Source of the DNA: Amphiscolops sp. MND2022 | Taxonomy: Eukaryota | Direction of reading: 5' to 3' | Length of the DNA: 64,000 nucleotides | Assembly: GCA_964187785.1 (NCBI GenBank) | Contig: OZ076409.1 | Span: 51,212,001-51,276,000, forward strand | Shown: in pieces, positions 1 through 64,000 of the stretch | Numbering within the stretch: position 1 is the first letter of the stretch | Layout of the letters: each line of letters begins with the position of its first letter | Made by a program: the position numbers and the translations under genes | The notes under the pieces: generated by a model | Database searches by the model: none | What the model saw: the letters and a program-made list of their open reading frames with translations, nothing else | What the model was told of the DNA's origin: nothing

Positions 1-2408
1 CATTTTTCAAAAACCACAGCCGCTTTTAAGATATTCGATTTTGATCATCACTTCTAAAATCACTACTGTGGTTTATTGCCAGCAAAAATTATCGTCAGTA
101 AGCATTAAAAACTAGTTTAAACAGCTGAGAAACAATTAGCCTTAGTCAAACTCGAACTTTCAAATATTCGGATTTGAACAAAGTCTCTTTTTCAAAGTAA
201 CAAATAATTAAGGTCTAGAACAAAAGGTGCTAGGGGACCTGAAACAAAAAACTTTGGTATGAGTCCGTTCTTGGCGCTCCTGGAGACATAGCGACTTTAT
301 TCAGATGAACCGCTCGAAACGAGAATATTTGAACTGACGAAATGGTCACGCTTTGCCTTAACAAAGAAAGCTTGCAGCTGTTGAAAGAGGTGTTTGAGGA
401 CAAAACATGAACAATCCATTACAGCAACAAACCCGAGCCCTTTCCTTCATGTTTTTAATCAGGGCAGCGATTCTTGGTGCTCCCTCTCTTGGCTGTTTCA
501 TCAATTCGCTCACTGTAATTGAATACTTCGCGGAGACTGCAAGTATGAACAGACCAAACCACTTTTCATTGTTTCAGTTGGAAATTCAAGCACATTCCAT
601 TACATTGACAGTCAAGCTAAAACTGACGACGAACTTCATGGTTAACTGTCAGAATTTGAAGATTGTCTCGGCGCGCCATGATATAGCCTGCTGAACTTCT
701 CAATTGAAAAAGAGAAGAGAAACTAAATCCAACTGAATTTTCAGCAGACAATGTAGTAAAATTCAAACAGAATAAGTATGAGTACCAACAACTGATTCCT
801 TGAAATTGGTGCTGACCCGAACGTTTCCATAGCTAAATCTCTATTACAAGCCATGAGTGACAGCTGGAGTAAAACAAACCTAACATCTATCAAAAGCACC
901 GACTAAAAAAACTGCTCCAATATAGCAAAGAGGCCCTGTAACTAACTGCGGCATAGCTGTAGTAGCAACAGTTTTAGCAAAGGTTTTCAAGACGAACAAC
1001 TGAAAATTTCACAAGTTTTTCTGTTCAAAATCTTGTTTTGTCTTCAGTCTCATAAGAAATAAAATTTGACCGAGAAGTTACTTCGGTGTCTTCATAATGT
1101 CCATAGCCTGCAAAGTTTACTTCTTTACTGTAGTTTGCCAGTCTTGAAAATGGAAGACAAAATCTGGTAGATAATCGAAGAACGCGTTGCCGCAATGCGT
1201 AAGGCAAAATTTTGAAATACTGCAGAAATTAAGCTATATTAAAATTACCACAAGTTGAAGAGACTCAATTATTGCAATAAACTTTTACATAATCAATTCA
1301 CACAGAAGTGCCAAAAGCAAAACTTTCTCAGAATCACAGAGGTCCTCTGTTTTTTCAAACAAAGAAAAGTTATAACATTTGCCTTTTTTGTCTCTAAGCA
1401 TTTTCCGAATTTCGTTATTCAATATCTGGACGACCGCTATTTGGTACCAAGAAACTCCAGTGAAAATATTTGTATCTTTGATTCAGATCTCTAACTTTTG
1501 ACTTGAAAATTTCTTCTGAAAAAACCCCTGAAATTACATCGCAAAATAATCATATAATGCGAATTCTTTGCATTTTATTCCGTAAAACTAATATTTCGAC
1601 GGAATTACAACTGTTTCATTTTAAGAAAGTCTTTCCAGAAAAAGTATTATACATATCGATAAAGGTCAAAGAATGGTGTCAAGGTTACAAAAAGTTTCTA
1701 GACAGGGTTTTTTCAAACCAGCATACTATAGTTTCTGAAAATTTGTGTATTGAAGTTCGAAAAATTCTGATGCTTCAAAATACCATATCATCTAACTTTA
1801 TAAATTTTCATTCGATTTCAAAACGAAAAACGCTGTAATCCTGGTCATTAGATCAGAGCCAGCTAAAACGTTGCATTTCTGGTTGATACTTTGTGTGTTA
1901 TTTGGGCACTTAACCAGTGAAAAGTAACGTTTGTTCCTTTTTCTGAAGCAATATGGTGCGTTTTGAGCTGTAAATATTTAGTTTGTGTTAAATCGAGCAT
2001 GTTTGGTATCATGTTTTGTTTGTCAACGTTAGCTTGTTTAGTTTAGTTTAGTTGTATCCTGCTAAATTTCGGTGGAAAACCACTTTCATGATGTGAATTT
2101 TGGATTCAATGAATTTCCTATGAGTAGCTCGACAAATATTTAACCAATTGATACGTTGTGGCAAATGTTAGCAATTGCCCGTTAATGCCGTAACAACAGA
2201 AAGCATCATCGAAATGTAAACGATTTTGTGTATTAATTTGGCCTGCTTCTAAAAGTGTGACAGGAAAGTTTTCCTTTTTTATTACCTTTTTTCAAAAGAA
2301 AGAGTCTCAAATCAAACACAAAAACCTCAGTCGGCTTCTTATGCAGAAACTAAGAATGTGGATAACCATATTTTGCATGCATAACAATCATTCCAGAAAC
2401 AACTCATC

Positions 2409-2606
2409 TTAACCGTCTTCTGATTCGTTCGTTCCGTTATTTCCAGGAGTTTTGGTTCCATTTTTGATCCAGAATAGTTCTTGATTTTCGGGCTTGTCTT
2501 TCAGGGCCAAAGAGAAGCCCCATATCAGACAAGTGAGGCCAAACACTGCAAAGAAGGTGGAAAAGAAGAAGATCAAGATTTCACAATTGGATCTTCTCGA
2601 AGCCAT
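2409..2606 (-). CDS. Candidate first coding exon of a host membrane protein (N-terminal TM helix, weakly tetraspanin-like)
   Basis: ATG at 2606 gives MASRRSNCEILIFFFSTFFAVFGLTCLIWGFSLALKD..NGT..NGTNESEDG: one hydrophobic helix followed by N-glycosylation sequons. CCAAT on the minus strand near 2671-2675. Possible weak donor (G|GTTAAG) near 2413. No TE motif recognised. Confidence 0.3.
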   Translation of the reverse strand: MASRRSNCEILIFFFSTFFAVFGLTCLIWGFSLALKDKPENQELFWIKNGTKTPGNNGTNESEDG

Positions 2607-2794
2607 TAATGAATGAAAGAAAGAATGCAAGCACTGCTTAGATTGAGGTCTTTTTTAATTGATCACAACGATTGGCTACCATCTCTGATTGAATATCTTC
2701 ATCATCTCGGATCTCACCAAAGACAAACTTCAACGCCTTTAAATCAAAAGAAATTTTGATTAATTTCTACAAACTTAGTTTTCAGGAATCAATT

Positions 2795-3246
2795 TATATA
2801 CTCTTCTTTCGGTAAAAAGCGACGCTGAAAAGAGTTTTTAGGAGTCGGAAAAAATTTTCGACTACTTATGCAATCGTGTCGTTTTTTTTCTCCCGACATT
2901 TCATGAAAATTTCAAATTTCTCATAAACTGTTCATACGATTTTTATGAAATTTTGCACAGTCATTCTACACCCAAAGGAAATTTGCATGCGCAGAGACAT
3001 CAAAATCGTATGACTGAAATGTGAGAAACATAGCCAAAATTAGACCAAACAAACAGCCATTTTTCGACTTTTTTCGATTTTCGCAAAAACTCCATATCAT
3101 TTGAACGAAATTTTCTACAGTCATTTTCTACACCATAATAGGGTCCTGAGTGTGGAATTTTGATAAATTCGTATGACTGGGATTCGAGCGAGTCAGAAGG
3201 AAACAGACCTAAGCCGACTCCTTTACCGCATATGCGGCTCTGGTTT
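2795..3246. mobile_element. Non-autonomous interspersed repeat (MITE/Helitron-like), non-coding
   Basis: Internal direct duplication (aaatttt.(c/t)acagtcatt..ctacac ... aaa.tcgtatgactg twice) and a terminal palindrome CCGCATATGCGG at 3226-3237. Superfamily not established. Confidence 0.4.
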
Positions 3247-4099
3247 AATATTAGGTTTTTCAAGTTCAAACTAAACGCGTCAAGTGTTTTCTGGTTCTTT
3301 GTTTGTTGGACAGTGAGTCTCGTTCTCGCTGTTTCGCTCTCTTCTCTATTCCCACTCCTTCACTCGGCCGACTGGTCGATCTTTTCGTTAATTTTCCGTA
3401 GGGTGTTTCCTGTAAATGTCAAATTGTTACCAGTTTCTGAATCTCATTATTGGGTTAAATGATGTTATTCTGACGGATTTCCTAGTTTGTTTTTGTGTAT
3501 TTTTGGTAATGACGCTCATGGTTTCTATTGGTCCGGCTTTTATGGGACTTTTATGTTTTCATTACTGTTTCTGTCTGCAATGGTTATTGTTGGGTTCTCG
3601 TCAATAGATATCATGGCCTCGTCCATCTGTTGTTTGTTCACTTTGTTTAGATGTTGGAAACCGGTGAATTTGCTGCTCTATTTCTAATCAATTTTCGACG
3701 GCAGCTCCCCAGCGTAATTGGTGACGTAAATTTGAAGTTGGCATTCAGTGCTTCGTTTGTCTTGCTTTGGACCGGTGTGCTTTCTCTGTGTTTCTTGTTC
3801 AGGTTTTGTTTCTTTTTCCTCTCTTCCTTCGAACTCGCATCGTACTGGCTGGAAGGACATCTGCATGCAGCAACCGTCTGGTCCTCTCAAATTATCTTGT
3901 CTCTTTGATAAAAGGTTATCGCGTTTCAGCTTTTTTGCTGTTTCCATCATCAGTTTATCGTATTCCCCTTCGCCGTTGGTAAATAGGTTCACCTGCAGTG
4001 TCCGAGATTTTGCCGAAACAAGATAATTCATGTCAGCTGGTATGATAAGATAGCTGTTCAACTCCATGCGTGGTGTTATACCATTGTTTTCTACCTCGA

Positions 4100-4760
4100 A
4101 TGGAGTTTTTTTTGCTTTGAACGGACCGTTCTTCGCATTATCAAAATGAACGGTACAATGCTTTGCTTAGATTTGTCTTATTTTTTAGGTTCATTCCCAA
4201 AAAAGTTTTAAGCAATTTTTGCCACGTTCCACTTGTCTGGTCGGAATATGTATCTATGGCGTTCCGTTTATATTTTGTACCAAGCCTCCTGCATAATGAT
4301 ATAAAAGAGTTTCCTGTGAACGCTGTTGTTTGATTCGTTCTGATCGTTTTTGAAATTTCGTTTAGCAAAATATATTGTTCTAATTTTTGCTGTCTGTTCA
4401 GTTGGTGCTTTGCAAAAACATGCTGCCGGCCATTTGTTGTACCGATCTGTTGAATGTCTTACGTAATTCCTACTACATGTACGCATTTTGTAGGCAATAA
4501 TTGTTGTTTACGCAAGTACCTGTTACTTGATTCACTGACTGCCATTGTATTGTTCTGTCACTGAGTGAAAAGCTGTACTGAGACAGTGACAAACTAATTC
4601 ACTTGTTTCATCCACGTTATATTTATACGATCGATTTACGTTAATGTCAAAAATCTTCGTTGCTTACAGCTTATCGGTCCGATGAAAACCATTTGGAGTT
4701 CTTGGTTCTTTTTTGCTACCGGTGGGAGATGAATATTTTCGGCCATTGCTTTGGCTGTTC
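4100..4760 (-). pseudogene. Degenerate non-LTR retrotransposon ORF2, C-terminal RT region
   Basis: Frameshifted translation NYVRHSTDRYNKWPAAC..KIRTIYF loosely resembles the LINE YVRPxxEYxxxxW..KLQxIQN motif. Confidence 0.3.
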
Positions 4761-5046
4761 GATTGGTAGTGTAGAAAGCATAGTAGTTGTTTTACCAGGT
4801 TCTTCAAGTCGTTGAACGCGGTTTTTCAAAAAACCCGCGAAAGTTTTTTCCTCTGTTTTTTAGATTGGAAAGACGTTTATCCGAAAACTTCGGTAATAGT
4901 GAGTTTCCCCTGCACTTTTTTGATGTATTGCCACAGAATGGATGTTGAAGAATCTCAAAGGGTCCACTTTTACGTCTTTTAGCACTACAAGACTTCAAAA
5001 TTCTCTGTTTCGTCTGACACTTTGTCAATGTACACCAAAAAAACAA
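4752..5046. repeat. ~290-bp dispersed repeat, copy 1 (copy 2 at 7510-7810)
   Basis: Direct match by eye: tagtgtagaaagcatagtagttgtttta..aggttcttcaagtcgttgaacgcggtttttcaaaaa..cacagaatggatgttgaag..ctgacactttgtcaa. Confidence 0.8.
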
Positions 5047-5057
5047 TTATATAAACA

Positions 5058-6370
5058 ATGGAGGGTGACTTCGATGTCAACACCTGCATTATTAATGCAA
5101 CAATGGTGAAGAATATGTATTCTTCTACTAATGGGTTCTCTTCCTACCAGTTGGTGTTTGGCCGCAATCCCAAGTTGTCGGACGTTTCAACTAATGACCT
5201 CTGAGCTTTGCAGCTGAAAGCTCCTTCCGTGGTTGTTCACGAACGTTTACGGGCACTTCAGCAGGCACAATTGGCCTATTTGGAGACTCGAGCCTCGGTG
5301 AAAATTGCGCTGTCCAAAAACATACGAGACGTCAAGTTCATTCCTCAGTGTGGTGACCGCATTTCCATTAAAATGCATTAATTCGAAATGGTCAGGGCCG
5401 GCTAATGTCTTTGGTTTTGATGAAAAAATAGATTTCGTTCGTCACTAAGATGCTTTATTGCGAATACATGTGTCTCAAAATCGCCCCGCAAAAAAACGGA
5501 CGTGGAACAACACGAAATCACCGATAAAGAAGAGCCAGGCAGTAGCTTTCTGTTCATGAGAGCTATTTTCCTACGAGTGATGACGACCAGGACGAAGCGT
5601 CAAACCCAAGTTAAGCTCTTGACATACTCCAACTACGCAGAAGTACGTAATTGGCGTACCAAAGCCCAGGCAGAAAGTTTGGTTCCAGCTGAAACCGGAA
5701 ATCGACAAAACTCCAACATGGAAAAGGTCTGGGAGGCACTCTTCTGCTCTGAACGTGAGCTACTTACTGCCAGATAGTGTCCGAAGCTAGAAAATCTGTT
5801 TGGATTGGGAGCAAGCTGTTGAAACTTGGAGAACTGAGGACGACAGAGATAACATTCCATCAGAAGATGTCTTGATAGTTTCACTGAAAGGGACTGTTTC
5901 ATATGCCGACGAAAAATTGGAAGAAATTCAAAATTGGCGCGACAAAGATGTCATCGAAGAAGTCGATTTTGAAAGCCAATATTCTCTTTCAACAAAGTGG
6001 GTGTGTTCCGTGGAAGATGGACTGAACACCGGTGAAAAGAAGGCACAATTAGTTGTCAGAGGTTTCGAAGACGTGGCCACCGATATTGCCAGTTATTCGC
6101 CTACTGTTTCCATGGAGGTTTTGAGTTTGGTTCTTGCCCTTATTGCATCCGAGGGTTGGAGTGTGCAGTAAACGGACGTGAGAGCTGCATTTTTACAAGA
6201 AGATAGAATATCTACAGGTGTTTTTGTAACACCACCACGTGAAATCAGGGTCCCAGGAAAGGTTTGGAAGCTGAAAAAGGCAGTATATGGTCTGAAGGAA
6301 GCTCCTAAAAAAGATATTTGCGGTTAAGTTCCGTTTTAATTGAATTGGGACTCACAAAATGTGCTCTAGA
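5058..6370 (+). pseudogene. pol: Ty1/Copia pol relic (integrase C-terminus followed by RVT_2 reverse transcriptase)
   Basis: KNMYSSTNGFSSYQLVFGRNP (integrase end), then TKWV..KAQLVVRGFED..SPT..LALIASEGWSVQ*TDVRAAFLQ..PP..GKVWKLKKAVYGLKEAP (Copia RT motifs). IN lies before RT. Stops and frameshifts present. Confidence 0.88.
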
Positions 6371-6599
6371 CCGGCTACCAAAATAGTTTTGTTTTGCTTT
6401 CGCCGCCATTTTGTTTATTTGTGTAATGGCCTCTGTGTTCTAATTTGATCACTGTTCTTTGTAACGCTTTTGGAACATTATTTTGTCGTCTAGAAAACAA
6501 AACAAGGCCAAATCTTGTTGCTACATCCTTTTTGTATGTATGCCCACCCTCCGGGGTCTGTTCATAAGACTATTTTTCTAGACGTTCCGTTGATATTAG

Positions 6600-9400
6600 T
6601 AGCTTTTAATTCTTAGTTGTCTCATCAGCTATTGTTTAAAAATCGTTTTATAAATTTTCTTCTAGTTATCCCACCGTTTCCTGAGGGTCCCATTGAGTGT
6701 TGTCTCGTATTCGGATTGCCCTTTTCATTGAAATATACTGCACTATGGTCGCCCTCAGGTATCTCTTGAAATTAATTACCCGAACAGTGATTGTAGTCTC
6801 CGAATCGAATGACATTGTTTCGGTTTCCTTGTTATCGGTTGTTTTTGACTCTATATCAGTTCCCATTTCAGGCTGCTTGCATTTGGTTGTACATGATCCT
6901 TCGTAGGCCTTTGGGAGGTGTCTAACTTTTTTGATGACCCCGTCGTTTTCGTTTCCTCTATCATATTTTTATGGTGTTACGTGGTTAATGTTTTCCATGT
7001 TTTCCCTTCACTGCCATAACAGTTTGTTCCTTCTTTGCCAGAGTTGCACTTCGATACTTTGTAGTTCTGCTTGTGGTGTTCGCGGGATGTTATATCTCTG
7101 CCGTGGTCCTTGAATGAACCTGGAGTCTCCTGATCCTACGTTTTCCGTCTCCAATGTTGGTAGTTTGAGCGTTTTCTCTGATAGGTAGTATCGTTTGATA
7201 TTTTCAACCGTTTTGATATAGATTTCTTTTCGATTGTTCGCCTTGTAAGGTTGCAAGTTTTGGCAACAATGCTTGCTTGTATTTGTTTTCTGTCACTTGT
7301 ATTTGTCAATTGGTTCGAGATTGAATATCGGATTTCTGCCGGTGTAACCGTTTGAACCGAGTGGTTTGCCTTCAATATGCTTTAATACTCTTTGGTATCG
7401 GTTGAAGTCTACTGGCGAATCTAACCGGTTTTAAATTTCCGTCTGTAAATCTTTGCCACATTGTTGTCCGAGTCATTTTGCACTTGCCGTAGTTTTTGAT
7501 TTTGTTTTGACTGTTCGATTTGTAGTGTAGAAAGCATAGTAGTTGTTTTATCGTTGTTTTATCAGGTTCTTCAAGTCGTTGAACGCGGTTTTTCAAAAAA
7601 CCCGCGAAAACGTTCACCCTTTTTTCAGAGTTGATAGACTTTTATCCAAAAACTTTTTCATAGTGAGTTTCTCCCTTCACTTTTTTGATATTTCGCCACA
7701 GAATGGATGTTGAAGTATCTGAAAGTGCCCCCGTTTACGTATTTTAGCACTACAAGACTTCAAATTCTCAGTTCGACTGACACTTTGTCAACGTACATCA
7801 AAAAACAATTTTTTAAGTCCGAATTTGAGTGGCGGAGGTTAGAACAACGCGAAATATCCGAACTATGGCATTAAATACGAAGTGTTCTGCGTTTTACTGA
7901 GGATGAGGCGTAGAATTGGAAACAAGTGCTAGCATTTCTCTCAACAATGCTATAACGTTATCTGATTATCTGAATCGTTTTTTGAGCACGAAAGACAACT
8001 TTGGGTGTTTCGAAACTGTTTTCGGGGTTTTTCATAAAAACGTCCTGGGCACATTTCAAAAACATTGTGCTTTTCGAGCCTTAGGTGTAGCGCCGACTTT
8101 AGACGTTCCCGTCTTGTTTTTGCTCTTGTAATTACATTAGTAGTTGAATTGTTCGGTTGTTTGTTTTCACGGCTGCCTTTCTTTGCCCATTGAATTCAAC
8201 TTTGTTTTCATTGACATCTTCGTAATTCGCATTTATTTCTCCACTCTAGAGATTTTGCTGTATAAACATTGCGGTGATAGTATAACCGGCGACCCGCTAA
8301 CTGTTATCAAGTTTATCGGTACGTTTTTTATCAATGTTACATGATAGTAGTCCCTTTTTTTTTGTTGTTATTTTTGCTTTGAACTTTGTTGTAGTTCTGA
8401 TGATGTTGCTCTTTGCAAAGTTATTCGGCGAGTCAGAACATTTTCTCATTGTGCCGTTTTTGCAATTACTACAGTCCACTCTTCTGGCTGATCAACTGTG
8501 TTGTCTCGTCCACTTTGGTGCTCAACCTTGTACCATCTTTGTACACCGGTTATCTTTGTACTTTGTTCTTTGGTACTCCTGTCGCTTTGTGTTTTTGTCG
8601 TAACCGGATTTCCAGGACCACTTTTCATGGTTTTTGGCCCTATTTGTTTCACATTTCGTCCGTCATTTAAGTTCTTTCAATCGTTTAATCGGTCGTACCT
8701 ATTTTCGTGGATAACGTCAGCGTTTGTATCAATTGTCATATTACTTTTTCTGATCTTTTCTTTCACTTCATAGTCTCCATGGAGCTCTACCGCTGGTGTT
8801 AGCCTCTCGAATTGGAAATACTTTTCTGTTTGTAATATTCTGCGCAACACATCTTCGGCTGTTCCGTTTAGCTCTCTTTCCCAATCCCAAAGAAATAAGC
8901 TTTACTATGGAAACTGTTCCTGTTCGGGATGAATTTTAGTCTGAATATTAAGTGTATCTTGTTGATGTTCATCTTGTTTGAGTCGTTGTCTCTGACAGTT
9001 TTCCTCATTTTGGTTACTGTCCCTTCTTCTGATGATGAATATATCTCCTGTTCAGGCTCGCAATTCATCTCTGAAATCTGGTATTGTACATTTGTCGGTT
9101 TTCAACGTGTTCAGATTGATATTCTGCGTCATTTTCACGTATTCGACAAATCATCTCCACCATAGTTTCTCCTCCTGTATGGTTTCTTTCTCGAAAAGTG
9201 TTAAGGTGATGTTTTGGCGTCTTTTCGTTCTTCTTCCATTATTCTTTCCAGATTCTTCACTTGAAGACTTCTGGTTGCCGAGTATGCTAGATTTTCGTTG
9301 ACACTTGTCGAAGACTTTCTTTAGTCTGACTGCGCAAGATTGGATCATAAGAAGTGTACGAATGTAATACTGTATTCTAATCGTCATTCTGTTCATTTAA
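6600..9400 (-). pseudogene. Degenerate LINE-like element: PHD-like ORF1 region, AP-endonuclease-like start, endonuclease-RT linker
   Basis: Around 8440-8560: QRWYK..VDQPEEW + DCSNCK (PHD-like, frameshifted). Around 8140-7830: weak APE-like N-terminus. Around 7200-7000: KRRIRRLQ..RTT..TTSRTTK linker-like. All heavily decayed. Confidence 0.38.
7510..7810. repeat. ~290-bp dispersed repeat, copy 2
   Basis: Direct match to 4752-5046. Confidence 0.8.
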
Positions 9401-9417
9401 CAAAAGGAGTAAATCTA

Positions 9418-10722
9418 CAGTGTATGACGCTGAAAAGTTAACAAACATCATTCAAAATTTCCACCGCTCGGTAACAGCTTGTTTGTATTTGGTTAATTAA
9501 ATAAAATAGACAATCAACAGTTAACAAATAACCAATCAAATTCTAACAACGCCCAAGAAACAAACTTCTATTCAAGATAAGGGACGAATTTATGACGCGC
9601 ATAAAAGAGGAGAAGATGCCATTTTCCTTGGCCGGCAACTGGGCAAAAAAAGCAAACTGTGCGCGCAATCATCAAAACAATATCAGCAAGAAACGGAAAA
9701 TTATCTGTTCAACAAGGGGGCTCTCATCATTGCAAAGTTACGTCGGAAATGAAGAATAAAGTTGAGGAAAGTATCTCCGAAAATTGTACTTTGAAATTGC
9801 GAGAAAGTAATGAGCAACTCCAAAACGCATTACCGAACGAGGAAAAAATCTCGCTGAAATCAATTGAAAGAATACTGGATGGCATGTTCTACACAATTTA
9901 AAATACGATAATTCATCCGTACGAAAGGAATTGCCCCCGAATAAAAGAAAACCGGAAAGAATATTCATCTTGGTTCTTAGAACACGGTATTTTATCCAAT
10001 ACCCACGTTTTTATTGACGAAACTGGCTTTAATGTTTGAACCAAAAGAGGAAAAAGTCGATCCAAAAAAGGCATTCCTGCTGCAATTGTTACCGGCGGTC
10101 CACGTGGTCAAAATATTACAATGATTCTAGCAATTTCTCTGCAATTGGGTGTTATTTATCACGAATTTATTGACTGTGGAGTCAATTCGGAAATTTTTTC
10201 CGGTTTTTTGGCAAAGCTTAGCGAAAAACCTTGTGATAAAGAAGCGTTGTTTGTTTATGATAATGCCCTCTGTCATAACGTCGACTTGAATGGATTGCCC
10301 GATATTCATTCGGTGAAAAAATTACCTCCTTGGTCCCCAATGTTCAACCCAATTGAAGAAGTTTTTGCCTTGTGGAAGTTTGAAATCAAGAAAAAATTGG
10401 CGAATAGTAAAATTCGGAATGAACGTTTGGACATCGGAGAAAATCGAGCAATATATGTAACAATGGTAGAACTGCGGAGACAAATTCTGACAAGAGAAGG
10501 ACTTGAATCTCTGTCTGTCATAACTCAAGCAAAATGTTTGCAGTTTGATAATCAATCATTGCTATTCTTATTTAAGGCGATTCAGGACGCCGATTTGTAA
10601 ACGTTGAATTTTTGAATGTCTATTTGTTGAATTTTGATTGTTCTTTCAATGAATTCAATCTTTCACCTGATTGGCTCTTAAATTTTGATAGTCGTTTATT
10701 AAATTTTCAGCGTCATACACTG
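9418..10722 (+). mobile_element. Complete Tc1/IS630-like DNA transposon (1305 bp)
   Basis: TIR CAGTGTATGACGCTGAAAA (19 bp perfect, 29 bp with 2 mismatches) at both ends. TA TSD at 9416-9417 and 10723-10724. Confidence 0.93.
9590..10600 (+). pseudogene. DDE transposase (DDE_3-type), disrupted by stops and frameshifts
   Basis: FIDETGFN (~10011), RGQNITMILAIS, FVYDNALCH..LPPWSPMFNPIEE. Confidence 0.9.
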
Positions 10723-12403
10723 TAGATATACAGTTCATTAGCAGGTACATTACGTAAAGGTCACACATTTATGTAAAGTGTATATGTATACAGCATTATG
10801 ACCTTCAACAATGGTAATATATATACACCATGTCAGGAAGAGTCAAATATCCACAATACACGTGAGAAAGATAAAAATTTAATACCTACAATTTACAAGC
10901 GAACAGTTCGCGAAAAAGTCTTTGGAAAACAACCTTAACTAGTGCACACAACTGGCTCATGGACTTCAAAATAATAGGACACAACTTACGTAAAGCGGAA
11001 TTAAGAATTATATAAATAAAATTAGAGTATGTAGTAGATGATAAAGCAGAGTAGATGAAATTCGAAACATTTTTCATATTTACGCAAGGTTTGCTCATTG
11101 TTGAAACTGGTGCTTAGGGGCGCAACTAGGAGAACCGATAGACTCATTTGTGTCCTCAATCCAATATAGAATACTACTACTTTTTGATCATTAGTATTTG
11201 ATGAAATAAAATTTCGTGGGAACCTTAAAGCATTGTTGAAAGCAAAGCTGGTCGCAAAATGATATTATTATCTCCCAAATTTCTTCGAATGTTTGAATGA
11301 TGTTTTAATTGAGGCGATTTTTACTAACTGGCAACAAAATCACATTCATTTTGTAAACTCTGATCTGTAAGGCGGATAAGCTTTTGCAGCTCTGTTAAGT
11401 AAAAGTTTTCTCACGTAAGTTGATAAATTGGATTCGGAGATATGGATAAAAAATTGCTTGAAGTTTTGAGTAAGAGACAAATGCTTCCGAATAACAAATG
11501 AAAATTTAAGAACGCGAAGAATTTTCAAAAGTCGCAGTGAAAATTATGTGATTCATTTGAATGATTCATTCGAGTTCGTTATAGTGATTTTGTAAGTGAT
11601 AATGACTCTTAAAACTGAGGAAGATTGAGACTTTTAGAAAAAAACGACCCTAGTTGAAACTGCTTGAACTTTTTGCATGTACTTTAATGTTGCCAGCAAC
11701 TTTTACTATGATTTTCTAAAACTCTCACGGAATTTTTCATGCGAAAATATTTCCCTGTTGTATTTAACTTTTATCAAGCTGCTTGATAGATTCATCAAAG
11801 TTTTGGCGGCGATTTTAAGCCTTGAAGTTTTGCAGGTTTCATTAGGCAGCAGTTATATTTTTAAAGCAAATAAGTTGCCATCACTTTTACCGCTAATTTA
11901 ATGCAGAATAACTTCAGTCGCGTAATGAACTGCAAATTAGCGTCATCTTCAGCGTGCTATTTGAGAAGCGGTGATCACATCAGACAAGTACTTGAGAAAA
12001 CAAAGTGTGAATACAAACTGATCGTGTAATGTAGTGGAATTAATTTTCAAATTTAATTGCAGGAGATTTACCACCCGAAGTTTGCTGAATTTTCTAGGTT
12101 TTATAAAAAATTACCCTGCATGCAGGCCTGCAGCATGTAAAAAGTTCCTGCAGTTTCAACTAGGGGATGAATTAACATTGGGTCAGAGTTTTCAAGTTAG
12201 AAATTGAAGAGGATTTCTCGAGCTATCATTCTCAGAAAAGAAACAGTTCTTCTAAAATGTTTTTGTCAAGACCCCAGCCACTACTGAGAGACTTCATGAA
12301 TCGAAGAAAAAAGTTCCAATGAGACTAAGTAGTAGGTACGTTAGTCGAGACCGCTCAAACTTTTACATGCTGGAGACAGAAGAATTCAATGGGAATCCGG
12401 TGG

Positions 12404-13446
12404 CAGGGCTTTTCAATAAATTATTTGTATTGCAATATGTTGCAATGTTTGTATTGCAATATATTTATTGGGAATGGCAAAAGACAGCAATAATATTGCA
12501 ATATATTGCAATATATTGGACATAAAAACACATTTAGAAATCATTCTTCTGGAGCATTTCTTAGAAATATAAATCAACCACACTATAGGCCTACTTATAT
12601 TTTTCTCAGAAATGTTCGTAATTCAACCTTTTCAATTCAAGTGCGCTTTTGCTATTTCTCAGAAAAATAAAACACCATCCCATGCGATGTCCTTCGTGGC
12701 CTTACTCAAACTGTTCAAATCTAATTCCATTTGAAAAAACCAGTTTGTTTTGTTACCGATGGGGCCTCTTACATGCTGAAAGCGGGCCGTAACCTGAAGA
12801 TCTTGTACCCCAATCTTCTTCCTGTTACATGCGTTTGCCATGGGCTAACGCGGGTTGCCGAGTTGGTGAGATCGCAAAATTCTAAAGCTCAATTTTTGGT
12901 TATAAAAGCCAAGCGCTTGTTTGAAACTGCTGCAAGAAAACGAATGTTTCGAAATTTACTTACTTTGACTTTGCTACCGAAAGCAGTTATAACCCGATGG
13001 ATCACTTTCCTGGAGACTTAATTCTATTATGCAGAACATTATGGAGAACCTAAACAGTTTCTGATTCACTTAGGAAGAAGACCCTGATTATCGCTTGGCA
13101 AGTGATCTTTTGGAATTGATGATTGAATCCATACTAGAACAACAACTTACCATCATTTCTTGCAGTTTCAAGTAACTCACGGAAGCAATTACAAAACTTC
13201 CGGGAAGGATGGCGATTACAGAAAGTAATTAATTGAAATTCTTGAGCACGTTACTAATAATGTCATCACGGAGTCCCACAAATCGAAGCTTGCTGCTATT
13301 TTGAGCAAAAATTCCAAATCTTTCCCAGCTTCGGGAACTCATCGATCTCATACGTGGAATGAACTTTGAAAACCCACAAATCAGTCTTCTGCTAGCGGAG
13401 AAGTTCAGAACTCTCCCACTGTGTCATCTGACATTGATCGTGGCAG
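12404..13446 (+). pseudogene. hAT-related (DUF659-type) transposase relic, 5' part; resumes at 14860-14930 after the solo LTR
   Basis: FVTDGASYMLKAGRNLKILYPNLLPVTCVCHGLTRVAE..ITRW..YYAE. The C-terminal SSDIDR|FSLQRMNL..LEAIFII (VERSFS-like) is split by the LTR. Possible left end CAGGGC at 12404. Confidence 0.72.
12427..12520. repeat. Cluster of TATTGCAATA palindromic units, probably subterminal repeats of the hAT element
   Basis: gtattgcaatatgttgcaat..gtattgcaatat..atattgcaatatattgcaatatattgg. Confidence 0.65.
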
Positions 13447-14859
13447 TGTCACAGCCCGCTCCCGGCTGTTATCGCTTTAAACGCGATTGTTTCGGTTAAA
13501 TATTTTGGTGTGAACTAATTGGAGAATACTGGTGTGAATACTAAGTTTGTGACGTCATCGACACAGCTACGCTAGCAGTACGTTATTATTTGGAATGATT
13601 TTGTGACGTCACTAATTAGACAATTGGAATGATTTTCTAATGCGCAACGTAACGTCTCCGTAAACCGCTGGTCAGCTATAGCTAATTTTATTACGTACAG
13701 CGCTTACGGAGCAAATTGTAAAATTCTAAAGCTAAACCTAATCCTAATACGTACGGAGCGCTTACGGAGCAAATTGTAAAACTGTAAAGCTATAACTAAT
13801 TTTAATACGTACGGAGCGCTTACGGAGCAATTGTAAGATTGTAATTATCAAATTAGGGTCTTAAAAACAATTTAGTAGGAAATTTCTTCAGCAATTGATG
13901 AATTTCAAAGATTTTGTGGATAAAATGCAACGTAAGGGCAACGTCATATTATTGGAAGTTTTCTTTTGAATGAAGTTTATACTAATATTTTCATTGAGTG
14001 TTCTGCATTTATACTATGAAATCGAAATTGTCAATCGAAGTAAAAACGTGTTAATGTCACTAATCGATGTTCTGACCAGCGTTTTCTCAAGTGTGGAATT
14101 TGTTGTTGACCGAATGGTCTCCGTTGTTTTAGTATTTATGTGATTGTATGTTTAGCTTAGATATATTTACGTCGTTTTATGTTCGTGCTGATAATAATGG
14201 CAATAACTTGAAACTGTTATTCCGGTATCATTTGTTCCTTTTCATCAGTATTCAAATGTTTCCGCTCTCAAAATTATTTGCTCCGTTTTAGTTGCGTTGC
14301 CATTTTTGCTAGTCATACTTTTATCTTGAATATTTGGATTCCCAACTTGGAAATTGACTAATTAATCACGCCGGCGTGCCTCCGTTGTTGAAAATATCAA
14401 GCAGGCTCTCATTTTGCCGCCATTTTGACGTCCAAACAGAAAATGTATCGTTTGAACAAAAATGATTTCAACAAATGTTACGGAAGGGCGACGCAACTAG
14501 GAATTTCGATACCTGATTTTGTGACGCGGGACTAAAATAATATGAATCAACTGGGTTTTTGCATGAACAAACCCAATTTTTATGATACCTAGGAATTTTT
14601 AGGTGAGGAACAAATGATGCTAGGAAAGTATAAATATGTTGGTTTTGTAAATTGAATTAGTTAGTTAAAAAGTTAATAGTGATCATTGTTGCATTGTTTT
14701 ACTCCGTTGTTGAAACGATTTTGGAAATTCAAATTCTTTCAATCTTAAAAAAAGAATCTCAGTCAGAAAAGCCTTAAAATATATTCATTCACCTACATCA
14801 ACATCCATAAAAAATTAAAACGACTACCTAAAATAACACTCCGTTAGGTAGTCGTAACA
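13447..14859 (+). mobile_element. Solo LTR (Gypsy family A, 1413 bp) with 5-bp TSD GGCAG
   Basis: Starts TGTCACAGCCCGCTCCCGG and ends CCGTTAGGTAGTCGTAACA. GGCAG at 13442-13446 and 14860-14864. Homologous to 19230-20741 (inverted) and partly to 47400-53060. Confidence 0.88.
13688..13855 (+). repeat. Three ~57-bp tandem repeats in LTR U3
   Basis: ta(a/t)tacgtac(gg)agcgcttacggagcaaattgtaa.. three times. Confidence 0.8.
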
Positions 14860-15889
14860 GGCAGATTTCATTACAGCGAATGAATTTGACTGGCAATCAA
14901 TATCTTGAAGCAATTTTTATAATCAATCGGAGCAAGGCTCTAAAGAACGTTGATGAATGAGTTTTGTCTAATAAACGTTCCGAAATAACAATTATTTATA
15001 ATTTCAGATTGTAGATTTTGCGCAATTGTTTTCGCAATTTCAGCATTCTTAAAGCAAATTGAATTATTGTTTTATAATCTGGTCCTTGGTACCGACGCGT
15101 TCACGATGTTTTCATACTTTGATTTCTCAACTACATATCTGATGTTATCGCCGCTTCTTGAATAGCCGCTTACTACCCTGGGTGTTCATTATTGTATGTA
15201 ATATATTGACTCAAAAAAGTGAATACATTTAAATCTAAGCCTACAAAAATCAATAGTTTAAATTGTTACTTCTAAAAATCAATAATTGAAGTTATTGTGC
15301 TCAAAACCAAACTCATGAAGAAACTCGACTTTACAAAACTTTTGTACATCAAAATGAGTGCCAAATACTTTATTTATGATCAAAAACATTTGAGACTCCT
15401 CAAAATTTCTTGGCGGAAATTCTTTATATAATCAGTCATCATCAAATTCGCTCGACTAAAATAATGTTACGTTGTTAGACTAGAAGTTTAAAATGTTACG
15501 TTGTTAGAGTAGAAGTTTAACCGTAACTGGATCAGGAAATTTCCGGATCTATTCAAAAATCTGGTGTTTAAACTTTAAACAGCAATATCTCCTAAACTAT
15601 TCAAGTCCGACAAACGATTTATAGTGCGTTCGAAAGAAGACAATCAGGGCTTTCAATTTCTTTCTTGAACTGCTTAGCTGGGGCCCCGCAAGGGAAAGCC
15701 CATCGCGTACAAAGTTTTATACGCCGAGTCCGAAGCCTGTGCGGCCTCATGTTTTTGACTGCATTTCAACATGTTTCAAAATATGTTGGGGCCGTTTTGA
15801 CAATCTTGAGACCAGTGGGATAAAATGGTCATAAAGTGAACCCGGAGAACCGGAACATCTGCGTTGATTTTTTAATTTTTCGGTCCCGT

Positions 15890-16106
15890 TTTCTTGAGTC
15901 AGGAGACACTTAGGGTTAAAATGAAACACTGTAAGTAATAATTTCCCCCACAGGGTTACGCGTAACCAATAATTGTTGGAAAACAGAGTCAACAAGACGC
16001 CCGCTTAGCACCGGGATATTTTCCGCTAAACATGTAACGCATCGGCACGGGTTCGAACGCACGACTTCGTGTCTGCTAGGCGGACGCACTACCAACTGAG
16101 CCAAAG
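15890..16106 (-). mobile_element. tRNA-derived SINE-like element with a tRNA-Ala(AGC)-like head
   Basis: Minus strand TGGCTCAGTTGGTAGTGCG (box A), CTAGCAG (AGC loop), GTTCGAAC (box B) at ~16036-16106. Acceptor and anticodon stems do not pair, so not a functional tRNA. Confidence 0.55.
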
Positions 16107-16381
16107 TAATTAAATTAGGTGGAAGTGGATTGAGATCGTGGAGATTTGGAAGAGTTGGTAAAAAACGCAACATAGATTGTGTATTTTTCCCCCATTCACA
16201 AATAAATTTCTAGGGCGTAATATAGTAATATAATGATTGTAATTGTTTAATTACATTAATTGTTCTTTGCAATAATTAATTGAACACCCCTAAACACCAC
16301 ATACAGATGACGCTATCTCGCAGTTTGTACTGTGAATGAAAAAAAAATTTGCAGTAAAATGGCGGTAAAAATGATGACAAC

Positions 16382-17400
16382 TGTTACGATTGCTACACGG
16401 GTCGTTGTTTTGGGTAGAACTTATTCTACACGATTTAGTAGGGGTGTAGAAATTCCTAGTTTCAATTTCTGTTTCCTCCTCAGTGTCCTGTTTAACATTT
16501 TCTCTTTTTTTAGGCTTTAGTAGTTTCAACATCTCCCTTTGGGATTCCATGAGAAGATTCTTGATTTCGGATGTAATCTCCTCTTTTAGTGAGGCTCTCA
16601 AACTTTCCAAGACGCTACCCTCAATCCTATTGGATTTTGGTTTCGAAAGTCCCGCAATGGTTGCGTCCTGCCCTAAGGGACAAGAGTTTCCTACTAATAT
16701 TGGTGAAACAAAATCTTCACTAACACTTTCGGTGCTCTCCTCTTGGTTGTTTTTTCTCTTTTGATTTCTTGTGGTCGACAATTTTGAACGAAGAAAGTTT
16801 GATTTGAAGAATTCAAGTTATCTTTGCTATGTATTTTCCAACGAAGTTGAAGAAATAAGCTGAGATGAGTGAATTATAGCGTAACTGAGTTTTACAAATG
16901 CGAAAAGACTGAGTCCATTAGCCTACAAAATTTTTCGTATTTATACCCTCCTAGCATCATTTGATCACGACTATTTTCCTAATTTTCTCCGAACAATTAG
17001 TCATTTCTTGTTTTTTTTAATGAAAAAATCATTACAATCCCTTCATTTGCGTCGACATTTCGTCAAATTTTGAGAAACGGTAGTTTTAATTCGGCATTAG
17101 TTATCAACCATGATCATATCATTTCATTCCGGCGTCCTTTTGCATCCTCCCAAGCAGGAAGTAGATATTACTTCAGTCTGTCAAACTGGAAATATTTTCC
17201 TGTTTTGCTGCTTTGGTTCGTAGAAAATTAACGCTGAGGTGACGCTGGCGTGAACAACTAATACCTGATTTTGAATTTTTACTCGAAGAAAATATGACTA
17301 ATCTCGTTTGTTAGGAATATTTAGAGATGCTAGGAGAATAAGAAGGACCAATCTTTTGATAGATGCACTTAATTAAAATGATTACAACACATAATTATTC
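16382..17400 (-). mobile_element. gag: 3' part of a family-A-related LTR containing a gag N-terminal ORF
   Basis: ORF 16781 downward (STTRNQKRK..QREMLKLL..DPCSNRN) is homologous to 52690-53060. LTR end ..CAATCGTAACA at 16382. The U5/leader resembles 14330-14640. Confidence 0.68.
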
Positions 17401-17939
17401 TATCCAAGTTAGCACAATTATGGTTTGACGTATTAATGACGCCGAATTGAATTAACTTTAACAAAAACGTTGAATAGCAACATCAACTCCAAATAATGAA
17501 ACTTGTTTAAACCCTTAACACGTAATCAGGGCGACAACAGACATGAGTATACTAAGTGCGGTACCAAATGACACTGAAATATAATTCCATTACTGAAACA
17601 TCACGACATTTTTCCCTTGTACGCCAAGGTGACGCTAACTTGTACAAAATAGTATCATGAATATACACCCAGCATTATAAAATACATGTTTATGGAGTAT
17701 TCTTCAGAATAAACAGGACTTTTTATTCTAGTTGATATGGAAAAGTTTTGTTCAATTTAAGTCCTAACATGAGTATCTAATTTGGCATTTCAATTTAGCG
17801 ACAGGTAGACGTATCCTAAAATCCTTTTTGTTTCCATCCTAGTTTAGTTATACGAGTTTGATCAGTTTTGGTTTTCCTAAACCATTAAAACAATGTTCAT
17901 TTCATCCTTTTAGCTGAATTAAGATGGTTGTTTTGATGG

Positions 17940-18725
17940 CTTTTGGACGTAACGAGGACGTACGTATTAGTATTAGATTTAGTCCACCAGCATAGAGGAC
18001 GTAGCGTGGACCTAGATTTGGAATGGAATCTAACTAGCTACCAGCGCTGTGACGTCCTTATGACGGAAAATTGGAATGATTTTCTAGTTATTCCACTAGT
18101 ATAGGCGGTTAATTGGAATGGATTTCTGGTATGCATGGACGAGTCAATGACGTCACCTGGTATATCTTCAAAACTTGTGTACGTCCCGTTGACGACAAAT
18201 ATGCATGTGTGCTTATTTTTGCCTCCGCTTTGTTTACTTAGTGGTTTATTGTCGTCTTAAACCACACCAATGGCTGTTCAAAGTGCAATTAAGTTGCCTT
18301 TCTTAGAAAAGGCCTAATTCGACGGCGTGCCATCTCAAATGTATTTTCCGTTTTACATCTGATTGATGTTTTTTCTTAGAGATGATTTTGGATATGTTTT
18401 TAATTAGATTAGTTTGTGGCCTCCTTATTTTAAGACCAGTTTTAATTTGGTTTTCAGGTGGCGAATGGGTCTATTTTGTCGTGAGAAAAACGTCGAACCG
18501 GAAATACGTGAAAATTATTTTAGATCATTTGTTCTCTATTTTCATTTTCGTTTGAATCTTGCGTAAAGTAGACGTATGTTTTGCATTTTCAGTCACAGTT
18601 TAGTTTAAGTTAGTTTTAAGTTTACCAGTTAAAATAGGACTTTGGGAACCTTAGATTACCTCCGTGTCCGCTTGCGATTCTCAGTCCTCGACAACCACAT
18701 GCCAGACCGGGAGCGGGCTGTGACA
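17940..18725 (+). mobile_element. LTR-like fragment of a related family
   Basis: Shares the ttggaatgattttct and TGACGTCA motifs. Ends CCGGGAGCGGGCTGTGACA (18707-18725), the exact reverse complement of the 13447 LTR start. Confidence 0.5.
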
Positions 18726-18729
18726 ACTC

Positions 18730-19229
18730 AGTTGAATTAAAGCTGAAATGTTTCTCAATGAAATCTGCAAAACATCAAGGTTTAAAATTTCATTCTCAAC
18801 GAGTTTGGCAACTTTGAAGAACGAAGAACATGTGAACAGTTTATGTAACTTCAACAAAGGTAGAGTGTGGTAGTACGAGCCAGCTCCGAGGGCACTTGAG
18901 CCCACTGTTCAATATTTACTCCGAGGGCATCGACAGCAATTTGCTAACCTACGTAAAGCACTAATCATTTCTGCGGTCGTACGCTTTTTTATCCAACAAA
19001 CCTTTCAAAGTTGAAAATTTGTTATTGCGGTTGTTCAAAAAAGTAATTTACAGCTGTGTTTTCCCTCATATTACAACTTTAGCAACATCACTGATTAAAA
19101 TTGAAAACAATTGGCATGAGACAAATGGGTGGTTTCTATAGAACAGAAATAATACTTGTCGTAACTCCGCGGTGAATTTACAGAGCTTTCTCTCTGATGT
19201 CGACTTGAGTTACAAAGTTCGAGACACTG
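18730..19229 (+). pseudogene. hAT (Buster/ZBED5-like) transposase relic; resumes at 20747-20960
   Basis: Frameshifted ELK..FLNE.., DSNLLT..SFLR, ELSSDVDL.. before the LTR; FWV..CLYEA..LEDNLAIS after it. These loosely match the Buster C-terminal region. Confidence 0.4.
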
Positions 19230-20741
19230 TGTTACGACTACCTAACGGAGTGTTATTTTGGGTAGTCGTTTTAGTTTTTTAAAAGGGTTTCTGGAGGTGC
19301 CATGATTGTATTCTCAGGCTTTTCTGAACTCGAGTTTTCATTTTTGATAAGAACCACTATGTTTCAAAGAGTTTTGCATTTTTCAAGAAGAATCGTTTTA
19401 GCAACGTAACAAACAACGTAACAAAGATCACTAATAACTATCTGATTTAATTTATGAAACCAACATATTTATTCTTTCTTAGCATCATTTGTTCCTCACC
19501 TAAAAACTCCTGGTTATCATAAAAACCGGATTTGTTCACACAAAACAGCAGTTTATTCATGTTATTTCAGTCCCGCGTCACAAAATCAGGTATCGAAACT
19601 CCTAGTCGCGTCACCCTTCCGTAACGTTTGTTGAAATCATTTTTGTTCAGGCAATTTCATTTCCTGTTTGAACTTCAACATGGCGGTAGAATAAAAGTCT
19701 ACTTAATATTTTCATCGACGAAAGCACGCCAGCCGGCATGAACATTTAGTCAATTACCAAGTGGCAATTCAAGTGCTCAAGACAAAAGTATGACTAGCAA
19801 AAATGAGGACGTAACTAAAACGGAATTGTTCGAGGGTGAAGGAAATACTGAAATGAGTGGAAGGGAACAAATCATGTTAAATCTTTCATGTTCCAGTGTC
19901 TACTGGAAATTACAAGTGCATTCAGGTTGACAGAATAGGCCAAATACATGTATCACAACTTTTCAACTTAACAACAGAACGCAAAATCAAACGGAAGCCT
20001 TACGGCCGTCAAAAATTTCACTTCGTAATAATTGAGTATCAAACATCAACCAACGAATAGTTACAAAGGCATATTGTCATCCTTTGTGCGACAATCACGA
20101 TTTTATTATGAGATTCAGCAAGAGCGCTGGATATGGAATTACATTTGTCTGGGAGAGAAACAAGTATAATATTCACGTCACCCTTACGTCAAGTTTGGGA
20201 TTGTCCGTTGATTTGGTGAACGTAGTGAAACATGAACCATAGTGAAACATGGTGAAACATTCAAATTTGATTCAAAAGAAATTTCTTATGTTATGTAAGG
20301 TGAACGTGATTCCATGATTAGTATTTCAGTATAAATTCAAAACAATAAAATTAAACAAACAGTTTTACAATTTGCCTTTACCGATCATCTTTTGTCATAT
20401 AAAATTTTCTTCCTGAAGATCTATTAATGCATCGTTTCCTCAAGAAATCCCTTTCAAAACTAGCCTAAAAATCATCTCGCTAGTACAACCTTACAATTCG
20501 CTCCGTAACGTATTAAGATTAGGTCTATCCGAACACCGGTTGACGGAGACGTTACGTTGAGCTTTGGAAAATCATTCCAATTCTCTATTTAGTGACGTCA
20601 CAAAATCTTTCCGAATAATAACGTAATGCTGGCATAGCTGTCTTGATGACGTCACAAAAAGCATTCCAATTAGTTCAAAACAGTATATTTAACCGAAGGA
20701 ATCATGTTTAAAGTAATAACAGCCGGGAGCTGGCTGTGATA
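19230..20741 (-). mobile_element. Solo LTR (Gypsy family A, 1512 bp), near-perfect 5-bp TSD CACTG/CACAG
   Basis: Minus-strand start TATCACAGCCAGCTCCCGG (TG mutated) and end CCGTTAGGTAGTCGTAACA, identical to the 14859 end. Collinear inverted match to 13447-14859. Confidence 0.85.
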
Positions 20742-20959
20742 CACAGTTTGGGTCCATTTGACGTCTCCTGTGGTCTAATTCGACTTCGAGGTCCTCTCAA
20801 GACCCCTTCAACTTTGGTCCATTTTTGCATTTAATCCTTCTCTTTTCCTTCTATGCTTATATGAAGCTCCTGTCGGAGCGGCCGTTAGGTTCACAAGATA
20901 ACGTGTTCAAGCTGTTTCTTCTGTAGTATTAGAGGATAATCTTGCAATAAGTGGTAACA

Positions 20960-23157
20960 CGATGTTGGTTAAATCGCCGATTCAGCGAATCATGTACAAA
21001 AACTTTCGTTCAATGTTGTTATTTTCGAAATTGTTATTTCTTTCCAGTAAATCATCTCACCAAATTCGACCCTTTGGGCACTGGAGAGCAATTCAGGCAA
21101 ACCCTGTTCGCTTTCGTTGTCGCTCAATGTTTCTGATGCAAGAAAGTTATTCCTGTTTGTTTGTGATTCGGTTATGACAATATGAGTAAGACGATGGAGT
21201 ATTGAAGGTTTTTTGTTAGAAGGGAGATGTAATTGTTTATAGTTATGGAATGGGGTTTTGTTGTGATTCCACAAAGCAAGATAGCAACTGAACGTAGTGG
21301 ATGCAAAAGTTGTAATGGCTCCTTTTGGAATTGACGCTTTTCTGCTTCCAGCGTCTTAGCACCTTTAGTACTAACCGGTATTTAGCGCTATTATGGGTCG
21401 TCATGGCAACTTTATACTAATATTGCGCTCAAGGACAAATACTATGCCTGACGGTATTGGTAGAGGATTAGATGTGTACAGTTTGGAATCTAATAAACTA
21501 CATAATCACATGATGGTATTTGAAAGGATGATTATGATGACTGTGTGTCCCAATCCTACATGTGTGGTTTTTTTGTTGAATATGAAGTCGGAAGCATCGA
21601 ACTGGTGAACGTATGTTATTGACGACTAATGATCTCGGTCATACGTGCATGTAGTTTAAAAAAAGATGGAATGATTAGTATTGAAGCTGGTACTTATAAT
21701 CAATGACGACTGCTTGTCCCAGTCGTGATCAAATAAAAATTCAAATGTAGCGAAAGTGGAAGCATCATGTTGGTTATAAATGTATTCGACGACTGATTGT
21801 TTCAGTTATTATTACGGGTGATGAACTAACGTGGTGAACATTACACTGGTAGATTCCCACTTGATTACTGGTTAAGCCGGTCGTTATTTGGTTGACAGCA
21901 CTGTTTAGTGAATAAATCATGGTACTAATGGTATATGACGACTCGTGGTTCAATGCATTTGTTCAACTGAAATAGTTTTTGAGTTTCAAAATTTTGTTTC
22001 GTGCTGTTCGAGCATGACAGCTGCAGAATCTCCTTTTCATTGTTGGAGGTAGAACCTTTTTCAATACTTTTTTTTCAGTTTTCATCACTATGACTACACA
22101 TCAATGACCTAGATTCCTCTTTATCAGAGTTTCTGTTTTTTTTGTCAGATTGGAAAGCAAGTTCGTTTCCGTTCCTCTTGCTAACGATTTCACTTGAACT
22201 CATTTATAAAACAGTTACCAAACATAGATTCGTATATTCTACATCTGACAGTAATTCAGATTGGCGAGACTTTTCCTTGGCATTCTGCTTCTTACTAAAA
22301 CGCATTGCCAGAATCATTTCGAATTCCACCATGTTTTTTGGTTGTGATATGTTTGTAACTTCAGTCTACTAGTTATGCAACAGAAAGTTACAACTTTTGT
22401 GTAACTTGAGAGCAACAATGGAAAACAAACTGAATTATGGTGGATGACGGGTAGATATAGGCGTCAGAGATTGTGAGCGGAAACATCAAGCAGCATGTGT
22501 AATGGTTGGAGTTGCGGAGATAGTTATTTACGATGTAAACAGTGATTGGAGAGCAATTGAATGGTCGGAAATCGGAAATATTGAACGGATTGAATAATAC
22601 TAATGATGGTGGTAGCAGTTTTGGAAATCATTGAGTAGTTTAAGTAAACAGTGTGTTGGCCTCGTCATCTTTTGTGCGCATTTTATAAATGCCGTTAAAG
22701 TAATTAATTCATCGACAGTTGAATTGAAATTTATCACGTAATGTGGAAGGCTGTCGTTTGTATTTGTTTTTTTTTGTGTTAATCCAATTGCATTAAACTA
22801 TTCTGTTCTTTATTCTTCTTTCCATTTGAAGACCAAAGGTATGCTCATTTCAACGGGTCGAAATAGGGTATAAGAGGTAATCCGAACTAGGGGTATACTT
22901 TCACTAGCTTTAACAACTTCAGAAGACGGGAGTTGTTCATCCCGTTTGAATGATATGTATCGGCTGGGTAGAACTGTGAGTTCTTTTATTGATGAACTTT
23001 TGAAATGGTGGGTAGATTTCCGTCCTTTTTTGTCAGTATGGGTGATCAATCCACACTTCCTGATGCACGGAGAGATGAGCGTTTGCAGTCGATGAAGAAG
23101 TTTGGAGTTTACTTGTTTATTCTTTTCACCGATTGGACACTTATTCGTTATGGCTGA
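20960..23157 (-). pseudogene. gag: Gypsy gag relic plus upstream leader (copy 1; copy 2 at 34620-36843)
   Basis: Collinear with 34630-36843 (~85% by eye), which runs directly into protease-RT. The left end resembles the start of a protease. Confidence 0.62.
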
Positions 23158-26100
23158 AGACCCAGAAGGTGATACGTTAGGTATGTCAGAATCAGAACTT
23201 GTATCCGAGATGGAGAGTAGGCTATCAGGGGCTGCTGGGATGTCAATGATGCCCACAGGAGGAGAACTGGACCTGTCTGAACTGTCCTTGTCGACCGAGC
23301 CCTGCTGTCGCTTTCCATCCCGAGTTACTGCTGCTAATGTTGTGGGACTTGCTGATTTACTTGACTTCTCGTAATTTACTTGATTTTCTTGAGTCCTCGC
23401 CCAAAAGTTTGGTAAGTTATTCTAGTCTTGTGTTTCCCCACGTAGTGGAAAAACTGAGATAGGATAGGGTTCTACCGGTCAACCGTTCTAAATCGTGTGT
23501 GTTAGTTTGGTCTCCTGGGTGTTCTGGTAGAGCCATCGGCGAGTTATCACTTGTTGATTGAGCTCCTCTTGTTCAGTTGATGTCAGTGTGACTGACCTTG
23601 TTCGGCAATATCATCATGCTGTGCGTGGGGGAGGTTTCGCCTCCAGACAAGGAGACTCCTCGCCGTTGTTCCAGCGGCTTGATGCCTTTCTTGCTGCTCA
23701 TGTCGGTAAGTCTGCTTATTTGGTATGATGTTTCATTAAATCTCTGAAGCGCCCAATGCGGGTTATTGTATCTCCTGTAGTAATAAGGTCTCTAATGATG
23801 AACAAGTGGTGGTAGTGCGGGTATTGTGGTTTTGGTATGACATCACTCAGGAGTTGCTGTTTCTTTTTTGTTCACTAGGTGCTGTAGTTCGCGAAGAAGT
23901 GTCAATGGGCCAGTTTACGACTCTTCTGGCGAATTTGGAGAAAGATATCCAACAGTGGGTGAAGCCGGCTGTTGAGACGTCTCTTGGAAAGCTATGAACT
24001 GCCATCCACGAGTTCTTTAAGTTGAAGGAGGGCATGCATGAAATCGAGCAACAACTGTCTTTACGTGATGTCGTCAGTTTTGCGGATCGTACGTCGCCGC
24101 GTGTGAATTGTGTGGCAGGGAGCGTAGCTAGTGTGCCAATGCCCGGTGAGTCAGGGGGCTCAGAAATGCCTTCCGAGTTCTGGAAACGAAGCATGGTGCC
24201 CTCAGGACTGGAGTCGTCTAGAGATGCCTCATCCACCGAACCTGGTTAGAATTCTCAAAAGTTCATGTGAGGTGTTTTCGTATATTAAGCGAAGATAAGT
24301 ACTAGCTTTGGCTGTTTGAGGTTTTCCCTTAGCATTACGTCTTGTAAGTTAGTCCTTCGCTTTTCATCTAGTTTTGTTGGTTTACGCATTGAGGAGCGGG
24401 GGGTTTCAGTGGTAATTGTTATCAGTCTTGAGTGTGATGTTAACTTCTTGTTACAGTACACAAAAGAGGGATGAAGACGTTGAAGCGGTCGTTTTTTGTA
24501 TCCAGGGTGATAAAGACTTTCGTCGGCTTCCTGAGGCACCAAAAAATGGTGGATGATTTGCGAGGTGCTGTCTGTGTAGAGTCGACTTCAGTATCGCTGG
24601 GCGAGCTCTTCACAAACTGTGGGATCATTGGCAGGGGCAAAAACATACCCGTTAAGAACAAAAATTCAGAATTATGATCAACAGACCGCTCCTGAGGAAG
24701 ATCACCGGATCAGGATGAAGTGGATGTCAGAGCCCCCTGTTTTCCTTGAAACATCACTGGGCCTTACCGTAGACAAGAGGATCGCAAAATCGCTGATACG
24801 CTTCATGGATGGGTGGACAAGTGGCAAGCAGAGTGAGCTACGGTTTACTGGACGATCGGTGACTTATCAGGAGTGCCAGGTATGCTTTCTAGTTGATGTT
24901 GTCGTCCTAGCCTAAAGTTTGTTGAAATGTAGTAATGTGAAAGGGTGGAGGGTTTTTCGGACTCGGTTGTTTGTCGTGTGCTAGGCTTAGGGTTGTACGT
25001 AGATTAATGCAGAGGTTCCGGATGTTTTTTTCAGAATTTGGTGTTGTACGGAGTGTACCCTTACGTAGTGGAGAGGTTGGATGCCATGCTATCTACTGGT
25101 GCTCCATTTGGGTTTTAGTGTCTGGAGATGGTCCTTTGCAACGCATGGATTGTCATGTTGTCAGTGGCCCTGATGTGAACACATTGGGACCAGCAGTGGT
25201 TGCTAGAAATCAAGGGTGGGAAATGAACTTTTGAGGATTGCCTTAGCGGTGTTGACTTAAATTACGTCTCGCGGAGAATGGACATTCGTGAGTGTCTCTG
25301 GTAACATCCGGATGGGGCGTGCTCTGGCTACTTTGGCACATACTGTGTTCCCATTAATTAGCAAGCTTTTTGATTTGTGGTGGATGCGAGATGGGCTGGC
25401 GCGACATGTCCTGAAAGAGTTCAGTGGCCTGCAGCCTTTCAGGATTTGGGAACACTTCCGATACCGGCAGTCAGCAGTCATTTTGGATTGAGCATTTGAT
25501 TGATTGCCAGTCTTGAGACGGGTATGTATAGTATATTCATAGTTTTCTGCCTTGTGTCGTTGATTACTAACCTGTCGAATTTGGCTTTAGTCGTCACATT
25601 CCATTTATTTGTTTTTTTGTCGATTTCCGGCTACCATTGGACAACTTGGTGTTATCGGTGTACTAATTTGTTTTTGTTTTTTGTTTTTGGCAGTTGGTGG
25701 GTGGAAACCTGCATCTCATTCCGGATCTTGCTGACCTATGCGCAGAGTTGGTCGAGCGCTGCAATGATCTCGGCACGGTGTGAACTATTCTGTGGCTGGC
25801 CCTGAGACTCGAAGTCTTGTGTCGATGGAGAATCAAGTGCTTGGCGATGCTATGGCACGACCCCGTTTTGCAGTGCTCAAATTTATTCTAGAAACGAGTA
25901 AGTAAAGATGATGTTTGGGATTTATAACTGATTGGGTGGTAGGGTTGTTAGTGCTTGGTTTGTTGCAAGAGTTGGTAGTGGTACCAAAGTAGTTATTTGG
26001 GCTTTTTTGTTTCTGTTACGAAAACGTGCCCTCGACTATGCAGTTCAATACGTGACAGAAGCGTGTGTTTTGAGGGGGAGTTGTCTGTTTTCCTCCGAAT

Positions 26101-27150
26101 ACTCCAACCTCTAGTCTATTGTCTGGTTGACGTGCCAGCAGAATTCGACGTGAAACAACTTTTTCGTCCGAGAAGCGGGGAATGTGCAGTCGTCGTGGAT
26201 GAGCTCCAGTATCAAGCTCTGTTCGGGCAAGAACTCCGGTTCGACGTCAGCCAACAACTGCTATGTCCAGAAGTTCCTACGGAGTCTCTGCGATTTGTGT
26301 GTGTGTGACTAATGTCGACCAAAAATGGATTCGGCATCTGAGTTTATTGCCTTTTGACCCGGAGTTGATTTACTGGGGGTCCTTGGATCGCTTGGTGGCA
26401 ATTGTATCGGATCTGGGCTTCAGTGTTTTGTGTCGGGATGATGATGGTGGAATCCTTTTACAGCATTATCGTGAAGTCTACGGACATTTCAAGCATCGAT
26501 GGGCGTCGGGAATGCCGGTTGCGGACGATGTGTTTACCATGTGGTTGTGCTATCCCCACTGGAACCGTTGTCAAAAAACTATTGAACGTGGTTGAAGTGT
26601 TGTACAGTGGAATGTTGCAAGGAGAGTACGTGGTCAATTTCCGCGACTTGGGGTGAACTGAGATGAATGAAGGGGCCATGCTATCGAGTTTGAATTTTGT
26701 AAGTTGGATGATTACTAAGTTTACTGGTCATTCAAAGCGGACGCTAGCTGTTTTTTTTCGGCATTGGTAGTCGACTAACATGCAAACGTCCCGGCTGCAA
26801 GTTGCTGTCAAGTGTCGGCTCTGGGAGTAGTTAGTAACGATCGGAGAGGAGGAGTTGTATTTGCGTTGCTCAGCTATGCTTGGCTCGTCTAGTGGACTTC
26901 TTGAATTGCCTGGTGTTGATGAATACAAGTCTAGTGTGTGTGTGTGTGTGTGATCAACTACGTGATCTGGGGGCTCAGATAACCGTTACACGACTTTCTC
27001 CCGTGAAGAGTTCAGGGCATAGGACCTCAGGTCGTGTGTCTGGTGGAGTTGGTCCTCGCACTCAGGACTACTGTTTCTGGTGGTCAGGTCTTCGAAGGAT
27101 GTTGCAGTCAAACTGATGGGGCAACAAAAATTTTTGCTATTGAAGACAGT
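23150..27150 (+). pseudogene. Degenerate accessory ORF(s) antisense to the Gypsy element: PHD-like, coiled coil, C2H2 zinc finger, plus an unknown domain
   Basis: ATG at ~23150 (MAEDPEG..). CISC..CGYCGFWY at 23767-23840. Coiled-coil-like 23900-24070. CCLCRVDFSIAGR..WDHWQGQKH at 24566-24646. Protein-like ORFs 25997-26595 joined across a GT-repeat frameshift. Confidence 0.5.
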
Positions 27151-27599
27151 AATTTGGCAAGTGACAGACAACTCGCAAGAGCATGGGGTTCTGGATCGCC
27201 GGAGGTGTATTGAAGTGATTTTTTACGCTTTTGAAACTGCGATTGTATTAAACTGATTGAATTGTGAATTTGCAACCATATTGTAGTAGTTAGTTTGATC
27301 AGTGGTAGGATTTGTTTTAGTTGTATTTGTAAGGCTCACTCTTTGTACATGCTTTTGTATTTTTGAAAGTTACAATTGTTAGTCGTTGCCTGATACCCTC
27401 GGTTGTTAGTTGAATTTGCCTGTTGCTAACGTTGCAAAAACAGTTTTGGTTTCTTGAGTGTGAAGGTTGCGCTTATTCGGTTTTACATGTGGTGCGTTTT
27501 TAACAAAGGGTGAATTAGGGAAAGATAATTAGTTTTTGTGTGTGGCTTAACATTTACATGAGTTTTTGTGAATTGCATAAGTTAGGGGGCTAGAACGGA

Positions 27600-28995
27600 A
27601 GTTTTACATGTACAGAGTGTTTTCGTGTTCCGGCGGATGACTGCATGTAACCGTTCGTCCGGTCTTGTTCTGTTTGTTTAGCTTAATCGAATGCTAGAGT
27701 ATGCACTTGCCTACTTAGTTTTTGGCTGAAGAACTATGGTGTCTGCAGATGACGATCTATCCGGTCGGTCGTTTGCTCATAACAAATTGGTAGGTACAAA
27801 CGTAGGTGATCGTTATATGGGAGATACCCATATAATAGTAAGAGTTGCACGCGAGTTTATTATTCATTTTGTTGTGTCAACTGTGAACGTTTTTGGTGGT
27901 TTTTCAGAACGTTGTTCAGGTTTGGCCGAGGCGACCACCAACGTAAAAAAATTTTTCAATCACGGAGCCTTGCTGTGTATGATCTGCTTCAGATAGGTTC
28001 TAATTCTCTTCTTCGTATCGGTAAGTGCGTCTCAGCAGAGCTTGGCATAGCAGTTCAAAGTGAGTGATTAAGCTCCGCGGCTCATTCCGATCACTGAACT
28101 TCCAAGGACTTGATGCTTGGTCCTGAGCGCTCACTTTTGTGGTGTTCTTTGAAATACATGTTTTTAAATCTATGCAGTTAGTTACATGTCGTTCTAGCGT
28201 TTTGGTTGTAATAATTGAAGCAGCGTGCCGTGCGACGTCATCATCGTTGATGTGTGTCCTGGAACGTCATCACTCGTGCGTTTTGTACATGCGGTTGTTG
28301 TTACGTTATGTTATTTTTGGCTATCGTTCTGGCTTCCCCCGTTTTTGTACGAAGCTGGCCCAGCTGCGATAATTTTTTTTGTATTCCCGGCACGAGGCGA
28401 AGCATAAGAACTATAGGGAGTCTGATGGTAGTGTGTGTACTCCTGTAAATGTCTGACATTTATTTTGGGTTTTATTTACCGCGTAACTTTTGTAAAGCGT
28501 TTACATGGGATTGTGGGGTTCTGTGATAACTATTCGGTTTGGTGGTTTCGAACCAGGATGTTCGTTTAGTTGGGAAAAGTTTTTTGTCGTCACGAAAATC
28601 CTTGCAAAACTAACACCTAATCCACTTGCTAAAGAGCAAGCTTCTTCTGAATATAACAAGCCACACAGACATGCTTATTCACGACGAGCCCACACAACTG
28701 CCAGCATGAATGGTAGGCGAACAGAGTGGGGCTGTGGTTGTGTAAGTGTAACGTTTACCAGGCAGCTGATTCTTTCTGTTAATTCTGCTGATGCTTTGGA
28801 ACGAAATTGCCGTTCGAATTTTGGTACGTTGATGGTGGTATTTTCACCGTTCAGAGTATTTTTTACGGGCATTTCCACTCGGGTTTTGGTTTGAAATGAA
28901 AAAAATATATATGTCGTTCGTGTTTCCATAACATGTATTACCGCGATAGGTTCTCTGTGATGACTGATGTCCACGCCACGGTCCTTGTTTTTCAT
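27600..28995 (-). pseudogene. Uncharacterised sense ORF relic downstream of integrase (env position)
   Basis: Track ORF 28675-28995 and further interrupted frames down to ~27650. No env motif recognised; the call is positional only. Confidence 0.3.
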
Positions 28996-29399
28996 TTCGG
29001 TAGCGTTGTTTGTTCTCAGGCGGCAGGTATTCAGTTGTGTAGCTGACCGCGTAGGTTATGACGACGGCAAGTAGCAGTCGTCATATGCGTTACTTGTTTA
29101 GGCTAAATCGAGCTTTTGTTAGGCTAAGTATGACTTTGAAACGTACTTTGGTAAGGCTTGGCTGATGCGTGACTATATTACTTTGAAGCTGGAAAACGTG
29201 GCGTAATTGCAGAGCAATTACCTTTGTGATATTTATACCTTTTGAAATGACTGCCGTTAGCAGTCGTCAATTTCAGGTGAAACAATCAAGCGTGTGTAGT
29301 TGCAAAATAGAAAGAAAAGGTTTTGATCCTTTTCCTCTTTTTAGTGGTGATGTTTTGATTGTTGATAGTTCATGTAAATTTGGGAGAATTTTCAAAGGT

Positions 29400-30240
29400 T
29401 TCTGTTTTTCAGTAAAAACTGTTGGACTGCAGGTGTACCGTGTAATTCATGCATCAAGAAATCAGAGTACGTGGTAGTATTTGGATTGTGTCTTAGGCCG
29501 TACTGTGACATGGTTTGTCGTGATGGTACTGGGGCGTTCAGTTGGTATTTGGTTGTCGAACAGGTCCTTCTCCTTGAGGGCATCAGGGTCCTCAAAGTAT
29601 TGAGATGGATCATTAGTGATGTCTGTGATTGGTGTGTTGGTTGTGAATGGGCGGAGTCGCATCCTGAGAACGCATTGTTTGCAGAGAGAACCAAAATTGG
29701 GAAAAAAAACAATTTGAATTGGAAAAGACTTTGACAACTTTGTAAGGCCCTTCCCACTTGAATTCCCTAAAAGGAATTGTTTCAGATTGATTAGACAGAC
29801 TTTTGTTGAGCAGAAAGGTGGAATCATTTACTTTCAGAGGTGACGCTCGTACCTTTCGATCATAGTAGTTGTTGTATTTGTGGGAAGCTACGATGATGTT
29901 GGTGTATGTTTCCTGTAATTTTTTTCATGTTGTCCAGTATCCCAGTGACGTCGGTCGTGTTACGCGTTCGCTCAGAAAATTTCCCAACTTAATGTCCTGT
30001 GCATTAAACGGTATTCGACCGTGGAAAATCTCGCTGGGTGTGCATCGAAAACCTTGGTGGTATGTAGTATTGTGTGCCATAACGGCTGTAACAGCTGCCT
30101 GATCCCTTCACTTGACCAAACTTTACGCTGCGCTGAATTCGGTGCTCGGCACTGCGGATTGTTAGCGAACATTGCCTGCTTCTTAGAATGAAAGGACTGT
30201 ATCTTGACTTAGTAGGATCCAATCATCCCGAATTGCCCTT
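29400..30240 (-). pseudogene. pol: Gypsy integrase, C-terminal half
   Basis: AVMAHNTTYH..PSEIFHGRIP..YYDRK..FKWEGPYKVVK..CVLRMRLRPF assembled across frameshifts. Confidence 0.8.
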
Positions 30241-30249
30241 CTTCGTTGT

Positions 30250-30955
30250 CTCTTAACACGTCCAACTCTCCACAAAATGAGAGTAACTAACTTAGTCGCC
30301 CTAGTCTTGGGCGAAAAGTCGAAAAGAGGTGAAGATATGAATTGAAAATTTGTGTGGTCCTAAGACCCGACTTTAATACAGCTTTCCAATCATTGTTTGC
30401 CTATCTAACAATGGTATACATATCGTTTACAATTATTCGATAAATATGAGTTGAAGTATGAAGCATAAATAAATGACATTTAAAGCATAAATTGAAGTTA
30501 TTGGCTAAGTAAACAAACTATGTGGTGGTTTTGGCATGGTTGTTAGGTGGGTTAGAAAGTATGTTTACACAATGTAAATATCAGTAATTTCAACAGAGAT
30601 AAATTTCCTTCAAGGACATAAAGTAAATTCGCATAACATATTGTATATCAAAACATGACTTTCATGGGGTCTGACTTTGGGTCACTTTTGGGTCACCAGG
30701 TCAACTTGGGTGCTAATTGCTCTGAACCCAGGATAGATACGGGGTTCGGTGTTTCGAGTGAAAAGTTGAGGTAAAACCTCTAGTATATACCTGCTGAGTT
30801 TCAGGGTGATTGAACAAGTGCTTCTCAAAAACGGGGTTGATAAGTTTGTCTGTATCACTATTTTTGCATGAAACTGTAATTTTCCAACTAGAAACATCAC
30901 AAAGTTTCTAAGTGTTTTGAGTTATAAGTTTCATCAGTCACGTTCAAAATTCAGT
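30250..30955. other. Non-coding AT-rich insertion, probably a DNA-element remnant
   Basis: No coding signal. Short repeats (tttgggtcac twice). Separates two integrase fragments. Confidence 0.3.
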
Positions 30956-30959
30956 TTCT

Positions 30960-33900
30960 CGTCTTGCTATTGACTGGCGCCAAAAACGGCCATGTTGACG
31001 TAATTGCGTCACTGTGAAGAATCAGCTGAAACGTTACCTTTAAGGATATGTTTCAACTTTCTGTGGGAACGTTCTACCATTCCAATCGTTTGCGCCTGCT
31101 TTACAGCTGCATGCTCGATTTTAATGCCGGAAAATTCCGTGAGTGATTTGAACAGTTGTGATGTGAATGACGATCCTTTGTCGGTTGGGATGGTTTACGG
31201 TACGTTTGAAAGCTGCGTGGAAATTTGCATAATCGCTTCTTCTACTGATCTGGTGTCTGGTTTTCGTACGGGTATTGCCAAGAGAAATCTAGAAACGTAG
31301 TCACAGGCCGTCAGTACGTGTGTATATCTGCTGTAATGGAGGTGTGATTGAAGTTTTTGGATTGGTTTAGAACGGATGCAATTTTGGCAGTTTGAAACGT
31401 TTTGCAGAAAGTTCAGAGAGGTTAGGCGAGAAGTACCGTTTGTGGAGTTCGTGTAAAATTTTACTGCTGCCAGGGTGGACTTGCAGGGGTCGTCGTGTAA
31501 CGACTGGATGATTTGGCGGATTGTTTCAGGAGGGGAAACGATCTGCTTACACTTCGTTTTACCCGTATCACGTATCATCAAAAAAGTTCCTGTACAAAAC
31601 GTTGTTAACCACTTCGAGTCTTTTCATTTTTTAACTTGTTTTTGGAAAAACTGGCTCTCAAAGTTAGCATGATCAGGTGACGTTTCGTTTGGACTCAAAA
31701 TTATAATCACGCGTTGGATGTCAGAGATTTCATGTTGTTCCTGGACTATTTGATAATCCCCATCGGGGCACACCTGACTTACCACGTTGTTATGATGCCT
31801 GCTGATGAATCTGGTGAACGTCATCTCGTCATTGATGGACCGTGATGATCGGCGTGATCTGATGGCGGATAATTTCTCGTCTCTCTCGAATCTGTTCACT
31901 CGATTCGTTGTTGCCTTGGGAACCTGGTCCAGTATGGCATTGATAGCATCGTGCTGTTTTGAGGTGGTAGTGTCGTCATCAGGTATGTAGTCCAGCTCCT
32001 TCATCCTCGTCTTGCTTCGGGGTTCTAAATGACAGATCAATCTCAACGTGGTTGACCGGGACTTCGTCGTTGAGCTTGAGGTGTATCCGTTCCTCCAGTC
32101 TGATGTCAAGCCGTGCCAGGTAGTCACATGCAGGGTTTTCGGAACCTGGTACGTGAGCAAGGACGAAGTCAAACTGGAGTGCTTGTTCACAAAAGTTTGA
32201 CCGTTTTGGTGGAATCCTTTTTGATTGGAAAAACCAGGTGAGTGCCTTGTTGTCTGTCATCACAATTGTCAGTTTCTTGACTTCTCAGAGTATGTGTGCG
32301 AATTCAACAAAGGCAAATTATTTTGCCAGAAACTATTTGGCATAATTTGTCAGCGACATTTGGTCTTCTGTGACTCGTTGCGAGTGGAATGCAACTGGGG
32401 TTTTGGGTTTCATGGTGCCGGTATCTGATTCAGTGTAGTCTTCTATCAGGAGCACATATCCGGCGGCTTGCTCGCTTACATCCCACATGATCACTAGTTG
32501 CTTGTCGGGTAGCCGGAAGCGCAGTGACTGTTTGGCAGCTTTGGCGAGGTTTTCCTTGATCTCGAAGACGGTGTCCTTATGCTGTTGTGTCATCTGGAAC
32601 TTGGCGTCCTTCTGCAGCAGCGTTTACAATGGTGGGAGACTTTCTGCCTGCCAGGCGTGGGTTGTACTACTTGTAGAACTGAACGAAATCGATGTACAGC
32701 TGTAGGGACTATGATGACCAGATGTCGCACTTGACTCATGTTGGAAGATTCATTGTTTTCAAGAACTTGTCGACTTTGTCCTCAAGTGGTACCAAAAATT
32801 TTGAGGTAATGCTTCTTCCGGGGAAGTCAGTTTGCGGGTGTCCGAACGCGAACTTGGACATTGACAGTTTGAGACCTACATTCCGCATTTGTTGGAAGAT
32901 GGCTTCGATGTTTGACAATAGCTTTTCGACGTTGTGTGCAGCAATACCGATGTCGTCGACGTATTGAGCACATTTGTCGGCCTTAACTAGTGCATCGACT
33001 TTTTCACGAACTGTGGTATTGAATGCCGAGAGGGATCGGTTGAATCCCTGCGCCAGCCAAAGTAGGCGAACGTTCGGCTCCCGAAGTTGAATGCTACGAG
33101 TTGAACCGATTGCTCGTCCGCCATCTGTAAGCAATGGTGTACATGTGAGCCGTCTAACTTGCAGAAGTACTTCTTTCCTGCCATATGCTCCGCGGTGTCG
33201 GTGATAGTCGTGACTGGATGATATGTTTAATGCTGGATATATTCACTTTTTAGAAGTAGGTTGATTCTGCGCAGATCCACCAAGATGAGAAGTTTCTTCT
33301 TGGGTTTGCGCTGGGCAATTATGGACGAGGAAAAATGGCTGTATGGCAACGTCGTGATAATGCCGTACACTTGCATCAATGCTAGTTCGGGCGAGATCAT
33401 CTTTGAGTTTGATGGATGTCGGAAGGCTCTGCGCATACACTGGATCATCGTGTTTTAGTGTAAATTTGATCTTGATCTCGGTGTTTATGCCGATATCCAG
33501 TCAGTGCCGGGAGAAGATGATGTGGTATTTGACGAGGAGGCTCTCAATTTGCTGGCGTTCGTGTCCTTCGAAGATGGAACTCTCCCACTGGAAGTTGGCT
33601 AAGAATGCCGATCGCTGTTGTTCGTCAACAGGTGGGTCAAGTTTCTCTTCTTCCCGGAGTTTGACAATTTCATCAAAGATCCTTCTCTCGATCCGGTTCA
33701 GTTTGGACGGGTTGTCACAGGTCTCCGGTGTGGGGTACCAGCGTCAGTAAGTTTTTGCGTTGGTTTTCTGGAACATTTGGTTGAGGACGTTTGTCGCTTC
33801 TTCAGGGTAATTGGTGATGACAGTAAGTTGCTCGTTTGACATTGGTTGGAGGTTTATTGCTTGATTCGGAATCAGTATTCCGAGAGAAGCCATCGTCGTA

Positions 33901-34620
33901 TTCGGGTTGAGGGTAATTTTGTGGCTGGTTAGGTCAATGATTTGGACATGGATTTGCATTTCTGTTATTTGGGACAGTGCTGGGGACACCAGTAGTTGTG
34001 TCTTCCTTTCGATTGAGGGAAAGGTTTCCACTGAGCCCTGAATTGTGCCGAGGTCCTTTTCCGCTAATACAAGTACGATTAGTTGATGGTCCGGTGGTAT
34101 CACTGTCTTCCGGAACGTTCGCAGCTCTATAATTTGGATTTTGTATCGTCCAAGTTCTGGCTTGAGTTGTAGGGTATTATCCGGAAATTCAACTATGTTG
34201 TTGGCAAGGTCGAGTGTGACTGAGTACTTCTTGAAGACTGACATGCCAATTAGGATGTTACCCATGGTGGGGAGGATCATGAAAGTCTCTTCAAATATTT
34301 TACACCCGATGAAGAAGCGACGGAGTACCTGAAGGAACAATGCTCCCGTTTGCAATTTGGACCTTGAAATACGGTGCTGGCTACTCATCTAAGAGTGCTG
34401 CTGGGTGGGCGGATAGGATTCGTCGGACTTCATTTTCTGAATTTGCATTCCCGATGGCTTCTGTATCTAGGAGGCCATGGTTTTCGTATTGACGAAATTG
34501 GAGTGGAACGTACGGCATTCTGTTCAGTTTGAGTGTAGCACTTGTTCTTCCTGTTTCCTTGTTGTGTTTAATAGTGTAAGCAGTGTGAGTAGCTTGATTT
34601 TCGTCTGTCGTCTGCATCGG
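30960..34620 (-). pseudogene. pol: Ty3/Gypsy pol relic: PR-RT-RNaseH-IN
   Basis: GLLDTEA (PR); AQRKP..LVDLRRIN, KYFCKLD, LAQGFNRS, QYVDD (RT); MWDVSEQAAGY, MTDNKAL (RH); LHDD..CQNC, CDYVSRF..DKGSSF..GMVERSH (IN). The order is Gypsy-type. Confidence 0.95.
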
Positions 34621-36843
34621 TACGTTCGCCTCCGCTTTCGTTATCGCTCATTATTTCTGATGCTAGTGAGTCATTCCTGTTCGTTTGTGATCTGGTTATT
34701 ACCATATGAGTAAAACGATGGAGCATTGAAAGTTGATTGTTAGAAGGTAGATGGAATAGTATTGAGTTATGGAATGAGGTTTTGTTGTGATTCTATAAAG
34801 CAAGATAGCAACTGAACGTAGTGGGTGCAAACATTGTACTGGCTCCTTTTGGAATTGACGTTTTCCTGCTTCTAGCGTCTTAGCACCTTAAAACCTATCG
34901 GTACGCAGCGTCATTATCATCAGGTGTTTTCATAGTACCAACCAAAGTTTTGGTAAAAGGAACGACCGCGTGTTCCGGTTGTCGTACCAACCAATTATCT
35001 AATGGGAAACCAACTACTAACGTACGCTGTAGTAGTTTAAGCACCTATTTCGCGTTTACTACTCCAGGTTTAAAGTTACGACTGCGTGATTTGGTCGTCA
35101 TGGCAACTTCATACGAATTTAATGAACTAAATACTCACATGATGGTATTTGAAAGGATGAATATGATGACTGAGTGAAAAAATGAAATGGAAATCATCGA
35201 ACTGGTGAAAAAATTTTATTGACGACCAATGATCTTGGATATACTTGCATGTAGTTTTAACTAAAGTGGAATGATGAGTTTTGAAGCTGGTACAAATATT
35301 CAATCACGACTGATTGTCGCAGTCGTGATCATATAAATATTCAATCGTAGCGAAAGTGTAAGCATCATGTTGGTTATAATTGTATTCGACGACTGATTGT
35401 TTCAGTTAGATTTACATGTGATGAGCTAACGTGGTGAACGTTACACTGGTAGATATCCACCTGACTACTGGGTAAACCGGTCGTTATTAGGTTGACAGCA
35501 CTGTTTAGTGAATAAATCATGGTAGTAATGGTATACGACGACTTGTGGTTCAATGCATTTGTTTAACTGAAATAGTTTTTGGGTTTCAATATTTTGTTTC
35601 GTGCTGTTCGAGCATGACAGCTGCAGAATCTCTTTTTCATTGATCGTAGATTATAGGGGTTGTAAGCTCTCTTTTGTTAGACTAGTTTTCAACGCTTCCG
35701 GTTTCCTAGACATTCAGCCAATAAATCAGTCATTTGGAGGTAGAACCTTTTTCAATAATCCTTATTCTCTGTTTTCAGCACTATGACTTCACATCATTGA
35801 CCTAGACTCCTCTCAGAGTTTCTGTTTTTGTCAGATTGGAAAAGAAGTTCGTTTCCGTTCCTCTTGCTAACGATTTCACTTGAACTCATTTGTAAAACAG
35901 TTACCAAACATAGATTCGTATCTTCCACATCTGACAGTAATTCAGATTGGCGAGATCGTTACTTGGCATTCTGCTTCTTACGAAAACGCATTGCAAGAAT
36001 CATTCCAAATTCCACCAAGTTTTTTGGTTGTGATATGTTTTTTACTTCAGTCTACTAGTTTTGCGACAGAAAGTAACCACTTTTGTGTAGTTTGAAAGCA
36101 ACAATGGAAAACAAATTGAAATCTTGTGGATGACGGGTAGATATAGGCGTCAGAGGAGACTGTAAGCGGAAACATCAAGCAGCATGTGTAATGGTTGGAG
36201 TTGCGGAGAAAGGTATTTACTATAGAAACAGTAGTTAGAGAGCAACTGAATGGTTGGAAATCGGAATTATTGAACGGATCGAATAATACTAAGGATGACT
36301 GTAGCAGTTTTGGAAATCATTGAGTAGTTTAAGTAAACAGTGTGTTGGCCTCGTCATTCTTTGTGCGCTTTTTGTAAATGCCGTTAAAGTAAACCATTCA
36401 TCGACAGTTGAATTGAAATTTATCACGCATTGTGGAAGGCTGTCGTTTGTATTTGTTTTTTTTGTGTTAATCCATTTGCATTAGACTATTCTGTTCTTTA
36501 TTCTTCTTTCCATTTGAAGACCAAAGGTGAGCTCATTTCGCCGGGTCGAAATAGGGTATAAGAGGTAATCCGAACTAGGGGTATACTTTCACTATCTTTA
36601 ACAACTTAAGAAGACGGGAGTTGTTGATCCCTTTTAAATGATATGTATTGGCTGGGTAGAACTGTGAGTTCTTTCGTTGATAAACTTTTGAAGTGGTGGG
36701 TAGATTGCCGTCCAATTTTGGCAATGTGGGTGATCAGCCCACACTTCCTGATGCACGGAGAGATGAGCGTTTGCAGTCGATGAAGAAGTTTGGATTTTAC
36801 TTGTTTATTCTTTTTACCGATTTGACATCTATTTGTTATGGCT
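34620..36843 (-). pseudogene. gag: Gypsy gag relic plus leader (copy 2)
   Basis: Contiguous with pol at 34620; homologous to 21105-23157. Confidence 0.68.
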
Positions 36844-37560
36844 GCATCGAAAAAGCACAGATTCTCAATAGACTTTTCTTTGATCCTGAAAATCAAAAAC
36901 TCCCTGACTTTCTATCGTAACTTCAAGAAAGTGCAGAAAAAGCATTTGAGGACAATGCAATTCAAATGATACAGAACTTACTCTCTGCCAAATCGCCCCA
37001 CACCTCAAAAAAATCATCAATCAAGCATACTTAGAAAACGGAACATATGACCATATCGTAAAACATCGAGAGAAGGAAATGAAGCTCAACGGTCAGGAAG
37101 CCGAAGAACCTTTGGCAAAAACCCAAAAGACCGATACGAAAAAAGAACGAAGTTTTGAAAAACCAAAAAAAGCAAAATGAAAAATCCAAAACCCGAACTC
37201 CCCCAACAGTACCAACAAAACCCTCAAAAGTGACCAAGGCCGTTATTGCAAAGGTGCACGTCACACTATGAGTGGCTACCTCGAACTAGACATACGGCAA
37301 AAACTTGAAGAAGATCCAAGCGCAGAAAAATGCCAAAACTGCAATACACCTGGCCATGAAGAGAATAACTGCTACTTCACTTCTGCGATAACATGAAAAA
37401 ACGTCCACTGAAGTGGAAACTCACAGAAGCTCAAAAGAAGGTCTTTGAAGCCTATAAACAAGACAGAAATCCAAATAAATCAAAAACAGAACAGCAACAA
37501 TAATCCTCTTCAAAAGATTTGAAAACGCCACTTCTTAACAAACAGAAGGCCAACTCATAG
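36844..37560 (+). pseudogene. gag: Gypsy family-B gag, C-terminal half with CCHC zinc knuckle
   Basis: FDPENQKLPDF..LQES..INQAYLENGTY; KCQNCNTPGHEENNC (C-x2-C-x4-H-x4-C). Homologous to 55270-55490 and 63870-64000. Confidence 0.82.
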
Positions 37561-37899
37561 AATACAAATTTGCAAGACGGCAGGCAGCATCATCTGGAAA
37601 CAATAAATATACAACATAAGCACTTCACTACAGAACCTGACTCAACACCCCACGAAATTACAGACTCTGACAACAACCGATTCCCACAAGAGTCACACTA
37701 CGAACTCTTGCATGATGCTTCTGATTATTATTTTTCAAACACCACACCAACAATTTCGTCGAACACCGACAACATGCCAAATATTCACCAGATAAAAACC
37801 TTTTCTTGTAATAATCAAAAACAACCCCTATTAGATGAGGACCTCTCTAATCATACACAGTCTGACCAGGACTGAAACCTGTCATTCCAGCCTCTTCTC

Positions 37900-40800
37900 G
37901 CTAACACTGAAATGAAAACGTCGTATTTACTACATGCCAATAAACTTCGAAAAACTAGCACTTGACGGACTCGATGACACAAGAGCCTTGACTAGTGCAG
38001 TATTTGAGCAAAACCCCAACAAAATCAAACTACTAGCAACTGAAGCAATCAAATACACTAGCCTACCGCCAAATTTTTAAATCTTGGTGGCCATTGAATG
38101 GTCAACAGGAAATTCCAATCGGCACGGTGTTACTAGAAAACGAACTGGCCGATTTCGTGTTTAGAGAAAACTTCATCAGCTTGAAAAACCTCTCAAACCC
38201 ACTCATTGTTCTTTGCTTTCTTCGCAAAACCAATGCAGTCTTCGATGTTACGCAAAGCACATTAACCTTGTCATACCTCGGCGTGCAACCTAAACCAGAT
38301 ACCCAAGTAGCACTACGGCAAGCATTAGCACTGTTTGCGGAAATACACACACTTTGCAACCAGGCAAAACTCTCGCCATAGCAAACAGAATGCTCGACCT
38401 GTTAGACCATGATGACACAGAAATATTCCCACTCTCACCACGATTTGAAAACCACGATAGCAATTTCATGACATCGTCACTCATAATGGTCAGCAATAAT
38501 GATATCGGCTACCAGATAATCAAATTTTCCGAACTTCCATATACAATCACCCTTGATACCCATGTAGGGGATTTCAAGATTTTGACTCCAAAACAGAGTG
38601 AAACACATCCAACCAGGGTATCCGTCCATGATAACTGTGATGATACAGCATGAAAATACCACTGAGATCTACATAATCGAACTTTTGAAAGTGTCAAGAA
38701 CTGGAAGAATTTGCAAAACTAAACCCACAAGATGATGAAACATCAAGAAAGTCATACCTCCCAAACCTCGACTGGTCTGACACAACACTCAGCCCTGTAG
38801 AACAACAACAAGTGGAAGAAAAGCTCATTTAATTTCACGACCTTCTGCCAGGCATCGTTTTGATTTTGGCACCAGTCGCGAATTCAAAGTGAAATTGACA
38901 CCCGACGACGACAGACGTGCATACAACCAAAGTATGCCAACCCCAATTAACCTTAAAGACGACCTCACAGTAGAACTCGCACTTCTACAGAAAAACGGAA
39001 TCATAACAACTATACGTTTCTCCAAATATGCAAGTCCCAGTTTTGCACAACGAAAACCTAATGGGCGCCTTCGATTCCTTGTGGATCTCAGAAAAATCAA
39101 CAATTTATTCACCGAAGTTTACATCAACCACAAGCACCCGGTAAGCACCCTATCGGATGCACTACAACATAGGGCAGGGCAAAAACGTTTCTGCAATTTA
39201 TACTGCTACCGAACAAATACACCAAATGGGGTGGCCCCTAAAGCCAACAAAGTCAAAAACTTTTTGTCAAAACTACGTTTCCGCAAATCCAAAAAAGAAC
39301 ATCAACCGTATATAGAATCCTTAAACTATTACCGCAACTACATTCCACGACTTTCTGAACGGCTCTCACCGTTCTTCGAACTCCTCAACGAAACCTCCAA
39401 ATTCTACGTACCCACAATTTTTGTAGACAGTTTCACCAACCTTAAGAAACTTTTCGAGAAATGATGCCAAATTGCCCTGAGACAACCCCCCCTAAAAGAC
39501 AAACAATTTATTGTCATGTCAGATGCAAGCTTCACAACAGCTGGATATGCTATAGTGACTGAAAATGATCCGAACCAACAACTACAATGTAAACGCAAAT
39601 ACTATGCACCCATAGCATTTCGTTCTAAACCCTTAAACCAAACAAAAACGAAAAAGTCCATTTACGCAAAAGAAATTCTTCCATACTTTTCGCAATCGTT
39701 GAGTTTGGACAACTGGTGTGGGGAAGCATTTCCCCAGTAATCGTGTTTATTGATAATAGATTAGTAACACGATTCTTCCAAGCAAAACTCATTCCTCCAG
39801 CACTCTGGCTCTGGAATGCGTGCGATTATGTCATACAGTACTATTTCCTCATTGTTCCTGTTGCTGGTTCAATAAAGACCTCAGCCGATATCCTACCGAG
39901 AACAGAAGTCAACCCCACTAAAAAACTTGAAATGAGCATGCGAAATGATATCCAAACAAAAGCTTTCAACATACAATCATCAGTCATCGTCAAAGAAGAA
40001 CGAATCTACGTCCTACCAAATGATGAATTCGATGAAAATCAACTCTGGTAAGAAAAAGAAATGCGCGGAATAGAGCTCAAATTGAAACACATAACGACCC
40101 AGAGAACAATGTCACAGCACTCTAACAATTCCATGAACCTACGTCAGGCCCGAACACTTGATCAGAATGTCCTTTCCGAGACAATGCCAGAAACAGACTT
40201 GAACAAAACAATGACATTGTCCTCAGAAACGTGAAAACATAATCAAAGAAAACCCCTTCGACGAAAACGAATTGGCCTTTCATTATAGATACCCACATTA
40301 TCTCCACAACATCACAACAATTGAAATCGAACGAGACGTTCTCACACGAAAAAACAATACCGACACAGGGATCACCTTCACATTGTCGGATCCTACTACC
40401 AGTATAACCCCTCGAAAACTTCATCCAAGTTCCTCCAACCATGCATGGTCGTCTTTCCAACCATTCTCGCATATCAAAGATGATAAAAGAAACTAGACAG
40501 AAAAATTACAACCCATTTATTGCCGAATACATCAGAACACGTGTTAGTAACTGACAAACCTGCATCCAAACAAAAAAAACTAACAATGACCTTCGTAGAA
40601 TCCAACATTTTATGCAAACACAGCTACCTTCCAACAAGAATAATCACGGACCTTGGCACCCAATTCAATGCGCAAGTTACACACGAAGTTGCAGCTGTTC
40701 TTGGAAATGAGCTCAAACATGCAGCAATGAAACACGCTCAAACAATAGGGTTCTTATAGTCATGCTTCAGTAAAAACACACCTCAAACTAGCAACAGGAT

Positions 40801-41270
40801 TTTATCTAAACAATTGGCATAAATGACTACTAATTAGCAGTGCTAAATCACAATACACCTTACTATGCATCACCTGGTTGTGAGTGGTCACAAGCGCATC
40901 TTTCGTGAGCGCATACCCATAATATACTAGACTACAGATTAGGCTACAACCCTAATCAATGATATCAGCCACAAAGTGACGTGGCAGAAGAGGTAAAAAG
41001 AAGAATAAAAGTATTTCTAGACCAAACGAAAAGGAACAAAATGCAACCTTATCTCAAATACAAATCCTATTATGATAGGAAAGCAAAAGCAATTCCACTA
41101 GAAACAAAGGGCTACTGTTGTATCTTCAACCCAAAAGCAGAGACACAAGCAACGAAAAAACTTTTTCGGAGTTTGTGATAGCACGATCCGTATGAAACTG
41201 AAACGTTCTTCCTAACAAAAATTATAACATTAGAAGGCTTGGAGTTTACAAAACACAACTATTGCAACAA
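37900..41270 (+). pseudogene. pol: Ty3/Gypsy pol relic (PR-RT-RNaseH-IN); RT lacks the QG/YxDD core
   Basis: DGLDDTRALTSA (PR); SKYASPSFAQRKPNGRLRFLVDLRKIN, then a jump from RFCNLYCY to TPNGVAP (core deletion near 39205); MSDASFTTAGYA (RH); TDLGTQF..KHAQTIG..YYDRKAK (IN). Confidence 0.9.
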
Positions 41271-41689
41271 CACGACCTTTTGACCTGCTTTTGGCTCAGT
41301 ACACCTCTGCATACCAAAGGATGCCCTAATAGGAGGAGGCCCGGGTGAACAGGAACTGGTGCTGCTCGAACGACTCCTGCTGGCTGACTCAACATCTTAG
41401 GAAAGCACAAATGTTCAATAGTGATGATAGCTTTTTTATAGGCAGACTCAAATTTAACCTGCAGGGATTGCCTCCGTGAAATGCTTTTTTTGAAGAACTT
41501 TCAGGCAGAAAAACCCCGATCACGAAGCAAGTCTTTCCCTCTCCCCCTCGGAGCGCGCGAGTTACATATGTTTTTACTGTCTCCTCATCTACTTCTAGCT
41601 CAGAATAGGAATCACGAAAGGAACTGGCATCTTGACTAGTGGAAACAAGCAAAGACTAGCAAGTTTGAATAACTGATGCAACTCAGTAT

Positions 41690-42270
41690 GATTATGTAAT
41701 TCATATTGTGTGAATAAAAAGAGGAGCAAGTCGTCCGTCGCTATCACCCCGCAACATCAGAATTTGGCCACGAGAGATCGATACTGGCTTACAATTTGTT
41801 GTTTTATCGCTAGAAGAATTCCAACCATTCTGAACGAATTGGGTGGTCAACCGTTCGACGCCGGAAATGTAATTCTCCTGCTTAGCCTCCAAACTATCAG
41901 CAGAGTCAAAGCAAGACAAGCCGCGAAGTAAATTGGATGTGACGACTTTGTGCTTTAGTAAGATCCCGCAAAAAGTATTTTGCCGGTCGCCGCACTTTGT
42001 TGGATAACACCAAGCGATGGAAGTCTGTTTTGAGGACGTTTTCGTTGGGCGTTTTGAATGGCAGGTCTGTCCGCCTTAGATCAATTGTCAGGTATTGGTC
42101 CCAATCTGATATATCACCCAGATACTTATCTTGGAGGACACTTTGCAGTTGAGAATATACAAATACTGCGATTTGGTTATATAAACGGAATCCAATACGA
42201 AACAGCCTTTGAACTCCAGAGAATGCGGAATCGTCTGAAACCCCACAGAAAAAATCAAAAGCCATCATAA
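41690..42270 (+). pseudogene. Extra ORF after integrase, SGNH/GDSL-hydrolase-like (degenerate)
   Basis: Track ORFs 41710-41931 and 42058-42270 share a frame, with four stops between them. YVIHIV* (block I-like, adjacent frame), NVILLLSLQT (block III-like), YHPDTYLGGHF (D..H block V-like). Confidence 0.4.
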
Positions 42271-42446
42271 TTGACTTTTCTACAAGGGCGACAAATTCTC
42301 CCATGATCACGATCAACGCACTTAAAAGTCTAGTCATCATCATAGTATGTTTTAGACTGGACACCGGAAACATAAGAACACATTGCACCACTTTAAAATC
42401 GGATGCCTAATATTTATCAGACTACCTACGGAAATTGGAATCTGAT

Positions 42447-42705
42447 CATACGCCATTGTAGGGAACTCATTTTCTGACTATGCATCATCATGTGGATGTC
42501 AGCATAGTGTAAACACGTCACTATGTGGAATTCAATTTCTGACTGTGCGTCACCATGCGGATCTCAGCATAGTGTATTTACGTTACAATGCGGAAGTCAA
42601 TTCCTGATTGGGCATCATCATGCGGATCTTGGTATGGTGTATATACGCCACGATACGGAATTCAGATTTCAACTATCGTCACAATGCGGAACATGGAATG
42701 ACGTA
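42447..42705 (+). repeat. Array A: ~8 units at 32-33 bp period (65-bp higher-order repeat), core (A/G)TGCGTCACNATGCGGA-like
   Basis: atgcatcatcatgtgga, acacgtcactatgtgga, gtgcgtcaccatgcgga, ttacgttacaatgcgga, gggcatcatcatgcgga, atacgccacgatacgga, tatcgtcacaatgcgga. Confidence 0.82.
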
Positions 42706-42999
42706 CAGGCGTAATTATGCTGAAATCTGGAACGTGTGAATATTGTTCTGTGTTCAAAATTCATTTGAAAGACACTTGAAATTTGTAGAAATTTGACAGA
42801 AAGCTTTTTTAGATCACTTCTGGCATTCATGTGGAAAGATGTGAAACGATGATATTGCGTAATCTTGAGAAAATCCACCAATACATCAGGGAATAATAGA
42901 GAAGAAACATATTACTAACAGTGATCAATCACACATTAACTGACGGAAAGACTGGCCAGCTAAGCCGTGTTCAGGCGGAACAATTCGTCCATTCTACTG

Positions 43000-44902
43000 G
43001 GTTAAAGCTGTAGAATAACTATTCACAAATATAATGACAAGAAGGGAAATTATCTCTCTCATATGGAACCGGAAAACTGGCAATCGTGACTGCTTGATCA
43101 AATCCTCAAGAATGTGTTAATAAGGTTTCAATAAAGTTGGAAGCCTCTCGCAGTGAATAATTCAGGCTGAGTAGGCACTGAAGAAATTTAAATGAAGTTA
43201 TAGTAGCAACTGTGATATTAAAACAGAAACACAAGAAAGCTGTGTTACCTTGCGAAGCTCGCGAAATGCATCTAGCCAGTCTTTCTCTAAAGCAGTGCGT
43301 AATTTCATGAGCGAGAAGTCGAGGGCTGTCCAAAAATTTTAAGGTTCAAGAACCTTTGCAAACGGGATAGCTAAACATCTTCAATAAGGCTATCTCGAAT
43401 AAAGCTACATGAAGCACTAGGTTGTCGTTGTCCAGAGACTGAGAGCAAGCTTCGAATTTAGCATTGCAGACTAATGCACGATGGCGCATATTTAAATAAT
43501 CTAATGAAAGAAGAAATGACGGCAAGAGTTTCCTTGGCTGCCAAAAGTGTTCTGGGCCCAGAGCCGAGGCAAATCTGGTAAGATACATTTCCTGACCAAA
43601 AGTTTGCATACACGTAGTTGTCAGTAGTTGTGTGCTTGTCATCCAAAAAAAGGAGTCGGATATAGAGATTCAAGCGACGCAGTATTTTAGCAACTCTCTG
43701 AACATCTATATGACCATAGACTAAAACAGAGTATGGGTACGAACCACTAATATCACAATCAGAGATTGAAAACGAGAGAAAAAGGATACTTGCAAATGAA
43801 CGAGGATGACTTCAGCTGTAATTCCTTGACTCAGAAATCTTAAGGAGCGGAGTGACATCTCATCCCAGATACCGCTGAGGCAGTCGTCGATGTGACCCCC
43901 GTTGCGGAGGCTATGCTCCAAGAAGCTGATCTGGATGAAAATATACTCGCTGGGGCTTGTAGGTGAACTAAGATGCGGCAACCTCTCTTGACTCACCAGC
44001 AACACTCAAGAGTCTAGTTGGCGAGGAAAAGGAAAAATCTTTTTGCTATCCTTTTTGCTTCTTGGAGAGCAATTTGGTTCGGTGCCTCATTGTGGGAAAG
44101 TAATTCGAGGACGCCCCGACTCATGGGCGAAAGTTTCATTCCGACAGACACGAGACAACCACTTATAAAGCGTTTTTGTCCGGTCAAGTGTCCCGGTTGC
44201 TGAGAACTAAAGTACGGGGTGTTTCTTTAGCTGTGAAGTTTTCAATGAGTATTTTGGTTTTTGACGTTGCCCTTGGGAATATCGATGTCATCACCACTAG
44301 AACACAATCTATGTTCCTCTACTGTGCTCTCCGGAATTTGTTCGCGAGTAGAACTGACGAGGGGACGATTTAGGGAAAGAGGTGGATCAATCACTACATT
44401 TAAAAAATGTGCTCACAGATTGTACCATCGTTGGATAACAAAGATCGTGGAATCCTGCTCAAGACGTTAGAATTTGGCGCGTAACAGTAACATGTTGTCT
44501 ACTCCCTCCTTCAACTGTGTCGCTAGTTTCAACGGATAGCTGATCCTTCCTGGCCCCATCATCTTCCATGGATCTCAATTGTACATTTAACACAACAACT
44601 TGAGCATCATCTCATGTGTCCCCTGCTTCCATTGTGCAGTGCAGGAACGAAGTGAATCTAGTCAACAAAGATCGACTCTCTGTGACTTGCAGATCAGGTC
44701 CGGAGCTTGATTCCCTCGGAGCGTTTTCGTTGGAAGGGCCGCTTACCATCATTGAGGAGAAATCTCGAAGCGAAGAAATCGTATCGCAAATGGGAAGCTC
44801 TTCCGTTTGGTCTCCGGAATTGCAAATTACTCTTGCAGCGGGAAATACATCTACTGATTGAATGCCATAGCGGTGAATCTGAGTAGGTGAAGTAATTTTC
44901 AA
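43000..44902 (-). pseudogene. Long antisense coding relic of unknown family in the Gypsy 3' region
   Basis: Track ORFs 44612-44902, 43721-44005, 43346-43642 and 43106-43333 share one minus frame. An overlapping ORF at 43458-43673 and other frames also read protein-like. Visibly more GC-rich than the flanks. Confidence 0.5.
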
Positions 44903-45389
44903 AGGGAAGTACGTTGTCTTTGGCGACTGATGCCGTGTTTTCTCAGTTAGCTCAGTTTCAGCAAAAACAAATAAACTGCTGCCATAAAAGAGCGGAGTTT
45001 TAAACTATTGAACTAAAGTGAGAAGAGGACTAAAACCAGATACGTTCGAAAATTGTGTAAAATTCGAAAGGTGAAAATTATACAGTCTGACTATTTATAT
45101 CCAATAAAATATGTATGATAGATACTACAAGACGAATTGGCGGAGAAACAACTAATTTTGATCAAGGCGGTATGAAAGGCGTGACGTAATTATAACAAGG
45201 CAAAGGAGCAAATATTTTGTGCTACGAGAAAACGATGAAAACCATATTCAAATGTGATTGATCAATCAAATTGTCAATCATTTCTGCCAGAATGATTGAT
45301 TACGTGATTGGCTTTTACAAAAGTGTGACAATATGATGTGAGAAGCCAGCAAGCATTGAATGACTAGCTTTAAATTTGTAGAATGAAAA

Positions 45390-45626
45390 ATGCGACAGTA
45401 TGCGGAATCACAACTATGCATATGCGGCAGTATGCGGAGTTACCATATGCGGCAGTATGCGGAATTGCAATAACAGACATGCGGCAAAACGCGGAACTGT
45501 TCTAATGCATATGCCGACATATGCGGGACTGCAGCAAAGCCTATGCGGCAGCTTGCGGATTTAATATATGGCTGTATGCGGTAGCATACGGATCGGTTAC
45601 AATACAAATGTGACAAAATGCGGATT
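45390..45626 (+). repeat. Array B: 8 copies of a 17-bp ATGCGGCAGTATGCGGA-like repeat separated by unique 15-16 bp spacers (one of 8 bp)
   Basis: Unit starts 45390, 45422, 45447, 45479, 45511, 45543, 45576, 45608 (periods 32,25,32,32,32,33,32). Confidence 0.88.
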
Positions 45627-46109
45627 GCTACCCACAGGTATTGTGCATCACGCAGATTCAACAAAATACATTGACAACGGTGAAGAATGAAGATTGCAGG
45701 ACGGCTATCACCGTGTACTATCTTTTTATGTAAAATATGGACTGGTAGAAACAAATGCCATGAATTATGCCAGTTCATTTGGATCACCGAAACAGTTGTG
45801 TACTATTGGATGATGACCCTACTAGAGAACAATAGATGTACAATTTGAAGTAGAAGTGTGTGATTAGATGACACCCATACCAGTGAAGTGGGAGATCGAT
45901 GTGTCTAATACACTGCACAGAAAATTACGCACATTTTTATTAAGGACAATTTCAGAATTATTTCCAAAAAGAAGTATTCTAAAGTATCTTAAAAATATGG
46001 ATTGAGCATGTAATATTATTTGCTTGAAATTGAAACTTTTCATTAGAAATATGTGAATGGAACGTTTGTGTGAAAGTTAGTCATTCAGAGTTTGTAACAC
46101 ACTGGAATA

Positions 46110-46420
46110 TGATGATTTTGTTTACGTCAGAATAAAATAGCGTTCAAGCGGAGCGAAGGGAAAGTCACCAATAGTCATGGATATGAAACATCTAATCGTA
46201 ATTTTGTTTGCACTCGATGAGGCAAAGCCGTGATCCACACCTCTATTAATACCCTTACAACCCCATGAATGGGTTTTACGAAAACGAAAAAACTTGACAC
46301 GCAAGTTTTCAGCCGGAAAATGTTGCCTTCGTAGGTAACGTAGGTAACCGAAAGTAACATCACCATATGGTCTATGTAAACTTGAAACTCAGTTGCTTTT
46401 TGAAATTTCAATTTCATACT
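46110..46420 (-). pseudogene. Possible Polinton protein-primed PolB fragment
   Basis: Across frames: KLKFQ..VYIDH..; GCKGINRG/LPHRVQTK..IGDFP, loosely like KFIDS..KGxFPHxFN..YxGxxP. Confidence 0.22.
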
Positions 46421-46429
46421 CTCATCTCT

Positions 46430-47399
46430 TTAAAAACAAACGAAGAACCTCTTCAACCAACCTGAATAATCTCCAGTTTAATGTGGACGATGACTCCTTT
46501 TAATCTCCAATTTCTCCTGAAGTGGTCGACATTGAGAGCTCCTGAAGTGATTCTGAGAGCTCCTGAAGCTCCAGAGATCTCCTGAAGTGGGATTTTATGG
46601 GTAAGCAGGAAATGTCCCCTAAATTGAAGAAACGTTCAGGATAAAGTCAGTCAGAACAAATATGATGACAGCATTCATGGGGTCTACAGTAAAAACACTG
46701 TGCCCAGTTACTAATAATAGTGTAGCGACAGATGACATAATAGATACAGCGGGAAAGCAATTGGAACACGATTTAATGGAGCTGGTAAACGAAATACAAG
46801 ACACCCGAACATTTTTGCCAAGCTCCTTCATAGACAACGAACTTGAGGAAACCAAAACATCTTCTCCGAACCTGCAAGAGGAATCATGTACGACACTGAA
46901 CATTTATGGGCGTCCAATTGCTGCTATATTTCCGACAGCGAGAGAAATATACAGGCAAAGTGGAGATTTGTTGGGACCCATCCCCACATATGCACCAATA
47001 TTTCGACGACCTCTAGTCCTAATGAAAACGAATTTGTGGTGGAATCCCACAGCAGAGTTAGCTCAGAGAGCAGATATTTTGAAGAGCCTGAATCGCTTCT
47101 GCAAATGCCCCCGATACAGCCCGCGCATGTCCTAAGGGTCATGACTAACGTAAGCCCTACGGAATACTAGCCCCCTCTGAAAGTAGACAGATTAAATGAT
47201 CTGGATAATCCCGCAGTCGCCGAATTAGAAGAAACGTGGGGACTCAACCTAAGAGAAACAGACGAGATCTACACGTTGACTGGACGAGGAAGCAAATTCA
47301 CATCAACTAAAATAGTGAGGTGCCGAAAACAACCTGTGACAATGAATAAAAAAATCCCTCACCGCTACAGACTGCCCTAGTTTCAAGCGAGAGGGGCCC
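46430..47399 (+). mobile_element. 3' internal region of a family-A Gypsy element ending in a purine-rich tract before the LTR
   Basis: (GAG)CTCCTGAAG repeats at 46510-46590, degenerate ORFs 46662-47170, and AAGCGAGAGGGG immediately before the LTR TG at 47400. Confidence 0.55.
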
Positions 47400-48019
47400 T
47401 GTCGCGACCCGCTCCCGGTCGTGATATTATTTGCTGCTCTGGGGTAGGGATTTGGCAGAAGTCGCGGCCATGGTTACTGCAAGTACTTTTAAACTGTTAA
47501 TAATACTTAGTTCTACTTACAGTACAGCTGAATTAAAATTGTGACTAACGTCCGAACATGGAGTATAACGTAAGCGTTACGGAATAATTTAGGAATGATT
47601 TTTCCTTGCTAAGGAATTTCCGCCTTAATGTTTTAACACGTGATCGTTTTCCTACTTGCGGTTGCGCATTCTGAGATACCAATCTAAATATTAAACTAAG
47701 ACATTTTCCAAAATAGGGATAATTCCTTTCTTGTCCACACTAAAAAGTAACGCTAAAATGACATTTAATTCAACAATCCCAACAGAATTTATACAATCTA
47801 AATAAAAAGAACATACAAATAATATAATGGAATTGTTTTCCAATACTGAAACAGTTGTTAACATTCACTCACATCACAGGTAAGTGATTTAGGCAGATAT
47901 TCACAAAGATATGACAACGTCACTCAACTAAGCAAGCAACTGGTGTTTCTATTTTTACGGACGAATAGCGTCGTCCACTTACTGAATTATCTGAGCTCAA
48001 ACCAATAGAATCACGCTCG

Positions 48020-48034
48020 GTTGCCCTTAGCAAC
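48020..48034. promoter_or_regulatory. RFX X-box-like motif GTTGCCCTTAGCAAC with adjacent CCAAT (also 56826-56840)
   Basis: Fits GTNRCC-N0-3-RGYAAC. CCAAT at 48002-48006. Confidence 0.45.
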
Positions 48035-48685
48035 GCTATTCTAACTAAGAGAAAAGAATGAAATCGCCTACGCTCTCCGTTTTTTCTCTCCGGCAGCCTC
48101 CGCAGCTCAGCCATACCTAATATTAATACGTACGGAAAGACTACGGAGTGAATTGTAAGATTGTAATTCACCGCTGCTCAGCTATACCTAACCTTGATAC
48201 TTACGGGACGATTACGTAGCACATTGTAAATTCACAGCTAAGGTGTAATAAATCAGGATAATTTCTTAGGAATTCCTTCACCTAATACGACGTATTCGTT
48301 GGTTTAAGAATTTGGTTTCCCATAAGTAGAAAGCTGTACTGTAAGGAAGAATATGTAAGCATCTTTGAATGAGTGATTATTTAAAGGGTATTGACGATAA
48401 AGGCTCCTAAATCCCCATCCATCTTACGTTGCAAACGGATTGTCTTAAAATGATCATAACCAAATATGCTGCTGTACATGTGAATTATAATTTGGCGTTA
48501 GGACCGAGATTGCAACGTAAAACTGCCTTCATTCTATGCAATTATTGATGGGTCTATTTTAGGTTTGTATTTTATTGTCACGAACTAATGGATGGTCTCC
48601 GTCAACATTGAATTGTGTTTTGTTCTGATAGCTCAATTTCATTTTGTTCTGTGTTTCATAACAACAATAATAATAATATTAAGTA

Positions 48686-51600
48686 ATCGCAATGCCAAAC
48701 TACACTCACTATTACACTGCGCAGGACAAAGAACACCGCCAAGTAAATAGCAGTGCCAAGTTACATCTTTAGTATCGAGATATTAAGGGGGTTGTTTGGT
48801 ATGTCTAGATTGCTTTCGAAGGGGCTATTTGTCCTTGGGAACAACCCGTAAAACAGTTTTCCGCAAGCCATTTAATTCCCTGCAATAGGGGATAGTTCTA
48901 CTCGTTCTATTGATAATGATTTGATGCCATACAACCTTTCATTAAAAATCAAGAATGAAAACATTGATGCATTCAACTAAACTTATTGTATTGACTTCAA
49001 CGAAAGAACGTGTTTTTGCAGCGGTTCAGTAGATTTTTAACTTCTCAAAGAATTCACATTTACTCCTTCGTAAATCATTGTATTCATAGACGACTTGTGG
49101 ATTATCAATTTTATCAAGAAACTTTCATCACAGTTGAACCTCACTGCTTTTCGTTTAAACAAAATTTTAAAACTTTTTAAATGAACTCTACCTCACTGTA
49201 TTTAATAAATAAGAAGACCTCCTCTTATTGCATTCTTTACAAGAATTCAAAACTAAGTTTTTTTATTCGAAACAGAAAGCTGTTGAGTTCTCTTGACGAA
49301 TGCAGAAATCAGACACATGGTATGCTCACAAATGCCTCTGAAAAGCTTTTGGTTATTTTAGATCTTTTTTTCTCATCGAGAAAAAAAGTTAATATGAATA
49401 ATAAACCTATATTAAAGATCTTTTCTGTTAATCACCCCTTCCACAGTAAGCGCTAAAATTTCATTTCACCCCATCAAAGTATCAACGATGATTTTCAGTT
49501 GAAGTTAGAATTATAGACTACTTCAGTTTGATTGGTTGTTACTACTCATTCAATTATACATTCACTCGACCGCTTATCTGGGGGGATTGAATCGGTAGGG
49601 CAAATTAACACAAAATAACCATAATTTACTTTGAATCAATTTATTCCTATTAGAAAATCCAAGTTGAACTAAAACCAAACTAGAGCAAAATTCAGTCTCA
49701 TTATCATTGGCGAATGCTGCGGCCAATCAAATTTGAGCAAACTTTGACACAGAAGTACCTATTAAATTGTAACAATTTCCCCATCTCCTTCCCCCATTCC
49801 ACCAAACCCCCTCACCCAACACTGTACAACATTAGATTTTGATTAACAATAAACACTTCTTGTATATATTAGAGGAAATTTTTGATCTTGTTGCGTTCAC
49901 CTAGGGATGGTCTAGAATATTATTTTGACTAAATTATTTTGAAGCTCTTATTCAAGATTATTTTTTGTGAAATTTTGCAGATTATTAGGACCACTCTGTT
50001 CTTTCTTTCCTCCCAAGCTGTGGCAACGGGCTGTTTGCAAATGAGAGACATGTTTGTTTTTATTTGACTAGAATCAATTTAAAACAAAGTTTCGCTTTGA
50101 CTGGACGTATTGGAATAAACTAGGTAGTAATTTGTCCTTTCATATCAAACAAAGGAGTTATTTGTCCTTCGGCTTTTAATGCGGTGGTGTTTTGTCCTCT
50201 GATGGTAAATATTGGAGTTACTTGTCCTTTGCTATTTCAAAGTAGGGGGTTATTTGTCCGCTGCTAATGAATATGCTTGAAATCCTCTGCTATAATTCTC
50301 ACTAGCTGAATGCCACTAAAAACCGAATTGGCAATGCATCTATGTCATTAGAAGTTAACGTAAATTTTTTGAAACCTTTTAAATATACATGCTTTCCCAA
50401 GAGTTGCCTTGCCTTTTCAAGCGAGTGTGCAAAAAGTCTTGAACAAATTTCTCTTAGAGTTTTCAGATGACCGGTAAAGTGATTGGCACTATAGGGAACT
50501 GATTGTTTTAAAGAAAAGAGTTCCTGCTGCCTCTACAACTTACTACAAAACTCATACCAAAATATTGAATTCGGATCTTTACTGTTGATCCCCCAAACAG
50601 TAAGTGGTGTTGTTTTTGTACAAAATTCATGAACACAACTCTTCACAGAAACTATACAAGTTCAGATACAGCTCTAGAAAAGATATATTTTGGACGTTTG
50701 TCACGCGTATTTAGGAATTGATATATGTTTGACACGCGTAATCTCAAGTTAGTGGTAATCATATTTACATATATACATCCTTCTAAAACCACAAAGATCT
50801 TTATTCATACTGCCGCGTGACCAACGTCAAAAAAACCCTCGATCAGTTTCAGACATTTAAAAACCTAGCTAATATTTTAAAAAACTATATCGGAACAGCT
50901 TTACAGTTTTTTCAGAAAACAAAAGTGGAAAACAGTAAATCCAATTTAGATTTATTCACAGATAAAGTATATTTTAATTAATTGTACAAAATTATGATAA
51001 AGAAACAAAACAAATTATTTTTACACTCCATTGAAAAATATTTCACGGAATTTTTTCCAAAATGTGGTCTCGTGTATGTGTGGCGGGGTTGGTTTAAAAG
51101 TGTGAAATCATTGGCAAATGCGGCAGCTAATCAAATTTGGGCATGTCATTTTTCATCAAGTACCAGCAAGTTTTGTTTCTTTTAAAAAACTGAACAGTTA
51201 CTGCAATCAATGACAAATAAAATGGTGCCTAACATGTTGTGTATCGATTCGATGTACCCTCAAAATTGAGCTTTATTGAAAACGTTATACTGAATGAAAA
51301 TGCTTTTAAGAAACTAGTCTACGAAAAATTTACTTCATTAGTTAGATTTATCCGCTGTTATTGCAGGCGATTTATTAAAGTTGGGAAACATCTTTGAATT
51401 TTACCAGAATTTAATTTTAAACAACCTTGTTAAAAATTACAAAAGAACATGTCATTTCGCATTTTGATTTCGGGGTGGGGGAGTCTTTATTTCTTATTAT
51501 CCCCTGAGTTACACATTGTTACGAAACAAACCCCCCAAACACGGAAGAACATTTTATTCTAGCAGAATATTCGACTCATATGGAACATGAACACCAAAGA

Positions 51601-52232
51601 AAATGTTCTTTCGTGTTGGAAGCAATACAAAACAAGATTTATCTGGGAGAAATAAAAATATTGCATTTTAGGTTACAATTTTCGCGTAACAATGTATACC
51701 TGTTGCCATTGGCATGCCTGGCGTGAATACCATTGCTGCCATTGGTGTTTGAAAATGCTATGTGAACTTTCACTTTGAACCCAAGTGTATAGATTTGCGG
51801 AGGAGGAGGATCCTGAGGAGGAGTAATTTATCATCTAATTTGTCGTAGGCAGAAAATTGCAAGCAGTATAAATACTGTACCACATTCAATTTCTTATGCA
51901 TCAATTTTGTGTGCGGTAATTGGCTTGACTGGCTTAATTAACGACAAGGCGCCATAATAATGCAATAATATTCAGGTTGTGAATTGTCCTTGAGATTATC
52001 TGAAAAAGGGTTATTTGATATTGGGGAAAAGACCTTAATATTTAAAAAACAACGCGATCGTTTTCGTTCAAAGTTTGGCAAATGTCTTTCTCAAGGGTTT
52101 TCAACTGCTTCCCTTTCGTACGAACCGTGGAAGTGGAGATTCAGGGTCATGCCAAACTACACCCCAAATAACCCCTCAGCTGGTGGTATTTGGTATGTGT
52201 TAAAATCCAACTGGGGTTATTTGGCACTGCGT
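48686..52232. mobile_element. Nested degenerate DNA element(s) with short imperfect TIR (CGCAGTGCCAAA-like), inserted in an (AAT)n tract (copy at ~57492-60766)
   Basis: Left cgcaatgccaaac (and gcagtgccaag at 48750); right ttatttggcactgcg. LTR homology resumes on both sides. Confidence 0.42.
50123..50262 (+). repeat. Phased array: five GG(A/G)GTTATTTGTCC-like motifs at 30,30,30,32-bp spacing (copy at 58931-59068)
   Basis: (T/C)TTGTCC at 50131, 50161, 50191, 50221 and 50253, with unrelated intervening sequence. Confidence 0.8.
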
Positions 52233-52689
52233 TATATAATAATAATAAAAAGAATAATAATAATAATAATAATAAATAGGAGAAATTGGAATGTGCTATT
52301 CCAGCACTATTTGTTCCTTCCTCGATATCTGAATTTTTTTGCTTTCAGAATTTGTGACTCCGCTTTAGTTTCGCCGCCATTTTTGAGTGTCATACTTTTT
52401 ACTTCAAATTCCAACTCCACAATTTGGGAGTTGACTAATTGCTAATGAAATAATCTGAATCACTGGGGAATTTTTGTGAGCAAACCCGATCTTTAATGAT
52501 ACCTAGGTATTTTTAGGTGAGGAACAAATGATGCTGGAAAGGTATAAATGTGTTGAACTCACATTGAAAATTAGTTAATCTTTAGCTGTTCTGTACTTAA
52601 CTGTTCCGTTTCTCCATCGTAAAAAACCGAAAATTTCTTCCAAGAATTCACTTCTTTCCGAGGACTCTATTATCCAACCTAAAAACGAC

Positions 52690-53060
52690 AACTAGAAGTC
52701 AGAAGAGAAAGGCTGTAGCTGAGTTTGTTTCTGGAGAGTTTGAGGCTTCTGTAGCTGATAATAAACAACCCGAAAACCTAGTAGCAGGTCCCTGTAAAAC
52801 TCTTAGAGTTGAGCCAGAAAATTTGGGCGAAATAAAAACGTCGATGAGAAACGAAATCATGTCCGATTTAACAAAAACATTAGCTGAAAACCAAGAGGAA
52901 ATGCTAAAACTCATAGCTCCTTTGAATAGAAAACTCCCAGTTCACCTGAATGAGCGAGATTCTGATTCTGAGTTTGAAAACATCTCCGTAGCCAGAACGT
53001 CATAACCTGTAAAATCAAACACGGCTGTATAAAATACTACTCCGGTAAACAGTCGTAACA
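52690..53060 (+). pseudogene. gag: gag N-terminal segment inside the LTR (copy at 61365-61737)
   Basis: TTRSQKRKAVAEFVSGE..EMLKLIAPL..TPVNSRN; the frame runs to the LTR terminus. Confidence 0.7.
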
Positions 53061-53559
53061 ACGTCATCCAACGTTTCTTTGAATAACGATTCTATATGAA
53101 TAGGCATATATACGTATACCGCTTATGCGTAATTACTCATATTTCTTGAAATTCCTGGACATTTGTAGAGTCATGTAACTTCGAATTTGTATGCTATGAA
53201 TAGATTTACATCATTTGACGTAATTCTCATTAAACTTAAATGGAAAAAAGTTTTCTTCAAAAAAAGACTGTCATGAAAAATGTTTAATATTTAATAACAA
53301 GTGCAGTTTTTGATTTTTTTCACTTTTGAAGTAATTCTCACCCAAAATAGTTGTCTGATAACCCTAACGCAATCTTTTTTCTCTACTAACCCTACCGCAA
53401 TAACCCTACCGCAATAACCCTACCGCAAAACATTTCATTTCTTTGTCAACATTTTCACTTCCTTTTTATGCTGGAATTTACAATCGGATTGAATAAATTC
53501 ATATTTTCCTAACAAGCACAAGGATTTCGCGCAAGGTTTTCGCATGTTTTCGCGCAAGA

Positions 53560-55490
53560 ACAATGGGAAATAGAAGAAATGGAGATCAGGGCGGTTAGAA
53601 ACACCGTCCCCTGAGATGGAGGTTAACAGAATTCAAACGGAAACATCGAATACAGGTAATATAACTTTGACTAGTGGTATTTCTTAAAATACGGAGGACA
53701 TAGGTAGATGTATCTCAGAATCTCAATTGAACGAAGCCAGTTTGGTCAGCAATGAGATACAGGTTTGGAACCAAATCTTAGAAAAGAACAAAGATAGAAT
53801 TGCAAAGATGCAAGAGGGAATCGAAAACAAGTTTGAATCGATACTGAAGGAACTTATGTCTAGTAAAAATGTGTCCACCATAACTAACCCCAAATCAGAA
53901 ATCAATGATACCCATAATCCACAGCCATCGGGATCAAAGGTCAATACGTCTACTGAACTTCACGCAACTAGTAATATACTCTTAGACTCAGATGAAGATG
54001 ATCATCCTCTCAGAGTTTCAGATATAGCGAGTTGAGAAACCCTGCAAACCGTTTTGGCAAAAAGGGTTAAATGTAGATAGTTTCGGAAGAAGACACCGAG
54101 GAGGATGATTATCACAGATCAAAAACAACAAAATTGTCTTTCAAGTTGAAAATGTTTGGGAAGTTTTGTAGACGACTGCTAGTCCATATTTAGTTAGATA
54201 GTGGCGCTCCTGGCTGGTGACAGGGGATGTTGTTTCCTGCTGGGTGATCGTAACGAGTAACATCGGAAGCAGTCGCATGCGGCACTCAAAAGGGAAAATT
54301 TTCAAGTTTGCCCATTGAATTTAAAATATTCTGAAAATAATCTATTGGGGAACAGTTTTCTAGAAAAACATTATTCAGAAGACGAACATCTTTTTGGTAG
54401 AACACAAACGTTCTTAAATATGGAACTAATTTGATTACCTCTACCATGAAGAAGAATGTCAAAAACCTAGACTCCAATGACAAAACATTCTTACAATTGA
54501 CCAAAAGACCTCTGCTCATGAATATTGATTTCTTGTCAGAAGAACAATACAGCTAGCCAGAATGTTGTTTGATGAGAAGGAGGCTTTCGATAACATTTAA
54601 TAAACGTTTGCGACGTCGAAATTTCTGGAAAATATGATGGTGGGTTTAAAATGTAATGTAAACATAGATTCATATGAAGATGATCATTCTCTCAGAGCTT
54701 CAGATAAGAACGAGTTGAGACACCTTGTCAAACCGTTTTGCCAAAATAGGTTGAAATTAGACGAAACAATAGTTTCAGAAGAAGACTCCGCGGAGGAGAG
54801 TATATTACATGGTGATAGGTCCCAATCTACAACTCCAAAGACAGGGCTCCCAAAACCCTCAGTCTTTAAATGACACAACAGGATCCCACGCTGACAAAGT
54901 ACGTCAACACTGACAAGAAACCCACTTGATTCAGTCAACATCTCATTAGCAATAGAAAAACTGGCAAACAAAAACCCTCAACAATTTCTTTTTCACTCGA
55001 AAATTACACAAACTTTCAATGGAGAAAACGTGAAAAACGAGAAAGCTGAATGTTCCGAAGCTTTACTCCTTACAACACTTCGAATGCAACGAAACTTAAC
55101 TAAGGAAGTGAAAACTAACCACTTTCATGCACAAACTTTTTTGATTTTTCTGATATACAATAGATATGGATAATATGTTTTCGGTAATATTCGGTACATT
55201 CAAAAATATACAAAGAACTTTGGAAAACAGCCTCACAGTTTTTCGCAGGAAATACGTAAAACCGGAGTCTAGTGCATCGGTTAAGCACAGATTCTCAATG
55301 AACTTTTCTTTGATCCTGAAAATCAAAAAATCCCTGACTTTGTAAAGGAACTTCAAGAAAGTGAAGTAAAAGTGTTTGGGGACAATGCAATTCAAATGAT
55401 ACAGAACTTAGTCTATGCCAAAATGCGCCCACTTCTCAAAAAGTCCATCAATCAAGCATACTTAGAAAATGGAACATATGACCATATCGA
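53560..55490 (+). pseudogene. gag: Family-B Gypsy LTR-end/gag relics with PBS-like TGG at 54810 (copy at 62200-64000)
   Basis: SLVSNEIQVWNQILE..; two LTR-like ends (..GATTATCACA at 54116; ..TATTACA at 54809 followed by TGGTGA); then LAIEKLANK..TTLRMQ..NHFHA..RRKYVKPES..FDPENQK. Confidence 0.72.
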
Positions 55491-55577
55491 AAAACTGCAA
55501 AGAAAAACATTTTCACTAGCATTTGGGTTTTGAGGCGAAGAGAAGCCTTTTGCCATGCAACTTTCAGAGGCATATTC

Positions 55578-58500
55578 CACGATTTAATGGAGCTGGTAAA
55601 CGAAATACAAGACACCCGAACATTTTTGCCAAGCTCCTTCATAGACAACGGACTTGAGGAAACCGAAACATCTTCTCCGAACCTGCAAGAGGAATCATGA
55701 ACGACACTGAACATTTATGGGCGTCCAATTGCTGCTATATTGCCGACAGCGAGAGAAATATACAGGCAAAGTGGAGATTCTTTGAGACCCATCCCCACAT
55801 ATCCACCAATATTTCGATGACCTCTAGTCCTAATGAAAACGAATTTGTGGTGGAATTCCACGGTAGAGTTAGCTCAGAGAGCAGATATTTTGAAGAGCCT
55901 GAATCGCCTCTGCAAATGCCCCCGATACAGCTCGCGCATGTCCTAAGTGTCATGACTAACGTAAACCCTACGGAATACTAGCCCCCTCTGAAAGTAGAAA
56001 GATTAAATGATCTGGATAATCCCGCAGTCGCCGAATTAGAAGAAACGTGGGGACTCAACCTAAGAGAAACAGACGCGATCTACACGTTGACTGGACGAAG
56101 AAGCAAATTCACATTATATAAAATAGTGAGGTGCTGAAAACAACCTGTGACAATAAATAAAGAAATCCCTCACTGCTACAGACTGCCATAGTTTCAAGCG
56201 AGAGGTCGCGACCCGCTCCCGGTCGTGATATTATTTGCTGCTCTGGGGTGGAGGGATTTGGCAGAAGTCGCGGCCATGGTTACTGCAAGTACTTTTAAAC
56301 TGTTAATAATACTTAGTTCTACTTACAGTACAGCTGAATTAAAATTGTAACTAACGTCCGAACATGGAGTATAACGTAAGAGTTACGGAATAATTTAGGA
56401 ATGATTTTTCCTTGCTAAGAAACTTCAGTCATAATGTTTTAACACGTGATCGTTTTCCCACTTGCGGTTGCGCATTCTGAGATACCAATCTAAATATTAA
56501 AATAGGACATTTTGCAAAATAGGGATAATTCCTTTCTTGTCCACACTAAAAAGTAACGCTAAAATGACATTTAATTCCACAATCCCAACGGAATTTATAC
56601 AATCTAAATAAAAAGAACATACAAATAATATAATGGAATTGTTTTCCAATACTGAAACAGTTGTTAACATTCACTTACATCACAGGTAAGTGATTTAGGC
56701 AGATATTCACAAAGATATGACAACGTCACTCAACTAAGCAAGCAACTGGTGTTTCTATTTTTACGGACGAATAGCGTCGTCCACTTACTGATTTATCTGA
56801 GCTCAAACCAATAGAATCACGCTCGGTTGCCCTTAGCAACGCTATTCTAACTAAGAGAAAAGAATGAAATCGCCTACACTCTCCGTTTTTTCTCTCCGGC
56901 AGCCTCCGCAGCTCAGCCATACCTAATATTAATACGTACGGAAAGACTACGGAGTGAATTGTAAGATTGTAATTTACCGCTGCTCAGCTATACCTAACCT
57001 TGATACTTACGGGACGATTATGTAGCACATTGTAAATTCACAGCTAAGGTGTAATAAATCAGGATAATTTCTTAGGAATTCCTCTATCTAATACGACGTA
57101 TTCGTTGGTTTAAGAATTTGGTTTCCCATATGTAGAAAGCTGTACTGTAAAGGAGAATATGTAAGCATCTTTGAATGAGTGATGATTTAAAGGGTACTGA
57201 CGATAAAGGCTCCTAAATCCCCATCCATCTTACGTTGCAAACGGCTTGTCCTAAAATGATCATAACCAAATATGCTGTTGTACATGTGAATTATAATTTG
57301 GCATTAGGACCGAGATTGCAACGTAAAACTGCCTTCATTCTATGCTATTATTGATGGGTTTATTTTAAGTTTGTATTTTATTGTCACGAACTAACGGATG
57401 GTCTCCGTCAACAATGAATTGCGCTTTGTTCTGATAGCTCAACTTCATTTTGTTCTGTGTTTCATAACAACAATAATAAAAATATTAGGTAATCGCAAAG
57501 CCAATCTACACTCACTATTACACTGCGCAGGACAAAGAACACGGTCAAGTAAATAGCAGTGCCAAGTTAAATCTTTAGTATCGAGATAATAAGGGGGTTG
57601 TTTGGTATGTGTAGATTGCTTTCGAAGGGGCTATTTGTCCTTGGGAATAACCCGTAAAACAGTTTTCCGCGAGCCATTTAATTCCCTGCAATAGGGAATA
57701 GTTCTACTCGTGCTATTGAAAATGATTTGATGCCATACAACCTTTCTTATAAAAATCATGAATGAAAACATTGATGCATTCAAACAAACTTATTCTATTG
57801 ACTTCAACGAAAGAACGTGTTTTTGCAGCGGTTCAGTAGATTTTTAATTTCTCAAAGAATTCACATTTACTCCTTCGTAAATCATTGTATTCATAGACGA
57901 CTTGTGGATTATCAATTTTATCAAGAAGAAACTTTCATCACAGTTGAACATCACTGCTGTTCATTCAAACAAACTTTTAAAACTTTTTAAATGAACTCTA
58001 CCTCACTGTTTTTAATGAATAAGAAGACCTCCTCTTATTGTATTCTTTACAAGATTTCAAAACTATGTTTTTTTATTCGAAACAGAAAGCTGTTGAGTTC
58101 TCATGACGAATGCAGAAATCAGACACATGGTAAGCTCACAAAAGCCTCTAAAAAGCTTTTGGTTATTTTAGGTCTTTTTTTCTCAACGAGAAAAAAAGTT
58201 AATTCGAAAAATAAACTTATATTAAAGATTTTTCTGTTAATCACCCCTCCCACAGTGAGCGCTAAAATTTCATTTCACCCCATCAAAGTATCAACGATGA
58301 TTTTCATTTGAAGTTAGAAGTATAGACTACTTCAGTTTGATTGGTTGCTACTATTCATTCAATTATACATTCACTCGACCGCTTAACTGGGGGGATTGAA
58401 TCGGTAGGGCCAATTAACACAAAATAACCATAATTTACTTTGAATCAATTTATTCCTATTAGAAAATCCAAGTTGAATTAAAACTAAACTAGAGCAAAAT

Positions 58501-61500
58501 TCAGTCTCATCATCATTGGCGAATGCGGCAGCCAATCAAATTTGAGCAACCTTTGACACAGAAGTACTTACCAAATTGTAACGATTTCAACATCTCCTTT
58601 CCCCTTCCACCCAACGCCCTCACCCAACACGGTACAACATTAGATTTTGATTAACAATAAACACTTCTTCTATAAATTAGAGGAAATTTTTGATCTTGTT
58701 GCGTTCACCTTGGGATGGTCTAGTAAAATATTTTGACTAAATTATTTTGAAGCTCTTATTAAAGATTATTTTTTGTGAAATTTTGCAGATTATTAGGACC
58801 ACTCTGTTCTTTCTTTCATCCCAAGCTGTGTCAACGGGCTGTTTGCAAATGAGAGACATGTTTGTTTTTATTTGACTAGAATCAATTTAAAACAAAGTTT
58901 CGCTTTGACTGGACGTATCGGAATAAACTAGGTAGTAATTTGTCCTTTCATATCAAACAAAGGAGTTTATTGTCCTGCGGCTTTTAATGCGGTGGTGTTT
59001 TGACCTCTGATGCTACATATTGGAGTTCCTTGTCCTCTGGTATTTCAAGGTAGGGGTTTTTTGTCCGCTGCTAATGAACATGCTTGAAATCCTCTGGTAT
59101 AATTCTCACTAGCTGAATGCCACTAAAAACCGAATTGGCAATGCATCTATGTCATTAGAAGTTATGGTAAATTTTTTGAAACATTTTAAATATACATGCT
59201 TTCCCAAGAGTTGCCTTGCCTTTTCAAGCGAGTTTGCAAAAAGTCTTGAACAAATTTCTCTTAGAGTTTTCAGATGACCTGTAAAGTGATTGGCACTATA
59301 GGGAACTAATTGTTCCAAAGAAAAAGTTCCTGCTGCTTCTACAACTTACTACAAAACTCATACCAAAATATGTAATTTGGATCTTTACTGTTGATCCCCC
59401 AAACAGTAAGTGGTGACATATTTGTACAAAATTCATGAACAACAACTCTTTACAGAAACTATACAAGTTCAGATACAGCTCTAGAAAAGATATATTTTGG
59501 ACGTTTGTCACGCGTATTTAGGAATTGATATATGTTTGACACGCGTAATCTCAAGTTAGTGGTAATCATATTTACATATATACATCCTTCTAAAACCACA
59601 AGGATCTTTATTCATACTGCCGCGTGACCAACGTCAAAAAACTCTCGATCAATTTCAGACATTTAGAAACCTAGCTAATATTTTTAAAAACTATATCGGA
59701 ACAGTTCAACAGTTAGTTCAGAAAGCAAAAGTGGAAAACAGTAAATCCAATTTAGATTTATTCACAGATAAAGGGTCTTTTAATTAATTGTACAAAATTA
59801 TGATAAAAAAATGAAACAAATTATTTTTACACTCAATTGAAAAATAATTCACGGAATTTTTTTCAAAATGTGGTCTCCCGTATGTGTGGCGGGGTTGGTT
59901 TAAAAGTGTGAAATCATTGGCAAATGAGGCAGCTAATCAAATTTGGGCATGTCATTTTTCATTAAGTACCAGCAAGATTTGTTTCTTTATCGAGCTTTAT
60001 TGAAAACGTTATACAGAATGAAAATGCTTTTAATAAACTAGTCTATGAAAAATTTACTTCATTAGTTAGATTTATCCGCTGTTATTGCAGGCGATTTATT
60101 GAGGTTGGGAAACATCTTTGAATTTTACCAGAATTTAATTTTAAACAACCTTGTGAAAAATTACAAAAAAACATGTCATTTTGCATTTTGATTTCGGGGT
60201 GGGGGGCGTCTTTGATTCTTATTATCCCCTGAGATACACATTGTTACGAAACAAACCCCCAAACACTGAAGAACAGTTTTTCTAGCAAAATATTCGACTC
60301 ATATGGAATATGATCATCAATGAAAATGTTCTTTCGTGTTGGGAGCAATACAAAACAAGATTTATCTGGGAGAAATAAAAATAATGCATTTTAGGTAACA
60401 ATTTTCGCGCAACACTGTATACCTGTTGCCATTAGCATGCCTGGCGTGAATACCATTGCTGCCATTGGTGTATGATATGTGAACTTTCACTTTGAACCCA
60501 AGTGCATAGGTTTGCGGAGGAGGAGGATCCTGAGGAGGAGTAATTAATCATCTAATTTGTCGTAGGCAGAAAACTGCAAGCAGTATAAATACTGTACCAC
60601 ATTCAATTTCTTATGCATCAATTTTGTGTGCGATAATTGGCTTGACTGGCTTAATTAACGACGAGGCGCCATAATAATGCAATAACATCCAGGGTGTAAA
60701 TTGTCTGGTGGTATTTGGTAGAAAACTTGTGCTAAAATACAACTGTGGGGTTATTTGGCACTGCGGTATATAATAATAATAATGATAATTTATAGAAATT
60801 GGAATGTGCCCTTCCAGCACTATTTGTTCCTTCCTTGATATCTGAATATTTTTGCTTCCAGAATTTGTGACTCCGCTTTAATTTCGCCGCCATTTTTGAG
60901 TGTCATACTTTTTACTTCAAATTCTAACTTCACAATTCGAGAGTTGACTAATTGCTCACGCCGACGTGCCTTCGTCGATGAAAATGTCAGCTAAACTTTC
61001 AGTTTATTGCAATTTTGAGACTCAAACAGGAAATGGGATTGTCTGAACAAAACAATTGCAACAAAATGTGACGAAGTGCGACGCAACTAGGAATTTTGAT
61101 ACCTGATTATATGATGCGGGAATGAAATAATCTGAATTATTGGGGAATTTTTGTGAGCGAACCCGATCTTTATTGATACCTAGGTATTTTTAGGTGAGGA
61201 ACAAATGATGCTGGAAAGGTATAAATGTGTTGAACTCACATGGAAAATTAGTTTCTCTTTTGCTGTTCTGTACTTAACTGTTCCGTTTCTCCATCGTAAA
61301 AAACCGAAAACATCTTCCAAGAATTCACTTCTTTCCGAGGACTCTATTATCCAACCTAAAAACGACAACTAGAAGTCAGAAGAGAAAGGCTGTAGCTGAG
61401 TTTGTTTCTGGAGAGTTTGAGGCTTCTGTAGCTGATAATAAACAACCCGAAAACCTAGTAGCAGGTCCCTGTAAAACTCTTAGAGTTGAGCCAGAAAACT

Positions 61501-64000
61501 TGGACGAAATAAAAACGTCGTTGAGAAACGAAATCATGTCCGATTTAACAAAAACATTAGCTGAAAATCAAAAGGAAATGCTAAAACTCATAGCTCCTTT
61601 GAATAGAAAACTCCCACTTCACCTGAATGAGCGAGATTCTGATTCTGAGTTTGAAAACATCTCCGTAGCCAGAACGTCATAACCTGTGAAATCAAACACA
61701 GCTGAATAAAATACTACTCCAGTAAACAGTCGTAACAACGTCGTCCAACGTTTCTTTGAATAACGATTCTATATGAGTAGGCATATATACGTATACCGCT
61801 TATGCGTAATTACTCATATTTCTTGAAATTCCTGGACATTTGTAGAGTCATGTAACTTCGAATTTGTATGCTATGAATGGATTTACATCATTTGAGGTAT
61901 TTCTAATTAAACTTAATTGGAAAAAAGTATTCTTCGAAAAGACTGTCATGAAAAATGTTTAATACTTAATAACTAGTGCAGTTATTGATTTTTTTCACTT
62001 TTGAAGTAATTCTCACCCAAACTATTTGTCTAATAACCCTAACACAATCTTTTTTCTCTACTAACCTTACCGCAATAACCCTACCGCAAAACATTTCATT
62101 TCTTTGTCAACATTTTCACTTCCTTTTCCTGCTGGAATTTACAATCGGATTGAATAAATTCATATTTTCCTATCAAGCACTATGTTTTCGCGCAAGAACA
62201 ATGGGAAATAGAAGAAATGGAGATCAGGGCGGTTAGAAACACCGTCCCCTGAGATGGAGGTAAACAGAATTCAAACGGAAACATCGAATACAGGTAATAT
62301 AACTTTGACTAGTGGTATTTCTTAAAATCCGGAGGACATAGGTAGATGTATCTCAGAATCTCAATTGAACGAAGCCAGTTTGGTCAGCAATGAGATACAG
62401 GTTTGGAACCAAATCTTAGAAAAGAACAAAGATAGAATTGCAAAGATGCAAGAGGGAATCGAAAACAAGTTTGAATCGATACTGAAGGAACTTATGTCTA
62501 GTAAAAATAAGTCCACCATAACTAACCCCAAATCAGAAATCAATGATACCCATAATCCACAGCCGTCGGGATCAAAGGTCAATACGTCTACTGAACTTCA
62601 CGCAACTAGTAATATACTCTTAGACTCGGATGAAGATGATCATCCTCTCAGAGCTTCAGATATAGCGAGTTGAGAAACCCTGCAAACCGTTTTGGCAAAA
62701 TGGGTCAAATGTAGATAGATTCGGAAGAAGACTCCGAGGAGGATGATTATCACAGATCAAAAACAACAAAATTGTCTTTCAAGTTGAAAATGTTTGGGAA
62801 GTTTTGTAGACGACTGCTAGTCCACATTTAGTTCGATAGTGGCGCTCCTGGCTGGTGGCAGGGGGTGTTGTTGTTTCCTGCTGGGTGATCGTAACGAGTA
62901 ACATCGGAAGCAGTCGCATGAGGCACTCAAAAGAGAAGTTTTTCAAGTTTGCCCATTGAATTCAAAATATTCTGAAAAAAATCTATTGGGGAACAGTTTT
63001 CTAGAAAAACATTATTCAGAAGACGAACATCTTTTTGGTAGAACACAAACGTTCTTAAATATGGAACTAATTTAATCACCTCTACCATGAAGAAGGATGT
63101 CAAAAACCTAGAATCCAATGACAAAATATTCTTGCAATTGACCAAAAGACCTCTGCTCATGAATATTGATTTCTTGTCAGAAGAACAATACAGCTAGCCA
63201 GAATGTTGTTCGATGAGAAGGAGGCTTTCGATAACTTTTATAAAACGTTTGCGACGTCGAAATTTCTGGAAAATATGATAGTGGGTTTAAAATGTAATGT
63301 AAACATAGATTCATATGAAGATGATCATTCTCTCAGAGCTTCAGATATGAACGAGTTGAGATACCCTGTCAAACCGTTTTGCCAAACTAGGTTGAAATTA
63401 GACGAAACAATAGTTTCAGAAGAAGACTACGCGGAGGAGAGTATATTACATGGTGATAGGTCCCAATCTACAACTCCAAAGACAGAGCTCCCAAAACCCT
63501 CAGTCTTTAAATGACACAACAGGATCCCACGCTGACAAAATACGTCAACACTGACAAGAAACCCACTTGATTCAGTCAACATCCCAATAGCAATAGAAAA
63601 ACTGGCAAACAAAAATCCTCAAAAATTTCTTTTTCACCCGAAAATTACACAAACTTTCAATGGAGAAAACGAGAAAAACGAGAAAGCTGAGTGTTCCGAA
63701 GCTTTAATCCTTACAACACTTCGAATGCAACGAAACCTAACTGAGGAAGTGAAAACTAACCACTTTCATGCACACTTCAGGGGTTTGGCTTTTAAAACAT
63801 TCAAAAATATACAAAGAACTTTGGAAAACATCCTCACAGTTTTTCGCAGGAAATACGTAAAACCGGAGTCTAGTGCATCGGTTAAGCACAGCTTCTCAAT
63901 GAACTTTTCTTTGATCCTGAAAATCAAAAAATCCCTGACTTTGTAAAGGAATTTCAAGAAAGTGAAGTAAAAGTGTTTGGGGACAATGCAATTCAAATGA
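55578..64000 (+). repeat. Tandem segmental duplication, unit 2 (runs off the window)
   Basis: Collinear with 46767-55395. Confidence 0.95.
56205..61737 (+). mobile_element. Second copy of the expanded family-A LTR
   Basis: Start (T)GTCGCGACCCGCTCCCGG with a small PPT-junction deletion; end CCAGTAAACAGTCGTAACA. Confidence 0.72.

Follow-up and report, generated by a model that had tools for sequence, protein, structure and literature searches.

Phased motif arrays in an Amphiscolops Ty3/Gypsy retrotransposon family and a candidate hAT-derived binding protein encoded by the element

Analysis of a 64,000-nucleotide stretch of the Amphiscolops sp. MND2022 genome (hereafter the window) revealed an array of eight 17-bp cores (array B, positions 45390–45624, + strand) lying between the antisense spliced gene and the sense ORF3 of a decayed Ty3/Gypsy retrotransposon. 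From the constraint on their sequence, array B and its companion arrays in the same element family are very probably clusters of a protein-binding motif. The binder that we favor is the protein, predicted to be hAT-derived, that the element itself encodes antisense, and the probability that tandem-amplified array B binds this protein is put at about 0.5, by analogy with known transposase systems.

Array B and its host element

The cores of array B start at 45390, 45422, 45447, 45479, 45511, 45543, 45576, and 45608, with periods of 32, 25, 32, 32, 32, 33, and 32 bp, including a single 25-bp unit. An earlier note on this DNA had described eight 17-bp dyads and seven listed spacers recurring every 32 bp. 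The eight cores and seven spacers were all found in place and far above shuffle level, with nine core matches (one overlapping) compared to a mean of 0.19 and a maximum of 3 in 1000 dinucleotide shuffles. The 32-bp recurrence applied to five of the seven periods, the others being 25 and 33 bp, and "dyad" proved to be a misnomer, since each core consists of two direct half-sites of 6–7 bp, 10 bp apart, rather than an inverted pair. The cores of array B showed 77% pairwise identity. When the 1.07-Gb genome was searched, the degenerate core gave 2307 exact matches, compared to one for a reversed control, and array B used as a query was found at no fewer than 43 places (40 scored of 210 candidates). 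A 115-codon frame over the array on the minus strand (45440–45787) had no Pfam match and was taken as chance.

Ten 20-kb neighborhoods of array matches were read, six of which contained LTR pairs of 1.2–1.7 kb with 93–99% identity. Paired LTRs with TG...CA ends, a TGG primer site, and a purine tract were present in the relatives, and the element layout was LTR, gag-pol, antisense spliced gene, array B, sense ORF3, and LTR. The Ty3/Gypsy order of gag, protease, RT, RNase H, and integrase was found by Pfam in two relatives and by tblastn onto the window, where the decayed gag-pol (gag end, protease, RT, RNase H, and integrase) occupies 36867–41079 on the + strand, as located by tblastn with an open relative and by the Pfam matches of relatives. 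The window copy is old, with exons broken by stops and frameshifts and its 5' part missing, and it showed no close copy among the 40 scored of 244 candidates, the best long matches reaching 70–73%. Comparison with the LTR ends of relatives placed a putative 3' LTR start after the purine tract at 47400–47500 (+ strand); the LTR is interrupted further on, and we infer its boundary because only 53563–54011 aligned to a relative's LTR.

In two related copies (L031:1553-2176 and L032:5466-6644), the gag frame begins in the LTR, and approximately 200 open codons of the LTR 3' part run into gag, so that the gag start is carried by both LTRs. The minus strand of the window carries another LTR element at 21109–36755 (direct repeats 85–92% identical, pol at 29856–34545), which abuts the array-bearing element and truncates its gag. 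The segments 46767–55399 and 55578–64000 form a tandem duplication of approximately 8.8 kb with 93–99% identity, which includes a piece of ORF3, an interrupted LTR, and a gag start. Long inverted repeats (84–88%), about 4.4–7.1 kb apart, occupy 13446–20742, a region that is probably a DNA transposon family, and a 58-bp tandem unit found there occurs again at 48109–48237 and 56915–57043.

The distribution of arrays was assessed in 40 copies of the same clade (clade 1), which were picked from 150 zinc-finger-exon matches across the identity range, blind to the motif, and represent 20 subfamilies. Arrays were present in the last intron of the antisense gene (array A) in 40/40 copies, in the divergent intergenic region at the place of array B in 40/40, and in the LTR in 39/40; three coding control windows contained an array in 0/40 copies each. 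In the window, array A lies at 42448–42723 (+ strand) and has roughly nine units belonging to this core family, arranged as 32/33-bp units and 65-bp pairs. Array A was located within the last intron in all 19 testable subfamilies, and nearly all clade-1 sites were on the sense strand. In L042:3875-5866 (and also in L023), array A is fused to array B and the intervening exons 1–3 of the antisense gene are gone, a structure expected from recombination between the arrays. The ORFs next to an array-bearing piece in L049-L050 resemble, by eye, those of a Polinton.

Constraint on the core in clade 1

Across the 20 subfamilies, the mean four-fold-site identity was 0.29 and the amino-acid identity 0.72, with synonymous sites saturated. 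Columns of the repeat unit were scored using the second half-site as the only anchor, leaving the first ten columns unanchored. These unanchored core columns were 72–99% invariant in array B and 62–99% invariant in array A across the 20 subfamilies, compared to 31–66% for spacer columns under the same anchoring; the spacer columns set against the 72–99% core columns were 34–66% invariant. Over 187 of the 190 saturated subfamily pairs, the value for the unanchored half-site plus linker was 0.74, that for the spacer 0.50, and that for the shuffled spacer 0.30, and 317 of 346 periods measured 32 or 33 bp. The core is under strong constraint, and the spacers drift faster. The spacers nevertheless retain some similarity and are not free, because they exceed the shuffled value (0.50 compared to 0.30). 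The selection on a phased core with free spacer sequence that the earlier note had proposed is thus borne out for the core and the period, which are held while the spacers drift, but not for the freedom of the spacers.

The antisense gene, ORF3, and the sister clades

Four coding exons of the antisense gene were traced, all of them broken in the window copy and all on the minus strand. The zinc-finger part of exon 1 lies at 43856–44269 (Atlas lead zf-C2H2_12/zf-BED, 0.80), and the exon reaches approximately 45040 by DNA similarity. Exon 2, with an RNase H-like fold, lies at 43246–43720 and is broken by stops and frameshifts; it was modeled from open relatives, and its best match was the Hermes transposase. 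The short exon 3 (43051–43177) is followed by a helical last exon (41420–42235) that resembles the hAT insertion and C-terminal region, for which the fold search ranked Hermes first. Splice donors were conserved in 20/20, 19/20, and 18/19 subfamilies, and splice acceptors in 16/20, 18/19, and 16/20.

Exon 1 showed a conserved CxxC...H pattern, with Atlas leads for zf-C2H2_12 and zf-BED of 0.78–0.80 and no Pfam match. The predicted fold of exon 2 (pLDDT 71) aligned with residues 153–264 of Hermes (Z 6.3, rmsd 3.6 over 103 aligned residues, Foldseek E 0.011), a weak match, with retroviral integrases scoring equally to within 1 Z, and the last exon aligned, also weakly, with residues 242–609 (Z 5.2, rmsd 8.5, 196 aligned), with no Foldseek match and an uninformative Atlas result. 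Hermes was the top match for both folded exons, in collinear order, although the scores are weak. Pfam gave no family for the accessory ORFs, the 68-member alignment, or 20 distant relatives, and PDB profile searches gave nothing significant. No invariant Asp was found at the strand ends of exon 2, where the catalytic residues would be expected from Hermes; the DDE triad of an active hAT transposase was accordingly absent there, and because exon 2 has no invariant Asp, the antisense protein is predicted to be inactive. In these models, the antisense product resembles a hAT transposase that has lost catalysis and carries a BED-like finger.

The 1.5-kb intergenic region is alignable mainly at the array, at a block adjacent to it, and at a short stretch before ORF3. 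The block (45175–45320, no strand assigned) is conserved and non-coding, aligning at 77–80% between flanks that do not align. Its GGCGTG and CCAAT-like words occurred in 38–40/40 clade-1 and 18–20/20 clade-2 loci, and we infer a putative divergent promoter at this position. The ORF3 remnant (46456–47006, + strand) has an acidic, proline-rich N-terminus and no Pfam family, and its relatives end in a CxxC domain. The C-terminus of ORF3 was conserved in 39/40, 20/20, and 19/20 loci of the three motif-bearing clades and in 13/20 distant loci. In the window (46456–47400) and its relatives, this CxxC domain, which was found in 91/100 loci, has a coding sequence that runs into the 3' LTR.

Three further groups of 20 loci each were drawn from 104, 116, and 108 matches. 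Clade 2 had no array in its 20 loci; a single related 10-bp direct pair was found in the last intron in 17/20 loci and, reversed, in the LTR region in 7/20. At the array B position, 17/20 clade-2 loci (L121-L140) carried a CTCF-like word, compared to 0/40 clade-1 loci. Clade 3 had arrays at the same three places, built from alternating inverted half-sites 20 bp apart with a period of 39/40 bp. In the last intron of L146, L148, and L153, such inverted half-sites in 39/40-bp units could fold into hairpins with one fixed mismatch. The number of half-sites per locus was 24.2, 13.3, and 43.9 in clades 1, 2, and 3, respectively, and 7.2 in the distant clades, where 6.6 were expected; per 10 kb, the three clades had 24, 13, and 44, compared to an expectation of approximately 7. 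The distant clades have a different finger, and their finger gene is still open; a motif search covering 18/20 of their loci gave weak enrichments and no array at the three positions. Upstream of the antisense gene, three loci of the most distant subgroup (L173, L174, and L177) showed small clusters of a CRE-like word at intervals of 50–64 bp.

A quick tree of 79 of the 100 loci, in which clade 1 was reduced to 20 representatives and one clade-3 row was too short, placed clades 1–3 on one branch. The presence of the motif is a single event on this tree and therefore neither proves finger–motif co-evolution nor counts as independent evidence. The finger helix differs between clade 1 and clades 2–3, and the half-site is nearly unchanged. 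Metagenome scans for array loci beyond this genome yielded none that was confirmed.

Candidate binders and related systems

The occurrence of sites in both orientations, their spacings near multiples of 10 bp, and the unfolded state of the clade-1 arrays point to a double-stranded DNA site, and a constrained double-stranded motif with 10-bp phasing in turn suggests cooperative protein binding. The antisense protein, which the earlier note had named as a possible binder, seems to us the best lead. This protein would retain two features of a hAT transposase, the BED-type finger and the oligomer scaffold, and would recognize the array clusters in the way that a transposase recognizes subterminal repeats. 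Recruited by the arrays, it would come to sit on the LTR, the putative divergent promoter, and its own intron, where it may activate or shield the element's promoters and may exert feedback on its own gene. More tentatively, and at somewhat below even odds, an LTR retrotransposon lineage may have adopted a DNA-transposon recognition system, consisting of a disarmed hAT transposase and phased target repeats, as a private transcription-factor circuit, with the half-site re-amplified into other geometries in sister clades. Several points weigh against binding by the antisense protein: the fold matches are weak, the spacers are not free, the distant clades retain the open finger gene without a comparable array, the finger helix shifts between clade 1 and clades 2–3 while the motif barely does, and ORF3 is present wherever the motif is, which makes its product an alternative candidate. 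A VANC-like role in demethylation is doubtful because CpG is barely depleted (0.82–0.92).

Alternatively, the arrays may be homotypic clusters recognized by a transcription factor or an insulator protein of the host, acting as an enhancer or a boundary in the manner of the Su(Hw) array in Drosophila gypsy, while the antisense protein does something else; we regard this as unlikely, though the strongest alternative. Selection on the core would look no different with a host factor, the neighboring block has CCAAT-like words, and the half-site is stable though the finger helix changes. The CTCF-like word at the clade-2 B position argues that host sites are used in that clade, and clade 3 often has the Runx-like TGCGGT (122/247). 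The earlier note had pointed to partial matches with GCM and Runx sites. In the clade-1 arrays A and B, the G that would complete a GCM site was present in 7/532 sites, so that GCM is disfavored, and the Runx-type T was present in 39/532; Runx is a partial fit for clade 3 and a poor one for clade 1. An optimal GCM site has three G (PMC8859918), and the gypsy insulator consists of 8 or 12 copies that bind Su(Hw) (PMC3022720). A host factor is further disfavored by the position of one array inside an intron of the antisense gene and by the freely changing geometry with a short half-site, which resembles hAT subterminal repeats.

It is improbable that the binder is the product of ORF3, which resembles a transactivator in combining an acidic N-terminus with a CxxC domain. 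ORF3 directly follows array B, and its C-terminus is conserved throughout the motif-bearing clades at the frequencies given above, but Pfam assigns the product to no known DNA-binding family, and ORF3 is also found in distant loci (13/20) that lack the motif.

The 32/33-bp unit was born by tandem duplication, and the spacers are diverged tandem copies. Spacer lengths in the window array ranged from 8 to 16 bp, and the five 15-bp spacers showed 48% pairwise identity, compared to 27% when shuffled. When six window spacers (the 8-bp spacer being excluded) were compared with spacers of related copies, four were above shuffles (p ≤ 0.01) and two were not; against a different spacer pool, 3/7 were above shuffle level. 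An identical spacer occurred twice within one array in 19/29 related loci, so the spacers are not unique, contrary to the earlier note, and two spacers at least 85% alike were found within the array in 21/39 protein-selected copies (1/40 yielding no spacers). Younger copies had plain 32/33-bp or alternating 65-bp repeats. An ordinary neutral minisatellite, in which core conservation would reflect ascertainment and homogenization between arrays, accords with these tandem duplicates and with the fusion of arrays A and B in one copy, which implies that arrays recombine. However, the copies were selected by a protein anchor, the non-anchor half-site is 72–99% conserved where synonymous sites are random, the period is fixed, and the half-site persists through three differing repeat geometries. 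Divergence is also uneven along the unit: the spacers do align as tandem copies, but not at the divergence of the cores that the earlier note had associated with a minisatellite, since they diverge much faster (0.50 compared to 0.74). The neutral reading is therefore largely refuted and very unlikely.

An RNA-level signal, either a structure or a protein site for packaging, splicing, or export, is highly improbable. The sense-strand bias of clade-1 sites would suit it, as would the strong folding of clade-3 arrays (z −9 to −15), but that folding arises because the half-sites are laid out inverted, seven clade-1 B arrays did not fold as RNA (sense z −2.4 to +0.5), and in clade 2 the strand of the pair changes from one place to another. 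The repeat-spacer appearance of the single decayed window copy superficially suggests a CRISPR-like memory of acquired spacers, but this reading is refuted because the short spacers repeat inside arrays and are homologous to one another and to those of other copies, their best matches being spacers of the same element family (15 bp is too short for a foreign-DNA search).

The predicted binding of the arrays by the element's own antisense protein has its closest parallels in plant DNA transposons, with which the elements share dense, family-specific, tandem-formed motif clusters in non-coding parts, as in VANC and TnpA systems. In the Arabidopsis VANDAL elements, the short motifs that VANC targets have multiplied through tandem-repeat formation; they lie within introns of element genes and in upstream regions, and they vary between subfamilies (PMC5735166). 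However, VANDAL is a DNA transposon for which VANC binding has been shown, with demethylation as its effect (PMC5735166), whereas the present elements are LTR retrotransposons with a hAT-like candidate protein, barely depleted CpG, and predicted binding. Copies in which motifs are densely clustered are activated by the transposase-derived TnpA, and the TnpA/Spm system shares with ours a transposase-derived non-catalytic protein (predicted here) and dense clusters of its own family (bioRxiv 10.64898/2026.08.24.746577). It differs in comprising plant CACTA DNA transposons with terminal motifs and a helix-turn-helix binding domain, and the main text of that paper does not mention retrotransposons (bioRxiv 10.64898/2026.08.24.746577).

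The BED domains of Hermes bind short, phased subterminal repeats cooperatively, and Hermes and other hAT elements resemble the present family in having short repeated sites in both orientations (PMC10368747). The cargo protein here folds most like Hermes. Phase-sensitive cooperative binding by BED fingers is a feature of Hermes (PMC10368747) and is predicted here by analogy. Unlike in Hermes and hAT elements, no terminal inverted repeats or excision role were seen here, the sites lie in regular tandem units inside an LTR element, and the motif differs. Among plant Gypsy elements, Retand (Tat) has a long pol-to-3' LTR region that contains tandem arrays as well as antisense ORFs, which encode a transposase-named domain predicted to bind DNA; arrays and ORFs of this kind are known from Gypsy elements and are described as having no known function (PMC11963269). 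Retand differs in carrying a TRP28 domain instead of a spliced hAT-like gene and in its family-specific repeats, for which the consulted portion of that report gives no conserved core (PMC11963269). The Drosophila gypsy insulator, with its 8–12 copies of a protein-binding motif in a Gypsy element, is a single array bound by a host zinc-finger protein (PMC3022720), whereas three arrays and a candidate element-encoded binder are found here.

A non-exhaustive literature search returned no description of the motif or of a hAT-derived regulator or circuit in an LTR element. Because the selected core and the named candidate binder share one element, a single protein domain and a single short oligo suffice to test the question of binding. 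Should the element's hAT-derived protein prove to be the binder, sequence-specific regulation by a self-encoded protein would no longer be confined to plant DNA transposons but would include LTR retrotransposons. The more than 2300 exact sites would then constitute a genome-wide network open to a hAT-derived protein, and the family would represent an animal-type retrotransposon counterpart of the plant VANC/TnpA systems.
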